Assembly (NCBI GenBank): GCA_036445815.1
Contig: JAZFRU010000270.1
Span: 1 to 40,267, forward strand
DNA length: 40,267 nucleotides
Source: Acidobacteriota bacterium
Lineage (GTDB): Bacteria; Acidobacteriota; UBA6911; RPQK01; JADFOI01
Direction: 5' to 3'
Shown here: in pieces, positions 1 to 40,267 of the stretch
Layout of the letters: every line of letters starts with the position of its first letter
How positions within the stretch are numbered: the first letter of the stretch is position 1
The notes under the pieces: generated by a model
Told to the model about the DNA's origin: nothing
Databases searched by the model: none
The model's input: only the letters and a program-made list of their open reading frames with translations
Position numbers and translations under genes: made by a program

Positions 1-1
1 C

Positions 2-1300
2 ATCAACCGCCGGACTGTCCAGTTGGATGTCGCCGTACCGGATCACCCCGTGGTCATCAACGCCCGTCAGTCCGGGATCTTCAACAAGGAAGCGATCCGT
101 CTGGTCAAGGAAGTTTTTCCCGACTGGGAAGAAAGCACCGATCTGGAAAATCGACCCGGATCGGCCATGGACGGCTACGCCGCCGTCCCCGAACTTCAAG
201 GCATGACGTTTTCCTATTGGTGGAGGAATGAACCGATTGACAAGCTGGCCGAAGCGCTGCGCCTTCACGGTCTGGACCTGCTGAAGGAAGGTATGACCAC
301 GGTATCCACTCGTATCCTGTTTCCCACGGTGGTCGAGGCCTACAACAAACTGAACCGGGAACACCGTATGCCCCACCGGCTTTCCTACTACGTGGAACCC
401 CAGAGAGGAAATTTCTTCAATCTCAAGTCATTGCGGGAGTTCTATAAAGGTTCAGGTGCCCCCTGGACCAACCATTCCAATGGCGGTGAGATGCTGTACC
501 TGTCGGGAATGTGCAACGAGGTGTGGGACTCCAGTCAATGGGAGGTCTGCCTGGGTGATGACATCGAGGCCTCTGATGAACTGAAGTCTCGCCAGCGCTG
601 TCCCACTCCGGGAACTCGGCCCTATGAAGTCGTCAAGACCGCCGTGATGAACGGATGGCGGCCGGCCGGTGTCCATGGCACATCGAGTCACGGCGTACGC
701 CTTTACATTCAAATGCTCGAGGAAGCGATGGCAGAGGCCAACCTTTCTGCGGATCATATCCGCAGTCTGCGTACTACCATGGAGCACAACCAGCTATTGG
801 GGACCCCTCCCGATGTGATGGCCAAACTGAAGGAGTACGACATCCTTTTGAACGTCAACATGCCCTATCTGAACGATGCGGCCATGCTCATCGATATCTA
901 TGGTGAGCAGTTGAGACCCTTCGCCATGCCCATAAAAACCTGGTTGAAGGAAGGACTCAAGGTCACCTTCGAAGCCAGGGGCACTGATTTCTGGACACCG
1001 ATTCACATGATGGTCACCCGGGAAATCACCAATGCGCGTACCCAGCAGAAAGAAACGCTTCTGCCCGATGAAGCCATCGACCGCGTGACCGCATTGAAGA
1101 TGACCACCACCTGGGCCTCTTATTACATTCTGGCCGAAGACACACTGGGAACCCTGGAAGCAGGTAAATATGCTGACTTCGCCGTTCTGGAAAAGGACTA
1201 TTTCACCGTTCCGGTGGATGAGATCCCTGATACCAAGGTCATCATGACAGGCCTGGGAGGCAAAATCGTCTTCGACGAAAATCAGATGGCTGGAAACTAG
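2..1300 (+). CDS. Amidohydrolase-3 family metal-dependent hydrolase, 5'-partial (continues upstream of the window)
   Basis: The frame is open from nt 2, with no stop before the TTG at 23, so the gene probably starts upstream of the window. The C-terminal ...LEAGKYADFAVLEKDYF...IMTGLGGKIVFD resembles the end of Amidohydro_3 TIM-barrel hydrolases, which are usually longer than 500 aa. Confidence 0.65.
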   Translation: MNRRTVQLDVAVPDHPVVINARQSGIFNKEAIRLVKEVFPDWEESTDLENRPGSAMDGYAAVPELQGMTFSYWWRNEPIDKLAEALRLHGLDLLKEGMTTVSTRILFPTVVEAYNKLNREHRMPHRLSYYVEPQRGNFFNLKSLREFYKGSGAPWTNHSNGGEMLYLSGMCNEVWDSSQWEVCLGDDIEASDELKSRQRCPTPGTRPYEVVKTAVMNGWRPAGVHGTSSHGVRLYIQMLEEAMAEANLSADHIRSLRTTMEHNQLLGTPPDVMAKLKEYDILLNVNMPYLNDAAMLIDIYGEQLRPFAMPIKTWLKEGLKVTFEARGTDFWTPIHMMVTREITNARTQQKETLLPDEAIDRVTALKMTTTWASYYILAEDTLGTLEAGKYADFAVLEKDYFTVPVDEIPDTKVIMTGLGGKIVFDENQMAGN

Positions 1301-1356
1301 CGAGTTTCCAGTCAGGCGTTCGATCTCGTTTACAGAATGAGACCGTCTTTTCCGAA

Positions 1357-1394
1357 GGGGGACAATCCACATCAGGGGTTGTCCCCCGTTTTTC
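1357..1394 (+). terminator. Rho-independent terminator candidate downstream of the amidohydrolase gene
   Basis: Perfect 9-bp stem GGGGGACAA (1357-1365) / TTGTCCCCC (1379-1387) with a 13-nt loop, followed directly by GTTTTTCT. It lies about 55 nt after the stop codon. Confidence 0.6.
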
Positions 1395-1687
1395 TGCCTC
1401 CCAGCCGATGCCCCCTCTTTCATCTCCCCTGACCTACTCTCCACGAACAAAGCCGAGGGTTTGATGAGCCGTCATTTCCGAATTCCAGTTTCCGGCACCT
1501 CTTCTCCGGGACAATTGAGGTGCACGTATGGCTTGGAAGGGGTTGAGGAGCAAACAGGCACAGGGTGGGGACAGGTCCTCACAGAAATCGTGAGAGAACC
1601 CAAGACCGGTGACAGTAACCTGTCCGGGAAAGTGGGTTATCTAAAACAGATCAACAGAAGAATCGCTCACCAGACAGCTTGTTTCCC

Positions 1688-3139
1688 TTATTCTTCCACA
1701 TCCACCTTGCGGAAGGCATCGGGAATCTTCTCGAGTTGATCCTGGGGCACGTAGTCGTTCAGCTTGATGCGCTTCATGTCCTCTTCGGGGAACATGGTCG
1801 GAACCAGGAAGGGCTCCGGCGGGGCGGGTCGGGTCGCATCGATTCCGGCCTTGGATCCCCAGTGGTTATCAATGGACGGGTCCACGATGCTGCTCATGAC
1901 ATCGGTCTGAATGATCCAGTCCTTGTCCGGTTGAGCACGTGTGGCCACGGCCCAGAAAACCTGCCGCTCATCATAAATATCGACATCGTCATCGACCACG
2001 ATCACGTGTTTGACGGAGTAATTGGAGGTCAGAGCCGAATGAATCGCCGTCCGGGCCTGTCCTTCGGCGGTTTTCTTGATCTGAATGAAACAGAATCCCA
2101 ACCCATCAGATCCTCCCGCATGCGGCAGCAGATAGACCCGGGTGACCTGTGGCACCACCCGCTTCACGATGTCATAGACGCGGAACTCACGGGCCAGGCC
2201 CTGAAAGGCGTGGTTGCGTCCGATGGCGTAGTTGGACCAAATGGGATCCTGCCTCTGAGTGATGCAGCTGACTTCCATATAGGGGCACCAGCGCTGGGCT
2301 CCAATATGCCGCGTATATTCGCTGTAGGGACCTTCAGCCGTGCGCTTCATGGCCTTGATTTCGCCCTCAAATACAATCTCAGCATCGGCCGGAACCATGA
2401 AATCATCCCCCAGCGTCTCCGAGGGAACGAGCCGTAGGGGTTCACCCAAAAGCCCGCCGCAGGCCTCAAAATGGCTCTCCGGATATCCCATCTTCGTCTG
2501 AGAGGCCATCAACACGTTGGGATGCAGGCCCGCCACCACGGCACACTTCATATTCTGGTGGAGCTCCTGCTCGGATTTCCAGAAATTCATGGAATTGTGA
2601 TTGTCCGGAGAGAACAAAAAGGCGATCCGATTCTTACTCTGGATCTCACCTCGATGAATTCCCATGTTATCGATGCCGGCCTCCGGATGATAGGTGATCA
2701 TCGGAGCCAGAGAAATGTAGGGATGAGACAGCATCAGATAAGGCTGATAGGCAGGATAACGATGTAAATCCACATCGTCACCTTTCAAGATCTCCTTCTT
2801 CACCGGAGCCTCTTCACGGGATATGACGACTGGGTCTTGCTTGTTCTCCAGTGCCAGGCGCCTCCAATCCTGGGATACCATTTCCCAGTTTGAACCCATG
2901 GCATAAGCCAGCTTTCCCCGAGAGCCGATCTCATTCATGATGACCTCGTACTCGGACGGCTTGCCGTTGCAGAGAATCGCGTTCTTGATCCTGAGCAAGG
3001 GGAACTTGCGCTCTTTATCCAGCTTGTCGACTAGAATCCCTATCTCATGTTTGAGACTGATGGGTTTTTCAATCGTGACAACGTCTTCCGGATGATCCTG
3101 TTCGTAGGTTTCCAGAAAGTGACGTAAATCCTTAGCCAT
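1688..3139 (-). CDS. UbiD-family (prFMN-dependent) decarboxylase
   Basis: 483-aa ORF with an ATG preceded by AGGAGG at 5-nt spacing. The length and the N-terminus MAKDLRHFLE..EDVV.IEKPIS are typical of UbiD / 3-octaprenyl-4-hydroxybenzoate carboxy-lyase-like proteins. No UbiX gene is in the window. Confidence 0.8.
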   Translation of the reverse strand: MAKDLRHFLETYEQDHPEDVVTIEKPISLKHEIGILVDKLDKERKFPLLRIKNAILCNGKPSEYEVIMNEIGSRGKLAYAMGSNWEMVSQDWRRLALENKQDPVVISREEAPVKKEILKGDDVDLHRYPAYQPYLMLSHPYISLAPMITYHPEAGIDNMGIHRGEIQSKNRIAFLFSPDNHNSMNFWKSEQELHQNMKCAVVAGLHPNVLMASQTKMGYPESHFEACGGLLGEPLRLVPSETLGDDFMVPADAEIVFEGEIKAMKRTAEGPYSEYTRHIGAQRWCPYMEVSCITQRQDPIWSNYAIGRNHAFQGLAREFRVYDIVKRVVPQVTRVYLLPHAGGSDGLGFCFIQIKKTAEGQARTAIHSALTSNYSVKHVIVVDDDVDIYDERQVFWAVATRAQPDKDWIIQTDVMSSIVDPSIDNHWGSKAGIDATRPAPPEPFLVPTMFPEEDMKRIKLNDYVPQDQLEKIPDAFRKVDVEE

Positions 3140-3186
3140 AAATTCCTCCTGTGAATTGAGGGGAGAGACGACGCTGCACGCAGCTC

Positions 3187-3351
3187 TTATTCCTCAACAC
3201 GCTCCGCGTCCTTGGCCTTGAACTCGGCCAGGCAAAAGGGACACCGGCAAAACGGTTTGGTCCCGGTCAGCGGATGGGTTTCCTTGAGCATCAGAAGCTC
3301 CACGTAAAATCGCTCATGGCATTTCGGACAGGTAATCCAAGCAACTTTCAT
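3187..3351 (-). CDS. Small zinc-ribbon protein (54 aa), below the ORF-track length cutoff
   Basis: Hand translation gives MKVAWITCPKCHERFYVELLMLKETHPLTGTKPFCRCPFCLAEFKAKDAERVEE, running from ATG to TAA. It has two Cys knuckles (CPKC and CRCPFC). It sits 47 nt upstream of the UbiD-family gene on the same strand, with a purine-rich AAGAAG a few nt before the ATG. Confidence 0.5.
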   Translation of the reverse strand: MKVAWITCPKCHERFYVELLMLKETHPLTGTKPFCRCPFCLAEFKAKDAERVEE

Positions 3352-3506
3352 AATTCACTTCTTAACCTCTTGGTAATATCTCTTCTGAGCAAGGCAGCAT
3401 GGTACTCAAGGAGAGATAACGAGTCAAGACTGCCCGGCACAGAGACTCCAGGGAGGTGGTCAGACGGTCAGCTTTTCTTCCTTGGTTGTGTTAGGTTCAT
3501 TGCATC

Positions 3507-5576
3507 ATGAGACTCGCCATATCACTCATCCTTCTCCTTTCCTGGTCGGGCTGCAGCCGCCCCGATGGGGCTGAAATTTTGTGGGACGACTGGGGAGTTC
3601 CTCACATTTACTCCGACAACGATGAAGACCTTTTCTACGCCTTTGGCTGGGCCCAGGCCAAGAGTCACGGCGACTTGCTCCTGAGACTGTACGGCCAGGC
3701 CCGGGGGCGAGGAGCCGAGTACTGGGGAGAACGGTATCTGGCAGGAGACCAATGGGTACGAACCATGGGCGTACCGGCACGAGCCAGGGATTGGTATTCA
3801 GATCAGGACAATACCTGGCAACGTAATCTGGACGCCTTTGCCGAAGGGATCAACGCCTACGCTCAGGAACACCCCGATCAAATAACGGATCAGTTCAAGA
3901 ACGTCCTGCCGGTAGACGGCATCGATGTTCTGGCCCACAGCCAAAGGGTCATCCTCTTTTACTTCGTCACCAGCCCTCAGGTTCTGGGAAGAATCGATGA
4001 CGAGTGGAATCAGAACCCGACCGCATCTCCCGCTTCCAACGCCTGGGCCATAGGGCCCTCCCGGTCCTCCAGCGGCAACACTTTACTTCTGGGCAATCCT
4101 CACCTGCCCTGGACCGACCTGTATCTCTTTTACGAGGCCCATCTGGTGACCGCAGAGATGAATACCTATGGAGCCACATTCGTAGGTATACCGACCCTGG
4201 GCATCGCCTTCAACGACCATTTGGGCTGGACTCATACGGTTAATGCCCATGACGGCGATGACCTCTACGAACTAACCCTGGTCGACGGTGGGTACCGCTG
4301 GGATAAGGAGGTCAAGCCCTTTGACACCAGGGAAGAAATCCTCAAGGTGCGCCAGCGCGACGGAACCCTGATGGATCAGAAACTCCTTGTCAGACACTCC
4401 ATTCATGGACCGGTTGTGGCTGAGAAGAACGGGAAGGCCCTGGCCTTGAGAGTGGTGGGTCTCCAGCAGTCAAAGATGCTGGCACAGTATTGGGATATGG
4501 GTCGGGCCACCAGTCTTGATGAATTTGAGGCCGCCTTGCGGGGCCTGGAAATCCCCATGTTCACGGTGATGTATGCCGATCAACAAGGGCACATCATGCA
4601 CTTTTTCGGAGGCATCACCCCAGTTCGTCCTCCCGGAGTCGGAGATTGGTCCGGAATTGTTCCAGGGGATCGATCCTCCACTCTCTGGACGAAAACCCAT
4701 ACCTACGATGAACTTCCAAAGGTGATCGATCCTCCCAGCGGCTGGCTCCAGAATGCCAACGATCCGCCCTGGACAACCACCTTCCCTGTGGTTCTTGATC
4801 CGGAAAACTTCCCCTCTTACATGGCGCCTCAAAGAATGCGCCTACGGGCACAACATTCCGCCCTCATGCTGATGTCCGACGACAGCATTGATTTTGAAGA
4901 AATGGTCGAGTACAAACATTCAACCCACGTGGAGCTCGCCGATCGTATCCTGGATGACCTGTTATCCGTTGCCGAAACCAGCACCCATAACAGGGTTCAG
5001 GAGGCGGCTCAAATTCTGGCCTCATGGGATCGCAGGACCGATGCGGACAGTCAAGGCGCGATCCTCTTTGAGGCCTTTTCCCGGGAGTTGCTCCTAAGCG
5101 GCAGCGACCAGGACATCTACCTCCATCACTGGGACCCGGAGTCCCCCCTCGAAACTCCCCACGGCCTGGCCGACAAGGCGAGGGCGCTTGAGGCTCTGCT
5201 TTTGGCGGCCAACAAAGTCATCGAAGCCTACGGCTCCCTGGATGTGGAATGGGGAAAAATCCATCGTCTCCGCGGTCCAGATGTCGACATCGCCGCCAAC
5301 GGCGGACCGGGAGCTCTGGGGGTGTTTCGTGCGGTTGGCTTTCGTCAGATGCCCTCCGGCCAGAGAGAGGCCGTCACGGGGGACTCTTTTGTGATGGCGG
5401 TTGAGTTCTCCAATCCGGTTCGAGCTCAGGTTTTGTTAAGTTACGGGAACTCCTCACAGCCCGATTCCACCTATCGGGGCAACCAGTTGATTCATTTTGC
5501 TCAAAAGAAACTGCGTCCGGTGTGGCGCTCTCGAGAGGAGGTTGAGGCCAATCTGGAGTCGCGGGAAGTCTTTTAG
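3507..5576 (+). CDS. Penicillin acylase family (S45, Ntn-hydrolase) protein, AHL-acylase-like; probable lipoprotein
   Basis: 689 aa. The N-terminal signal ends in SGC, a lipobox-like motif. ILWDDWGVPHIY..AFGWAQAKSHGDLLL is typical of the family alpha subunit. SNAWAIGP fits the autoprocessed N-terminal Ser nucleophile of the beta subunit. Confidence 0.85.
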   Translation: MRLAISLILLLSWSGCSRPDGAEILWDDWGVPHIYSDNDEDLFYAFGWAQAKSHGDLLLRLYGQARGRGAEYWGERYLAGDQWVRTMGVPARARDWYSDQDNTWQRNLDAFAEGINAYAQEHPDQITDQFKNVLPVDGIDVLAHSQRVILFYFVTSPQVLGRIDDEWNQNPTASPASNAWAIGPSRSSSGNTLLLGNPHLPWTDLYLFYEAHLVTAEMNTYGATFVGIPTLGIAFNDHLGWTHTVNAHDGDDLYELTLVDGGYRWDKEVKPFDTREEILKVRQRDGTLMDQKLLVRHSIHGPVVAEKNGKALALRVVGLQQSKMLAQYWDMGRATSLDEFEAALRGLEIPMFTVMYADQQGHIMHFFGGITPVRPPGVGDWSGIVPGDRSSTLWTKTHTYDELPKVIDPPSGWLQNANDPPWTTTFPVVLDPENFPSYMAPQRMRLRAQHSALMLMSDDSIDFEEMVEYKHSTHVELADRILDDLLSVAETSTHNRVQEAAQILASWDRRTDADSQGAILFEAFSRELLLSGSDQDIYLHHWDPESPLETPHGLADKARALEALLLAANKVIEAYGSLDVEWGKIHRLRGPDVDIAANGGPGALGVFRAVGFRQMPSGQREAVTGDSFVMAVEFSNPVRAQVLLSYGNSSQPDSTYRGNQLIHFAQKKLRPVWRSREEVEANLESREVF

Positions 5577-7198
5577 GCCTCGATCAGAACCAAGGTCATA
5601 TCATCGGTCTGATACATACCCTTGGTGAATCGGCCAACCTCCTCCAGGATTTTCTTTTCTAAAATCACTGCCCCAGCAGAGGCATGCTCCTTGATGACCG
5701 CCCGCAGTCTCTCTTCATCGAACAGCTCATCATCCAGATTGGCCGCCTCGGTAACGCCATCGGAATAAATCACCAGAACATCTCCAGGGTGAAGTTCCAG
5801 CGGGCTCGATTCGTACTTGGCAGACGGGAAGGCTCCCAGCACGATTCCCTGGGACACCAGTTCCTCAATCTCCCCTGTAGCTGCACGAAACAGGTAAGCT
5901 GGATTGTGCCCGGCACCCACGAACTCCCCCTTGCCACTGGAATCCAATGAGAACATAAAAACCGTCACAAACCCATTGGAAGGCGATCTCTTGTACATCA
6001 GCTGATTGGTTTTCTCCAATACGGCTGGAAGAGGGGCACCGGTCCGACACTCCATGTCCAGGGCTCCTTGTAATAGCGCTGTCAAAACAGCAGCCCCGAC
6101 CCCCTTCCCTGACACGTCCGCAAGAATCCCGATCAGTTCTTCGGGCCTGGACTCAAGAAAATCATAAAAGTCGCCTCCCACATGTCGAGTGGGTTCACAG
6201 GAGGCGGAAATGGTGAAATTTCCAAACTTGGGAAAGGATTGGGGTAACAGGCGCTGCTGAATTTCATGGGCCACCGACATTTCCTGCTCGATGACCTTCC
6301 TCTCTTCGATACTTCTGATCATTTCCAGCTTCTCGAGCCCATTCCCGGCCTCGCCTGCCAACTTCACGACGATCTTCTTATCCAGACCGGACAGGGCATG
6401 CATGACCTTGGTACTATCGAGATAAAGAATGCCCAGAAGTTCCAGCCGGTCCGACTCACCAGAAATCCCCCTGAGCGGCAGACATGCTATCGCCCGAAGG
6501 TTCATCTCGATAACACTCTGCTGTTGTGCAAGGTCTCCTTCAATACCTCCCGTCATGAACACCGGCTCACCGGTATCGGCTACCTGCTTCACACAACTTT
6601 GGCTGGCGCGAAACTGCTTTTGTGAAAACATTTCGCCCTTGGCATTCATTCCTGAAACATACTTGAAATCAGCCTCTTTCTTGACGAATATACAGCCCCG
6701 TTCCGCACCGCTGATATCCAGAACAGCCTTGATAATCTGACCGAATGCCTGGTCAGGTGAGAACTTCTGTCCCCACTGATATTGAATCTCCAGAAGACAG
6801 TTGATCTTTTTAAGATCCGAATATTCCTCGTCCTCCGGCGCAGCGAATACGGAGCTCAGTTGAGCCAGGGACATCTTTAAATCCTGGCCAGTCGCGGTAT
6901 CGCTTGGAACGCCATCCAGGAAATCTTGTGTAAAAACAACCTCCACCTGGCCCAGACGAATCTGATCGCCTTCCTTAAGTTGGTGCCGTTCAATTCGATC
7001 ATCGTTCACGTAAGTGCCATGGCTGCTGTTCAGGTCGACAATGAAGTATCGGTCGTTCTCTCTGACCAGCTTGGCATGGTGTCGGGAGACCGAACGGTTG
7101 CTGATCTTGATATCATTATCCGAACCCCTCCCGATGACGCTCTCATCACCTTCAATTTCATACCGTTGACTCTGATCTTTGAGATAGTGAACTGTCAT
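5573..7198 (-). CDS. FHA domain - GAF domain - PP2C/SpoIIE-type serine phosphatase
   Basis: The start is set at the internal ATG (MTVHYLKDQ...), which has AAGGAG 6 nt upstream. The FHA signature is GRGSDNDIKISNRSVSRHHAKL...GTYVND. A central GAF-like region follows. The C-terminal part carries HVGGDFYDF...DVSGKGVGAA...YSDGVTEA...DDMTLV, a PP2C/SpoIIE pattern. Confidence 0.8.
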   Translation of the reverse strand: MTVHYLKDQSQRYEIEGDESVIGRGSDNDIKISNRSVSRHHAKLVRENDRYFIVDLNSSHGTYVNDDRIERHQLKEGDQIRLGQVEVVFTQDFLDGVPSDTATGQDLKMSLAQLSSVFAAPEDEEYSDLKKINCLLEIQYQWGQKFSPDQAFGQIIKAVLDISGAERGCIFVKKEADFKYVSGMNAKGEMFSQKQFRASQSCVKQVADTGEPVFMTGGIEGDLAQQQSVIEMNLRAIACLPLRGISGESDRLELLGILYLDSTKVMHALSGLDKKIVVKLAGEAGNGLEKLEMIRSIEERKVIEQEMSVAHEIQQRLLPQSFPKFGNFTISASCEPTRHVGGDFYDFLESRPEELIGILADVSGKGVGAAVLTALLQGALDMECRTGAPLPAVLEKTNQLMYKRSPSNGFVTVFMFSLDSSGKGEFVGAGHNPAYLFRAATGEIEELVSQGIVLGAFPSAKYESSPLELHPGDVLVIYSDGVTEAANLDDELFDEERLRAVIKEHASAGAVILEKKILEEVGRFTKGMYQTDDMTLVLIEA

Positions 7199-7441
7199 TA
7201 TTTTCTCCTTGAAAACCGGGCGAATTCCGCCCATTATGGCAGATTTTCTGTTCCGATTCATACCCGGCAGGGTCTGGGCTCGCGGCACAGTCACTTCAAC
7301 GTCGGTCGGAATGAACTGGGGTTGGTGATTTATCCGGGGTAGTGCGGCTTTCCCTGCCAGAGGGCAAGGATCGCCTTTTTCTCGGTCTTTGTCCTGGAAC
7401 AAGGACCGCTGAGACCAGGACCGTCCAGGTCGGAGCCCGTG

Positions 7442-8758
7442 CTACTCGTAGTAGTCAAGCCCAAGGTGGGTGATCGGGTCCTCACCGCCCATATAACGCA
7501 GCGTGTTTTTCAGCTTCATGAGCTGAATGAACAGATCATGTTCCGGATACAATTCAGGCAGAGTCATGGGACTTTTGAAATAAAAGGAGAGCCATTCTTG
7601 AATACCGGACATCCCGGCTCTTTTGGCCAGATCGAGAAAAAGCACCAGGTCCAGGACCAGGGGCGCGGCCAGGATGCTGTCGCGACAGAGAAAATCGATC
7701 TTGATCTGCATGGGATATCCCAACCACCCGAAGATATCCAGATTATCCCAGCCTTCCTTGTTGTCTCGGCGGGGAGGGTAGTAGTTAATACGAACCTTGT
7801 GGTAGAAGTCGCCATAGAGCTGGGGATAGACATCCGGCTGAAGAATGTGTTCCAGCACAGACAACTTGCTCTCTTCCTTGGTCTTGAATGATTCGGGATC
7901 GTCCAGCACTTCTCCATCGCGATTGCCCAGAATATTGGTTGAAAACCATCCCGCCAAGCCGATCAATCTGGCCTTCAGACCCGGAGCAAGGATGGTTTTC
8001 ATCATGGTCTGACCAGTCTTGAAGTCTTTTCCGCAAATCGGAACCTGGTTCGCTTCCGCTAACTCAAGAAATGCCGGAACATCCACCGTCAAGTTGGGGG
8101 CTCCGTTAGCAAAAGGTATTCCCAGTTTCAGGGCCGCATAGGCGTAGATCATGCTGGATGGGATACGGACGTCATTGGCCTTCATCCCGGCCTCCAGGGC
8201 TTCCAGAGAGCCGTGTACCTCTGACGGACTGATGAAAATTTCAGTGCTGCCACACCAGATCATCACCAACCGCCCCACCTGGTTGGCTTCCTTGAATTGC
8301 TCGATATCTTCCATTAACCGATGGGCCAGGTCCCACTTTGTTTTCTCCTGCTTGACGTGGGTTCCCTGAAGTTTCTTCACGTAGTGGGTATCAAATACGG
8401 CCTTCATGGGGTGAATCGCTTCGAGCTCCGGTTTGAGCTGTCTGAGCAGATCGGCCTCCAGCACACCCGCTTTCACAGCAGCCATATAGGCATCGTCACT
8501 GAAAATGTCCCAGGCCCCAAACACCAGGCGATCCAGCTCTTCCAGAGAAACGAATTCGGAGATTCTTGGAACTCGCTTTTCAGTGCGCTTACCCAGACGG
8601 ATGGTACCCATCTGGGTGAGAGAACCTATGGGTTCACCCAAACCCTTCTTGATGGCCTCCACTCCGGCAATAAAGGTCGTACTCACGGCTCCCAGGCCAA
8701 TGAGTAAAACCCCCAGCTTTCCTTCCGGCTCCGAAATTTCTATTCCTTTTTCACTCAT
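7442..8758 (-). CDS. ino1: Inositol-3-phosphate (myo-inositol-1-phosphate) synthase
   Basis: 438 aa. The N-terminal Rossmann GVLLIGLGAVSTTFIAG and the overall similarity fit remembered bacterial/archaeal MIPS sequences. Confidence 0.75.
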   Translation of the reverse strand: MSEKGIEISEPEGKLGVLLIGLGAVSTTFIAGVEAIKKGLGEPIGSLTQMGTIRLGKRTEKRVPRISEFVSLEELDRLVFGAWDIFSDDAYMAAVKAGVLEADLLRQLKPELEAIHPMKAVFDTHYVKKLQGTHVKQEKTKWDLAHRLMEDIEQFKEANQVGRLVMIWCGSTEIFISPSEVHGSLEALEAGMKANDVRIPSSMIYAYAALKLGIPFANGAPNLTVDVPAFLELAEANQVPICGKDFKTGQTMMKTILAPGLKARLIGLAGWFSTNILGNRDGEVLDDPESFKTKEESKLSVLEHILQPDVYPQLYGDFYHKVRINYYPPRRDNKEGWDNLDIFGWLGYPMQIKIDFLCRDSILAAPLVLDLVLFLDLAKRAGMSGIQEWLSFYFKSPMTLPELYPEHDLFIQLMKLKNTLRYMGGEDPITHLGLDYYE

Positions 8759-8776
8759 TCTCTAGTCCTCTTTCAT

Positions 8777-10837
8777 TCATCTATGATCGTCTTTCTCTCG
8801 AATAATTTCCGAGATATCTGCGATGCTCAAGAAGAGTCGAGAGATATCCTCCAGCAAACGCAAGCGGTTCTTGCGAAGGATTTCATCCTCCGTCATGACC
8901 AGGACCTTGTCGAAAAACGGATCTACCGTTTCTCTCAGGCCGGCAATTCTCCTGAGGGCAACATCATACTCTCCCTCATTGACACTGGTTTCGACTTCGG
9001 GCCGAATCTTCACAAAGGCATCAAACAGAGCATGCTCCTCCGGATCCTCCAGAACTCCCTGATCGACTTCAGGAAGGTCGACTGACTGTTTGGAAAGAAT
9101 ATTCTTGGTTCTTTTGTAAGCAATCGCCAATGCTTCAAAATCGGGAAGATCCTTGATTTTCGTCAATGCCTGGGCTCTTCTGTATGCATCAAAAACACCC
9201 TTGCTATCCACGGCCATGACTGCATTGAGAACATCATAGGGGACCTTTTTCTCTTGAAAAATGTGCCTAACTCGTCTCTCCAGAAACTCCACCAAGGAGT
9301 CGGTTATTTCCTGGCCTTCAAGCTCCTCGGAAAAAGATTCCTGGGCCCGCTCCACCAACCAGCGAAGGCTCCAATCCAGCTTCCGGTCAAACAAGACCTT
9401 GATCAATCCCTGGGCATTGCGGCGAAGGGCAAACGGATCACTCGAGCCGGTGGGAACGATCCCGATGGCGAAACAACCCACAATAGTATCCAACTTATCC
9501 GCCACCGACAACAGTGCTCCCAGGTGGGACTGCGGAGATTCGTCATCAAGGGAGACCGGCTGGTAGTGCTCGCCAATAGCCAGGCAAACTTCTTCGGGAT
9601 AACCTTCAGCTCGCGCGTAGAGTCCTCCCATCACACCCTGAAGTTCTGGGAATTCACGGACCATGTCGGTTATCAGATCGGTCTTACAAAGCAGAGCGGC
9701 AGTCTCCAGATGCTCTCCCTTTTCCAGATCCGTACAAAGCTTTCGGACACGTTCCGTCTTGGCGTGGTAACTGCCCAGTGCATCTTGAAACACCACGTGA
9801 TTGAGTTTCTCAACGCGGTCCTTCAACGTCTGTTGCCGGTCGTTTTTCCAGAAAAAAGCGGAATCGTCCAGGCGAGCCTTGAGCACCCTTTCATGCCCTT
9901 CGCGGATTTTCCCATCAGGATCGCCATGGGTATTCACCACGGTGAGGAAGTACGGTTGAATCTGGTCACTATCGTCGATCACCGAAAAGTATTTTTGATG
10001 GTGACGCATCACGGTGACCAGTACTTCCTGAGGGAGCTTCAAGAAATCCTGGTCGAAACCACCGCAGATAACGGCGGGAAATTCATTAAGATGAACGACC
10101 ATCTCGATCAAATCCGCATCCGGTAGAGCGTGAAACCCACCGGGAACCACCTTCCCGATCTCACTGGTGATCTTGGTTTTCCTCTCCTGTGGATCCACCA
10201 GAACATGGTTTTCCCGCAGCCTGTCCAGGTAGTGGTCCACATGCGGAACCGGTATCCTCGCATCTCCCAAAAACCGATGCCCCCGGGTTATGTTACTGGC
10301 CTGGATGCCCTCAAATTCAAAGGGTAGCGTTTCGTCATTCAAGAGTGCCAGATACCAGCGCAGGGGACGGATAAACCGGAACCGACTCTCTCTCCAATAC
10401 ATATTCTTGGGCCAGGAAATCGAATGCAGTAGGTCTGGAAGGATTCCCTGAAGAATCTCTGCCAACGGCTTACCCGGAATCGTTTTACGATAGGACACAT
10501 AGCTGCCTTTAGCCGTATCAGTGATCTGAATATCGGCAATTTCTACACCGCCCTTTCGCGCAAAACCCTCCAGAGCCCGGGTGGGGGTTTTATCTTGATC
10601 GTACGCAACGGCCTGGCTGGGACCCAGAACGACTTCTTCGCGCTCTGCCTGACTGTCCGGCAATCCTTCAATTAAAATGACCAATCGGCGAGGAGAGGTA
10701 AATCGATGAAGCGACTCGAAGCTGATCTGGCTTTCCTGAAGACGCCTTTCACAGCTATCGCACATCTGATCCAGAGCCCCGGGGATCATACTTGCCGGAA
10801 TCTCTTCCAAGCCCAGTTCAAACAGAAACTTGTTCAT
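8777..10837 (-). CDS. glyS: Glycine--tRNA ligase beta subunit
   Basis: 686 aa beginning [15 protein letters not shown], a characteristic GlyS N-terminus. It lies immediately downstream of glyQ and overlaps it by 20 nt. Confidence 0.9.
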
Positions 10838-11675
10838 ATTTTTCTACATACTGCTCGGCGATCTTCACCGCCAGCGCTCGAACACGAGCGATGATTCCCA
10901 CTCGTTGAGTCACACTGATCGCTCCCCGACTGTCCAACAGATTAAAGGTGTGGGAACACTTCAGGCAGTAATCATACGCCGGAAGCACACATTCTGCAGT
11001 CAGACATCGATAAGATTCTCCCTCGTAGAGATCGAACAGTTGAAACAGCAAATCGGTATCGGCAACTTCAAAATTGTATTTGGAAAACTCGTATTCCTCG
11101 CGTTTTTTCACCCCCCCATAGGTCAGCTCTTTGTTCCAGGAAAGATCAAATACACTGCTGGTGTCGGTGATGAAGGTGGCTATCCTTTCAAGACCATAAG
11201 TGATCTCCGCAGAAATCGGCATCAGCTCCAACCCACCGGTCTGCTGAAAATAGGTGAACTGTGTGATTTCCATTCCATCCAACAGAACCTGCCACCCAAT
11301 TCCCCAGGCGCCCAGTGTGGGAGCTTCCCAATTGTCTTCTTCAAAGCGCAAATCGTGCTTCTCCAGGGGAATGCCTATCTTGCGAAGGCTCTCCAGGTAC
11401 ACCTCCTGAACGTCATCCGGAGAAGGCTTCAAAATCACCTGGAGCTGATAGTGCCGATAGACCCGATTGGGATTCTCTCCGTAACGGCCGTCAGTGGGTC
11501 GGCGAGAAGGCTGCACGTATGCCACCTTGTAGGGCTGGGAACCCAGGACCCGGAAAAAGGTCTCGGGATGCATGGTTCCCGCACCTACCTCCACGTCGTA
11601 GGGCTGCTGGATGACACATCCGTAATCCATCCAGTATTCAAGTAAACTGTGAATGATCTCCTGAAAAGTTGTCAT
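10818..11675 (-). CDS. glyQ: Glycine--tRNA ligase alpha subunit
   Basis: 285 aa. [15 protein letters not shown]...[18 protein letters not shown] is the highly conserved GlyQ sequence. Confidence 0.92.
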
Positions 11676-11698
11676 TTCTTATTGGATCCCAGTGAGCC

Positions 11699-12343
11699 CT
11701 ACAGGAGCTCTCTGAGAAGCTTTCTCGTCTTCAATCGCTTTTCCAGGTGGTATTCTACCAACTCACTACAAAGACTTTCTAATCTTTTGCACTCCTGAGA
11801 AGAGAGTCCAACGGTCTCGAGCTCGGTAGCCTGGAGTTTCATCATTCCACCGACCTTGATTACCAACTCCGGGGGGAGCTTTGTCTCAAGAGGAGGCAGG
11901 ACGCCCTCCAGCTTCAAGATCCACAACTCAAAGTATCGAGCCAGAAGGTTAATCGGAATGTTCTGGCTTGCTTTTAACACGGCAATGCTGAGACGAAAAA
12001 GCAATTCGCTCTCTTCCTCCTCCTTTGAGAACTCCACCAGCAACTCGGCAAAGTAGCTGAAATGAAGACTCATTTCCCAGCTGAACTGGAAGGCCGGAAA
12101 TGCCTGGACGATCTCACAATTTTTGATGGTAACCAGTTCCCGATGTTCCTTGCGAGAAAAGGTGAGCCGTACATGGGTGAGTGGTTCTAAACTTCCACCG
12201 AAACGCCCCTTGGGCTTTTGAGCTCCATGGGCCACACCACGCACCTGTCCGAATGTCCTTGTCAGGAAGACTGCAATCTTGTGCGATTCCGAAAACGGAT
12301 AGGTCCGGAGAGTAAGGGCTTCGGACTGATGGACTCTCATCAC
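11699..12343 (-). CDS. recO: DNA repair protein RecO
   Basis: 214 aa. The pattern ALTLRTYPFSESHKIAVFLTR..G.VRGVAHGA.K.K.RFGGSLEPL is typical of the RecO OB-fold N-terminus. Its ATG overlaps the mgtE stop (ATGA). Confidence 0.8.
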   Translation of the reverse strand: MMRVHQSEALTLRTYPFSESHKIAVFLTRTFGQVRGVAHGAQKPKGRFGGSLEPLTHVRLTFSRKEHRELVTIKNCEIVQAFPAFQFSWEMSLHFSYFAELLVEFSKEEEESELLFRLSIAVLKASQNIPINLLARYFELWILKLEGVLPPLETKLPPELVIKVGGMMKLQATELETVGLSSQECKRLESLCSELVEYHLEKRLKTRKLLRELL

Positions 12344-13704
12344 GCCGGAAGGTAGCGCAGCAGGGCGGTCGCCAGTCCCAGGAACGACAGGAATCCAACT
12401 GCATCAGTAAATGTGGTGACAAAAATACCGGATGCGATGGCGGGATCCACATTGAACTTCTTTAAGATCAACGGGATCAACGTTCCGACAATTCCTGCCA
12501 CCACCACATTAATGGCCATGGACCCTCCCAGAACCAGGCCCAGCATATAGTTCCCCTTCCACAGGTACGCCACGGTACCGGCAATGATTCCCGTTGCGAC
12601 TCCGTTGTTGATCCCTACCAAGATCTCCTTCCACAGGATGGCTTTCCCACTCTCCCAGCTGACGTCTCCAAGCGCCAACCCCCGGACAATGACCGTCAAG
12701 GTCTGGGTCCCCGAATTACCGCCCATTCCAGCCACTACCGGCAGGAAGACGGCCAGAAAGGAAAATTTCGCGATGGTCGGTTCATACAGCGCCACCACGG
12801 TTGCAGCCAGCAGAGCCGTCACCAGATTCACCATCAACCAGGGGAGCCGTTTTCTCACCGAGAGCAGTGCTGAAGTGTGAATATGATCATCGGCTTCAAC
12901 ACCGGCAAGATAGAAGATGTCCTCGGTCGCTTCTTCCTGGATGACGTCAATGACGTCGTCGACGGTGATGGCCCCGACCAACTTATTGGTATCATCCACC
13001 ACCGGGATCGCCAGAAGATCGTAAAGAGCAACCTGATTCGCCACTTCTTCCTGATCCGTATCTGTTGTCACCGTAATAACGTCTGGAATCATCACCATCT
13101 TCAAAGAGGTGTTCGGGGCGACCATCAGAAGCTGCCGTAACGAAACCACACCCACCAGGTGATTTCGCTCATCAACGACGTACAGGTAGAACACCATTTC
13201 GAAATCCTGGGCGGTCTGAATGGTCTGAATGGCTTCACCAACACTGAGTTCTTCATAAAGAGAAAAGACATTGGGAGTCATGATTCTCCCAGCGGTTTCC
13301 TCATCATAGGCAAGAAGTTCCTGGACCTCACTGGACTCCTGAACGTCCATCTTTTCCAGAACCTCCTGGGCAACGACCTCCGGCAGTGCCGAGATGAAGG
13401 ACGCTGCAGCATCGGACTCCATCTCCTGGATCACCTCACTGATCTCATCACTCGGTCGCTGCAGAAGAAGGTCCAGACCCCACTCCACACCCAGCGTTTT
13501 CAAGGTTTCAGAGGCCAGTTGACGATCACGCTCCATCAGAATTGAAAAGACGGAAAGCTGCTCTCGGTCGTTCATTTCGAGCATGATGCTGGAGATGTCC
13601 GCGGCACGCAGTTTTGCCAGAAGATTAGTGATGTGACTGTAGGCGTTCCTTCGGAGCAGTCTCTGCACCGAACTCGCCATGACATTGACTCTTTGGGGCC
13701 TCAT
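12340..13704 (-). CDS. mgtE: Magnesium transporter MgtE
   Basis: 454 aa with an N-domain, tandem CBS domains and five C-terminal TM helices (GMGGNSGTQT motif). The start could instead be Met9 (13680). Confidence 0.88.
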   Translation of the reverse strand: MRPQRVNVMASSVQRLLRRNAYSHITNLLAKLRAADISSIMLEMNDREQLSVFSILMERDRQLASETLKTLGVEWGLDLLLQRPSDEISEVIQEMESDAAASFISALPEVVAQEVLEKMDVQESSEVQELLAYDEETAGRIMTPNVFSLYEELSVGEAIQTIQTAQDFEMVFYLYVVDERNHLVGVVSLRQLLMVAPNTSLKMVMIPDVITVTTDTDQEEVANQVALYDLLAIPVVDDTNKLVGAITVDDVIDVIQEEATEDIFYLAGVEADDHIHTSALLSVRKRLPWLMVNLVTALLAATVVALYEPTIAKFSFLAVFLPVVAGMGGNSGTQTLTVIVRGLALGDVSWESGKAILWKEILVGINNGVATGIIAGTVAYLWKGNYMLGLVLGGSMAINVVVAGIVGTLIPLILKKFNVDPAIASGIFVTTFTDAVGFLSFLGLATALLRYLPA

Positions 13705-13965
13705 AATTCAACCGCCAACTCTAACCCTCATCACGCATCCCTGCTCTCCTGCAGCGCACTCACCGTTAATCTGAACGGAACGAACCATCATTCGTCCTGC
13801 CCGGGTTGCATTCGGCCGCTCTCCCCAGCCTAGCATACAACATAGGGCGCCTCTCCTCGTGCGTCTTACCCGAGGTACGGCCTGGCGCACATCCAGGATT
13901 GCTACAGGAAATGCTGGTCTCTCCCCGTCTGGAGTCCGGTCGAAGATTCAAGGGGACAGTTGGAT

Positions 13966-14814
13966 CTAGTCGGTATTGAGCTCTTCGGTTGAGAGCCCTT
14001 CTGGTCGCAGATGGAACTTTACGAACTGGTGAGCCCGAGACACCAATCCGGTACATAGATAAACTCCTGCCAGGGCCATCAGGACCGGTTGTGAGTAGAA
14101 GATGACACCGGCTACAAGCAAGGCTAGTAGCAGCACATTCAGGTGAGACTTCCCTCTTCCCAGATTGACCCGCTTTAAAGACGGATAACGAACGGTGCTG
14201 ATCATCAAAAACGACAGTAGATACGTCACGACGGCAAAAAGAATGATGAACAGCTGTCCTTCCGGGCGGGTTCCAAACAAATGAACGGTAGCCGCCACAA
14301 ATCCGGCTGCTGCAGGAATAGGAAGCCCTGCAAAATGTTTCAAATCCTTGAGCTGGATATTGAAGCGGGCAAGACGGGTAGCACCGCACATGAGAAAGAA
14401 GAAGGCCGAAAAACTAGCGAATTTACCCAGGCCTTCAAGGCCCCAGGAATAGATGAGGAGTGCAGGCGCGATGCCAAAGCTGATCACGTCAGCCAGAGAA
14501 TCCAGCTGGGAACCAAAGTCGGTCGCCACGTTGGCAAGTCGAGCGACATAACCGTCCGTGAAGTCCAAAACGACGGCAATTCCGATGGCGATCGCCGCAC
14601 TCCCGTAATGACCGTTAAAGGTTGCGGTCACCGCAAAGAATCCGGCGAAAATATTTCCCACGGTAAAGGCACTGGGCAGCCAGTAGGCGCTCCGGTGCAG
14701 TCTGTTAGACTGATTAGACTTTTCTCCGGCAGCCTGTCGTCTTCTTTTCAAATCAAGATTCCCTGGTCCAGTGGGCCAGAACGGTGCTTCCACCGTAGAC
14801 TCGCTCGCCTTCAC
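13966..14814 (-). CDS. pssA: CDP-diacylglycerol--serine O-phosphatidyltransferase
   Basis: The CDP-alcohol phosphatidyltransferase motif DFTDGYVARL(x8)G(x3)DSLAD is present, and the protein is multi-TM. The longest ORF starts at GTG 14814 and overlaps psd by 62 nt. A TTG at 14751, 2 nt after the psd stop, is an equally plausible start. Confidence 0.85.
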   Translation of the reverse strand: MKASESTVEAPFWPTGPGNLDLKRRRQAAGEKSNQSNRLHRSAYWLPSAFTVGNIFAGFFAVTATFNGHYGSAAIAIGIAVVLDFTDGYVARLANVATDFGSQLDSLADVISFGIAPALLIYSWGLEGLGKFASFSAFFFLMCGATRLARFNIQLKDLKHFAGLPIPAAAGFVAATVHLFGTRPEGQLFIILFAVVTYLLSFLMISTVRYPSLKRVNLGRGKSHLNVLLLALLVAGVIFYSQPVLMALAGVYLCTGLVSRAHQFVKFHLRPEGLSTEELNTD

Positions 14815-15358
14815 TGACAGCGATCTCGCATTCAGGGGGAAACACGATGTCTACCCGGCTCCCAAACCGAATTAGCCCTATTCTATCACCTTTCTTGACC
14901 TGAGCTCCTTCATTCTTCCACACCACGATACGGCGGGCGACCAGACCGGCGATCAACGAAAATGTCAGGCTTCTCTCGCCCTCAATGGTCATCGTGACCT
15001 TCTCATTTTCAACCGACGCGCGCTCATCAAAGGCCAGTCTGAATTTCCCAGGTTGGTAGTCTTTTCTGACGATCGTGCCCGCTATCGGTGCCCGGTTCAC
15101 ATGCACATCAAAGATGGACAGGAAAATGCTCAGATTGCACTGCCCCCCCTGGCGTTCCACCCGGATCACCTTTCCATCCGCAGGGCTTACAACGGCATTA
15201 GGGTCGTCAGGAATGGACCGTTCCGGATTTCTGAAAAAATAGATGACGAAGGCGGAGAGAATGAAAAAGACAACGGCCAACCACAGAAACTCACCCCATG
15301 TGGTCAGGACCGTCAAAAAGAGGAGCGGAATCAAGAAAGGGAAAGCCTCTCTGGTCAT
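14753..15358 (-). CDS. psd: Phosphatidylserine decarboxylase proenzyme (short type)
   Basis: 201 aa with an N-terminal TM segment. The C-terminal FGSRVD fits the GS self-cleavage site of short-form Psd. The gene is adjacent to pssA. Confidence 0.85.
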   Translation of the reverse strand: MTREAFPFLIPLLFLTVLTTWGEFLWLAVVFFILSAFVIYFFRNPERSIPDDPNAVVSPADGKVIRVERQGGQCNLSIFLSIFDVHVNRAPIAGTIVRKDYQPGKFRLAFDERASVENEKVTMTIEGERSLTFSLIAGLVARRIVVWKNEGAQVKKGDRIGLIRFGSRVDIVFPPECEIAVSEGERVYGGSTVLAHWTRES

Positions 15359-15482
15359 GGTAGCAATAAAAAAGTCTGCACGTCACGAGGCACACCACCT
15401 CCATGCGGGTCTGAAGTGCTCCTCATCAATGGCCGTGGAAATCCGGGTCTCGAACCGCTAACTCGGTGCGTGATTCGCGGGA

Positions 15483-15713
15483 CTAGTGAACGGTTTGTTC
15501 ACTCTGGCAACGGTTGATCAGAGCCTGCATATGATCCTTGAGAGCCAATTTTTTCTTCTTGAGAACGGTTTCCTCAACCTGTTCTTCGTGACTGAGATAC
15601 GATTTCTCCTGCAATTCTTTGAGGTCTGATTCATAGCCCTGGTGCTGATCGACCAGCTGACGAAATTGCTGGTCGTTCTCGACCAGGTATGCCTTGGCGT
15701 CGAGCTCTTTCAT
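15483..15713 (-). CDS. DUF465 (YdcH-like) family small protein
   Basis: 76 aa and coiled-coil-like. ...FRQLVDQHQGYESDLKEL...LKKKKLALKDHM matches the remembered DUF465 pattern. GGGAGG lies upstream of the ATG. Confidence 0.6.
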   Translation of the reverse strand: MKELDAKAYLVENDQQFRQLVDQHQGYESDLKELQEKSYLSHEEQVEETVLKKKKLALKDHMQALINRCQSEQTVH

Positions 15714-15873
15714 ATCTCCACTGTCCTCCCTGTCGATTTTGATTGTGAGTGAAAGTTATGGATGGGTGGCGCAATGAGCATCCTAATAGGAGCAAATTTA
15801 GCACATTCAACAGCCCCGATCAAGGTCACTTTTTTACCCCTTTTTACCCATTTCTGTTGCCGGAAGGCAGGGA

Positions 15874-16263
15874 GCGACCTCGCTCCGCTCGGTCGCGTTC
15901 CAGGTTCCACGTTCCACGTTCTACGGAAGAAGAGAAGAGCCGCTCAAGCCTGTCTTTCTCTCACCAGGTCGTCGCGAAGCGGTGCCGCCTTCATCTGAGC
16001 GAAGCGAAGAAAGGACCGGCCTGACAAGGCGCATGAGAGGAGGCCCCCGGAAGCGTACTGTACGGTACGCTGAGGAGGCGAACGAATGCAACACAGTCAG
16101 GCCGAATCATGGCGCCGATGCAGTAGAGCGGGTGTGAGATAGGCAGGCTAAAGAGCGGCTTTCTGAACTCGCGTACTGACGCCCTTCCGCAGTCCTGACC
16201 CACGTGAAACGTTAAACGTGAAACTTGAAACGCGCTGGTCGAAGACCAGCGCCCGGTCAGGGG
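15874..16263. repeat. Composite heptamer-array element, copy A (with a nested 207-nt module)
   Basis: The parts, in order: hairpin GCGACC-N11-GGTCGC (15874-15896); heptamers GTTCCAG GTTCCAC GTTCCAC GTTCTAC (15897-15924); split hairpin arms AGCCGCTC (15938-15945) and GAGCGGCT (16153-16160) separated by 207 nt; inverted heptamers GTGAAAC GTTAAAC GTGAAAC TTGAAAC (16204-16231); palindrome GCGCTGGTC-GAA-GACCAGCGC (16232-16252); and CCGGTCAGGGG (16253-16263), ending 3 nt before the ddl stop. Confidence 0.85.
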
Positions 16264-16266
16264 TTC

Positions 16267-17343
16267 TCATCGATCGACTGAGAAACGGCTTCGCCTCTGG
16301 TGTCTTTCCAGTCCCAGTTGGATCAAGGTGTCCAGTAGATCCGAGTACTGGAGCCCGGATGCTTCCCACAGCTTGGGATACATGCTGAACTCGGTAAATC
16401 CGGGTATGGTGTTGGGTTCGCTGATCCAGAACTGACCGGTCCCACGGTCCATCAGAAAGTCGATGCGTGCCATCCCCTCCAACTGTAACGCTCTGAAAGT
16501 CCTCACAGCCAGGTCCTGTACCTGCTCCATCTCCTCCTGGCTGAGAGGAGCTGGAATGAGCAACTGGCTTGCCTCATTCAGATACTTGGCCTCATAGGAA
16601 TAAAACTCCCCGGAAGGGATGATTTCACCTGCTACGGACACCCTTGGCTCACTGTTCCCGAGGACAGAGACTTCAATCTCACGCGCATCGATCCCCTGCT
16701 CGACAACCAGTTGATCATCGTAGCGAAAAGCGGTGTCGATGTGTTCGAGCAGTTCCTTGTCACTGGCACTCTTGTTGACACCAATTGACGAACCCAGATT
16801 GGCTGGTTTAACAAAGATCGGATAAGACAACGCCTCGGCAACACGCTGCAAGCAATCCTCCTGATCGTTGTTCCACTCCTGTCGAATGAGTGAGAGAAAA
16901 GACAGAACCGGCAACTCATCCTGCTGCAAAAGTTTTTTGCTGTAGAGTTTGTTCATGCCAACGGCCGAACCCCAGACTCCTGCCCCCACGTAGGGAATAT
17001 TCAGAACCTCGAGGGCCCCCTGAACGGTGCCGTCCTCTCCGAAAGGGCCGTGCAGCACGGGAAACACCACGTCGGCGACAGGCGTCAAGGAAGTCAAGGT
17101 CGATACCCAGTGTTTGCCTTCCGGAAAACTAATCTCCCGGGAGACTTCCAGATTGAGTTCCTGTCGGGTCGTTTCTGGAGCATACAACGCCCCGTCTTTT
17201 CGAATCCCGAGAGCGGAAACCTGATATTTCGCTCGATCCAGATGGCGTAACACGGCTGCGGCTGACTGAAAGGAAACCTCATGCTCGGCCGATTTTCCTC
17301 CGCAAAGGAGCACCAGATGCTTTCGGACAACGCTATCGTTCAC
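16267..17343 (-). CDS. ddl: D-alanine--D-alanine ligase
   Basis: 358 aa. The N-terminus LVLLCGGKSAEHEVS and the ATP-grasp layout fit Ddl. The GTG start overlaps the arginase stop (GTGA). Confidence 0.88.
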   Translation of the reverse strand: MNDSVVRKHLVLLCGGKSAEHEVSFQSAAAVLRHLDRAKYQVSALGIRKDGALYAPETTRQELNLEVSREISFPEGKHWVSTLTSLTPVADVVFPVLHGPFGEDGTVQGALEVLNIPYVGAGVWGSAVGMNKLYSKKLLQQDELPVLSFLSLIRQEWNNDQEDCLQRVAEALSYPIFVKPANLGSSIGVNKSASDKELLEHIDTAFRYDDQLVVEQGIDAREIEVSVLGNSEPRVSVAGEIIPSGEFYSYEAKYLNEASQLLIPAPLSQEEMEQVQDLAVRTFRALQLEGMARIDFLMDRGTGQFWISEPNTIPGFTEFSMYPKLWEASGLQYSDLLDTLIQLGLERHQRRSRFSVDR

Positions 17344-18272
17344 AATATCTCCTTTCCCAGAGCGGAACAGATGAGTTCTACCGCCAGTGAACCGGTGGCA
17401 TTCTCGGTATCCAGGACAGGATTGACTTCTACGCAGTCCAGGGCCAGCAGTTTGCCGCTGTCGGCCAAGATCTCCATGGCCAGATGACTTTCCCGATAAG
17501 TGATGCCGCCGCGCACAGGAGTGCCCACTCCGGGTGCCACCTGAGGATCCACGACATCCAGATCAAGGCTGCAGTGAAAGCCTTCGGTCCCATCACAGGC
17601 TCGTTCCAATGCTTCCTCCATGACGGATGTCATCCCTCTCATGTCCACTTCCTTCATGGTGATCACTCTCAACCCGGCCTTTTCGATATTGATCTTTTCT
17701 CGAAGGTCAATGCTGCGAGCCCCAATGACCACGGTGTTTTCAGAATTCACTTTGGGAGAAAAATCGGCGATGTCACGCAGTTCCCTGGGGCCCAGGCCCA
17801 TCAAAGCGGCCAGCGGCATGCCATGAACATTCCCCGACGGACTGGTTTCCGGAACGTTCATATCTGCATGGGCATCGACCCAGATCAGGCCGATTTTCTT
17901 GTTTTGATTTCTGAAATAAGCAGAAGTTCCTGCAATACTTCCAGCCGCCAGAGAATGGTCTCCCCCCAGGGTTAGTGGAAACTTTTCCTGCTCCAACGTC
18001 TCCGCCACGAGATTCGATAAAGTCCTGCAGATACGGGCGATCTCATTCAGGAAGACTTGTTTTTGTTCTCCCCGGTCGGCGGCTTCCGGGATCATGACCT
18101 CGACGTTGCCCCCATCCTCCACCCCGGCGTTCATTCTCACCAATGCGCCGTGGATTCCACCGATCCGTATGGCGGAAGGCCCCATGTCCACACCCCGGCG
18201 GCCGGCTCCCAAATCCATGGGTACACCGATAATCCGAACGGCTTTTCCAGTACCGCGGTTAGGCGCCCGCAT
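17340..18272 (-). CDS. rocF: Arginase (ureohydrolase family)
   Basis: 310 aa. IIGVPMDLGAGRRGVDMGPSAIR, GGDHS, DAHADMN and SLDLDVVDP are the Mn-binding ureohydrolase motifs. The N-terminal motif resembles arginase more than agmatinase. Confidence 0.8.
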   Translation of the reverse strand: MRAPNRGTGKAVRIIGVPMDLGAGRRGVDMGPSAIRIGGIHGALVRMNAGVEDGGNVEVMIPEAADRGEQKQVFLNEIARICRTLSNLVAETLEQEKFPLTLGGDHSLAAGSIAGTSAYFRNQNKKIGLIWVDAHADMNVPETSPSGNVHGMPLAALMGLGPRELRDIADFSPKVNSENTVVIGARSIDLREKINIEKAGLRVITMKEVDMRGMTSVMEEALERACDGTEGFHCSLDLDVVDPQVAPGVGTPVRGGITYRESHLAMEILADSGKLLALDCVEVNPVLDTENATGSLAVELICSALGKEIL

Positions 18273-18464
18273 TTCTCACATCTTCTCGTCACGAAGCGGC
18301 GCCGCTTTCATCTGAGCGAAGCGAAGAAAGGGCCGGCCTGACATGGCGCGTAACCCACAAGCGGGTCGCGCAACACAGTCGGGACGGATCATGGCGCCGA
18401 TGCGGTAGAAGGGGTTTGGGACATGCGGGCCAGGCATTGGGCTCTTTTCAACGGGGTTTCAGGG
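18273..18464. repeat. Stand-alone copy (B) of the module that is nested in copy A; it fills the whole rpsT-arginase spacer
   Basis: By hand alignment, two blocks are near-identical to copy A. The first is TCGTCRCGAAGCGGYGCCGCYTTCATCTGAGCGAAGCGAAGAAAGGRCCGGCCTGACA. The second is CAACACAGTCRGGMCGRATCATGGCGCCGATGCRGTAGA. A variable hairpin of different length separates them. Confidence 0.8.
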
Positions 18465-18731
18465 TCAGGAAGCGGATTCGTTCAAGCGCTTGGTCAGTCG
18501 GGACTTGTACCGTGCAGCCGCATTGGAATGAATGATCCCTTTTTGAGCGGACCGATCGATCACAGCGTAGACAGCCTTCAACAACTCGCGGGCCTCATCT
18601 GTCTTCTTCTCGCTGAGGAGCTGCCGGAATCTTTTGATCTCTGTTCTCATCTGACTGCGTCTCTGGCGATTCCTGTCACGCCTGACCTCATTTTGACGCA
18701 TTCGCTTTACGGCCGACTTCATATTGGGCAT
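18465..18731 (-). CDS. rpsT: 30S ribosomal protein S20
   Basis: The start is set at the internal ATG (MPNMKSAVKRMRQNE...), which has AAGGAG 9 nt upstream. The protein is 88 aa and basic, a typical S20 sequence. Confidence 0.9.
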   Translation of the reverse strand: MPNMKSAVKRMRQNEVRRDRNRQRRSQMRTEIKRFRQLLSEKKTDEARELLKAVYAVIDRSAQKGIIHSNAAARYKSRLTKRLNESAS

Positions 18732-18765
18732 AAAAGGCTTCTCCTTACCAATTCCAGAGCGTTCA

Positions 18766-19638
18766 TTATAGGGTTTCGCTCCGGCAGGTGTCAACGATCA
18801 CCCGTTCCAGATGAATCTTGGGATCGCCACTGGTGGTCTTACACAATCGATCAGTCTCACGCAGACGAATCAGAATTTGAACCAGGACCTCATGGGAACA
18901 ACCTCGGATATCTCTTTCCCTGCCCTTGTAACTCCAAATCTTCAACTCAGTCAAGATATCCCTGAAGGTTCTTCCCTGGTCGAGCATTTCACGTGCCGCA
19001 AGAACCCTGCGGAAATTCCAGTACAACATGGCTACAATCTGGGGGGAGGCCATTCCCGATTCAAACAACCTGCCCAGAACACGTACAGCAAGCGGAGCAT
19101 CGCCGGCAGCGACCGCACCAATCAGCGCGAAAACATCGTAGTCGCGGGTTTGACGTGTCATCTGTAGAACTGAATCACGGGAAATTTCACGACTTTCCGT
19201 TTCCAACAGGTACAGCTTCTCCAGTTCCGCACTCAGTTGCTGATAATCATCCCCGATCAGTTCCACCAGAGCCTGGGCGGCAGCCTTATCCACCTGATAG
19301 TTCTCGCTCTTGGCCTTGCTCATGATCCAACCTACTGTATTCACTCCCTGAGGCATCTCAATCCTTGGAAGCTTCGACCAAATTCGAGATCGCTTCTTGG
19401 CCTCCAGAATCATGGTCGTGCGAGAAGAAGGGTCCTTGAGGTAGGAGTTCAGCTTATCCTCCGCCAAATGGGCGCTTTTCACATAGATCCACCGGCGAGG
19501 TGCTGCCCATGGCAAAGTCCGGGCCGTATTCAACAGCTCCGAAACGGTATCATGGTTGAGATCATAGACTCTCCAGTTGAAGGTTTCCGTCCCCTCCTCA
19601 ACCTGATCACGACAACATTCAAAGACGCGCTTCTTCAA
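18766..19638 (-). CDS. holA: DNA polymerase III subunit delta (N-terminus probably extends to about 19716-19722)
   Basis: DVFALIGAVAAGDAPLAVRVL..L...G..P..I..ML..FR is HolA-like. The first canonical start is TTG 19638, but the in-frame upstream sequence ...IIEFSEFQKTIQSPEPAYLLITDQDY looks like the conserved HolA N-terminus. See the finding at 19639-19722. Confidence 0.75.
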   Translation of the reverse strand: MKKRVFECCRDQVEEGTETFNWRVYDLNHDTVSELLNTARTLPWAAPRRWIYVKSAHLAEDKLNSYLKDPSSRTTMILEAKKRSRIWSKLPRIEMPQGVNTVGWIMSKAKSENYQVDKAAAQALVELIGDDYQQLSAELEKLYLLETESREISRDSVLQMTRQTRDYDVFALIGAVAAGDAPLAVRVLGRLFESGMASPQIVAMLYWNFRRVLAAREMLDQGRTFRDILTELKIWSYKGRERDIRGCSHEVLVQILIRLRETDRLCKTTSGDPKIHLERVIVDTCRSETL

Positions 19639-19715
19639 ATAGTCCTGGTCTGTGATCAGCAGATAGGCAGGTTCAGGGGATTGGATTGTCTTTTGAAACT
19701 CTGAGAATTCGATGA

Positions 19716-20237
19716 TCAGAATCCTTCCAAAACCGTGGTCACCACACTGGATCCGAAGTCATCGGCAATACGTCTCAAAGCGGGGTTCATTTCAGAAAAG
19801 AAGTTTTTCACATCGATGTTGATGACGTACTGCTCCCGAAAAATGTATTCGTCATTCTTGAATAATATTTCCCCGGTTTGCCGATCCCGCAATTCGACAC
19901 GTGCATTGAGTGTTACCAGAAAGGTAGTCGCAAAGGTTTCTTCGCCAAAAAGGACTGGATTGGCGATCACCTGCGAGATCACCCCCTGAAGAATACTGTC
20001 GGCTTCAGCAGGTTTTCTCGAAACCCGAAAATTCGTTTTTTGAACCAGGGCCCGAATGACAGACTGGGTCAGCAGTTGCTCTACCTTGAAAGTGGTGGTC
20101 TCGTTTTCAAATGGAAGGACTGCAATGGCCGTGATTCCCGTCGGCAGTCGATTCCGAGAGGCCACCCGATAACCGCAGCCCAACTGGCCCGATACTACCA
20201 ACATCACTCCCGCTATAATCCAAGCTGCTAGCCTCAT
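19716..20237 (-). CDS. lptE: LPS-assembly lipoprotein LptE
   Basis: The start is set at the ATG giving MRLAAWIIAGVMLVVSGQLGC-GY, a clean lipoprotein signal with lipobox. The position between leuS and holA is the classical leuS-lptE-holA arrangement. The longest ORF would start at 20297. Confidence 0.7.
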   Translation of the reverse strand: MRLAAWIIAGVMLVVSGQLGCGYRVASRNRLPTGITAIAVLPFENETTTFKVEQLLTQSVIRALVQKTNFRVSRKPAEADSILQGVISQVIANPVLFGEETFATTFLVTLNARVELRDRQTGEILFKNDEYIFREQYVINIDVKNFFSEMNPALRRIADDFGSSVVTTVLEGF

Positions 20238-20325
20238 GCTTTCGTTTGGCGGACCTGTCGTGCTTTCGTGCCTTCGTTTGTTGGTGTCTCTATACATCGT
20301 TCATTTTGCTAGCCCAGTCAGCTGG

Positions 20326-22794
20326 TCAGCTTCCCACCACGATATTCACCAGCTTGTCGGGTACGACGATGACCTTCCGGATCGTTTTACCTTCGATGAG
20401 GGACTTCGTTTTCTCATCCTCCAATGCCAGCGTCTGCATGTCGTCCCTGGAGATCCCCGGCGAAGCGGAGAACCTGGAACGCACCTTTCCATTGACCTGG
20501 ATCACGATAAGCACCCCTTCTTCGCGGGCTAATTCCAGGTCAGCGGTAGGCCAGGGAGTGAAGGTGATCGAGTCAGAATGACCCAGGATCTCCCACATTT
20601 CTTCACAGAAATGGGGCGCGAAAGGAGACAGCAGCAGAGCGATTCCTTCCAGAACCTCCCGGAGAAGCCCCGCTTTCCCTTGATCCTCGCCATCCAGGTA
20701 CTCATAGACGGAATTCAGTAATTCCATGATCGCCGCGATCGCGGTATTCTGATGCATCCGCTCCAAATCGTGCGTCACTTTGCGGACGGTCTGGTGAAAC
20801 TTCCGGAGCAGTGCCCTGTCCTGCTCACTCAGTTCCCGTCCCTCGGCAGCAGTACTGGCCTTGGCATCTTTGACTTTCTCGAGCATTCTCCAGAGCCGGT
20901 TCAAGAAACGAAAGCAGCCTTCCAGTCCTCGATCGCTCCAATCCAGATCACGCTCGGGTGGAGCAGCAAATAAAACAAACAGACGCAGGGCATCGGCTCC
21001 ATACTCCTGCACCACCTCGTCGGGCGAGACCACGTTCCCCCGAGACTTGCTCATGGCTGATCCATCCTTGAGGACCATACCCTGGGTAAACAAGCGACCT
21101 ACCGGCTCATCGAACTGAACCAGACCCAGGTCCCGCATCACCTTGGTGAAAAAACGCATGTAGATGAGGTGTAAGATGGCATGCTCCACCCCCCCGATAT
21201 AGAGGTCTACCGGGAACCAGCAACGGACTGCCTCCTTCTGGATCGGGGCAGAATCGAATTGTGCACTCGTATAGCGGTAGAAATACCAGGAACTGTCCAC
21301 AAAGGTATCCATGGTATCCGTCTCACGACGAGCCTCACCTTGACACTCCGGGCAAGGCACGTTCACGAAGTCAGGTAGATTGGCCAGAGGACTCCCTCCC
21401 AGTTCGGTGCTCTCTATCCTGGGCAAGACGACCGGCAGGTCCTGCTCCGGAACAGGGACAGTCCCACATTTCGGGCAGTGAATCATGGGAATAGGGGTCC
21501 CCCAGTAACGCTGGCGGCTCACACTCCAGTCGCGTAGACGAAAAGTGACTCGCTTCTCGCCAAACCCCTGAGACTGTGCGAATTCCACCATCTTTTCCTG
21601 AGCCGTTCGAGAGGAAAGTCCAGAGAAGTCATCGCTGTCGGCAAGGACTCCATATTCAGTAAAAGCCTGCTCCGGCTCCGGTGGCAACGAACCCTCCTCC
21701 GGTTGAATGACGACCTGTATCGGAAGATGGTACTTCCTGGCGAATTCGAAGTCGCGCTGGTCGTGAGCTGGAACGGCCATGATGGCTCCTGTCCCGTATT
21801 CCATGAGGACAAAGTTGGCAGTCCAGATGGGGATTTTCCTTCCGTTGAAGGGATTTGTGGCATAGCGTCCCGTGAAGATTCCCTTCTTTTCGGTGTCCTC
21901 GGCGGTACGTGAATCCTTTCCCTGACGCCGGATCTCGTCGACGAATTCAGACATCCGGCGGCCAACGGCTGAATCATCCAGACCAGCGATGACCAGGGGA
22001 TGCTCTGGAGCCAGAACCAGGAAGGTCGCGCCAAAAATGGTATCCACACGGGTGGTAAAGATATCGATAGCCGTTTCACCATCCTCCAGCGGGAAACTCA
22101 CTGCACATCCATCCGACCTGCCGATCCAGTTTTTCTGCATGCGCCGAACCTTGTCCGGCCAGTCGCCCAGTTGGTCCATATCTTCCAACAGCTGGTCGGC
22201 ATATTCGGTAATACGGAAGTGCCACTGCTCGAGTTCCCTTTCCGACACCTCGCTCCCGTCACGCCAACAGCAGCCATTGATGACCTGTTCATTGGCCAGA
22301 ACGGTCTGGCATTGGTCACACCAATTCACGGCTCCCTTCCGGAGATAAGCCAGACCTTTTTTGTACATCTGCACAAAAAACCACTGCGTCCACCGATAGT
22401 ATTCCGGAGAACAGGTCGCGGTCTCGCGGGTCCAATCGTAGCTCCAGCCCATTCGCTGGCACTGCTTCTTCATGGTCGCGATATTGTCCAGTGTCCACCG
22501 TTCAGGAGGTATCCCTCTCTGGATGGCTGCATTCTCAGCAGGCAGTCCGAAGGCATCCCATCCAATCGGGTGCAAGACATTCATACCCTGCATTCGCTTG
22601 AACCGGGCAATCGAATCTCCCAGGGAATAATTGCGGACATGGCCGATGTGCAGTGCCCCGGAAGGATAGGGCAGCATCTCCAGGACATAGTAGTGGGCAC
22701 GGGACGAGTCCTCATGGACGACAAATTCTTCGGCTTCAGCCCAGCGCTGCTGCCATTTCTCCTCGGTTGCTATGAAATCGTAACGATCGTTCAT
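20326..22794 (-). CDS. leuS: Leucine--tRNA ligase
   Basis: 822 aa. The class I motifs HIGH (PYPSGALHIGHVRNY) and KMSKS (SAMSKSRGN) are present. Confidence 0.95.
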   Translation of the reverse strand: MNDRYDFIATEEKWQQRWAEAEEFVVHEDSSRAHYYVLEMLPYPSGALHIGHVRNYSLGDSIARFKRMQGMNVLHPIGWDAFGLPAENAAIQRGIPPERWTLDNIATMKKQCQRMGWSYDWTRETATCSPEYYRWTQWFFVQMYKKGLAYLRKGAVNWCDQCQTVLANEQVINGCCWRDGSEVSERELEQWHFRITEYADQLLEDMDQLGDWPDKVRRMQKNWIGRSDGCAVSFPLEDGETAIDIFTTRVDTIFGATFLVLAPEHPLVIAGLDDSAVGRRMSEFVDEIRRQGKDSRTAEDTEKKGIFTGRYATNPFNGRKIPIWTANFVLMEYGTGAIMAVPAHDQRDFEFARKYHLPIQVVIQPEEGSLPPEPEQAFTEYGVLADSDDFSGLSSRTAQEKMVEFAQSQGFGEKRVTFRLRDWSVSRQRYWGTPIPMIHCPKCGTVPVPEQDLPVVLPRIESTELGGSPLANLPDFVNVPCPECQGEARRETDTMDTFVDSSWYFYRYTSAQFDSAPIQKEAVRCWFPVDLYIGGVEHAILHLIYMRFFTKVMRDLGLVQFDEPVGRLFTQGMVLKDGSAMSKSRGNVVSPDEVVQEYGADALRLFVLFAAPPERDLDWSDRGLEGCFRFLNRLWRMLEKVKDAKASTAAEGRELSEQDRALLRKFHQTVRKVTHDLERMHQNTAIAAIMELLNSVYEYLDGEDQGKAGLLREVLEGIALLLSPFAPHFCEEMWEILGHSDSITFTPWPTADLELAREEGVLIVIQVNGKVRSRFSASPGISRDDMQTLALEDEKTKSLIEGKTIRKVIVVPDKLVNIVVGS

Positions 22795-22805
22795 GGTTTG
22801 ATGAG

Positions 22806-22873
22806 CGGTCAGTTCGGAACCTGCCCGCGTTCCAGGTTCCAGGTTCCAAGTTCCACGTTTCCTTCGGTCAGTT
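22806..22873. repeat. Minimal heptamer-array element, copy F, flanked by a 9-bp direct repeat
   Basis: CGGTCAGTT (22806-22814) is followed by CGGAAC, an 8-nt loop, the heptamers GTTCCAG GTTCCAG GTTCCAA GTTCCAC GTTTCCT (22829-22863), one T, and CGGTCAGTT again (22865-22873). The dcd stop codon lies inside the right repeat. Confidence 0.8.
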
Positions 22874-23437
22874 GCCGGCCCCCTCTACTTTCGACAAGAC
22901 AATCCCCTTCTGTGCCTGATACTTCCCTTTTCTATCTCCATAGGATGTACGGCATTCCTCACTGGCTTCGAGAAAAATGAGTTGAGCGATTCCCTCGTTG
23001 GAATACACCTTGACCGGCGACAAACCAGTATTGGAAATCGATACGGTGGCATGCCCTTCCCATTCCGGCTCAAACGGGGTCACGTTCACCAGGATCCCAC
23101 ATCTGGCATAACTGGATTTTCCTGTACAGATGGTCAGAATATTTCTGGGAATTCTAAAGTACTCAACGGACTGGGCCAGCACAAACGATCCACCGGGAAT
23201 CACGCAGTGATCACCTTCAAAATCCTCAAACGACTCTGGGCGAACATCTTTGGGATCCAAGACCAGAGAGTCCCTCTGGCGATAGATCTTGTATTGTCGA
23301 TCCACTCGAAAGTCGTAACCGTAAGAGGAAACCCCGGAAGATATCTCACCCTTTCGGACCTGGGATTCCTGGAAAGGAACAATCATCTGTTGCTCCCTGG
23401 CCATACGAGTAATCCAGTGATCCGGTTTCACACCCAT
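22868..23437 (-). CDS. dcd: dCTP deaminase
   Basis: 189 aa. The N-terminal region ...IVPF....V......S.G.SSYGYD.RV and the overall length are typical of Dcd. Confidence 0.88.
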   Translation of the reverse strand: MGVKPDHWITRMAREQQMIVPFQESQVRKGEISSGVSSYGYDFRVDRQYKIYRQRDSLVLDPKDVRPESFEDFEGDHCVIPGGSFVLAQSVEYFRIPRNILTICTGKSSYARCGILVNVTPFEPEWEGHATVSISNTGLSPVKVYSNEGIAQLIFLEASEECRTSYGDRKGKYQAQKGIVLSKVEGAGN

Positions 23438-23505
23438 ACTACTTTTCTCCTAGTCAACCAAAGAGTCGAAAGTTTATCCGAGTCCAATTATAAAGTCCAA
23501 AATAG

Positions 23506-23534
23506 TTGACAGACCTAATAAAGCCAAGTAAAGT
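23506..23534 (+). promoter_or_regulatory. Sigma-70-type promoter candidate for the HU/IHF gene
   Basis: TTGACA (23506-23511), a 17-nt spacer, then TAAAGT (23529-23534), in the AT-rich divergent spacer. GGAGG at 23551-23555 precedes the GTG start at 23568. Confidence 0.45.
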
Positions 23535-23567
23535 CGAATTAACGGTTTATGGAGGAAATACCAAGCA

Positions 23568-23837
23568 GTGATTAAACAGGATATCGTCAGTTGCGTGGCC
23601 ACCAAGATGGGCATTACCAAGGTGAAAGCGGAGGTTGCTGTTGACTCGGTTTTCGGTGCACTCAAGCAAGCCATGAAGAAGGGCGAGCGCATCGAACTTC
23701 GGGGATTTGGTGTCTTTGTGGTCAAACCCCGCAAGAGTGGTATTGGAAGAAATCCAAGGACAGGCGACGAGGTCCCCATTCCTCCCGGTAAAACCGTTCG
23801 GTTCAAACCGGGCAAAGAAATAAGATTCACACAATAG
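23568..23837 (+). CDS. HU/IHF family DNA-binding protein
   Basis: 89 aa. RGFGVF.V..R..R.GRNPRTGDEV.IP....V.FKPGKE is the HU/IHF arm signature. The start is GTG. Confidence 0.88.
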   Translation: MIKQDIVSCVATKMGITKVKAEVAVDSVFGALKQAMKKGERIELRGFGVFVVKPRKSGIGRNPRTGDEVPIPPGKTVRFKPGKEIRFTQ

Positions 23838-23842
23838 CCGGT

Positions 23843-24831
23843 TTGAATTGGGATCACCCACTTCCTGCTGATCAGTCTTCCGAACTCCCTTACCCGACCA
23901 TCCCCACCCCTCCTGCACCGGAAAAAACCAAGGTAGTCCTCCCGGCCGTGTTGCTTTTGTGCACATTTATCACCAGCTTGACGGCCGGATTTATGTGGCA
24001 TGTCAGGTTTGTCAGCCAAAGTTCCAGTGAACTGGCAGGGCGAATCACCGGGGTCCTGACCAACCCCATGGATCTGTTGAACGGTCTTCCATTCGCTTTC
24101 ACGATCCTGATCATCCTGCTGGCACACGAGATGGGCCACTATCTGGCCTGCCGTTACTACGGGATCAATGCCACTCTTCCCTATGTCATACCAGGACCAC
24201 CGCCGTTCAATCCCTTCGGGACCTTCGGTGCGGTGATCAAGATCAAGTCCCTTTTTGCGGATCGCCGTCAGCTTTTTGATGTTGGAATTGCCGGCCCCCT
24301 GGGGGGGTCATTTTCATCATCCCCGCCTTGATCATCGGAATTCAACAATCCACGGAGATGGTTTTTCAGGAATCGACCCAGCAAACCATGGAGTTCGGTG
24401 AGCCTTTGCTATTCCAACTGGCGACGTCCCTTTTCTTTTCAGGCGGTCCCGATGCGGCGATCCGACTCCATCCCATCGGATGGGCGGCATGGTTCGGCAT
24501 GCTGGCCACCAGTATTAATCTACTGCCCATTGGTCAGCTCGATGGTGGCCACATAATCTATGCACTCTTCGGAACACGCAGCCATCGATTCATTTCCTAC
24601 ACCAGCTTCGGGGCCCTGGTTGGTATCAGCCTTTATTCGTGGCCCATGATGGGATATCTACTGTTCGCCTTCATCCTTCTTTTCCTCGGATTTCGTCATC
24701 CCAGGCCCCGCACCGAGTTCCCCTCGTTGGGACTGAAACGAAAGATCATTGCTTTGATCGGATTCATCATCTTCGTCCTGACGTTCATTCCAGTTCCGGT
24801 CCGAATCATCCAGCACGTGGGCCGCCTGTGA
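23843..24831 (+). pseudogene. Site-2 protease family (M50) metalloprotease, interrupted by a -1 frameshift in a G7 run
   Basis: ORF 23843-24331 carries HEMGHYLACRY (HExxH) and ends ...GIAGPLGG then SFSSSPP-stop. ORF 24328-24831 carries NLLPIGQLDGGH. The second frame is open back to the G run (GGVIFIIPALIIG...). The two halves together make one ordinary M50 protein. Confidence 0.8.
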
Positions 24832-25259
24832 AGTTATCTCCACCCCTTAGGGTCCGGTACTCCCAGGTAGAACAGTCGGACATCGTTCGAGACTACTTCG
24901 GCCCCCTGGGAGCTGAAGAAACTCCTCGTTGTCCTCACTGTGGAGAACTTCTTCACTTTGACACCCGCCAGGTTGCCGGCAGTCAGTTCCAGATGAAGGT
25001 GCAATGTTCAGAGTGCCCCGCGGTTTTTCGCTGGGAGCAGACCGAACCGGAACAGCCCTGGAAACCCCTCTACCTCAAATACTTCGTTGAGGGTTATCAG
25101 GGGAACGATAGAATTCGCTGTCCCCTTGATGACTGCTACATCAGCTACACGGAATTCAATGATGGCGTGGTTGAGTTTCGCTGTCCCTTTTGCAACCGAC
25201 GAGGCAGGGCAACCGTATCGTGTAGTCGTCCGGGCCTCGCTCCGCTCGGCCGCGTTTAA
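24828..25259 (+). CDS. Cys-rich hypothetical protein with several zinc-ribbon knuckles
   Basis: The start is set at GTG 24828, which overlaps the M50 stop (GTGA). The protein is 143 aa. The Cys pairs are CPHCG, CSECP, CPLDDC and CPFC. Its last about 8 codons and its stop codon lie inside repeat copy C. Confidence 0.5.
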   Translation: MKLSPPLRVRYSQVEQSDIVRDYFGPLGAEETPRCPHCGELLHFDTRQVAGSQFQMKVQCSECPAVFRWEQTEPEQPWKPLYLKYFVEGYQGNDRIRCPLDDCYISYTEFNDGVVEFRCPFCNRRGRATVSCSRPGLAPLGRV

Positions 25260-25487
25260 CGTTTCAGGTTTAACGTTTCACGAAACTAGAGAAGAGCCGC
25301 TCTATGAGCGGCTTTCCAGATTCGGCGCCCTGAGGCGCCTCCCACACTCAGGACACTTCTCGACCAAACCATCCGGGTGATTTGGGTTTTGGGACACTCT
25401 GGCCCGTGCGCCCCCACCCTTTTTTTCGTGGAACGTGGAACCTGGAACGTGGAACGCGCGGGTCGCAGACCAGCGCTCGGTCAGGGG
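25231..25487. repeat. Composite heptamer-array element, copy C (archetype)
   Basis: The parts, in order: GGCC-N11-GGCC (25233-25251); GTTTAAC GTTTCAG GTTTAAC GTTTCAC (25254-25281); hairpin AGCCGCTC-TAT-GAGCGGCT (25295-25313); a core with stem CCTGAG/CTCAGG, GGGTTTTGGGACA (25384-25396) and a T7 run (25420-25426); GTGGAAC GTGGAAC CTGGAAC GTGGAAC (25428-25455); palindrome GCGCGGGTC-GCA-GACCAGCGC (25456-25476); and TCGGTCAGGGG (25477-25487). Confidence 0.9.
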
Positions 25488-26479
25488 ACCCGCACTCTGC
25501 CCACGGTATTCTCGTTGGTTCCAAACCAAATCTCTCGGGAAGGCTGATGAAACACCATGTGGCGAACCGTTCCACCACCGCTTCCGATCTCGGTGATGCT
25601 GAAGAACTTCTCGGTTTTGGGATCGAACCCGACAAAGCGGTTGGGTTGAGGAAGGGTCTCAACAAACCAGAGACGATCCTTGTCATCCACGGTCATGGCA
25701 TAAGGTCGCGACTGCCCCTTGGCCGGATTCTCCCACTCGGTGACCTGGCCCGTGGCCGCATCTAAACGCCCCAGATAACCTCGAGCGTAATCGACGTACC
25801 AGATCATGCCATCGGAAGTGAGTGCTAACCGTCGAGGCCGGGCCTCCTGGTTGGGAAGCGGGTACTCGGTCAACTCCATGGTGTTCGGATCAACCGTGGC
25901 GATTTTGTTGGTTCCAAACAGGCAAATCCAGGGCCGGTTGTCCGAATCGACTACAATGCCGTACGGCCTGGCCCTGGGCGTGGGCACGCTGACCAGTCGA
26001 ATATCGCCTGTGTCGATATCGAAATGACCGACGAAATTACCGCGTTGAACGGTGAACCAGATGTCTCCATCGTGGTCAAACGTCAGAGTGTGAGGGTCTC
26101 CGGCATCCGGATTCGGCATCATGAACTTGGTGATCTCACCCGTGCCGGCATCCAGTCTTCCGATGTGAGATGCCCGGTTGCCTGCATACCAAATGGACCC
26201 GTCTTCTCCGACAATCACGTTGTGAGGTCCGGTTCCGGGATCCAGATCATAGCGCTTGAACTCCCGAACCTTGGGGTCAAAGTAACCCACATAGTGACCA
26301 GCCTGCCCCACAAACCAGATCTGATCCTGAATTCTCAGATAGGGATCGCGCGGCCGGGTCTTGCCCCAGGGAACTTCCCACTCGTTAATCTGTACCTCGA
26401 CATTCTGGGCCACGAGTTGGACAGGCCATACCCAGAGCATCAACACGAGAAGAGCTGATTTTTTCCAGTCAATCATCAT
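25481..26479 (-). CDS. Secreted beta-propeller protein, virginiamycin B (streptogramin) lyase-like
   Basis: Repeats of the form G.GP.....DG.IW(F/Y) recur about 7 times, as in COG4257/Vgb-like propellers. An N-terminal signal peptide is present. The start is set at the first ATG (MMIDWKK...). A TTG at 26494 is the longest option. Confidence 0.6.
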   Translation of the reverse strand: MMIDWKKSALLVLMLWVWPVQLVAQNVEVQINEWEVPWGKTRPRDPYLRIQDQIWFVGQAGHYVGYFDPKVREFKRYDLDPGTGPHNVIVGEDGSIWYAGNRASHIGRLDAGTGEITKFMMPNPDAGDPHTLTFDHDGDIWFTVQRGNFVGHFDIDTGDIRLVSVPTPRARPYGIVVDSDNRPWICLFGTNKIATVDPNTMELTEYPLPNQEARPRRLALTSDGMIWYVDYARGYLGRLDAATGQVTEWENPAKGQSRPYAMTVDDKDRLWFVETLPQPNRFVGFDPKTEKFFSITEIGSGGGTVRHMVFHQPSREIWFGTNENTVGRVRVP

Positions 26480-26539
26480 CAGAATACACCCCAATAAGTG
26501 GCTAGTACGGACCTCAAGTTTACCTCAAGAGGGATTGCA

Positions 26540-26989
26540 TCACCAATCGGTTCCGAGACCCACCAGCAAAAGAAAAAACACGATGATCGCCGCCAGCAGA
26601 TAGACCAGCTGTCGAAATCGGTAACGCTCCTGAAATGCTTCGTATTTTTCCTCCCACTTGTGGTCTGCCAGTTCCAACGGCTCAGTATTCATGGGGCCTT
26701 CGGGAACCCGCAGATCAGAGATGTGTTGCAAATCGATAAATCGAGGGAGGAACCAGAAAAAGACAGCCGTCCCAATGAGAAAAACCAGCATCCACAGGCT
26801 GCGTTCAGAGAAAGAAGAAATGACAAGAACCGCCAGCGTAACCACCACCAGCAGAAGGATCCGAAAGTAGGCCCAGGGGACGGTTGGTCGGAACTCAGCT
26901 CCGCATCTTGGACAGCTTAGCCGACCCGGTGTCAGCAAGGCATCAGTCCACAAACGAGCTTTACAGACAGGGCAACGCTGAGACATCAA
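26540..26989 (-). CDS. Hypothetical membrane protein with an N-terminal zinc ribbon
   Basis: 149 aa. CPVC...CPRC is followed by about 3 predicted TM helices. Its ATG overlaps the stop of the upstream serine hydrolase gene (ATGA), which suggests translational coupling. Confidence 0.55.
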   Translation of the reverse strand: MMSQRCPVCKARLWTDALLTPGRLSCPRCGAEFRPTVPWAYFRILLLVVVTLAVLVISSFSERSLWMLVFLIGTAVFFWFLPRFIDLQHISDLRVPEGPMNTEPLELADHKWEEKYEAFQERYRFRQLVYLLAAIIVFFLLLVGLGTDW

Positions 26990-28173
26990 TCACGATGAAA
27001 ATAATGTTCCGGCACAATGGAACCGTCCATTATGGAACCGGCTACCACGGAAGCGACTTTTTTTCGCAACGAAGTGACACTTCCCCCACCCTCGGGATGA
27101 ACGCGGTTGGTGAACAGGATGACAAAAGCCTGACTGAAAGGATCAATCCATAACGAGGTGCCCGTGAAGCCCGTGTGCCCGAACGAGCCGATCGGAAAAA
27201 GATCGCCACGCGGGCCACTATAGGGTGAACGGATGTCAAACCCGATACCACGCCAGGGTTCTGTGCCTTCCGGGGACTGGGATGTCGTCATTTTGAGAAC
27301 AGCCAGAGGGGACAGAATCCGAACGCCTTTGAACTCTCCTAAATTGAGTATCATCTGGGCGTAGATGGCGGTATCTTCGACGGTCGAAAAGAGCCCTGCA
27401 TGCCCTGCATACCCCCCCATCCTGAACGTGGTGGGGTCGTGTACGGCCCCCTGAAGCATGGTCCCATTCCTGAATTCGGTCGGAGCGATACGACTTTGAA
27501 GCTCCTCAGGGGGGAAAAAGTAGGTGTGCTCCATCCCCAACGGCTCAAAGATCCGTTCGGCCGAAAATTCGTGTAAAGGTTGGCCGCCTACCTTGCGGAT
27601 TAACTCGGCAAGAACCAGGTAATTGATATCGCTGTAGATGAAGGTCTCCCCCGGAGAGGCCACCAGTTGCTCATTCAGAGCTCTCTCGATACCGTCGTCA
27701 TAGCCCTCCCACAGGTCATCCAGATCCAGGTCGGGACGCAGCCCCGAGTAGTGGGTCAACAGCTGGAGAACCGTAACCGATCCCTTGCCGTTCCGGGCAA
27801 AGTCGGGAAGATGCACGGACACCCGATCGGTCAGGGATAGCCTCCCCTCCTCCACCAGGAGCATGACGGAAGTGGCCGTCGCCAAGACCTTGGTCAAGGA
27901 AGCCACATCGAAGATCGTGTCCACGGATACCGGTTCCTTGCGAGGCACCAGACTCTTGTACCCAAAAGCCTTGCGGTACACCACCTTTCCCTTGCGGGCC
28001 ACCAGAGCAACGGCACCGGGAGTTTCCTCTTCCTCGATTGCCCGTTGGATCACCTGATCCAGGCGGGCCAGTCGCAGGCTTGACATACCGACCTCTTCAG
28101 GACTTGCCAGGGATAGGATCTGTGCCTGAAGCCCGCCGATCGCCACCCACCAGACCAGCAATCTCAACAGCAT
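26986..28173 (-). CDS. Beta-lactamase-related serine hydrolase (class C / PBP4*-like family)
   Basis: 395 aa with a signal peptide. The SxxK motif sits in FDVASLTKVLAT, and HTG is present near the C-terminus (FGHTGFTG). Confidence 0.8.
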   Translation of the reverse strand: MLLRLLVWWVAIGGLQAQILSLASPEEVGMSSLRLARLDQVIQRAIEEEETPGAVALVARKGKVVYRKAFGYKSLVPRKEPVSVDTIFDVASLTKVLATATSVMLLVEEGRLSLTDRVSVHLPDFARNGKGSVTVLQLLTHYSGLRPDLDLDDLWEGYDDGIERALNEQLVASPGETFIYSDINYLVLAELIRKVGGQPLHEFSAERIFEPLGMEHTYFFPPEELQSRIAPTEFRNGTMLQGAVHDPTTFRMGGYAGHAGLFSTVEDTAIYAQMILNLGEFKGVRILSPLAVLKMTTSQSPEGTEPWRGIGFDIRSPYSGPRGDLFPIGSFGHTGFTGTSLWIDPFSQAFVILFTNRVHPEGGGSVTSLRKKVASVVAGSIMDGSIVPEHYFHRD

Positions 28174-28285
28174 TCTTCCCCTCCAGCCAGGAGTGCTCGC
28201 CCTACTTTGTACGTCAAAGAGAGTTCTTCCCAGGCACTAATCACCCTGCAATGGCATACTATCACCGTGCCCCGACCGGAATATT

Positions 28286-29806
28286 ATGATGACAATTAAC
28301 TCGAAAACGTCACACCTCAGCCAGTTCGAAGAGTACACCGAGGAACTCATGCTGCTCCGGAGCGTCCTCTCCACCTTGTCCTGGGATCAGGAAACCATGA
28401 TGCCAGTAAAGGGGGGAAACTTTCGGGCAAAACAGATTGCTTCCCTCTCAGCACTCTTCCACCAGAAACTTACCTCACCCTCCCTGGGGGACCTCCTCAA
28501 ACATCTGCAGGATGCAGATCTGGAATTGTGGGCCCAGGCTGCGGTTCGCGAAATCAACCGAGAAAGAGACAAGGCCCTGCGGCTTCCCGAGCGACTGGTC
28601 CGGGATTTGGCTGAAACCACTTCCCTGGCCTATGAGATCTGGGTTCAGGCCCGTGGCCAGTCTGACTGGTCGCTGTTTTCACCCTGGCTGGAAAAGATTC
28701 TTCGACTCAAACGAGAGGAGGCGCGTTGCCTGCAAGAGTCTGATTCACTGTACGACGCCCTGCTGGATCACTACGAACCCGGCATGACGGTTCAGATGCT
28801 GGACCCGCTCTTTGCGGTCGTGAGACCGCGACTAACCCAACTACTCTCCCAGATCCAGTCCTCAGGCAAGCAGGTCAGTGAGGACGTATTCAAGGGTCAT
28901 TTCCCCGCTGCCCAGCAGAAGAATCTCGGGCGTCAGGTACTTTCCGCCATGGGTTTCCAATGGGAAGCAGGCCGGTTGGATCGCTCCCCTCATCCTTTCT
29001 GTACGGGCCTCTCCCCCCTGGATGTTCGCATCACGACTCGCTACTCGGAAGACGACTTCGCGTCCTCACTGTTTGGAATCATTCACGAAGGAGGGCATGC
29101 CCTTTACGAGCAGGGACTGGGCTCCCAACACTACGGATCTGCTGCTTGCGATGCTATTTCACTGGGAATACACGAATCCCAGTCACGCCTTTGGGAGAAC
29201 CAGGTGGGTCGCAGCCGAGCCTTCTGGGAATACTGGTTTCCCCACCTGAAAGAAAGTTTTCCTGGACAGCTGGATCACATTCCGCTGGATACCCTGGTCC
29301 AGGGCATCAATCGAGTTGAGGCTTCTTTGATCCGCGTGGAGGCCGACGAGGTCTCTTACGGCCTTCACATCATCCTGCGTTATGAGCTGGAAAAACTCAT
29401 GATTGAAGGAGAACTGGAGGTCTCGGACCTGGAGGCAGCCTGGAATGCAACCATGGAGGAATACCTGGGTGTGGTTCCCTCCAATGCTGCAGAAGGAGTT
29501 CTTCAAGACATCCACTGGTCCCACGGCAGTCTGGGGTACTTCCCCACTTATTTACTGGGGAATCTTTACGCTGGACAAATCTTCCATCAGGCCAATCAGG
29601 CCATGCCTGGACTGGAAGATGACATCCGCCAGGGCAATTTTCTCGCCCTGCGTGAATGGTTGCGCCAGGAAATCCACCAGCGCGCCAAAACCGTCACGGC
29701 GGAGACACTCATTCACGACATCAGCCATGAGCCCCTGAGTCCCCATTACTTCCTCGATTATCTGGAAGACAAATTCAACCACCTGTATGAGCTCCATGGG
29801 TCTTGA
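28286..29806 (+). CDS. Carboxypeptidase M32 (thermostable carboxypeptidase Taq family)
   Basis: 506 aa. [11 protein letters not shown] (HExxH), [10 protein letters not shown] and [12 protein letters not shown] are the hallmark M32 motifs. Confidence 0.88.
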
Positions 29807-31010
29807 GATGCCTGCCTTCAAGATTGCAATGCTGCAGGCTCTGCTGGCGGTTTGTTTCACCACTTCAGGGACTGTGGCCCAGGACCCCGTCCAATCAGGA
29901 GCCGACCGGATCCTCGAGAATCCCTACCTGAGCTGGATCCAGGGAAAGCGAGTCGGGTTGATCACCAATCCTACCGGCGTGACTTCGACACTGAACTCCA
30001 CCTGGGACCTACTCTCCCAACACCCGGACGTTGACTTGAAGGCCCTCTTCGGCCCCGAACATGGAATCTTTGGCCAGGCGCAGGCGGGAGATCACGTCTC
30101 CGACTCCGGGAAAGTCTACAGCCTGTACGGTGAGACTCGAGCTCCGACCGCTGAAATGCTGGAGGGTGTGGAGGTCCTGATCTACGACATCCAGGACGTG
30201 GGTGTGCGTTTTTATACCTACATTTCCACGATGTACCTGAGCATGCAGGCGGCGGCCAAACACGGCATCCCTTTCATTGTTCTGGATCGACCGAACCCGA
30301 TTGATGGTTCACGAGTCGAAGGCCCCATTTTGCAAACCGAAAAGAAGTCCTTTTTAGGACTTGTGGGACTCCCCATTCGTTATGGAATGACTCCGGGCGA
30401 ACTGGCTCGGATGCTCAATGGGGAAACCAACCTGGGATCCGATCTCAAAGTGGTTCCTCTGAGCGGTTGGCACCGGCAGGATTGGTACGACCAGACTGCC
30501 CTGGAGTGGGTCCTACCCTCTCCCAATATGCCCACTCTCACCACTGCCACCCTCTATCCAGGCCTGGGACTGATCGAGGGCACTAACCTGTCGGAGGGTC
30601 GGGGAACCAGTCTTCCTTTTGAGTTGGTGGGAGCCCCATGGCTCAGCGGCCAGGAATTGGCCAAACGATTGAACCGTCTACCACTGGCCGGTGTCCGCTT
30701 TCGTTTCCAGACCTTCACTCCGACCACCTCCAAATACCAGGGAGAGCCGTGTCAGGGAGTTCAGATCCACATTCTGGATCGGACAACCTTTCAACCCCTT
30801 GAGGTTGCACTCCATCTGTTGCAGGAGGTCCAAATGCTTCACCCGGAACAGTTTCAATGGAACACGACCTTCCTGGATCGTCTGGTAGGCAACAGCTGGG
30901 TTCGTGAAGCTTTGTCCGAGGGCAGACCGGTGGATGAGATCGTGAACCGCTGGCAACAGGAACTGAAGGAATTCAAGGAAGTGCGGAAGAGGTATCTGTT
31001 GTACCGCTGA
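29787..31010 (+). CDS. DUF1343 family protein (exo-beta-N-acetylmuramidase NamZ-like)
   Basis: 407 aa. GLITNPTGV, LFGPEHG, YDIQDVGVRFYTY, VLDRPNP, PSPNMP and NLSEGRGT match the DUF1343 pattern. The start could be ATG 29808, just after the M32 stop, instead of 29787. Confidence 0.8.
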   Translation: MSSMGLEMPAFKIAMLQALLAVCFTTSGTVAQDPVQSGADRILENPYLSWIQGKRVGLITNPTGVTSTLNSTWDLLSQHPDVDLKALFGPEHGIFGQAQAGDHVSDSGKVYSLYGETRAPTAEMLEGVEVLIYDIQDVGVRFYTYISTMYLSMQAAAKHGIPFIVLDRPNPIDGSRVEGPILQTEKKSFLGLVGLPIRYGMTPGELARMLNGETNLGSDLKVVPLSGWHRQDWYDQTALEWVLPSPNMPTLTTATLYPGLGLIEGTNLSEGRGTSLPFELVGAPWLSGQELAKRLNRLPLAGVRFRFQTFTPTTSKYQGEPCQGVQIHILDRTTFQPLEVALHLLQEVQMLHPEQFQWNTTFLDRLVGNSWVREALSEGRPVDEIVNRWQQELKEFKEVRKRYLLYR

Positions 31011-31215
31011 GCGGGGGAGCGCTGGTCGCAGACCAGCGCGTTCCACGTTCCAGGTTCCACGTTCCAAGTGGGTCCGGAGTGTTGGAGACGCCTCCCACAA
31101 TCCGGACACGATCACAGCCAACCCATCCAAATTAACTGGGTTTTGAGACAGCCTGGGCCCTGCGCCCCTACCCGTTTTCTCGTGGAACGTGGAACCTGGA
31201 ACGCGGTTGAACGCC
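31011..31215. repeat. Composite heptamer-array element, copy D
   Basis: The parts, in order: palindrome GCGCTGGTC-GCA-GACCAGCGC (31019-31039), 9 nt after the NamZ stop; GTTCCAC GTTCCAG GTTCCAC GTTCCAA (31040-31067); a core with stem GTCCGGA/TCCGGAC (31072-78/31101-07), GGGTTTTGAGACA and GCGCCCCTACCCGTTTTCT; then GTGGAAC GTGGAAC CTGGAAC (31182-31202). Confidence 0.88.
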
Positions 31216-31226
31216 AGTGAGGCCGC

Positions 31227-32630
31227 TTATTCCATCCTGGCCCAGTATCGCTCGAGCAACAGATTGAACTCGTCAGTATAGCGGATGCTGTCCAGGTCGG
31301 AACTGACCTTGAGCAGTTCCTCCGCTATCTGCCGGACATAGGTTTCCGCGTCCTTTTCGAAGGCTTGCTGAAGGTGCTTCAAGGCCTCTTCCTGGGCCCC
31401 TTGATCGGCCCACATAAAGGCCAGTCGAAAGTGGGCATGGGCGCTGTCGACTCCATGATCAAGGGCCTTGAGATAGTACACCTGGGCTTGATCGAGATCC
31501 TTCGCCTCGTCCAGCACCAGCGCCAAGTTATAGTTCGCAGATCCGTCGTCGGGATCCAGTTCAACCGCCTGTTCGAGAAAGCGGCGAGCCTGTTTAATTT
31601 CGTCCAGATTGAACAGGAGCGTTCCCAGGTTGAACAAGGTACCGAAGTCCCGATTGTTGTAGCGGAGAGCCCTTTGGTAGGCCTCAACCGCTTCTCTCTC
31701 CTTTTTCTGGGCCGAGAGAACGTCTCCCAATTGAATCCATAAAGCGGCATTGTCCGGCTCCCTGCCAAGGCCTCTTCGAAGGTAGTCTTCGGCCTGCGGA
31801 TAGTCTTCCTGACGCTTGGCGATGACACCCAAATTCCCGAGATTGGCGGCTGACGTCAAATCTGCCCGCAGCAGTCGCTTCCTGGCTTCTTCAAGTTCAC
31901 CCCGATCCAAAAGGAGATAACCCAGTGCCTGGGACAGCTCCTGATGATCGGGCTCGATGCCTTCGGCTATTTGAAAATGTTCCAGGGCTGGATCTCCCTT
32001 GCCCTCATCCCGGTAGACAAGCCCCAGAAGGAAATGCGCCTGGAAGTCGTCTGGAAAGGCCAACAGGAACTTCTGATAGCTCTTGATGGCCTTCTCATTT
32101 TGACCCAGGGATTGCTGCGACAGCCCCAGGTCGAAGAAGGCTTCCAGCAAACTGGCATTCAGATCCAAAACTCGCTCAAAGGCTCTCACTGCCTCTGAGT
32201 ACTGCTGCCTTTGATAGTGCACCCGACCCATAAATTGCCAGGCCTGGTAATTCTCGGAATCGAGTGCCAGCGTTCGGGTTAGATCCGATGCGGCCAGGTC
32301 CAGTGAATTTTCTTCAAATCGCAACCGAGCGCGGAGCAAGTAGCCGCGAGGGTCTGTTTCATCCAGCCTGATCAATTCATCGAGCTGGTCTGCGGCCAAA
32401 CCAGGTTGTTCTCGCTTGATATAGACGAGTGCCAGGTTGTACCGCGCAATTGCAAAATCTGGGGCCAGCGCCACTGCCTTTTCAAAGTACTCCACCTGTT
32501 GTGCGGAGTTTTCCTGATCCGTGCCAATCAGTTCCTCTCCCTTGCTAAACCAATCCAGGGCCACCGGGTCCACAGTCTCGATTGTCTGAAGGAGCCCGCC
32601 CAACAGGAATATGGCTAATGAAATCAACAC
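31227..32630 (-). CDS. Tetratricopeptide (TPR) repeat protein
   Basis: 467 aa with an N-terminal hydrophobic segment, followed by many 34-aa A..Y...AL..-type repeats. The start is GTG. Confidence 0.8.
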   Translation of the reverse strand: MLISLAIFLLGGLLQTIETVDPVALDWFSKGEELIGTDQENSAQQVEYFEKAVALAPDFAIARYNLALVYIKREQPGLAADQLDELIRLDETDPRGYLLRARLRFEENSLDLAASDLTRTLALDSENYQAWQFMGRVHYQRQQYSEAVRAFERVLDLNASLLEAFFDLGLSQQSLGQNEKAIKSYQKFLLAFPDDFQAHFLLGLVYRDEGKGDPALEHFQIAEGIEPDHQELSQALGYLLLDRGELEEARKRLLRADLTSAANLGNLGVIAKRQEDYPQAEDYLRRGLGREPDNAALWIQLGDVLSAQKKEREAVEAYQRALRYNNRDFGTLFNLGTLLFNLDEIKQARRFLEQAVELDPDDGSANYNLALVLDEAKDLDQAQVYYLKALDHGVDSAHAHFRLAFMWADQGAQEEALKHLQQAFEKDAETYVRQIAEELLKVSSDLDSIRYTDEFNLLLERYWARME

Positions 32631-32913
32631 GCAGTTATTCTAGCCCAGATGGTGTGTTGGATGTTGAAGACCTCTGACCTTCGGGTTGACGGGGTAACAT
32701 GGCTGGATTTTGAAACGGAGAAGGCGCCTCCTCAGGTCATGGTGGCCTTCGCCAGTGATCCTTGATGTCAATACCATGCCGACCCAGGCGTCATGAAGTT
32801 GCCACAAAGCCTGATAGATGGGGAACTCAGAACTGAAGACTTTTCGGAGTTATCGGGTGCCTCTTCTCCCTATCACCTATCCTGCAACTCCTTGTTTAAC
32901 CGAAAATCAAGGC

Positions 32914-33888
32914 TCAATCAGAGTCCTGCTTGATATCCTCGAAATGAGTCATATCCCGGAATTCCTGATAGCGTCGAGTGACCTCCGGGTAGGTGAGTTC
33001 CCTGAACCGATCCAGAGAGAATTTCTCCACACAATAACTGGCCATGACCGATCCAAAGATGATGGCCTGGCGGACGGCTTGGACATCACGCCGATTCACA
33101 CCTGCCAGGTACCCCACAAAGCCTCCGGCAAAGCTGTCTCCCGCTCCGGTGGGATCAAAGACATCTTCCAGGGGATACGCAGGTGCGCCGAAAACCGTCA
33201 GACCCTCTCCTGTGGGGAGTTCATTGTGGGATGGAGTTCCCTCTGAACCTCTATAAAACATCAGAACTCCGTATTCCCCTCGTTTGATCACCAGGATCTT
33301 GGGGCCCCAGTCGAGAATCTTCCGTGCCCCCCGGACCAGATTGGACTCCTGGGCCAGCTGGCGTGCCTCGGCGTCATTCACCAGGAGAATATCGACCGAT
33401 TTCAGGGTCTCCAGAAGAGCCTCGAAATGACCTTCAATCCAGTAGTTCATGGTGTCACAGGCCACCAGTTGAGGGGCTTTCACCTGGGAGAGAACCTGGC
33501 GCTGGAGAGAAGGGTCAATGTTGCCGAGGAAGACATAACTGGAATCTTGATACGACTTGGGAAGAGTCGGACGAAAGTCGGACAAGACATTCAGCTGAGT
33601 GTCCAGTGTCTTCGCCTCGTTCAGATCGTGACCATACTCCCCTTTCCATCGAAAGGTCTCGCCATCCATGTACTCGAGTCCCTCCAGATCAACATTCCTG
33701 GATTCAAGAAGCTCGACATCCTGCTGCCGAAAGTCACGACCGACACAAGCCACCAGATCCACCTGAGTAAAGAAACTCGCCGATACACTGAAATAGGTGG
33801 CAGAACCTCCCAGTACCTCTTCCACTTCACCAAAAGGAGTCTTGACCGAGTCATAGGCAACCGAGCCTATCGCTACGATGGATGACAT
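32914..33888 (-). CDS. PfkB family carbohydrate/nucleoside kinase
   Basis: 324 aa. The N-terminal G.VAYD...GG.A.Y and the C-terminal DPTGAGDSFAGGF are the PfkB signature. Confidence 0.8.
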   Translation of the reverse strand: MSSIVAIGSVAYDSVKTPFGEVEEVLGGSATYFSVSASFFTQVDLVACVGRDFRQQDVELLESRNVDLEGLEYMDGETFRWKGEYGHDLNEAKTLDTQLNVLSDFRPTLPKSYQDSSYVFLGNIDPSLQRQVLSQVKAPQLVACDTMNYWIEGHFEALLETLKSVDILLVNDAEARQLAQESNLVRGARKILDWGPKILVIKRGEYGVLMFYRGSEGTPSHNELPTGEGLTVFGAPAYPLEDVFDPTGAGDSFAGGFVGYLAGVNRRDVQAVRQAIIFGSVMASYCVEKFSLDRFRELTYPEVTRRYQEFRDMTHFEDIKQDSD

Positions 33889-33902
33889 AATAATTCTTTC
33901 TC

Positions 33903-34763
33903 TTATAGATGTTTATCGATGATTATCTTTAGTTTTTCCCTGGTGCTGGAAGGAATCTGATCTGCCGGGGTAAGGATCGCATTTTCTAGAGCATGCTGGC
34001 AGGTACAGTCCACTGTTTCGGGGAGGCTCTGAATAATCTCTTTAATCAAACGCTGGGCTTTCTCGCTGTTTTGGCTCAGGTACCCGATCAGAGTTTCCAC
34101 CGTAACGGGTGCCTCTTCCTCATGCCAACAATCGTAGTCCGTGACCATCGCGATCGTAACGTAGCAAATTTCGGCCTCTCGAGCCAATCTGGCTTCCTGC
34201 AAGTTGGTCATCCCGATCAAGTCCATTCCCCAACTCCGATAGAGGAGGGACTCGGCACGAGTGGAGAAGGCCGGACCTTCCATACATAGGTAAGTTCCCC
34301 CGCGCTTGATGGGTAAGTCAATTTCACCGGCCGCCGCTTCTGCCTGATCGGCCAGCTGGGGACAGATCGGATCGGCGAAACTGATGTGGGCCACAACGCC
34401 CTCTCCGAAGAAAGTCGATATCCGCAAGCGGGTACGGTCCACAAACTGGTCAGGCAGCACGAAATCCATTGGCTTGTGTTCGATTCTCAAGGAACCGACG
34501 GCGCTGGCCGAAAGAATTCGGGTCACTCCCAGTTTTTTGAACCCATAGATGTTCGCTCGAAAATTGATCTCACTGGGAAGAATCCGGTGATGTCTGCCAT
34601 GCCGAGCCAGAAAGGCCACCCGTTTGCCGCTCAAAACCCCTATCACGTAGGTTTCACTGGGACTCCCGAAGGGGGTCTCGACTTGAACTTCTTCCCTTTC
34701 CTCCAGGTCGGACATTGAATACAGTCCACTGCCGCCAATCACACCGATTTCTGCTTGTTTCAT
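33903..34763 (-). CDS. mtnP: S-methyl-5'-thioadenosine phosphorylase
   Basis: 286 aa. IGVIGGSGLY....ETPFG.PS......G..VAFLARHG..H...PSEIN.RANI is typical MTAP. Confidence 0.88.
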   Translation of the reverse strand: MKQAEIGVIGGSGLYSMSDLEEREEVQVETPFGSPSETYVIGVLSGKRVAFLARHGRHHRILPSEINFRANIYGFKKLGVTRILSASAVGSLRIEHKPMDFVLPDQFVDRTRLRISTFFGEGVVAHISFADPICPQLADQAEAAAGEIDLPIKRGGTYLCMEGPAFSTRAESLLYRSWGMDLIGMTNLQEARLAREAEICYVTIAMVTDYDCWHEEEAPVTVETLIGYLSQNSEKAQRLIKEIIQSLPETVDCTCQHALENAILTPADQIPSSTREKLKIIIDKHL

Positions 34764-35605
34764 TGTGCCTCCCAGGGCTTCGGTTGCAGCACGTACCGCC
34801 CTTCTTCCCTGGATAAGTATCCCAGAGGAAAGTCGTGATCATGTTCCAGAAAAAGGAGCCATTTCTCTTCCACGGCCTGCTGATAGATTCTCTTCCGAAC
34901 CTGGAGCGTGGTCACAGGAAAAAGATCATAGCCCATGATCCAGGGGAGAGGAACGTGAGCAGATGTGGGACATAGGTCTGCGATGAAAAACATCACCTGA
35001 TCCTCCGACTGGATCTTGACGGAATAATGCCCCGCAGTATGGCCCGGGGTATGAACCAACTTCACCCCGGGAACGACCTCTGGTTCATCATCAAACAGGT
35101 GCAACAACCCTCTCTCCTCCAAAGGTCTCCAGTTATGAGGGAAATAGGTGGCCGCAGTGCGCTCATTGGGCTGATTGGCATCTTCGTACTCCCGGCGAGA
35201 GATCCAATATCTAGCTCGAGGAAATGTGGGAACGACCTCATCTCCCTGGTAACAGGTATTTCCCCCACTGTGGTCGAAGTGAAAGTGCGTGTTCAGAACG
35301 ATGTCGATATCAGCTGGTTCAAGAGAGACCCGTCCCAGTTCCTGCAAGAGATTCGTCTCATGTTCAATTCGGTAAATTTGAATCTCTTTTTTGGAGTACT
35401 TGGAGCCACAACCGGTATCAATCAGGATGTTCTTCTCACCGTTCTGGATGAGAAGACAGTTGAGACCCAACCGGATACGATTTTGTGAGTCGGGAGGTGT
35501 TTTCTTCTGCCAGAGGTTCTTGGGTACGACTCCAAACATCGCCCCGCCATCCAGCCAGAGAGTGCCATCGGAGATGAGGTGCAACTGAAACTGGCCCCAC
35601 TTCAC
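34760..35605 (-). CDS. MBL-fold metallo-hydrolase
   Basis: 281 aa. The HxHxDH motif appears as THFHFDHSGG. The gene has 4-nt overlaps with both neighbours. Confidence 0.8.
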   Translation of the reverse strand: MKWGQFQLHLISDGTLWLDGGAMFGVVPKNLWQKKTPPDSQNRIRLGLNCLLIQNGEKNILIDTGCGSKYSKKEIQIYRIEHETNLLQELGRVSLEPADIDIVLNTHFHFDHSGGNTCYQGDEVVPTFPRARYWISRREYEDANQPNERTAATYFPHNWRPLEERGLLHLFDDEPEVVPGVKLVHTPGHTAGHYSVKIQSEDQVMFFIADLCPTSAHVPLPWIMGYDLFPVTTLQVRKRIYQQAVEEKWLLFLEHDHDFPLGYLSREEGRYVLQPKPWEAQ

Positions 35606-36024
35606 GACGCCTCCTCCGAAAGATGCTGGGAAAGCTCAACCAAAACACCTCCGGTTGAGTCGGGATGAATAAAAGCGACCAAACGATTTCCTGCACCTGA
35701 ACGCGGCTTTTCATCAATGAGCTTGATGTTTCGTTCCTTCAACATCTCCAGATGCTTTGCCAGGTCCTCGACTTCAAAAGTGAGGTGATGGAGCCCCTCT
35801 CCACGCGCCTCCAGGGAACGATGGACCGGAGAATCGATGTCAGTCGGTTCAATGAGTTCGATCGCTGAATCACCGACCGCCATCACTGCCACCCTGACCT
35901 TCTGGTCCTCGACGACTTCAATGATGTCTACCTCCAGACCGAGACTCTTGTAGAATTCCGAGGTCACGGCGATGGAACGTGTGGCGATCCCGACGTGTGC
36001 GATTTTCTTGACCCGGTTACTCAC
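35602..36024 (-). CDS. mce: Methylmalonyl-CoA epimerase (VOC/glyoxalase family)
   Basis: The start is set at GTG 36024 (VSNRVKKIAHVGIA...), which has GAGGAGG 6 nt upstream. IAHVGIA...AIELIEP......H.....G.GLHHL.F.V.D are MCE-like motifs. The gene is adjacent to meaB. Confidence 0.8.
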   Translation of the reverse strand: MSNRVKKIAHVGIATRSIAVTSEFYKSLGLEVDIIEVVEDQKVRVAVMAVGDSAIELIEPTDIDSPVHRSLEARGEGLHHLTFEVEDLAKHLEMLKERNIKLIDEKPRSGAGNRLVAFIHPDSTGGVLVELSQHLSEEAS

Positions 36025-36943
36025 GACACTCCTCCTCAAGGCCCAGCACACTCAACAATTGCTCCACGATGGTATAGGGATCCAACTCTCTGGTCATCAT
36101 TTTTTCAGCGTACTGATCCAATGTTTCACTGGGCATTTTTTCCAGGATCGTTTCGGTTAAACGACTCTGTAAAAGCTGGCAAAGCTGTTCACGACACCAG
36201 GAAATATCCCGGCCTTTCAGACTCCCTGACTCACCCAGAAGACTGCGATACTTCTGAATGGCATCCGCGAGTTCGCCAAGCCCTTCCCCCTCGGTGGCGA
36301 CGGTCTTGATAATGGGCGGCGTCCAGCCATCGCTTCGACCACTCGCGATGGACAACAACTCCTGAAGATCTTTCTCTACGGCAGAGACTCCCTGACGGTC
36401 CGCCTTGTTCACGACATAAATATCTCCAATTTCCATGATCCCAGCCTTGAACGCCTGAATGTCATCACCCATTCCCGGAACCAGCATCAACAAAGTTGCA
36501 TGGGCCGTTTTGACAATTTCCACCTCGTCTTGCCCCACGCCTACGGTTTCAACGATCAGAAATTCAAAGCCTGCAGCATCCAGAATCATCAAGGTTTCAT
36601 CGACAGCAGCCGAGAGTCCCCCCAGGTGGCCACGCGTGGCCATGCTGCGGATAAAAACCCTGGGGTCGGTAAACAGTGACTGCATTCGCACGCGATCACC
36701 CAGAATCGCTCCTCCCGAGAAAGGCGAGGTGGGATCCACCAGGATGATTCCGACCTTGACTCCAGAAGCCGCATAGTGCCGAGCCAGCTGATCGACCAAA
36801 GTGCTTTTTCCCGTGCCTGGACTTCCCGTCACTCCGATCACAAAGGACCGACCGGTATGAGGAAACAGTTCCTTGAGAAACCGAGTCAACTCCCGTCCGG
36901 TGGTATTTTCCACCTGGGTGATGGCACGGGCGACGGCACGCAC
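36017..36943 (-). CDS. meaB: Methylmalonyl-CoA mutase-associated GTPase MeaB/ArgK
   Basis: P-loop GVTGSPGTGKST and the NKAD motif (VVNKADR). The first canonical start is GTG 36943. The conserved N-terminal helix seems to begin upstream of it; see the finding at 36944-37012. Confidence 0.85.
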   Translation of the reverse strand: MRAVARAITQVENTTGRELTRFLKELFPHTGRSFVIGVTGSPGTGKSTLVDQLARHYAASGVKVGIILVDPTSPFSGGAILGDRVRMQSLFTDPRVFIRSMATRGHLGGLSAAVDETLMILDAAGFEFLIVETVGVGQDEVEIVKTAHATLLMLVPGMGDDIQAFKAGIMEIGDIYVVNKADRQGVSAVEKDLQELLSIASGRSDGWTPPIIKTVATEGEGLGELADAIQKYRSLLGESGSLKGRDISWCREQLCQLLQSRLTETILEKMPSETLDQYAEKMMTRELDPYTIVEQLLSVLGLEEECRE

Positions 36944-37009
36944 CTCCCCATCAAGAATCTCCTGAATCTGCTGTGAATGTTTAATGGCGATGGCTTTCTT
37001 TGTTCTTCT

Positions 37010-38149
37010 TTATGCCAGCAATTCTCTGGAGATGACCATGCGCTGAATCTCACTCGTTCCTTCTCCGATAGTGCCCAGCTTAGCATCTCGCCAGTACTTT
37101 TCCGCCGGATATTCTTTGGTGTATCCGTATCCTCCGTGGATCTGAATCGCCTGCTCAGACACCCACACCGCCGTTTCCCCCGCATACAGTTTCGCCATGG
37201 AGGAAAGTCTCGGCACCACCGACTGCTGCTGCTTCGTCCAGGCTGCTTCGTAGGTGAGCAGGCGTGAAGCCTCTATGCGGGTGGCCATTTCAGCCAGCTT
37301 CCATTGGATGGCCTGAAATTCCGAAATCTTCTGGCCAAACTGTTCCCGTTCTCTGGCATACTTCAAGCTGCAGTCCAGGGCCCCCTGGGCAATTCCCAGA
37401 GACATGGCGGCAATACTGATTCTTCCACCATCGATAACCCTCAGGGCATCGGTCAAGCCCTCCCCTTCTCGCCCTAACAGATTCCCCTCCGGCACCCGGC
37501 AGTCATCCAGGGCCAGAGACGCCGTTTCACTGGATCTGCAGCCCAGTTTGTTCTCTTTTTTTCCAGGCACGAGGCCTGCGGAATTCTTCTCAACGATAAA
37601 AGCGGACAGACCATGCTTGCCTTGATCTGGATCCGTGACCGCCAGAATCACATACACATCAGCCGAGCGTCCATGGGTACAAAAGCTCTTGGTGCCATTC
37701 AAGACCCATGATCCCGCTTCTTTGACCGCACGGGTCCGAGTACTGGCCGCATCACTTCCCGATCCCGGTTCGGTCAGGGCCCATGCTCCCAGCGCCTGCC
37801 CACTGGCCAACGGTCTCAGATAGGCCTCCTTCTGCTCTTCGTTCCCGATTAAATCGATGTGATTGACGCACAGGGAATTGTGGGCCGCGACCGACAGGGC
37901 CAGGGAGCCGTCGATACGGGAGAGTTCCTCCATCACGATCACGTATTCGGGATAACCGAGCCCTGCGCCCCCGTAATCGGGTTCTACAATCGCCCCCATC
38001 ATGCCCAGCTCCCCCAGCTGCTTCAGAGTTTCTATCGGGAATTCTTGCTTCTCATCCCACTCCAGGACATGAGGGGCGATTTCTTTGAGAGCAAAGTCGC
38101 GGATGGTCTCTCGCAGGATTATTTGCTCTTGAGTGTACCCATAACCCAC
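37010..38149 (-). CDS. Acyl-CoA dehydrogenase
   Basis: 379 aa. LTEPGSGSDA and the C-terminal QIHGGYGY..EYP.E...RDAK...I.EGT.EI are ACAD hallmarks. The start is GTG. Confidence 0.88.
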   Translation of the reverse strand: MGYGYTQEQIILRETIRDFALKEIAPHVLEWDEKQEFPIETLKQLGELGMMGAIVEPDYGGAGLGYPEYVIVMEELSRIDGSLALSVAAHNSLCVNHIDLIGNEEQKEAYLRPLASGQALGAWALTEPGSGSDAASTRTRAVKEAGSWVLNGTKSFCTHGRSADVYVILAVTDPDQGKHGLSAFIVEKNSAGLVPGKKENKLGCRSSETASLALDDCRVPEGNLLGREGEGLTDALRVIDGGRISIAAMSLGIAQGALDCSLKYAREREQFGQKISEFQAIQWKLAEMATRIEASRLLTYEAAWTKQQQSVVPRLSSMAKLYAGETAVWVSEQAIQIHGGYGYTKEYPAEKYWRDAKLGTIGEGTSEIQRMVISRELLA

Positions 38150-38161
38150 GCCCTCATCTTA

Positions 38162-38373
38162 CCGGATTGTGGGAGAGGAAGTCAGCTGGTCAGCGCTTCG
38201 ACCCTTCGGGCCTCGCGCGTTTCGCGTTTCAGGTTTAACGTTTCACGAAAAGCAAGAAAAGCCACTCACACAACGGCTCTCCGGAATCGGCAAGGGACTT
38301 CATTCTTCCGTTCGTGAAACCTGAAACATTAAACGTTAAACGCACTGGTCGAAGGCCAGCGCTCGGTCAGGGG
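38162..38373. repeat. Composite heptamer-array element, copy E (short form) plus an inverted core fragment
   Basis: CCGGATTGTGGGAG (38162-38175) is the exact reverse complement of 31092-31105 in copy D. The remaining parts are: GTTTCGC GTTTCAG GTTTAAC GTTTCAC (38219-38246); a 67-nt spacer; GTGAAAC CTGAAAC ATTAAAC GTTAAAC (38314-38341); near-palindrome GCACTGGTC-GAA-GGCCAGCGC (38342-38362); and TCGGTCAGGGG (38363-38373), directly abutting the DegT stop. Confidence 0.85.
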
Positions 38374-39540
38374 TCAGGGTAGTAACTTCAAGAGTTCCGT
38401 ACACACGTAGTCCACCTGCGCTTCAGTCATGTGCGGGAACATGGGAAGGGAAAGAATCGATTCTGCAGCAGTCTCCGCTTCGGGAAAATCCCCCTCTTGA
38501 TATCCCAGATAACGGTATCCTTCTTGAAGGTGAAGCGAAATCGGATAGTGCAGTCCGGTTTGTATTTCACGATCAGACAGGGCCTGGCTGATGCGCAGCC
38601 GATCGGGCACCCTCACCACAAAGACATGATAGACGTGCCTTCGCCCGGCCGGTTCGACGGGCAGGACAACACGATCATCCTGGAGCCTTTCCAGATACCA
38701 CCCGGCCGCCCTTCTCCGCCCCTCATTCCAGTCATCCAATCTGGGCAATTTGGCATTCAGAACCGCACACTGCAACGCATCCAGCCTGATGTTCCATCCG
38801 CGCGATGAGGTGTAAACATATTTTTCACTCTGGCCGTGGTCGCGCCACACCCGCATCTTGCGATCCTTTTCAGGATCATCGGTCACGACCGCTCCACCAT
38901 CCCCCATGGCTCCCAGGTTTTTACCGGGATAGAAGCTGAACGCACCGGCTTCCCCGAAGGTTCCGACCTGTTTCTCCTGACCGTTCATCGAGTAGAGAGC
39001 ACCATGAGCCTGAGCGGCATCCTCAATGACCTTCAAGCGAAACCGATCGGCCAGCGCCAGAATCGGCGTCAGTTCCACCGGCAGGCCATAAAGGTGAACG
39101 GGGAGCACGGCAGTAACCCGGCGGTTGGACTGTTTATTCACCAGCTGGCCGTCGGGCTGAACTTGGCACTTTTGTTCCAGGAACTCAGCAAGCCGACTGA
39201 CCGACAGGTTGTAGGTGTCCTTGTCGATATCGACGAAAACGGGGTGGGCTCCCACTGCAATGACGGCTTCAATGGTGGCGACAAAGGTATGGGGAACGGT
39301 GATAACCTCTTCATCCGGCCCCACGCCGGCCGCCATGAGGGCCAGTTTCAGAGCATCGGTACCACTGGCACAGGACACCGCAAAGCGAGCTCCGCAGTAA
39401 CTCGCAAAGTTCTCTTCAAATGTCTTGACATAGGGCCCCCCGATGAAACTGGACTGATCGATAATCTCGGCAATGAGAGTATCGACTTCCACCCGTACTT
39501 CCCGATGGAGGGCCCCGAGATCAGCAAAAGGTACCTTCAT
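38374..39540 (-). CDS. DegT/DnrJ/EryC1/StrS family PLP-dependent aminotransferase
   Basis: 388 aa. The N-terminus ...F.....E..FA.YCGA.FAV.C.SGT.AL.LAL and the overall length are typical of sugar aminotransferases. Confidence 0.85.
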   Translation of the reverse strand: MKVPFADLGALHREVRVEVDTLIAEIIDQSSFIGGPYVKTFEENFASYCGARFAVSCASGTDALKLALMAAGVGPDEEVITVPHTFVATIEAVIAVGAHPVFVDIDKDTYNLSVSRLAEFLEQKCQVQPDGQLVNKQSNRRVTAVLPVHLYGLPVELTPILALADRFRLKVIEDAAQAHGALYSMNGQEKQVGTFGEAGAFSFYPGKNLGAMGDGGAVVTDDPEKDRKMRVWRDHGQSEKYVYTSSRGWNIRLDALQCAVLNAKLPRLDDWNEGRRRAAGWYLERLQDDRVVLPVEPAGRRHVYHVFVVRVPDRLRISQALSDREIQTGLHYPISLHLQEGYRYLGYQEGDFPEAETAAESILSLPMFPHMTEAQVDYVCTELLKLLP

Positions 39541-39563
39541 ACTCGTTGGTTCCAGGAGAAAGT

Positions 39564-40076
39564 CTAGTCGCCGTCGGCCGAGAACTGGGCGGTCAGGCGA
39601 TAGGTGCCCCAGGTGATCACCAGCTTCGAGGGACCGTCGCTCCCTTCCAGGTCCAGGGTGAGCTGCTCCACATGAGGGTGTCCGTCCTCGAACGTCAAGG
39701 GAACCGTCGCCAATGTTTCCTTGGGTGTGAAATTGTCTCCAACCGACTTACACACCACCAATTGCCAACTGCCGGGCTCCAACATGTGGGCCAGCAAGAT
39801 GTAGGACCCCGCCGGAACGGGACTGTCTCCAAAACGAAGAGAGGTCTCGGTTTCCAACACCGTGTTGGTGTCGGCCCCCAGTCTCCAATAACTTCCGGGG
39901 CGCATCATCGCCATCATGTCTCGTCCATGGGTACTGGGACGCCCATATTCGATGACGACCTCTCGCTCGCCCAATGCGGTTTCTCCCCGGGTATTGGGTC
40001 CCCGCTGGGAAAAGACGGCCGGAAGGCCCAGGACGAATCCCACCAGGAGAATAGCTGTCACTACTTTGTTGTTCAT
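39564..40076 (-). CDS. DUF2911-like secreted protein
   Basis: The start is set at the ATG giving MNNKVVTAILLVGFVLGLPAVFSQ, a signal peptide, with GGAGG 4 nt upstream. YGRPS..GRDM......G..WRLGAD..T.L.T....FGD..VPAG.Y resembles DUF2911. The family call is from memory only. Confidence 0.5.
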   Translation of the reverse strand: MNNKVVTAILLVGFVLGLPAVFSQRGPNTRGETALGEREVVIEYGRPSTHGRDMMAMMRPGSYWRLGADTNTVLETETSLRFGDSPVPAGSYILLAHMLEPGSWQLVVCKSVGDNFTPKETLATVPLTFEDGHPHVEQLTLDLEGSDGPSKLVITWGTYRLTAQFSADGD

Positions 40077-40267
40077 GTTGCCTCCGATGTATACAGGTCT
40101 CATAAGCCATACTTCAACCTTGAATCTGAATTGAGTAATGATCATAATGTCCCCTTGCTAGGAAGTCCATCCACTCAGAATCTCAAGAAAACTCTCGCCA
40201 GACCTCGAACCGGGCATTTCGCGTCCCGCTTCAACCGGCATACACCAAGGTACTCCATGAACAAACC

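What the first reader, a model, noticed from the sequence alone, without database searches (positions are those of the whole stretch)
15874..16263. Copy A: one repeat module inserted precisely into the hairpin loop of another (nested elements)
In copy C the hairpin reads AGCCGCTC-TAT-GAGCGGCT. In copy A the same arms are present (15938-15945 and 16153-16160), but they are separated by 207 nt (15946-16152).

That 207-nt insert is homologous to the stand-alone module at 18273-18464. If the insert is removed, copy A becomes a short-form element with a spacer of about 72 nt, very like copy E (67 nt).

This suggests at least two independently moving units: a heptamer-armed carrier and a roughly 200-nt structured module. 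It also suggests the module targets hairpin loops, as IS200/IS605-type or REP-targeting elements do.
Basis: seen in the sequence. Interest (0 to 1): 0.65.

Follow-up and report, generated by a model that had tools for sequence, protein, structure and literature searches.

The report
Nested mobile repeat inside a hairpin
A ~200-base non-coding mobile repeat (a structured MITE-like element that is abundant in uncultured marine and sediment bacteria, probably Acidobacteriota) sits exactly in the tip of a small hairpin belonging to another intergenic repeat; the nesting is real, but it is an ordinary kind of event for bacterial repeat elements.

Summary
In copy A the arms AGCCGCTC (15938-15945) and GAGCGGCT (16153-16160) are separated by 207 nt. 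A profile of about 35 related copies matches that insert end to end. Copy C has the same arms around a TAT loop.

The insert belongs to a high-copy family of foldback elements. These have a closing stem or inverted repeat of about 25 bp, six covarying helices, optional internal hairpins and YTAR end flanks.

The family moves independently:
- Stand-alone copies exist, including 18262-18435 in the window.
- That site is empty in three related genomes, which keep a single TTAG (or TCAG).
- It is filled in one other relative.

About 20 further loci carry the module in the same carrier hairpin, 16 in one orientation and 4 in the other. About 10 carriers keep an empty hairpin.

The hairpin is therefore a recurrent landing place. 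However, many nested copies probably spread as a composite.

The long inverted ends do not fit the IS200/IS605 analogy. They fit a MITE moved in trans, possibly by an IS5-type transposase, but no matching autonomous element was found.

There is no Rfam match. The sequence occurs in metatranscriptomes, but the transcribed strand is unknown.

Verdict: a new MITE-like family with nested insertion, of moderate interest.

The parts
15870..15896 (+). Carrier copy A, left outer GC-rich segment (GGGAGCGACCTCGCTCCGCTCGGTCGC)
   Evidence: Read directly. Homologous to the left end of copy C.
15897..15924 (+). Carrier copy A, left arm: four tandem heptamers (GTTCCAG, GTTCCAC, GTTCCAC, GTTCTAC)
   Evidence: 26 heptamer-pair matches in the window against about 1 expected.
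15938..15945 (+). Left arm of the carrier's inner hairpin (AGCCGCTC)
   Evidence: The same arm is present in copy C and in related carriers.
15946..16152 (+). Nested foldback module of the hairpin-embedded subfamily. A closing stem joins about 15947-15971 to about 16126-16151, and the inner helices covary.
   Evidence: Profile match to model positions 2-183, E 1.7e-51. Fold of -97.3 kcal/mol, z -6.1. Alignments A2 and A3.
15985..16009 (+). Optional 25-nt mini-hairpin insert inside the module (CCGCCTTCATCTGAGCGAAGCGAAG); a third nesting level
   Evidence: Present in only 9 of 35 aligned copies, doubled in L027. Present in reverse orientation at another position in L051.
16153..16160 (+). Right arm of the carrier's inner hairpin (GAGCGGCT)
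16203..16233 (+). Carrier copy A, right arm: inverted heptamers of the GTTTCA/GTTTAA type
16232..16263 (+). Carrier copy A, right outer hairpin GCGCTGGTCGAAGACCAGCGC plus the tail CCGGTCAGGGG, ending 3 nt before the ddl stop codon
   Evidence: Repeat family D6, four copies. ORF table.
18262..18435 (+). Stand-alone module between the rpsT stop and the start of the arginase-family gene, antisense to both genes
   Evidence: The orthologous site is empty in L081, L084 and L089 and filled in L085.
13724..13870 (-). Decayed third copy of the module between mgtE and pssA
   Evidence: nhmmer E 2.8e-6, model positions 54-180. L085 has a decayed copy at the orthologous place.
25230..25490 (+). Carrier copy C, with the empty hairpin AGCCGCTC-TAT-GAGCGGCT at 25295-25313
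38190..38374 (+). Carrier copy E, short form with a degenerate hairpin AGCCACTCACACAACGGCT
31017..31206 (+). Carrier copy D, which lacks the inner hairpin

Best explanation
Copy A is a composite of two non-coding repeat elements.

**The carrier.** This is an intergenic foldback repeat of about 180 nt. Its ends are four tandem heptamers in inverted orientation, and it contains a 7-8 bp hairpin (GCCGCTC-NNN-GAGCGGC).

**The insert.** This is a separate foldback element of 180-207 nt, MITE-like, sitting at the apex of that hairpin.
- *Shown:* it has a closing stem or terminal inverted repeat of about 25 bp (YTAG-CCCGNN-TTTCTCACACC ... GGTGTGAGAAA-NNCGGG-CTAR).
- *Shown:* it has an inner rod of covarying helices with optional hairpins.
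- *Shown:* it exists in hundreds of copies per genome-equivalent in related uncultured marine and sediment bacteria.
- *Shown:* it is present or absent at orthologous sites.

**Mechanism (inferred).**
- It is moved in trans by a transposase that recognises the inverted ends and inserts at YTAR-like tetranucleotides, duplicating them. IS5-family enzymes behave this way, and one with a CTAG duplication sits in a related genome.
- The top of the carrier hairpin (CTC-TAT-GAG, or CTC-ATA-GAG on the other strand) is one base away from such a target. It was hit at least twice, once in each orientation.
- Afterwards many carrier-plus-module composites multiplied as units.
- The conserved single-strand fold, somewhat better on the + strand, suggests that the transcript or a single-stranded DNA form is also under selection.
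For: **Anatomy and boundaries.**

**Family size.**
- About 50 real copies were found in one metagenome scan.
- Depth over the module is 400-600, against 3-6 over ddl, in a sediment metagenome.

**Structure.**
- With the designated structure, 90.5% of cells are paired, against 30-39% when partners are slid by 1-3 columns.
- 15 pairs change on both sides, and no shuffle out of 500 reaches the observed covariation score.
- RNAalifold predicts 54 pairs, 21 of them with compensatory changes, across three subfamilies.

**Mobility.**
- Empty site: cgcgaTTAGgcatgggg in L084 and L081 (TCAG in L089).
- Filled site: cgcgaTTAG[CCCGCA...GGCGGG]CTAGccatgggg in L085; also filled in the window.
- On the ddl tree the two filled genomes are not sisters.
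- A second junction lies directly after the conserved CTTAG of the Vgb-lyase stop codon.

**The hairpin as a site.**
- 23 of 38 distinct copies lie between GCCGCTC and (G)AGCGGC, in both orientations.
- Copies in the minority orientation are each closer to majority-orientation copies than to one another.
- About 10 empty hairpins have loops ATA, TAT, GCA, ACA or TTAT.

**Candidate enzyme type.** An IS5-like (DUF772) element with CTAG flanks and a GCCCG-containing inverted repeat lies in L084.

**Not an artefact.** L087 shares the nested junction.
Against: - No autonomous element with matching ends was found in any fetched locus. The L084 IS shares only GCCCG with the module ends.
- The flanking tetranucleotides of a given copy are identical in only 3 of about 13 stand-alone copies. 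That is no more than their consensus composition predicts, so the duplication rests mainly on two orthologous comparisons.
- The hairpin junctions (CTC-AAG...CTAAAG-AGCGG) cannot be derived from the empty CTC-TAT-GAG by a clean duplication.
- Orientation in the hairpin is skewed 16:4 and junctions are shared within each class. Both point to composite spread rather than repeated targeting.
- The interior is more conserved than the extreme ends, which is unusual for a passive MITE.
Confidence: 0.65

Rival explanations
1. Composite spread only. The module entered the hairpin once (or once plus one inversion between the hairpin arms). All other nested copies descend from that composite, which is itself the multiplying unit. 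The hairpin loop is not a preferred target.
For: - Orientation is 16:4.
- Junction sequences are shared within each class (CTAA-WA-AGCGGCC in one, CTAA-AG-AGCGG in the other).
- The hairpin-embedded copies carry their own subfamily signature (CCAGGTCG ... GAGCGGG ... TAGTCGGG).
- They also share the outer flanks CCGATTCCGGAG and CGCTACAAC.
Against: - The minority-orientation copies are not each other's closest relatives.
- They sit in different outer contexts: the window copy has AGAGAAG plus a heptamer arm on one side, while L031 and L041 have TTGTAGCG.
- A stand-alone copy with the embedded-type interior exists (L061).
- Gene conversion between copies could, however, blur this signal.
Confidence: 0.2
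2. The arms GCCGCTC/GAGCGGC are the outermost part of the module (an extended inverted repeat). The 'empty' hairpins, such as the one in copy C, are what remains after the interior is deleted.
For: - Internal deletion derivatives are common: L034, L044, L070 and L073, plus reads that skip 86-123 nt.
- A 22-nt element made only of the two ends exists in L084 (CTAG-CCCGTACTATGCATAATCCGGG-CTAA).
Against: - Fifteen stand-alone copies and the whole third subfamily end at YTAG-CCCG and lack these arms.
- The empty hairpins have 3-4 nt loops with no trace of the AAGCC...GGCTAA ends.
- The arms occur in carriers of genomes and loci that have no module nearby.
Confidence: 0.07
3. The module acts through its fold rather than as a passive MITE. 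Either it is a mobile gene for a structured RNA, or it is an element recognised and moved as folded single-stranded DNA (as integron attC sites or IS200/IS605 ends are). In that case hairpin tips would be natural targets.
For: - There are six covarying helices, including inner ones that the inverted-repeat logic does not explain.
- The inner loops GUCACGAAG / (A/C)UGCAGUAGAG are nearly invariant across subfamilies, while the closing stem is replaced entirely in the third subfamily.
- The + strand folds better in 33 of 38 copies (sum -3313 against -2939 kcal/mol).
- G.U exceeds A.C by 125 to 32 cells.
- GNRA-type loops are present.
- The sequence occurs in marine and sediment metatranscriptome assemblies at high word depth.
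Against: - There is no Rfam match even at E up to 10.
- Orientation relative to flanking ORFs is random (17/17/13/12), and no promoter-like site was found.
- Counted by columns, G.U against A.C is only 32 to 25.
- Contigs carry no strand information, and DNA carry-over in the RNA libraries cannot be excluded.
- Palindromic protein-binding sites would also covary symmetrically.
Confidence: 0.15

Closest known systems
Bacterial MITEs that form long foldback structures and are transcribed (bcr1 of the Bacillus cereus group, ERIC/IRU, Correia/NEMIS, RUP)
   Same: - Small, non-coding and high-copy, mostly in intergenic DNA.
- Inverted ends and short flanking repeats.
- Presence or absence varies between relatives.
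- For bcr1, the predicted RNA fold is kept by compensatory changes and the element is transcribed, as summarised in PMC3184786.
   Different: - A different sequence family in a different phylum.
- Modular interior with optional hairpins.
- Three subfamilies that swap the closing stem but keep the inner loops.
- One subfamily is almost confined to a hairpin of another repeat.
IS5-family insertion sequences and their MITEs (4-bp YTAR/CTAG target duplication)
   Same: - YTAG/CTAR tetranucleotides flank the module.
- A single TTAG stands at the empty site.
- An IS5-like DUF772 transposase element with CTAG flanks is present in a related genome.
   Different: - No IS with the module's ends was found.
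- The ends share only GCCCG with that IS.
- The duplication is not proven copy by copy.
Insertion sequences that target REP/BIME palindromes (IS1397 and ISKpn1 into REP units; IS621/IS110 family next to REPs)
   Same: A mobile element lands repeatedly in a short extragenic palindrome that belongs to a mosaic repeat. IS1397 and IS621 are cited in PMC3184786. That IS1397 lands in the REP loop is from my own knowledge.
   Different: Here the invader is itself a non-autonomous 200-nt element. Most of its relatives do not use palindromes, and no IS3- or IS110-type partner is linked to it.
IS200/IS605-derived palindrome-associated elements
   Same: Hairpins matter, there is a hint of strand asymmetry, and insertion lies next to a specific tetranucleotide.
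   Different: IS200/IS605 ends are not complementary to each other and make no duplication. In this module the two ends pair over more than 20 bp.

Membership tests
MITE (non-autonomous element with inverted ends) | Small size and no coding capacity | tested here: met
   - Length is 97-233 nt.
- Only chance ORFs overlap it.
- Conservation is uniform at all codon positions.
MITE (non-autonomous element with inverted ends) | Terminal inverted repeats | tested here: met
   The closing helix has 21 pairs with 93% of cells paired. It is kept in all three subfamilies with different sequence.
MITE (non-autonomous element with inverted ends) | Target-site duplication | tested here: inconclusive
   - A single TTAG at empty sites against TTAG...CTAG at the filled one.
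- A second junction lies at a conserved CTTAG.
- Flanks within a copy match exactly in only 3 of about 13 copies.
- In the window copy the duplication could instead be read as (T)AGGC.
MITE (non-autonomous element with inverted ends) | Many dispersed copies, with presence varying between relatives | tested here: met
MITE (non-autonomous element with inverted ends) | A cognate autonomous IS with the same ends | tested here: not met
   None in the window or in the fetched loci. Whole genomes could not be scanned.
IS200/IS605-derived element | Ends not inverted with respect to each other, each with its own subterminal hairpin | tested here: not met
   The 5' and 3' ends are complementary over more than 20 bp.
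IS200/IS605-derived element | No duplication; insertion 3' of a fixed tetra- or pentanucleotide | tested here: inconclusive
   YTAG precedes the element and is present at the empty site. A similar tetranucleotide also follows the element.
IS200/IS605-derived element | TnpA (Y1) or TnpB gene in the genome | not testable with these tools
   Only a 40-kb window and loci of 20 kb or less were available. The main unexplained ORFs scanned showed no such domains.
Described RNA family (Rfam 15) | Match to a curated covariance model | tested here: not met
   No match at gathering score. Only chance-level hits at E of about 1.7-1.8.
REP/BIME-type mosaic repeats (for the carrier) | Short extragenic palindromes combined in mosaics with other motifs, many copies | tested here: met
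   Five carriers in 40 kb with mixed arm types and optional inner motifs. The same motifs are recombined in related contigs.
REP/BIME-type mosaic repeats (for the carrier) | Associated RAYT (REP-associated tyrosine transposase) | not tested
   No genome-wide protein set was available.

The most novel reading that the evidence does not exclude
The module may be a mobile structured nucleic acid whose fold is the functional part. One possibility is a self-spreading gene for a rod-shaped RNA, with a conserved GAA/AGUA inner loop and exchangeable peripheral hairpins. The other is an element recognised and inserted as folded single-stranded DNA, which would explain a liking for hairpin tips. Small hairpins nested within it, in either orientation, would then be a third layer of the same process.
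Probability: 0.15. Interest if true: 0.7.

Novelty: new member of a known kind. Interest (0 to 1): 0.4.

Why it matters
The finding documents a previously undescribed, very abundant repeat family in uncultured marine and sediment bacteria, probably Acidobacteriota.

- The elements break assemblies. Contigs end inside them.
- They fill intergenic spacers beside housekeeping genes and are present in metatranscriptomes.
- The nesting gives a relative timing of insertion events.
- It also points to a possible palindrome preference of the unknown transposase.
- If the conserved fold proves to act as RNA or as single-stranded DNA, the family would be a good system for studying structure-dependent mobility.

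Tried and rejected
- **Genome-contig scan.** I scanned with the 20-mer CTGAGCGAAGCGAAGAAAGG. It found only unrelated repeats in Clostridia, Ignavibacteria, Marinobacter and other MAGs.
- **Rfam.** No match at gathering score or at E-value thresholds.
- **tRNA/tmRNA scan.** Nothing found.
- **Viral contigs.** Nothing found.
- **Look-up of the window's ddl protein by exact sequence.** Not on record.
- **Autonomous partner.** A search for YTAGCCCG...CGGGCTAR pairs 0.6-3.5 kb apart in all loci found none.
- **Promoter and terminator scans.** None found.
- **Reads skipping exactly 15946-16152 (an empty copy A) in four metagenome runs.** None found; only internal-deletion variants appeared.
- **Raw stranded RNA reads.** All RNA runs found are kept as contigs, so strand could not be determined.
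- **Literature searches.** No description of this family was found.
- **Assembly-artefact explanation.** Rejected because L087 shares the junction.
- **Protein-coding explanation.** Rejected because conservation shows no codon pattern.

Full report
**1. The observation**

Copy A (15874-16263) lies between the stop codon of ddl (16267-17343, minus strand) and a DUF465 gene (15483-15713, minus strand).

- The sequence reads ...GTTCTACGGAAGAAGAGAAG-AGCCGCTC-[15946-16152]-GAGCGGCT-TTCTGAACTCGCG....
- Copy C reads ...GAAACTAGAGAAG-AGCCGCTC-TAT-GAGCGGCT-TTCCAGATTCGGCG... This is the only short-loop instance in the window, with none expected by chance.
- With the 207 nt removed, copy A aligns over its full length with copies E and C.
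- The insert is homologous to 18262-18435.
- A profile of 35 related copies matches 15946-16151 over model positions 2-183 (E 1.7e-51). The insert boundaries are therefore module boundaries.
- An independent contig from a close relative (L087, ddl 90% identical) carries the same junction, so this is not an assembly artefact.

**2. Context**

- All neighbouring genes are housekeeping genes on the minus strand: holA, rpsT, an arginase-family gene, ddl, DUF465, psd, pssA, mgtE, recO, glyQS. No transposase was seen.
- The ddl homologues that carry organism names are all labelled Acidobacteriota (56-69% identity). The closer, unnamed relatives come from marine and sediment assemblies.
- The window holds five heptamer-armed carriers:
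  - A at 15874-16263
  - a solo arm at 22826-22860
  - C at 25230-25490
  - D at 31017-31206
  - E at 38190-38374
- These carriers use two arm types (GTTCCAN and GTTTMAN), which are mixed within A and C.

**3. The module family**

- *Abundance.* In sediment and marine metagenome runs, the module part of copy A has assembler depth of 400-600, against 3-6 over ddl.
- *Copies recovered.* One metagenome scan with a 22-mer from the conserved core returned 56 loci, about 50 of them real.
- *Shared fold.* The copies share the following elements:
  - a closing stem of about 25 bp
  - an inner loop GUCACGAAG / (A/C)UGCAGUAGAG
  - a short helix CGGCG/CGCCG
  - a helix GGCCGGCCUGAC/GUCAGGACGG
  - distal hairpins
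- *Support for the designated structure.*
  - 90.5% of cells are paired, against 30-39% when partners are slid.
  - 15 pairs change on both sides.
  - No shuffle out of 500 reaches the observed covariation score.
- *Third subfamily.* It replaces the closing stem (CCCGGATTATGCATAGG...) and changes the short helix to CAACGAAA/TTTCGTTG, GCCGCA/TGCGGC or GCGACAAAA/TTTTGTCGC, while keeping the inner loops.
  - RNAalifold on 21 copies of the three subfamilies predicts 54 pairs, 21 of them with compensatory changes.
- *Strand.* The + strand folds better in 33 of 38 copies. G.U exceeds A.C by 125 to 32 cells, but only by 32 to 25 columns. The strand asymmetry is suggestive, not proven.
- *Known families.* There is no Rfam match.
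- *Orientation.* Orientation relative to flanking ORFs is random (crude ORF-based calls).
- *Transcription.* The sequence occurs in marine, sediment and vent metatranscriptome assemblies, in one of them at very high word depth. These are unstranded contigs, and DNA carry-over is possible.

**4. Independent mobility**

- The site between rpsT and the arginase-family gene reads cgcgaTTAGgcatgggg in L084 and L081 (TCAG in L089). In L085 it reads cgcgaTTAG[CCCGCA...GGCGGG]CTAGccatgggg. It is also filled in the window.
- On a ddl tree the two filled genomes are not sisters. Their modules also differ in optional hairpins. This implies either two insertions at the same tetranucleotide or several precise losses.
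- A third-subfamily copy in L085 starts directly after the CTTAG that contains the conserved stop codon of the Vgb-lyase gene. L081 has that CTTAG with no element.
- Stand-alone copies are typically flanked CTAG-CCCG...CGGG-CTAR.
- This pattern fits a 4-bp YTAR duplication of the IS5 type. L084 carries an IS5-like (DUF772) element flanked by CTAG.
- However, flanks within a copy match exactly in only 3 of about 13 cases, and no IS with the module's ends was found. The transposase type is an inference.

**5. The hairpin as a landing place**

- Of 38 distinct copies, 23 lie between GCCGCTC and (G)AGCGGC. Counting loci once and correcting the window copy by eye gives two classes:
  - About 16 loci have the module's + strand running from the CCGATTCCGGAG side to the CGCTACAAC side.
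  - 4 have the reverse orientation: the window copy, L031/L033, L041 and partial L042.
- The reverse-class copies are each closer to forward-class or stand-alone copies than to one another. They also sit in different outer contexts.
- About ten carriers in the related contigs keep an empty hairpin, with loops ATA, TAT, GCA, ACA or TTAT.
- Exceptions exist in both directions:
  - L061 is a stand-alone copy with the embedded-type interior.
  - L070 is a stand-alone-type copy inside a carrier but next to the heptamer arm.
- The hairpin has therefore been used at least twice. The 16:4 skew and the class-specific junctions indicate that many nested copies spread as composites.
- The junction CTC-AAG[...]CTAAAG-AGCGG cannot be derived cleanly from CTC-TAT-GAG. 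A variant target such as GCCGCT-CTAA-AGAGCGGC would fit, but none was observed.

**6. Comparison with known systems**

- The closest described things are structured, transcribed MITEs such as bcr1, which has 5-bp direct repeats, compensatory changes and transcription (PMC3184786). ERIC and Correia elements are similar (my own knowledge).
- Targeting of extragenic palindromes is known for IS1397 and for IS621 (PMC3184786).
- The IS200/IS605 analogy fails because the two ends pair with each other.

**7. Verdict**

- The nested arrangement is real, and the two-unit reading is right.
- The hairpin preference is plausible but rests on few independent events.
- The mechanism is most likely that of a MITE moved in trans.
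- This is a new family of a known kind.
- Its unusually conserved and modular fold leaves a minority possibility that the fold itself, as RNA or as single-stranded DNA, is functional.

Noticed in passing
window 13724-13870 (- strand); L085 12712-12778: A decayed third module copy lies between mgtE and pssA. A decayed copy sits at the orthologous place in L085, so the family is old in this clade.
   Followed up: partly
window 15985-16009 and 18302-18326; L027:10020-10252; L051:2896-3105: An optional 25-nt mini-hairpin (CCGCCTTCATCTGAGCGAAGCGAAG, containing GCGAAGC) is present in both window modules but absent from most copies. It is doubled in L027 and occurs in reverse orientation at another position in L051 and in RNA-run contigs. 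This is a third nesting level.
   Followed up: partly
L001-L024: The 20-mer CTGAGCGAAGCGAAGAAAGG from that mini-hairpin also occurs in unrelated multi-copy repeats of Clostridia (10 contigs of one rabbit-gut MAG), Ignavibacteria and Marinobacter MAGs. Whether this is chance or a shared small hairpin motif is unknown.
   Followed up: no
L031:3774-3959 versus L033:976-1178: Two 98.9% identical copies of the same locus, from different samples, differ by a 17-nt hairpin (CCCGCAAGCGGG with a GCAA loop). Internal hairpins are therefore gained or lost quickly.
   Followed up: no
window 15897-15924, 16203-16233, 25254-25280, 25429-25455, 31040-31066, 31183-31202, 38219-38245, 38315-38334; L085, L088 and L089 ddl-DUF465 spacers: Carrier arms are four tandem heptamers of two types (GTTCCAN and GTTTMAN), mixed within copies A and C. 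Relatives have carriers with other heptamers (CACAGAG, CCACAGA) at the same spacer, and L081 has none. What binds or makes these arms is unexplained.
   Followed up: partly
L084 11078-14284: In this relative the ddl-DUF465 spacer holds three things: an IS5-like (DUF772) element with CTAG flanks, an IS110-family transposase, and a 22-nt element made only of two module-type ends (CTAG-CCCGTACTATGCATAATCCGGG-CTAA).
   Followed up: partly
L087 about 1480-1490 versus window 16144-16156: The 3' junction of the nested module reads CAGGCTACTAAAGAGCGG in the 90% relative and CAGGCTAAAGAGCGG in the window, a 3-nt difference exactly at the junction.
   Followed up: no
L077 about 3885; L089 ddl-DUF465 spacer: Some carriers read CCGGAGAGCC-ATTACAAC or CCGGAAGGCC-ACTACAAC with no inner hairpin at all. 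The hairpin itself therefore behaves as an insertion or deletion within the carrier.
   Followed up: no
A3 columns 28-36 and 154-161 (window about 15972-15980 and about 16119-16127): In the inner loop, GAA opposite AGUA is flanked by C-G and G-C pairs. From memory this resembles a loop E / sarcin-ricin motif. AGUA is replaced by AAUA or ACAG in some third-subfamily copies. This was not tested.
   Followed up: no
L049:747-928: One stand-alone copy sits between two tRNA genes, judged from the flanking sequence by eye.
   Followed up: no

What the first reader, a model, noticed from the sequence alone, without database searches (positions are those of the whole stretch)
25231..25487. Modular intergenic element built from inverted tandem-heptamer arrays: archetype of a six-copy family in 40 kb
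The whole spacer between two convergent stop codons (25259 and 25481) is one ordered structure. In order it contains:
- a small GGCC-N11-GGCC hairpin
- 4 tandem heptamers GTTTAAC GTTTCAG GTTTAAC GTTTCAC
- a perfect hairpin AGCCGCTC-TAT-GAGCGGCT
- a roughly 110-nt core with its own stem (CCTGAG/CTCAGG), a GGGTTTTGGGACA box, and a GC-rich run followed by T7
- 4 heptamers in inverted orientation, GTGGAAC GTGGAAC CTGGAAC GTGGAAC
- a 21-nt palindrome GCGCGGGTC-GCA-GACCAGCGC
- TCGGTCAGGGG

Related copies with the same parts in different combinations lie at 15874-16263, 18273-18464, 22806-22873, 31011-31215 and 38162-38373. All are intergenic, and all touch or contain a stop codon.

Six copies in 40 kb of otherwise core genes is a very high density. 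The architecture resembles REP/BIME/REPIN elements or MITEs in logic, being hairpin-forming, located at 3' ends, and modular. However, the 7-nt periodic arms are not a feature of any such family I know. Cyanobacterial STRR heptamer repeats are the closest analogy, but those are simple direct arrays. No transposase is in the window.
Basis: partly seen in the sequence, partly recalled or inferred. Interest (0 to 1): 0.8.

Follow-up and report, generated by a model that had tools for sequence, protein, structure and literature searches.

The report
Intergenic hairpin repeats with seven-base arms
The spacers between ordinary housekeeping genes of this soil-type bacterium (Acidobacteriota) hold a real family of non-coding mosaic repeats, whose two arms are each four tandem seven-base units facing each other; such paired seven-base arrays turn out to be common in many bacteria but remain unexplained.

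Summary
Every part listed for 25231-25487 is present. The window has 9 heptamer arrays (17 matches to GTTYMAS x3, none in 100 shuffles).

- **Copies:** four are full elements (15876-16263, 25233-25487, 31019-31215, 38200-38373). 22805-22856 is a lone array. 18262-18440 has no heptamers and is only a nested rod-like hairpin ("core B").
- **Architecture:** GC-rich cap hairpin, four heptamers pointing inward, a loop holding nested MITE-like hairpins, four inverted heptamers, cap.
- **Databases:** no Rfam, plasmid or phage match, and no transposase in the window.
- **Relatives:** a 78%-identical Acidobacteriota MAG has elements at the same three spacers, with swapped or inverted interiors and 3 rather than 4 units. 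Another relative has none.
- **Controls:** GTTCCAS is no commoner than a control heptamer. However, in 1.5 Mb of unselected loci, 42% of period-7 arrays have an inverted partner (period 6: 1/45; period 9: 0/23), and their length peaks at about 31 nt.

Verdict: a REP/BIME/MITE-like mosaic family and a new variant of a known but poorly understood kind. Paired tandem 7-8-nt arrays were noted in Geobacter and Xanthomonas. How it spreads and what it does remain inferred.

The parts
25233..25251 (.). Archetype: outer cap hairpin GGCC-TCGCTCCGCTC-GGCC. It encodes the last codons of the Zn-ribbon ORF.
   Evidence: homologous copy at 15876-15894
25254..25281 (+). Archetype: left arm, 4 heptamers GTTTAAC GTTTCAG GTTTAAC GTTTCAC. 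TAA at 25257-59 is the stop of ORF 24639-25259.
25295..25313 (.). Archetype: inner perfect hairpin AGCCGCTC-TAT-GAGCGGCT. This is the site that is split by core B in element 15876-16263.
25316..25426 (+). Archetype: nested 'core A' with the GGCGCC-CTGA-GGCGCC hairpin, the GGGTTTTGGGACA box, and a hairpin followed by T7 (25420-26). It is 82% identical to 31118-31206.
   Evidence: (D4)
25428..25455 (-). Archetype: right arm, 4 inverted heptamers (reverse complement GTTCCAC GTTCCAG GTTCCAC GTTCCAC).
25456..25476 (.). Archetype: 21-nt cap palindrome GCGCGGGTC-GCA-GACCAGCGC.
   Evidence: (D6)
25477..25487 (+). Archetype: tail TCGGTCAGGGG. TCA at 25481-83 is the stop of the minus-strand lyase-like gene.
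15876..15924 (+). Element 1: cap hairpin (15876-94) plus left arm GTTCCAG GTTCCAC GTTCCAC GTTCTAC (15897-15924).
15938..16160 (+). Element 1: inner hairpin halves AGCCGCTC (15938-45) and GAGCGGCT (16153-60), split by the nested core B (15946-16152).
   Evidence: (D5, D7)
16204..16263 (-). Element 1: right arm GTGAAAC GTTAAAC GTGAAAC TTGAAAC (16204-31), cap palindrome (16232-52) and tail CCGGTCAGGGG (16253-63). The ddl stop codon is at 16267-69.
   Evidence: (D3)
18262..18440 (+). Core B alone, with no heptamers. It is a rod-like hairpin lying between the rpsT stop (18465) and the start of the arginase-family gene (18272).
22805..22856 (+). Lone arm: cap hairpin GCGGTCAG-TTCGGAAC-CTGCCCGC (22805-28) plus GTTCCAG GTTCCAG GTTCCAA GTTCCAC (22829-56). 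It lies between the dcd stop (22868) and the leuS start (22794).
   Evidence: orthologue has 3 units
31019..31067 (+). Element 5: cap palindrome (31019-39) plus left arm GTTCCAC GTTCCAG GTTCCAC GTTCCAA (31040-67). The namZ stop codon is at 31008-10.
31069..31215 (+). Element 5: core A copy (31069-31180), right arm GTGGAAC GTGGAAC CTGGAAC (31182-31202) and a degenerate end. The TPR gene stop codon is at 31227-29.
   Evidence: (D4)
38200..38246 (+). Element 6: cap with TTCG loop (38200-18) plus left arm GTTTCGC GTTTCAG GTTTAAC GTTTCAC (38219-46).
38260..38291 (+). Element 6: degenerate inner hairpin region. It is 79% identical to the archetype over 76 nt.
   Evidence: D1
38314..38373 (-). Element 6: right arm GTGAAAC CTGAAAC ATTAAAC GTTAAAC (38314-41), cap palindrome (38342-62) and tail (38363-73). 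The degT stop codon is at 38374-76.
   Evidence: (D3)

Best explanation
This is an old, lineage-specific family of non-coding, non-autonomous mosaic repeats in an Acidobacteriota chromosome. It works like REP/BIME/REPIN-type elements.

**Basic unit.** A long hairpin-forming inverted repeat. Each end is a short GC-rich cap palindrome followed by four tandem heptamers (GTTCCAS, or its variant GTTTMAS) that point inward. The loop tolerates, and has collected, further small hairpin elements (core A, core B).

**Shown.**
- Copies at unlinked spacers are homologous.
- Arms of one element match each other.
- The whole element folds as a hairpin on either strand.
- Elements fill whole spacers next to stop codons.
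- Relatives show gain or loss of whole heptamers, inversion of the interior between the arms, and exchange of the interior.

**Inferred.**
- Copies spread by a trans-acting function that is not in the window. The lack of target duplications fits a single-strand, hairpin-recognising enzyme or ectopic recombination better than a DDE transposase.
- The seven-base period is kept by slipped-strand changes plus concerted evolution of the two arms.
- Once transcribed from either side, the element gives a 5'-(GUUYMAS)4...(SUKRAAC)4-3' hairpin that marks or protects transcript ends between genes.
For: - **Family is real and beyond chance:**
- **Hairpin on both strands:**
- **Housekeeping flanks, no transposase:**
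- **Closest relative:** the XB_MAG1217 contig (L112) is about 78% identical over window 18974-32498. It has elements at the same three spacers, with core B where the window has core A, an inverted interior at the archetype site, and 3 rather than 4 heptamers upstream of leuS.
- **Whole-unit changes:** L374 and L379 differ by exactly two heptamers.
- **Same family elsewhere:** it occurs in a third Acidobacteriota MAG, with the cap palindrome and inner hairpin (L389, L404).
- **Empty sites:** a relative with a 78%-identical lyase-like protein has none at the three syntenic spacers (L450).
- **Arms co-vary:** arms match their own partner better than arms of other elements (0.72 against 0.63; 0 of 2000 permutations).
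- **Position and orientation in other genomes:** GTTCCAS arrays start 0-12 nt after long-ORF stops in sense orientation (72 against 23). Pairs are convergent 24 to 1.
- **Terminator context in some lineages:** some Syntrophorhabdus copies sit between an A-tract and CGTCTTTT, the layout of a two-way terminator.
- **Loops take insertions:** an IS lies inside a loop in L063, and core B splits the inner hairpin.
Against: - No mobilising gene was found in the window or in 309 heptamer-bearing loci.
- No recent copies exist. Copies are 79-92% alike, about as diverged as the orthologous genes, so activity is not shown.
- The outer hairpins in the window lack a U-tract, and a simple terminator scan finds nothing at the elements.
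- Across 74 pairs, G.U-type mismatches are not enriched over A.C-type on the transcribed strand, so selection at RNA level is not shown.
- Nothing in this model predicts the period of seven or the preferred length of about 31 nt.
Confidence: 0.5

Rival explanations
1. True MITEs. The cap plus four heptamers is a terminal inverted repeat made of tandem transposase-binding heptads. Copies are cut or copied by a transposase encoded elsewhere in the genome.
For: - Array orientation is fixed and inward, 4 of 4 in the window and 24 to 1 elsewhere.
- End modules of about 30-50 nt are typical of IS ends.
- Elements carry nested insertions and swapped cargo.
- Solo ends exist.
- A related core in L451 is bounded by clear 19-nt terminal inverted repeats.
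Against: - No target-site duplications were seen at 32 pairs.
- No recurrent transposase lies next to arrays in 309 loci.
- Dozens of different heptamer units, several per genome and even nested, would need many specificities.
- Orthologous sites are occupied in both close relatives, so no fresh insertion was seen.
Confidence: 0.2
2. Arrays of binding sites on double-stranded DNA. A protein would step every 7 bp, as ribbon-helix-helix repressors such as omega do, or a ParB-like or nucleoid protein would bind them. Convergent arrays at gene ends would act as regulatory or roadblock sites.
For: - Four units is the preferred number, and array length peaks at 30-33 nt.
- GTTCCAC and GTTTCAC equal the half-site of chromosomal parS (own knowledge).
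- The Geobacter authors read similar paired arrays as global-regulator or IHF/HU sites (PMC2700814).
- The lone array upstream of leuS is kept in the relative.
Against: - A control heptamer is just as frequent, so the cross-phylum spread of GTTCCAS needs no conserved binder.
- The window has no parS-like palindrome.
- GTTCCAG and GTTCCAA units, which break the parS half-site, are commoner than GTTCCAC in many genomes.
- Unit diversity within genomes argues against one protein.
Confidence: 0.13
3. There is no mobility or function. Independent slipped-strand microsatellites arose in situ in spacers and only look like a family.
For: - Heptanucleotide repeats are known to be over-represented in bacteria (cited in PMC4692102).
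- Whole-unit copy-number changes occur between relatives.
- Many different units exist.
Against: - Copies share non-repetitive flanks and interiors: cap hairpins, the 21-nt palindrome plus tail, the inner hairpin and the cores.
- 42% of period-7 arrays have an inverted partner, against 1 of 45 for period 6 and 0 of 23 for period 9.
- There is a length optimum rather than a steady decay.
Confidence: 0.07
4. Genes for structured regulatory RNAs (small RNAs or cis-regulators) whose conserved fold is the function.
For: - Folding z-scores are strong.
- Core B shows compensatory changes in 5 of 50 pairs among 3 copies.
- Some caps have UUCG-type loops.
Against: - No Rfam hit even at E = 5.
- Interiors are interchangeable, invertible and variable in length (67-279 nt).
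- Elements occur in both orientations relative to the transcribed strand.
- There is no wobble bias on the transcribed strand.
Confidence: 0.05

Closest known systems
REP / BIME elements of enterobacteria and pseudomonads, and REPINs (REP doublets mobilised by RAYT transposases; PMC2817692, PMC3116915, PMC3733652)
   Same: Non-coding, extragenic and mostly at 3' ends. They contain short GC-rich imperfect palindromes, are arranged in inverted orientation so that they form larger hairpins, are mosaic and modular, and are present at high local density.
   Different: The cap palindromes carry no GTAG or CGTC tag. The arms are four tandem heptamers rather than a single palindromic unit. Spacing is variable (67-279 nt). 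No RAYT gene has been seen, though only 40 kb was available.
Paired tandem-repeat sites of Geobacter metallireducens (classes 1-3: 4 x GTTGCTYN, 3 x TCTCCGTS[Y], 5 x MTYCTGA; PMC2700814)
   Same: Pairs of 3-5 tandem 7-9-nt units on opposite strands at variable distance. They are intergenic, occur as tens of copies per genome, and sometimes have an IS inserted nearby.
   Different: The unit sequences and the phylum differ. No cap palindromes or nested cores were described. They were interpreted, without any test, as binding sites for a global regulator.
Heptamer microsatellites: cyanobacterial STRR (own knowledge), Xanthomonas/Nostoc GGGAATC / GGGGAYT (PMC4692102), Beggiatoaceae TAACTGA (PMC4679880)
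   Same: Seven-base tandem units in intergenic DNA. In Xanthomonas four units is the commonest number, and a few occur as convergent inverted pairs.
   Different: Those are mostly simple direct arrays. The G-rich ones are discussed as quadruplex formers, and the TAACTGA arrays lie just upstream of start codons. None has caps, a shared interior or a dispersed mosaic structure.
Modular MITE-like repeats such as pneumococcal BOX (boxA-(boxB)n-boxC) and Neisseria Correia elements (own knowledge)
   Same: Small, non-coding, hairpin-forming and modular, with a tandemly repeated inner module whose copy number varies. They are located between genes and affect transcripts.
   Different: The BOX repeat unit is 45 nt, not 7. 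Correia elements have 26-nt terminal inverted repeats and a TA target duplication. No target duplication is seen here.

Membership tests
REP/BIME (RAYT-associated) | Short (20-40 nt) imperfect palindromes, extragenic and repeated | tested here: met
   The 21-nt palindrome GCGCTGGTC-GMA-GACCAGCGC occurs 4 times and the cap hairpin twice. All copies are intergenic.
REP/BIME (RAYT-associated) | Conserved GTAG or CGTC tetranucleotide at the foot of the palindrome (PMC3733652) | tested here: not met
   Flanks of the four palindromes and two cap hairpins were read directly. There is no shared GTAG or CGTC. The single GTAG..CGTC before 25233 lies in coding sequence and is absent from the other copies.
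REP/BIME (RAYT-associated) | A Y1 (IS200-like) RAYT gene in the genome, itself flanked by the repeats | not testable with these tools
   Only 40 kb of the genome is available. No such domain is present in any large ORF of the window. No recurrent gene lies near arrays in 309 loci.
REPIN | Two inverted repeat units at a conserved spacing that form one hairpin | tested here: inconclusive
   Inverted arms and a hairpin fold are present. However, the spacing varies from 67 to 279 nt because of nested inserts.
MITE | Terminal inverted repeats | tested here: met
   Four of four complete elements have convergent cap-plus-array ends.
MITE | Target-site duplication flanking the element | tested here: not met
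   No direct repeats were found just outside the arms in 32 pairs, including the window's four. The boundaries are uncertain because the elements fill the whole spacer.
MITE | A coding parent element with the same ends | tested here: not met
   None was found in the loci held. The one IS lying between arrays (L063) has its own 27-nt terminal inverted repeats and is an insertion into the loop. A genome-wide search was not possible.
Cyanobacterial STRR | Tandem heptamers of the STRR unit sequences in cyanobacteria | tested here: not met
   The units here are GTTCCAS and GTTTMAS, and the host is Acidobacteriota.
Geobacter-type paired tandem-repeat sites | Pairs of 3-5 tandem 7-9-nt units on opposite strands, at variable distance, intergenic | tested here: met
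   compared with the description in PMC2700814. This is an architectural class, not a sequence family.
Intrinsic (Rho-independent) terminator | GC-rich stem-loop followed directly by a U-tract | tested here: inconclusive
   The consensus scan finds none at the elements. Core A ends in a hairpin plus T7 on the + strand. The outer hairpin has no U-tract in the window, but has one in Syntrophorhabdus copies.
Integron attC site | One RYYYAAC and one GTTRRRY core site with L boxes, following cassette ORFs, with an integrase nearby | tested here: not met
   GTTTAAC and GTTAAAC fit the two consensus sequences. However, they are tandem units, GTTCCAS does not fit, the flanking genes are ddl, leuS, namZ and the like, and no integrase is present.
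Chromosomal parS | 16-bp palindrome TGTTNCACGTGAAACA | tested here: not met
   The best matches have 3 mismatches: 4 sites found against 1.1 expected. Only the half-site resemblance remains.
Any Rfam family | Covariance-model match | tested here: not met
   No hit at gathering score over the whole window. No hit in any element at E <= 5.

The most novel reading that the evidence does not exclude
Inverted pairs of tandem-heptamer arrays may be a phylum-spanning class defined by structure, not by sequence. Its rules would be a period of 7 (sometimes 8), about 4.5 units or 31 nt per arm, an inverted partner within 400 nt, arms that co-vary, and a position next to stop codons. For most units the 5' arm also has G > C. 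On this reading the arrays are made or maintained by one conserved machinery that measures seven bases. That would explain the long-noted but unexplained excess of heptanucleotide repeats in bacterial genomes. The window's family would be one elaborate, capped and cargo-bearing member.
Probability: 0.2. Interest if true: 0.85.

Novelty: new variant of a known kind. Interest (0 to 1): 0.55.

Why it matters
Small intergenic repeats shape transcript ends, recombination and genome plasticity. Outside a few model organisms they are barely catalogued.

This window gives a compact, well-delimited example from an uncultured Acidobacteriota lineage: four complete copies, one solo arm and two kinds of nested insert.

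The survey it prompted shows that heptamer arrays are a special case among short tandem repeats. Nearly half come as inverted pairs, and they have a preferred length. This turns the old observation that heptanucleotide repeats are over-represented into something testable. One can ask which gene families co-occur with these hairpins, whether transcripts end or are cut there, and whether any protein binds four heptads.

If it is nothing more than selfish hairpin DNA, it is still a useful marker family and a caution for gene callers. ORFs here run into the element and take their stop codon from it.

Tried and rejected
1. **A universally conserved motif.** GTTCCAS x4 hit more than 111 loci in many phyla, which suggested a conserved binder such as ParB, since GTTCCAC and GTTTCAC are the parS half-site. 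A control heptamer (the reverse string) hit 120 loci in the same scan. In viral contigs the control gave 8 hits and a shuffled heptamer 3, against 7 for GTTCCAS. The window has no parS. The idea was dropped. The control unit is itself quasi-related (GGTCCAA against GGTTCCA).
2. **RNA-level selection.** The archetype pairs GUUUCAC with GUGGAAC through G.U on the + strand, and element 1 does the same on the strand transcribed from ddl. Over 74 pairs there is no excess of G.U over A.C mismatches on the transcribed strand.
3. **Metagenome scan.** The scan with the palindrome-plus-tail pattern returned 40 chance matches in GC-rich coding DNA and no family member. The exact 32-mer has no match in the GTDB representatives. 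The source genome is not in these collections, and look-up of its Ddl protein also failed.
4. **Search for a mobilising gene.** All-against-all clustering of ORFs around arrays found only common families (kinases, ABC ATPases) or orthologous Nitrospira loci.
5. **Target-site duplications.** None were found.
6. **Integron attC, CRISPR and terminator readings.** See the membership tests.
7. **The 22-mer GTTTCASGTTTAACGTTTCACG.** It occurs in at least 78 loci. I first read this as evidence of common descent. It can instead arise by single substitutions in the very numerous GTTTCAC arrays, so it is not decisive.
8. **A general rule that the 5' arm has G > C.** It holds for other units (33 against 4). 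It does not hold for the window's own GTTCCAS and GTTTCAS arms.
9. **Literature.** No held paper contains these tandem sequences.
Full report
**What is there**

- a cap hairpin GGCC-N11-GGCC (25233-51);
- four heptamers GTTTAAC GTTTCAG GTTTAAC GTTTCAC (25254-81);
- a perfect hairpin AGCCGCTC-TAT-GAGCGGCT (25295-313);
- a roughly 110-nt core with GGCGCC-CTGA-GGCGCC, a GGGTTTTGGGACA box and a hairpin followed by T7;
- four inverted heptamers (25428-55);
- a 21-nt palindrome (25456-76);
- the tail TCGGTCAGGGG (25477-87).

The two convergent ORFs end inside the element. TAA lies in the first heptamer, and TCA (TGA on the minus strand) lies in the tail.

Tandem Repeats Finder reports nine period-7 arrays in the window. 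The pattern GTTYMAS x3 with at most one mismatch matches 17 times, against none in 100 dinucleotide-preserving shuffles. The repeat finder shows that copies share unique, non-repetitive sequence. These shared stretches are 76 nt at 79%, 62 nt at 82-85%, 89 nt at 82% and 85 nt at 85% identity, and the palindrome occurs four times. The archetype folds as one long hairpin in which the two arrays pair, on either strand (z = -5.5 and -4.1). Element 38200-38373 does the same.

**Corrected inventory**

- Four elements are complete: 15876-16263, 25233-25487, 31019-31215 and 38200-38373. In each, the left array reads GTTYMAS and the right array is its inverse, so the heptamers point inward.
- Two unit flavours occur, GTTCCAS and GTTTMAS. 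All four left/right combinations are seen.
- Each array is preceded on its outer side by a small GC-rich hairpin ending in CGC. This is the N11 cap, the 21-nt palindrome, or a TTCG-loop hairpin.
- 22805-22856 is a cap plus a single array, lying between the dcd stop and the leuS start.
- 18262-18440 has no heptamers at all. It is a second copy of 'core B', a rod-like hairpin of about 180-230 nt. In element 15876-16263, core B sits exactly in the loop of the inner hairpin AGCCGCTC/GAGCGGCT.
- Three copies of core B (two in the window, one in a relative) keep their terminal stem through changes on both sides, in 5 of 50 predicted pairs.
- 'Core A' of the archetype recurs in 31069-31180.

The thing is therefore a nested mosaic: a heptamer-armed hairpin that carries other small hairpin elements in its loop.

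**Context**

All large ORFs of the window were scanned against Pfam. They are housekeeping genes: glyQS, recO, mgtE, psd, ddl, rpsT, holA, lptE, leuS, dcd, namZ, meaB, degT and others. There is no transposase, integrase or Y1 domain.

Rfam gives nothing at gathering score over the whole window. It gives nothing in any element at E <= 5 over 15000-39000. There is no tRNA. Plasmid and phage collections give no match.

**Source and relatives**

LeuRS places the window in Acidobacteriota. The best relative is a contig of MAG XB_MAG1217, with 83% protein identity. That contig (L112) is collinear with window 18974-32498 at 78-79% nucleotide identity. It has repeats at the same three spacers, but they are remodelled:
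- At namZ/TPR it carries core B and a degenerate right arm plus palindrome, where the window carries core A.
- At the archetype site it has two heptamers, and the inner segment is in the inverted orientation.
- Upstream of leuS it has the cap plus three heptamers, where the window has four.

Other relatives add to the picture:
- Another Acidobacteriota MAG (PW8.concoct.193) has the same family, with the palindrome abutting GTTTCAC GTTTCAG GTTTAAC GTTTCAC and a GGCCGCTC-TGT-GAGCGGCT inner hairpin. Its orthologous copy differs from the XB_MAG1217 copy by exactly two heptamers.
- Contigs encoding the nearest homologues of the lyase-like gene were fetched. The 88% relative has the element.
- The 83% relative has octamer arrays at that site instead.
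- The 75% relative has a MITE with 19-nt terminal inverted repeats and a core-B-like interior.
- The 78% relative (JAYZCG01) has no such repeat at any of the three syntenic spacers.

The family is therefore real and lineage-restricted. It is old: copies are about as diverged as the orthologous genes. It evolves by whole-unit slippage, by inversion between the arms and by exchange of interiors. No fresh insertion was caught.

**Is the heptamer special?**

GTTCCAS x4 occurs in more than 111 loci of the GTDB representatives, from many phyla. These include Acidobacteriota, Planctomycetota, Bacteroidota, Syntrophorhabdaceae, Betaproteobacteria, Chloroflexota and Patescibacteria. It often occurs as convergent pairs 16-300 nt apart.

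Because GTTCCAC and GTTTCAC are the half-site of parS, I considered a conserved binder. The control refutes the premise. Viral contigs gave 7 hits for GTTCCAS, 8 for the control and 3 for a shuffled heptamer. The window holds no parS. No gene recurs next to the arrays, and no target duplications flank them.

Two regularities do hold for GTTCCAS arrays across genomes:
- Pairs are convergent 24 to 1.
- Arrays begin 0-12 nt after the stop of a long ORF in sense orientation, in 72 cases against 23.

In Syntrophorhabdus, the flanks AAAGACG...CGTCTTTT make the whole thing look like a two-way intrinsic terminator.

**A wider class**

The survey used 1.5 Mb of loci fetched for unrelated reasons. There, tandem arrays with at least 3 copies number 45 for period 6, 52 for period 7, 21 for period 8 and 23 for period 9. 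An inverted partner array within 400 nt is present for 1, 22, 4 and 0 of them respectively.

- More than 40 different heptamer units form such pairs, sometimes with two units nested in one hairpin.
- Period-7 arrays have a length optimum at 30-33 nt, whereas other periods decay monotonically.
- Arms match their own partner better than arms of other elements.
- For units that I did not search for, the 5' arm has G > C in 33 of 37 informative pairs. The window's own family does not obey that rule.
- A test for RNA-level selection was negative. It compared G.U with A.C mismatches on the strand transcribed from the adjacent gene.

**Comparison with the known**

The logic is that of REP/BIME/REPIN and of modular MITE-like repeats. 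Membership fails or cannot be tested, however:
- There is no GTAG or CGTC tag.
- No RAYT gene is visible.
- There is no target duplication.
- No parent element was found.

The nearest published descriptions are purely descriptive:
- paired tandem 7-9-nt 'global regulator sites' in Geobacter metallireducens (PMC2700814);
- four-unit GGGAATC arrays, some inverted, in Xanthomonas, with the remark that heptameric repeats are over-represented in bacteria and unstudied (PMC4692102);
- TAACTGA arrays in Beggiatoaceae (PMC4679880).

No held paper contains the tandem sequences found here.

**Verdict**

- The best reading (confidence about 0.5) is an old, non-autonomous, hairpin-forming mosaic repeat family. 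Its arms are heptamer arrays kept complementary by concerted evolution. It sits where insertions are tolerated, directly after stop codons, and probably acts as a transcript-end hairpin from either side.
- Its mode of spread and its function are inferred, not shown. The period of seven remains unexplained.
- It is a new variant of a known but poorly understood kind.
- Interest is moderate. It would rise if the regularities of the wider class prove to have one cause.

Noticed in passing
window 15946-16152 and 18262-18440; L112 1400-1665; L451 about 3790-4010: 'Core B' is a multi-copy rod-like hairpin of about 180-230 nt. Its apex varies in length, and its terminal stem shows compensatory changes (GCCTGTCT/AGGCAGGC, GCCCGCAT/ATGCGGGC, GCCTGACT/AGTCGGGC). 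In one relative, a related interior is bounded by 19-nt terminal inverted repeats TTAACCCGGATTATGCATA, which looks like a MITE. There is no Rfam match.
   Followed up: partly
window 25204-25259 compared with L112 7540-7600: The Zn-ribbon ORF 24639-25259 reads about 11 codons further than its orthologue. It runs through the cap hairpin and stops at the TAA inside the first heptamer. The lyase-like gene likewise takes its stop codon from the element's tail. Elements therefore remodel protein C-termini.
   Followed up: partly
all fetched loci (3.3 Mb), especially L148, L165, L172, L272, L286: Inverted pairs of tandem-heptamer arrays occur with dozens of different units. 42% of period-7 arrays in unselected loci have an inverted partner, array length peaks at 30-33 nt, and the 5' arm has G > C in 33 of 37 informative pairs. 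Two different heptamers can be nested in one hairpin (L148 19595-19731).
   Followed up: partly
L381, L383, L391, L400, L421-L423, L433, L434 (Nitrospira species): The glmU-glmS spacer of nine Nitrospira species carries GTGAAAC GTTAAAC GTGAAAC close to the 3' end of glmU. It is followed by 0-4 copies of a second heptamer, CGCCTSA. All nine were found through the 22-mer, so its conservation is partly ascertainment.
   Followed up: partly
L449 1650-1775: At the spacer orthologous to the archetype, a relative (lyase-like protein 83% identical) has octamer arrays (CACAGAGR)x3 and (NNGCACGA)x4 instead of heptamers.
   Followed up: no
L063 1469-3902: An IS5/IS1182-like insertion sequence (452-aa transposase, own 27-nt terminal inverted repeats at 2242-2268 and 3680-3706) sits inside the loop of a GTTCCAC-array hairpin. 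The Geobacter paper reported IS elements at fixed distances from its paired sites.
   Followed up: partly
window 38365-38378: GGTCAGG is duplicated in tandem at the right edge of element 6, and the second copy contains the degT stop codon. In relatives, the GGTCAGGG motif also occurs as half of a cap hairpin CCCTGACC-TTCG-GGTCAGGG (L404).
   Followed up: no
window 22805-22856 and L112 9938-9990: The lone array lies about 34 nt upstream of the leuS start codon, and the relative keeps it with 3 units rather than 4. The adjacent cap contains GGAACCTG, which could pair with the array, so alternative pairings in the leuS leader are possible.
   Followed up: no
window 37247-37339 (-): A sub-threshold Rfam match to the actinobacterial sRNA Ms_AS-8 (31.9 bits against a gathering score of 48; E = 0.005) lies inside the acyl-CoA dehydrogenase gene. 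It is probably chance.
   Followed up: no
window 1-15800: The first 15.8 kb of the window has no element although it has several spacers. All nine arrays lie between 15.9 and 38.4 kb.
   Followed up: no
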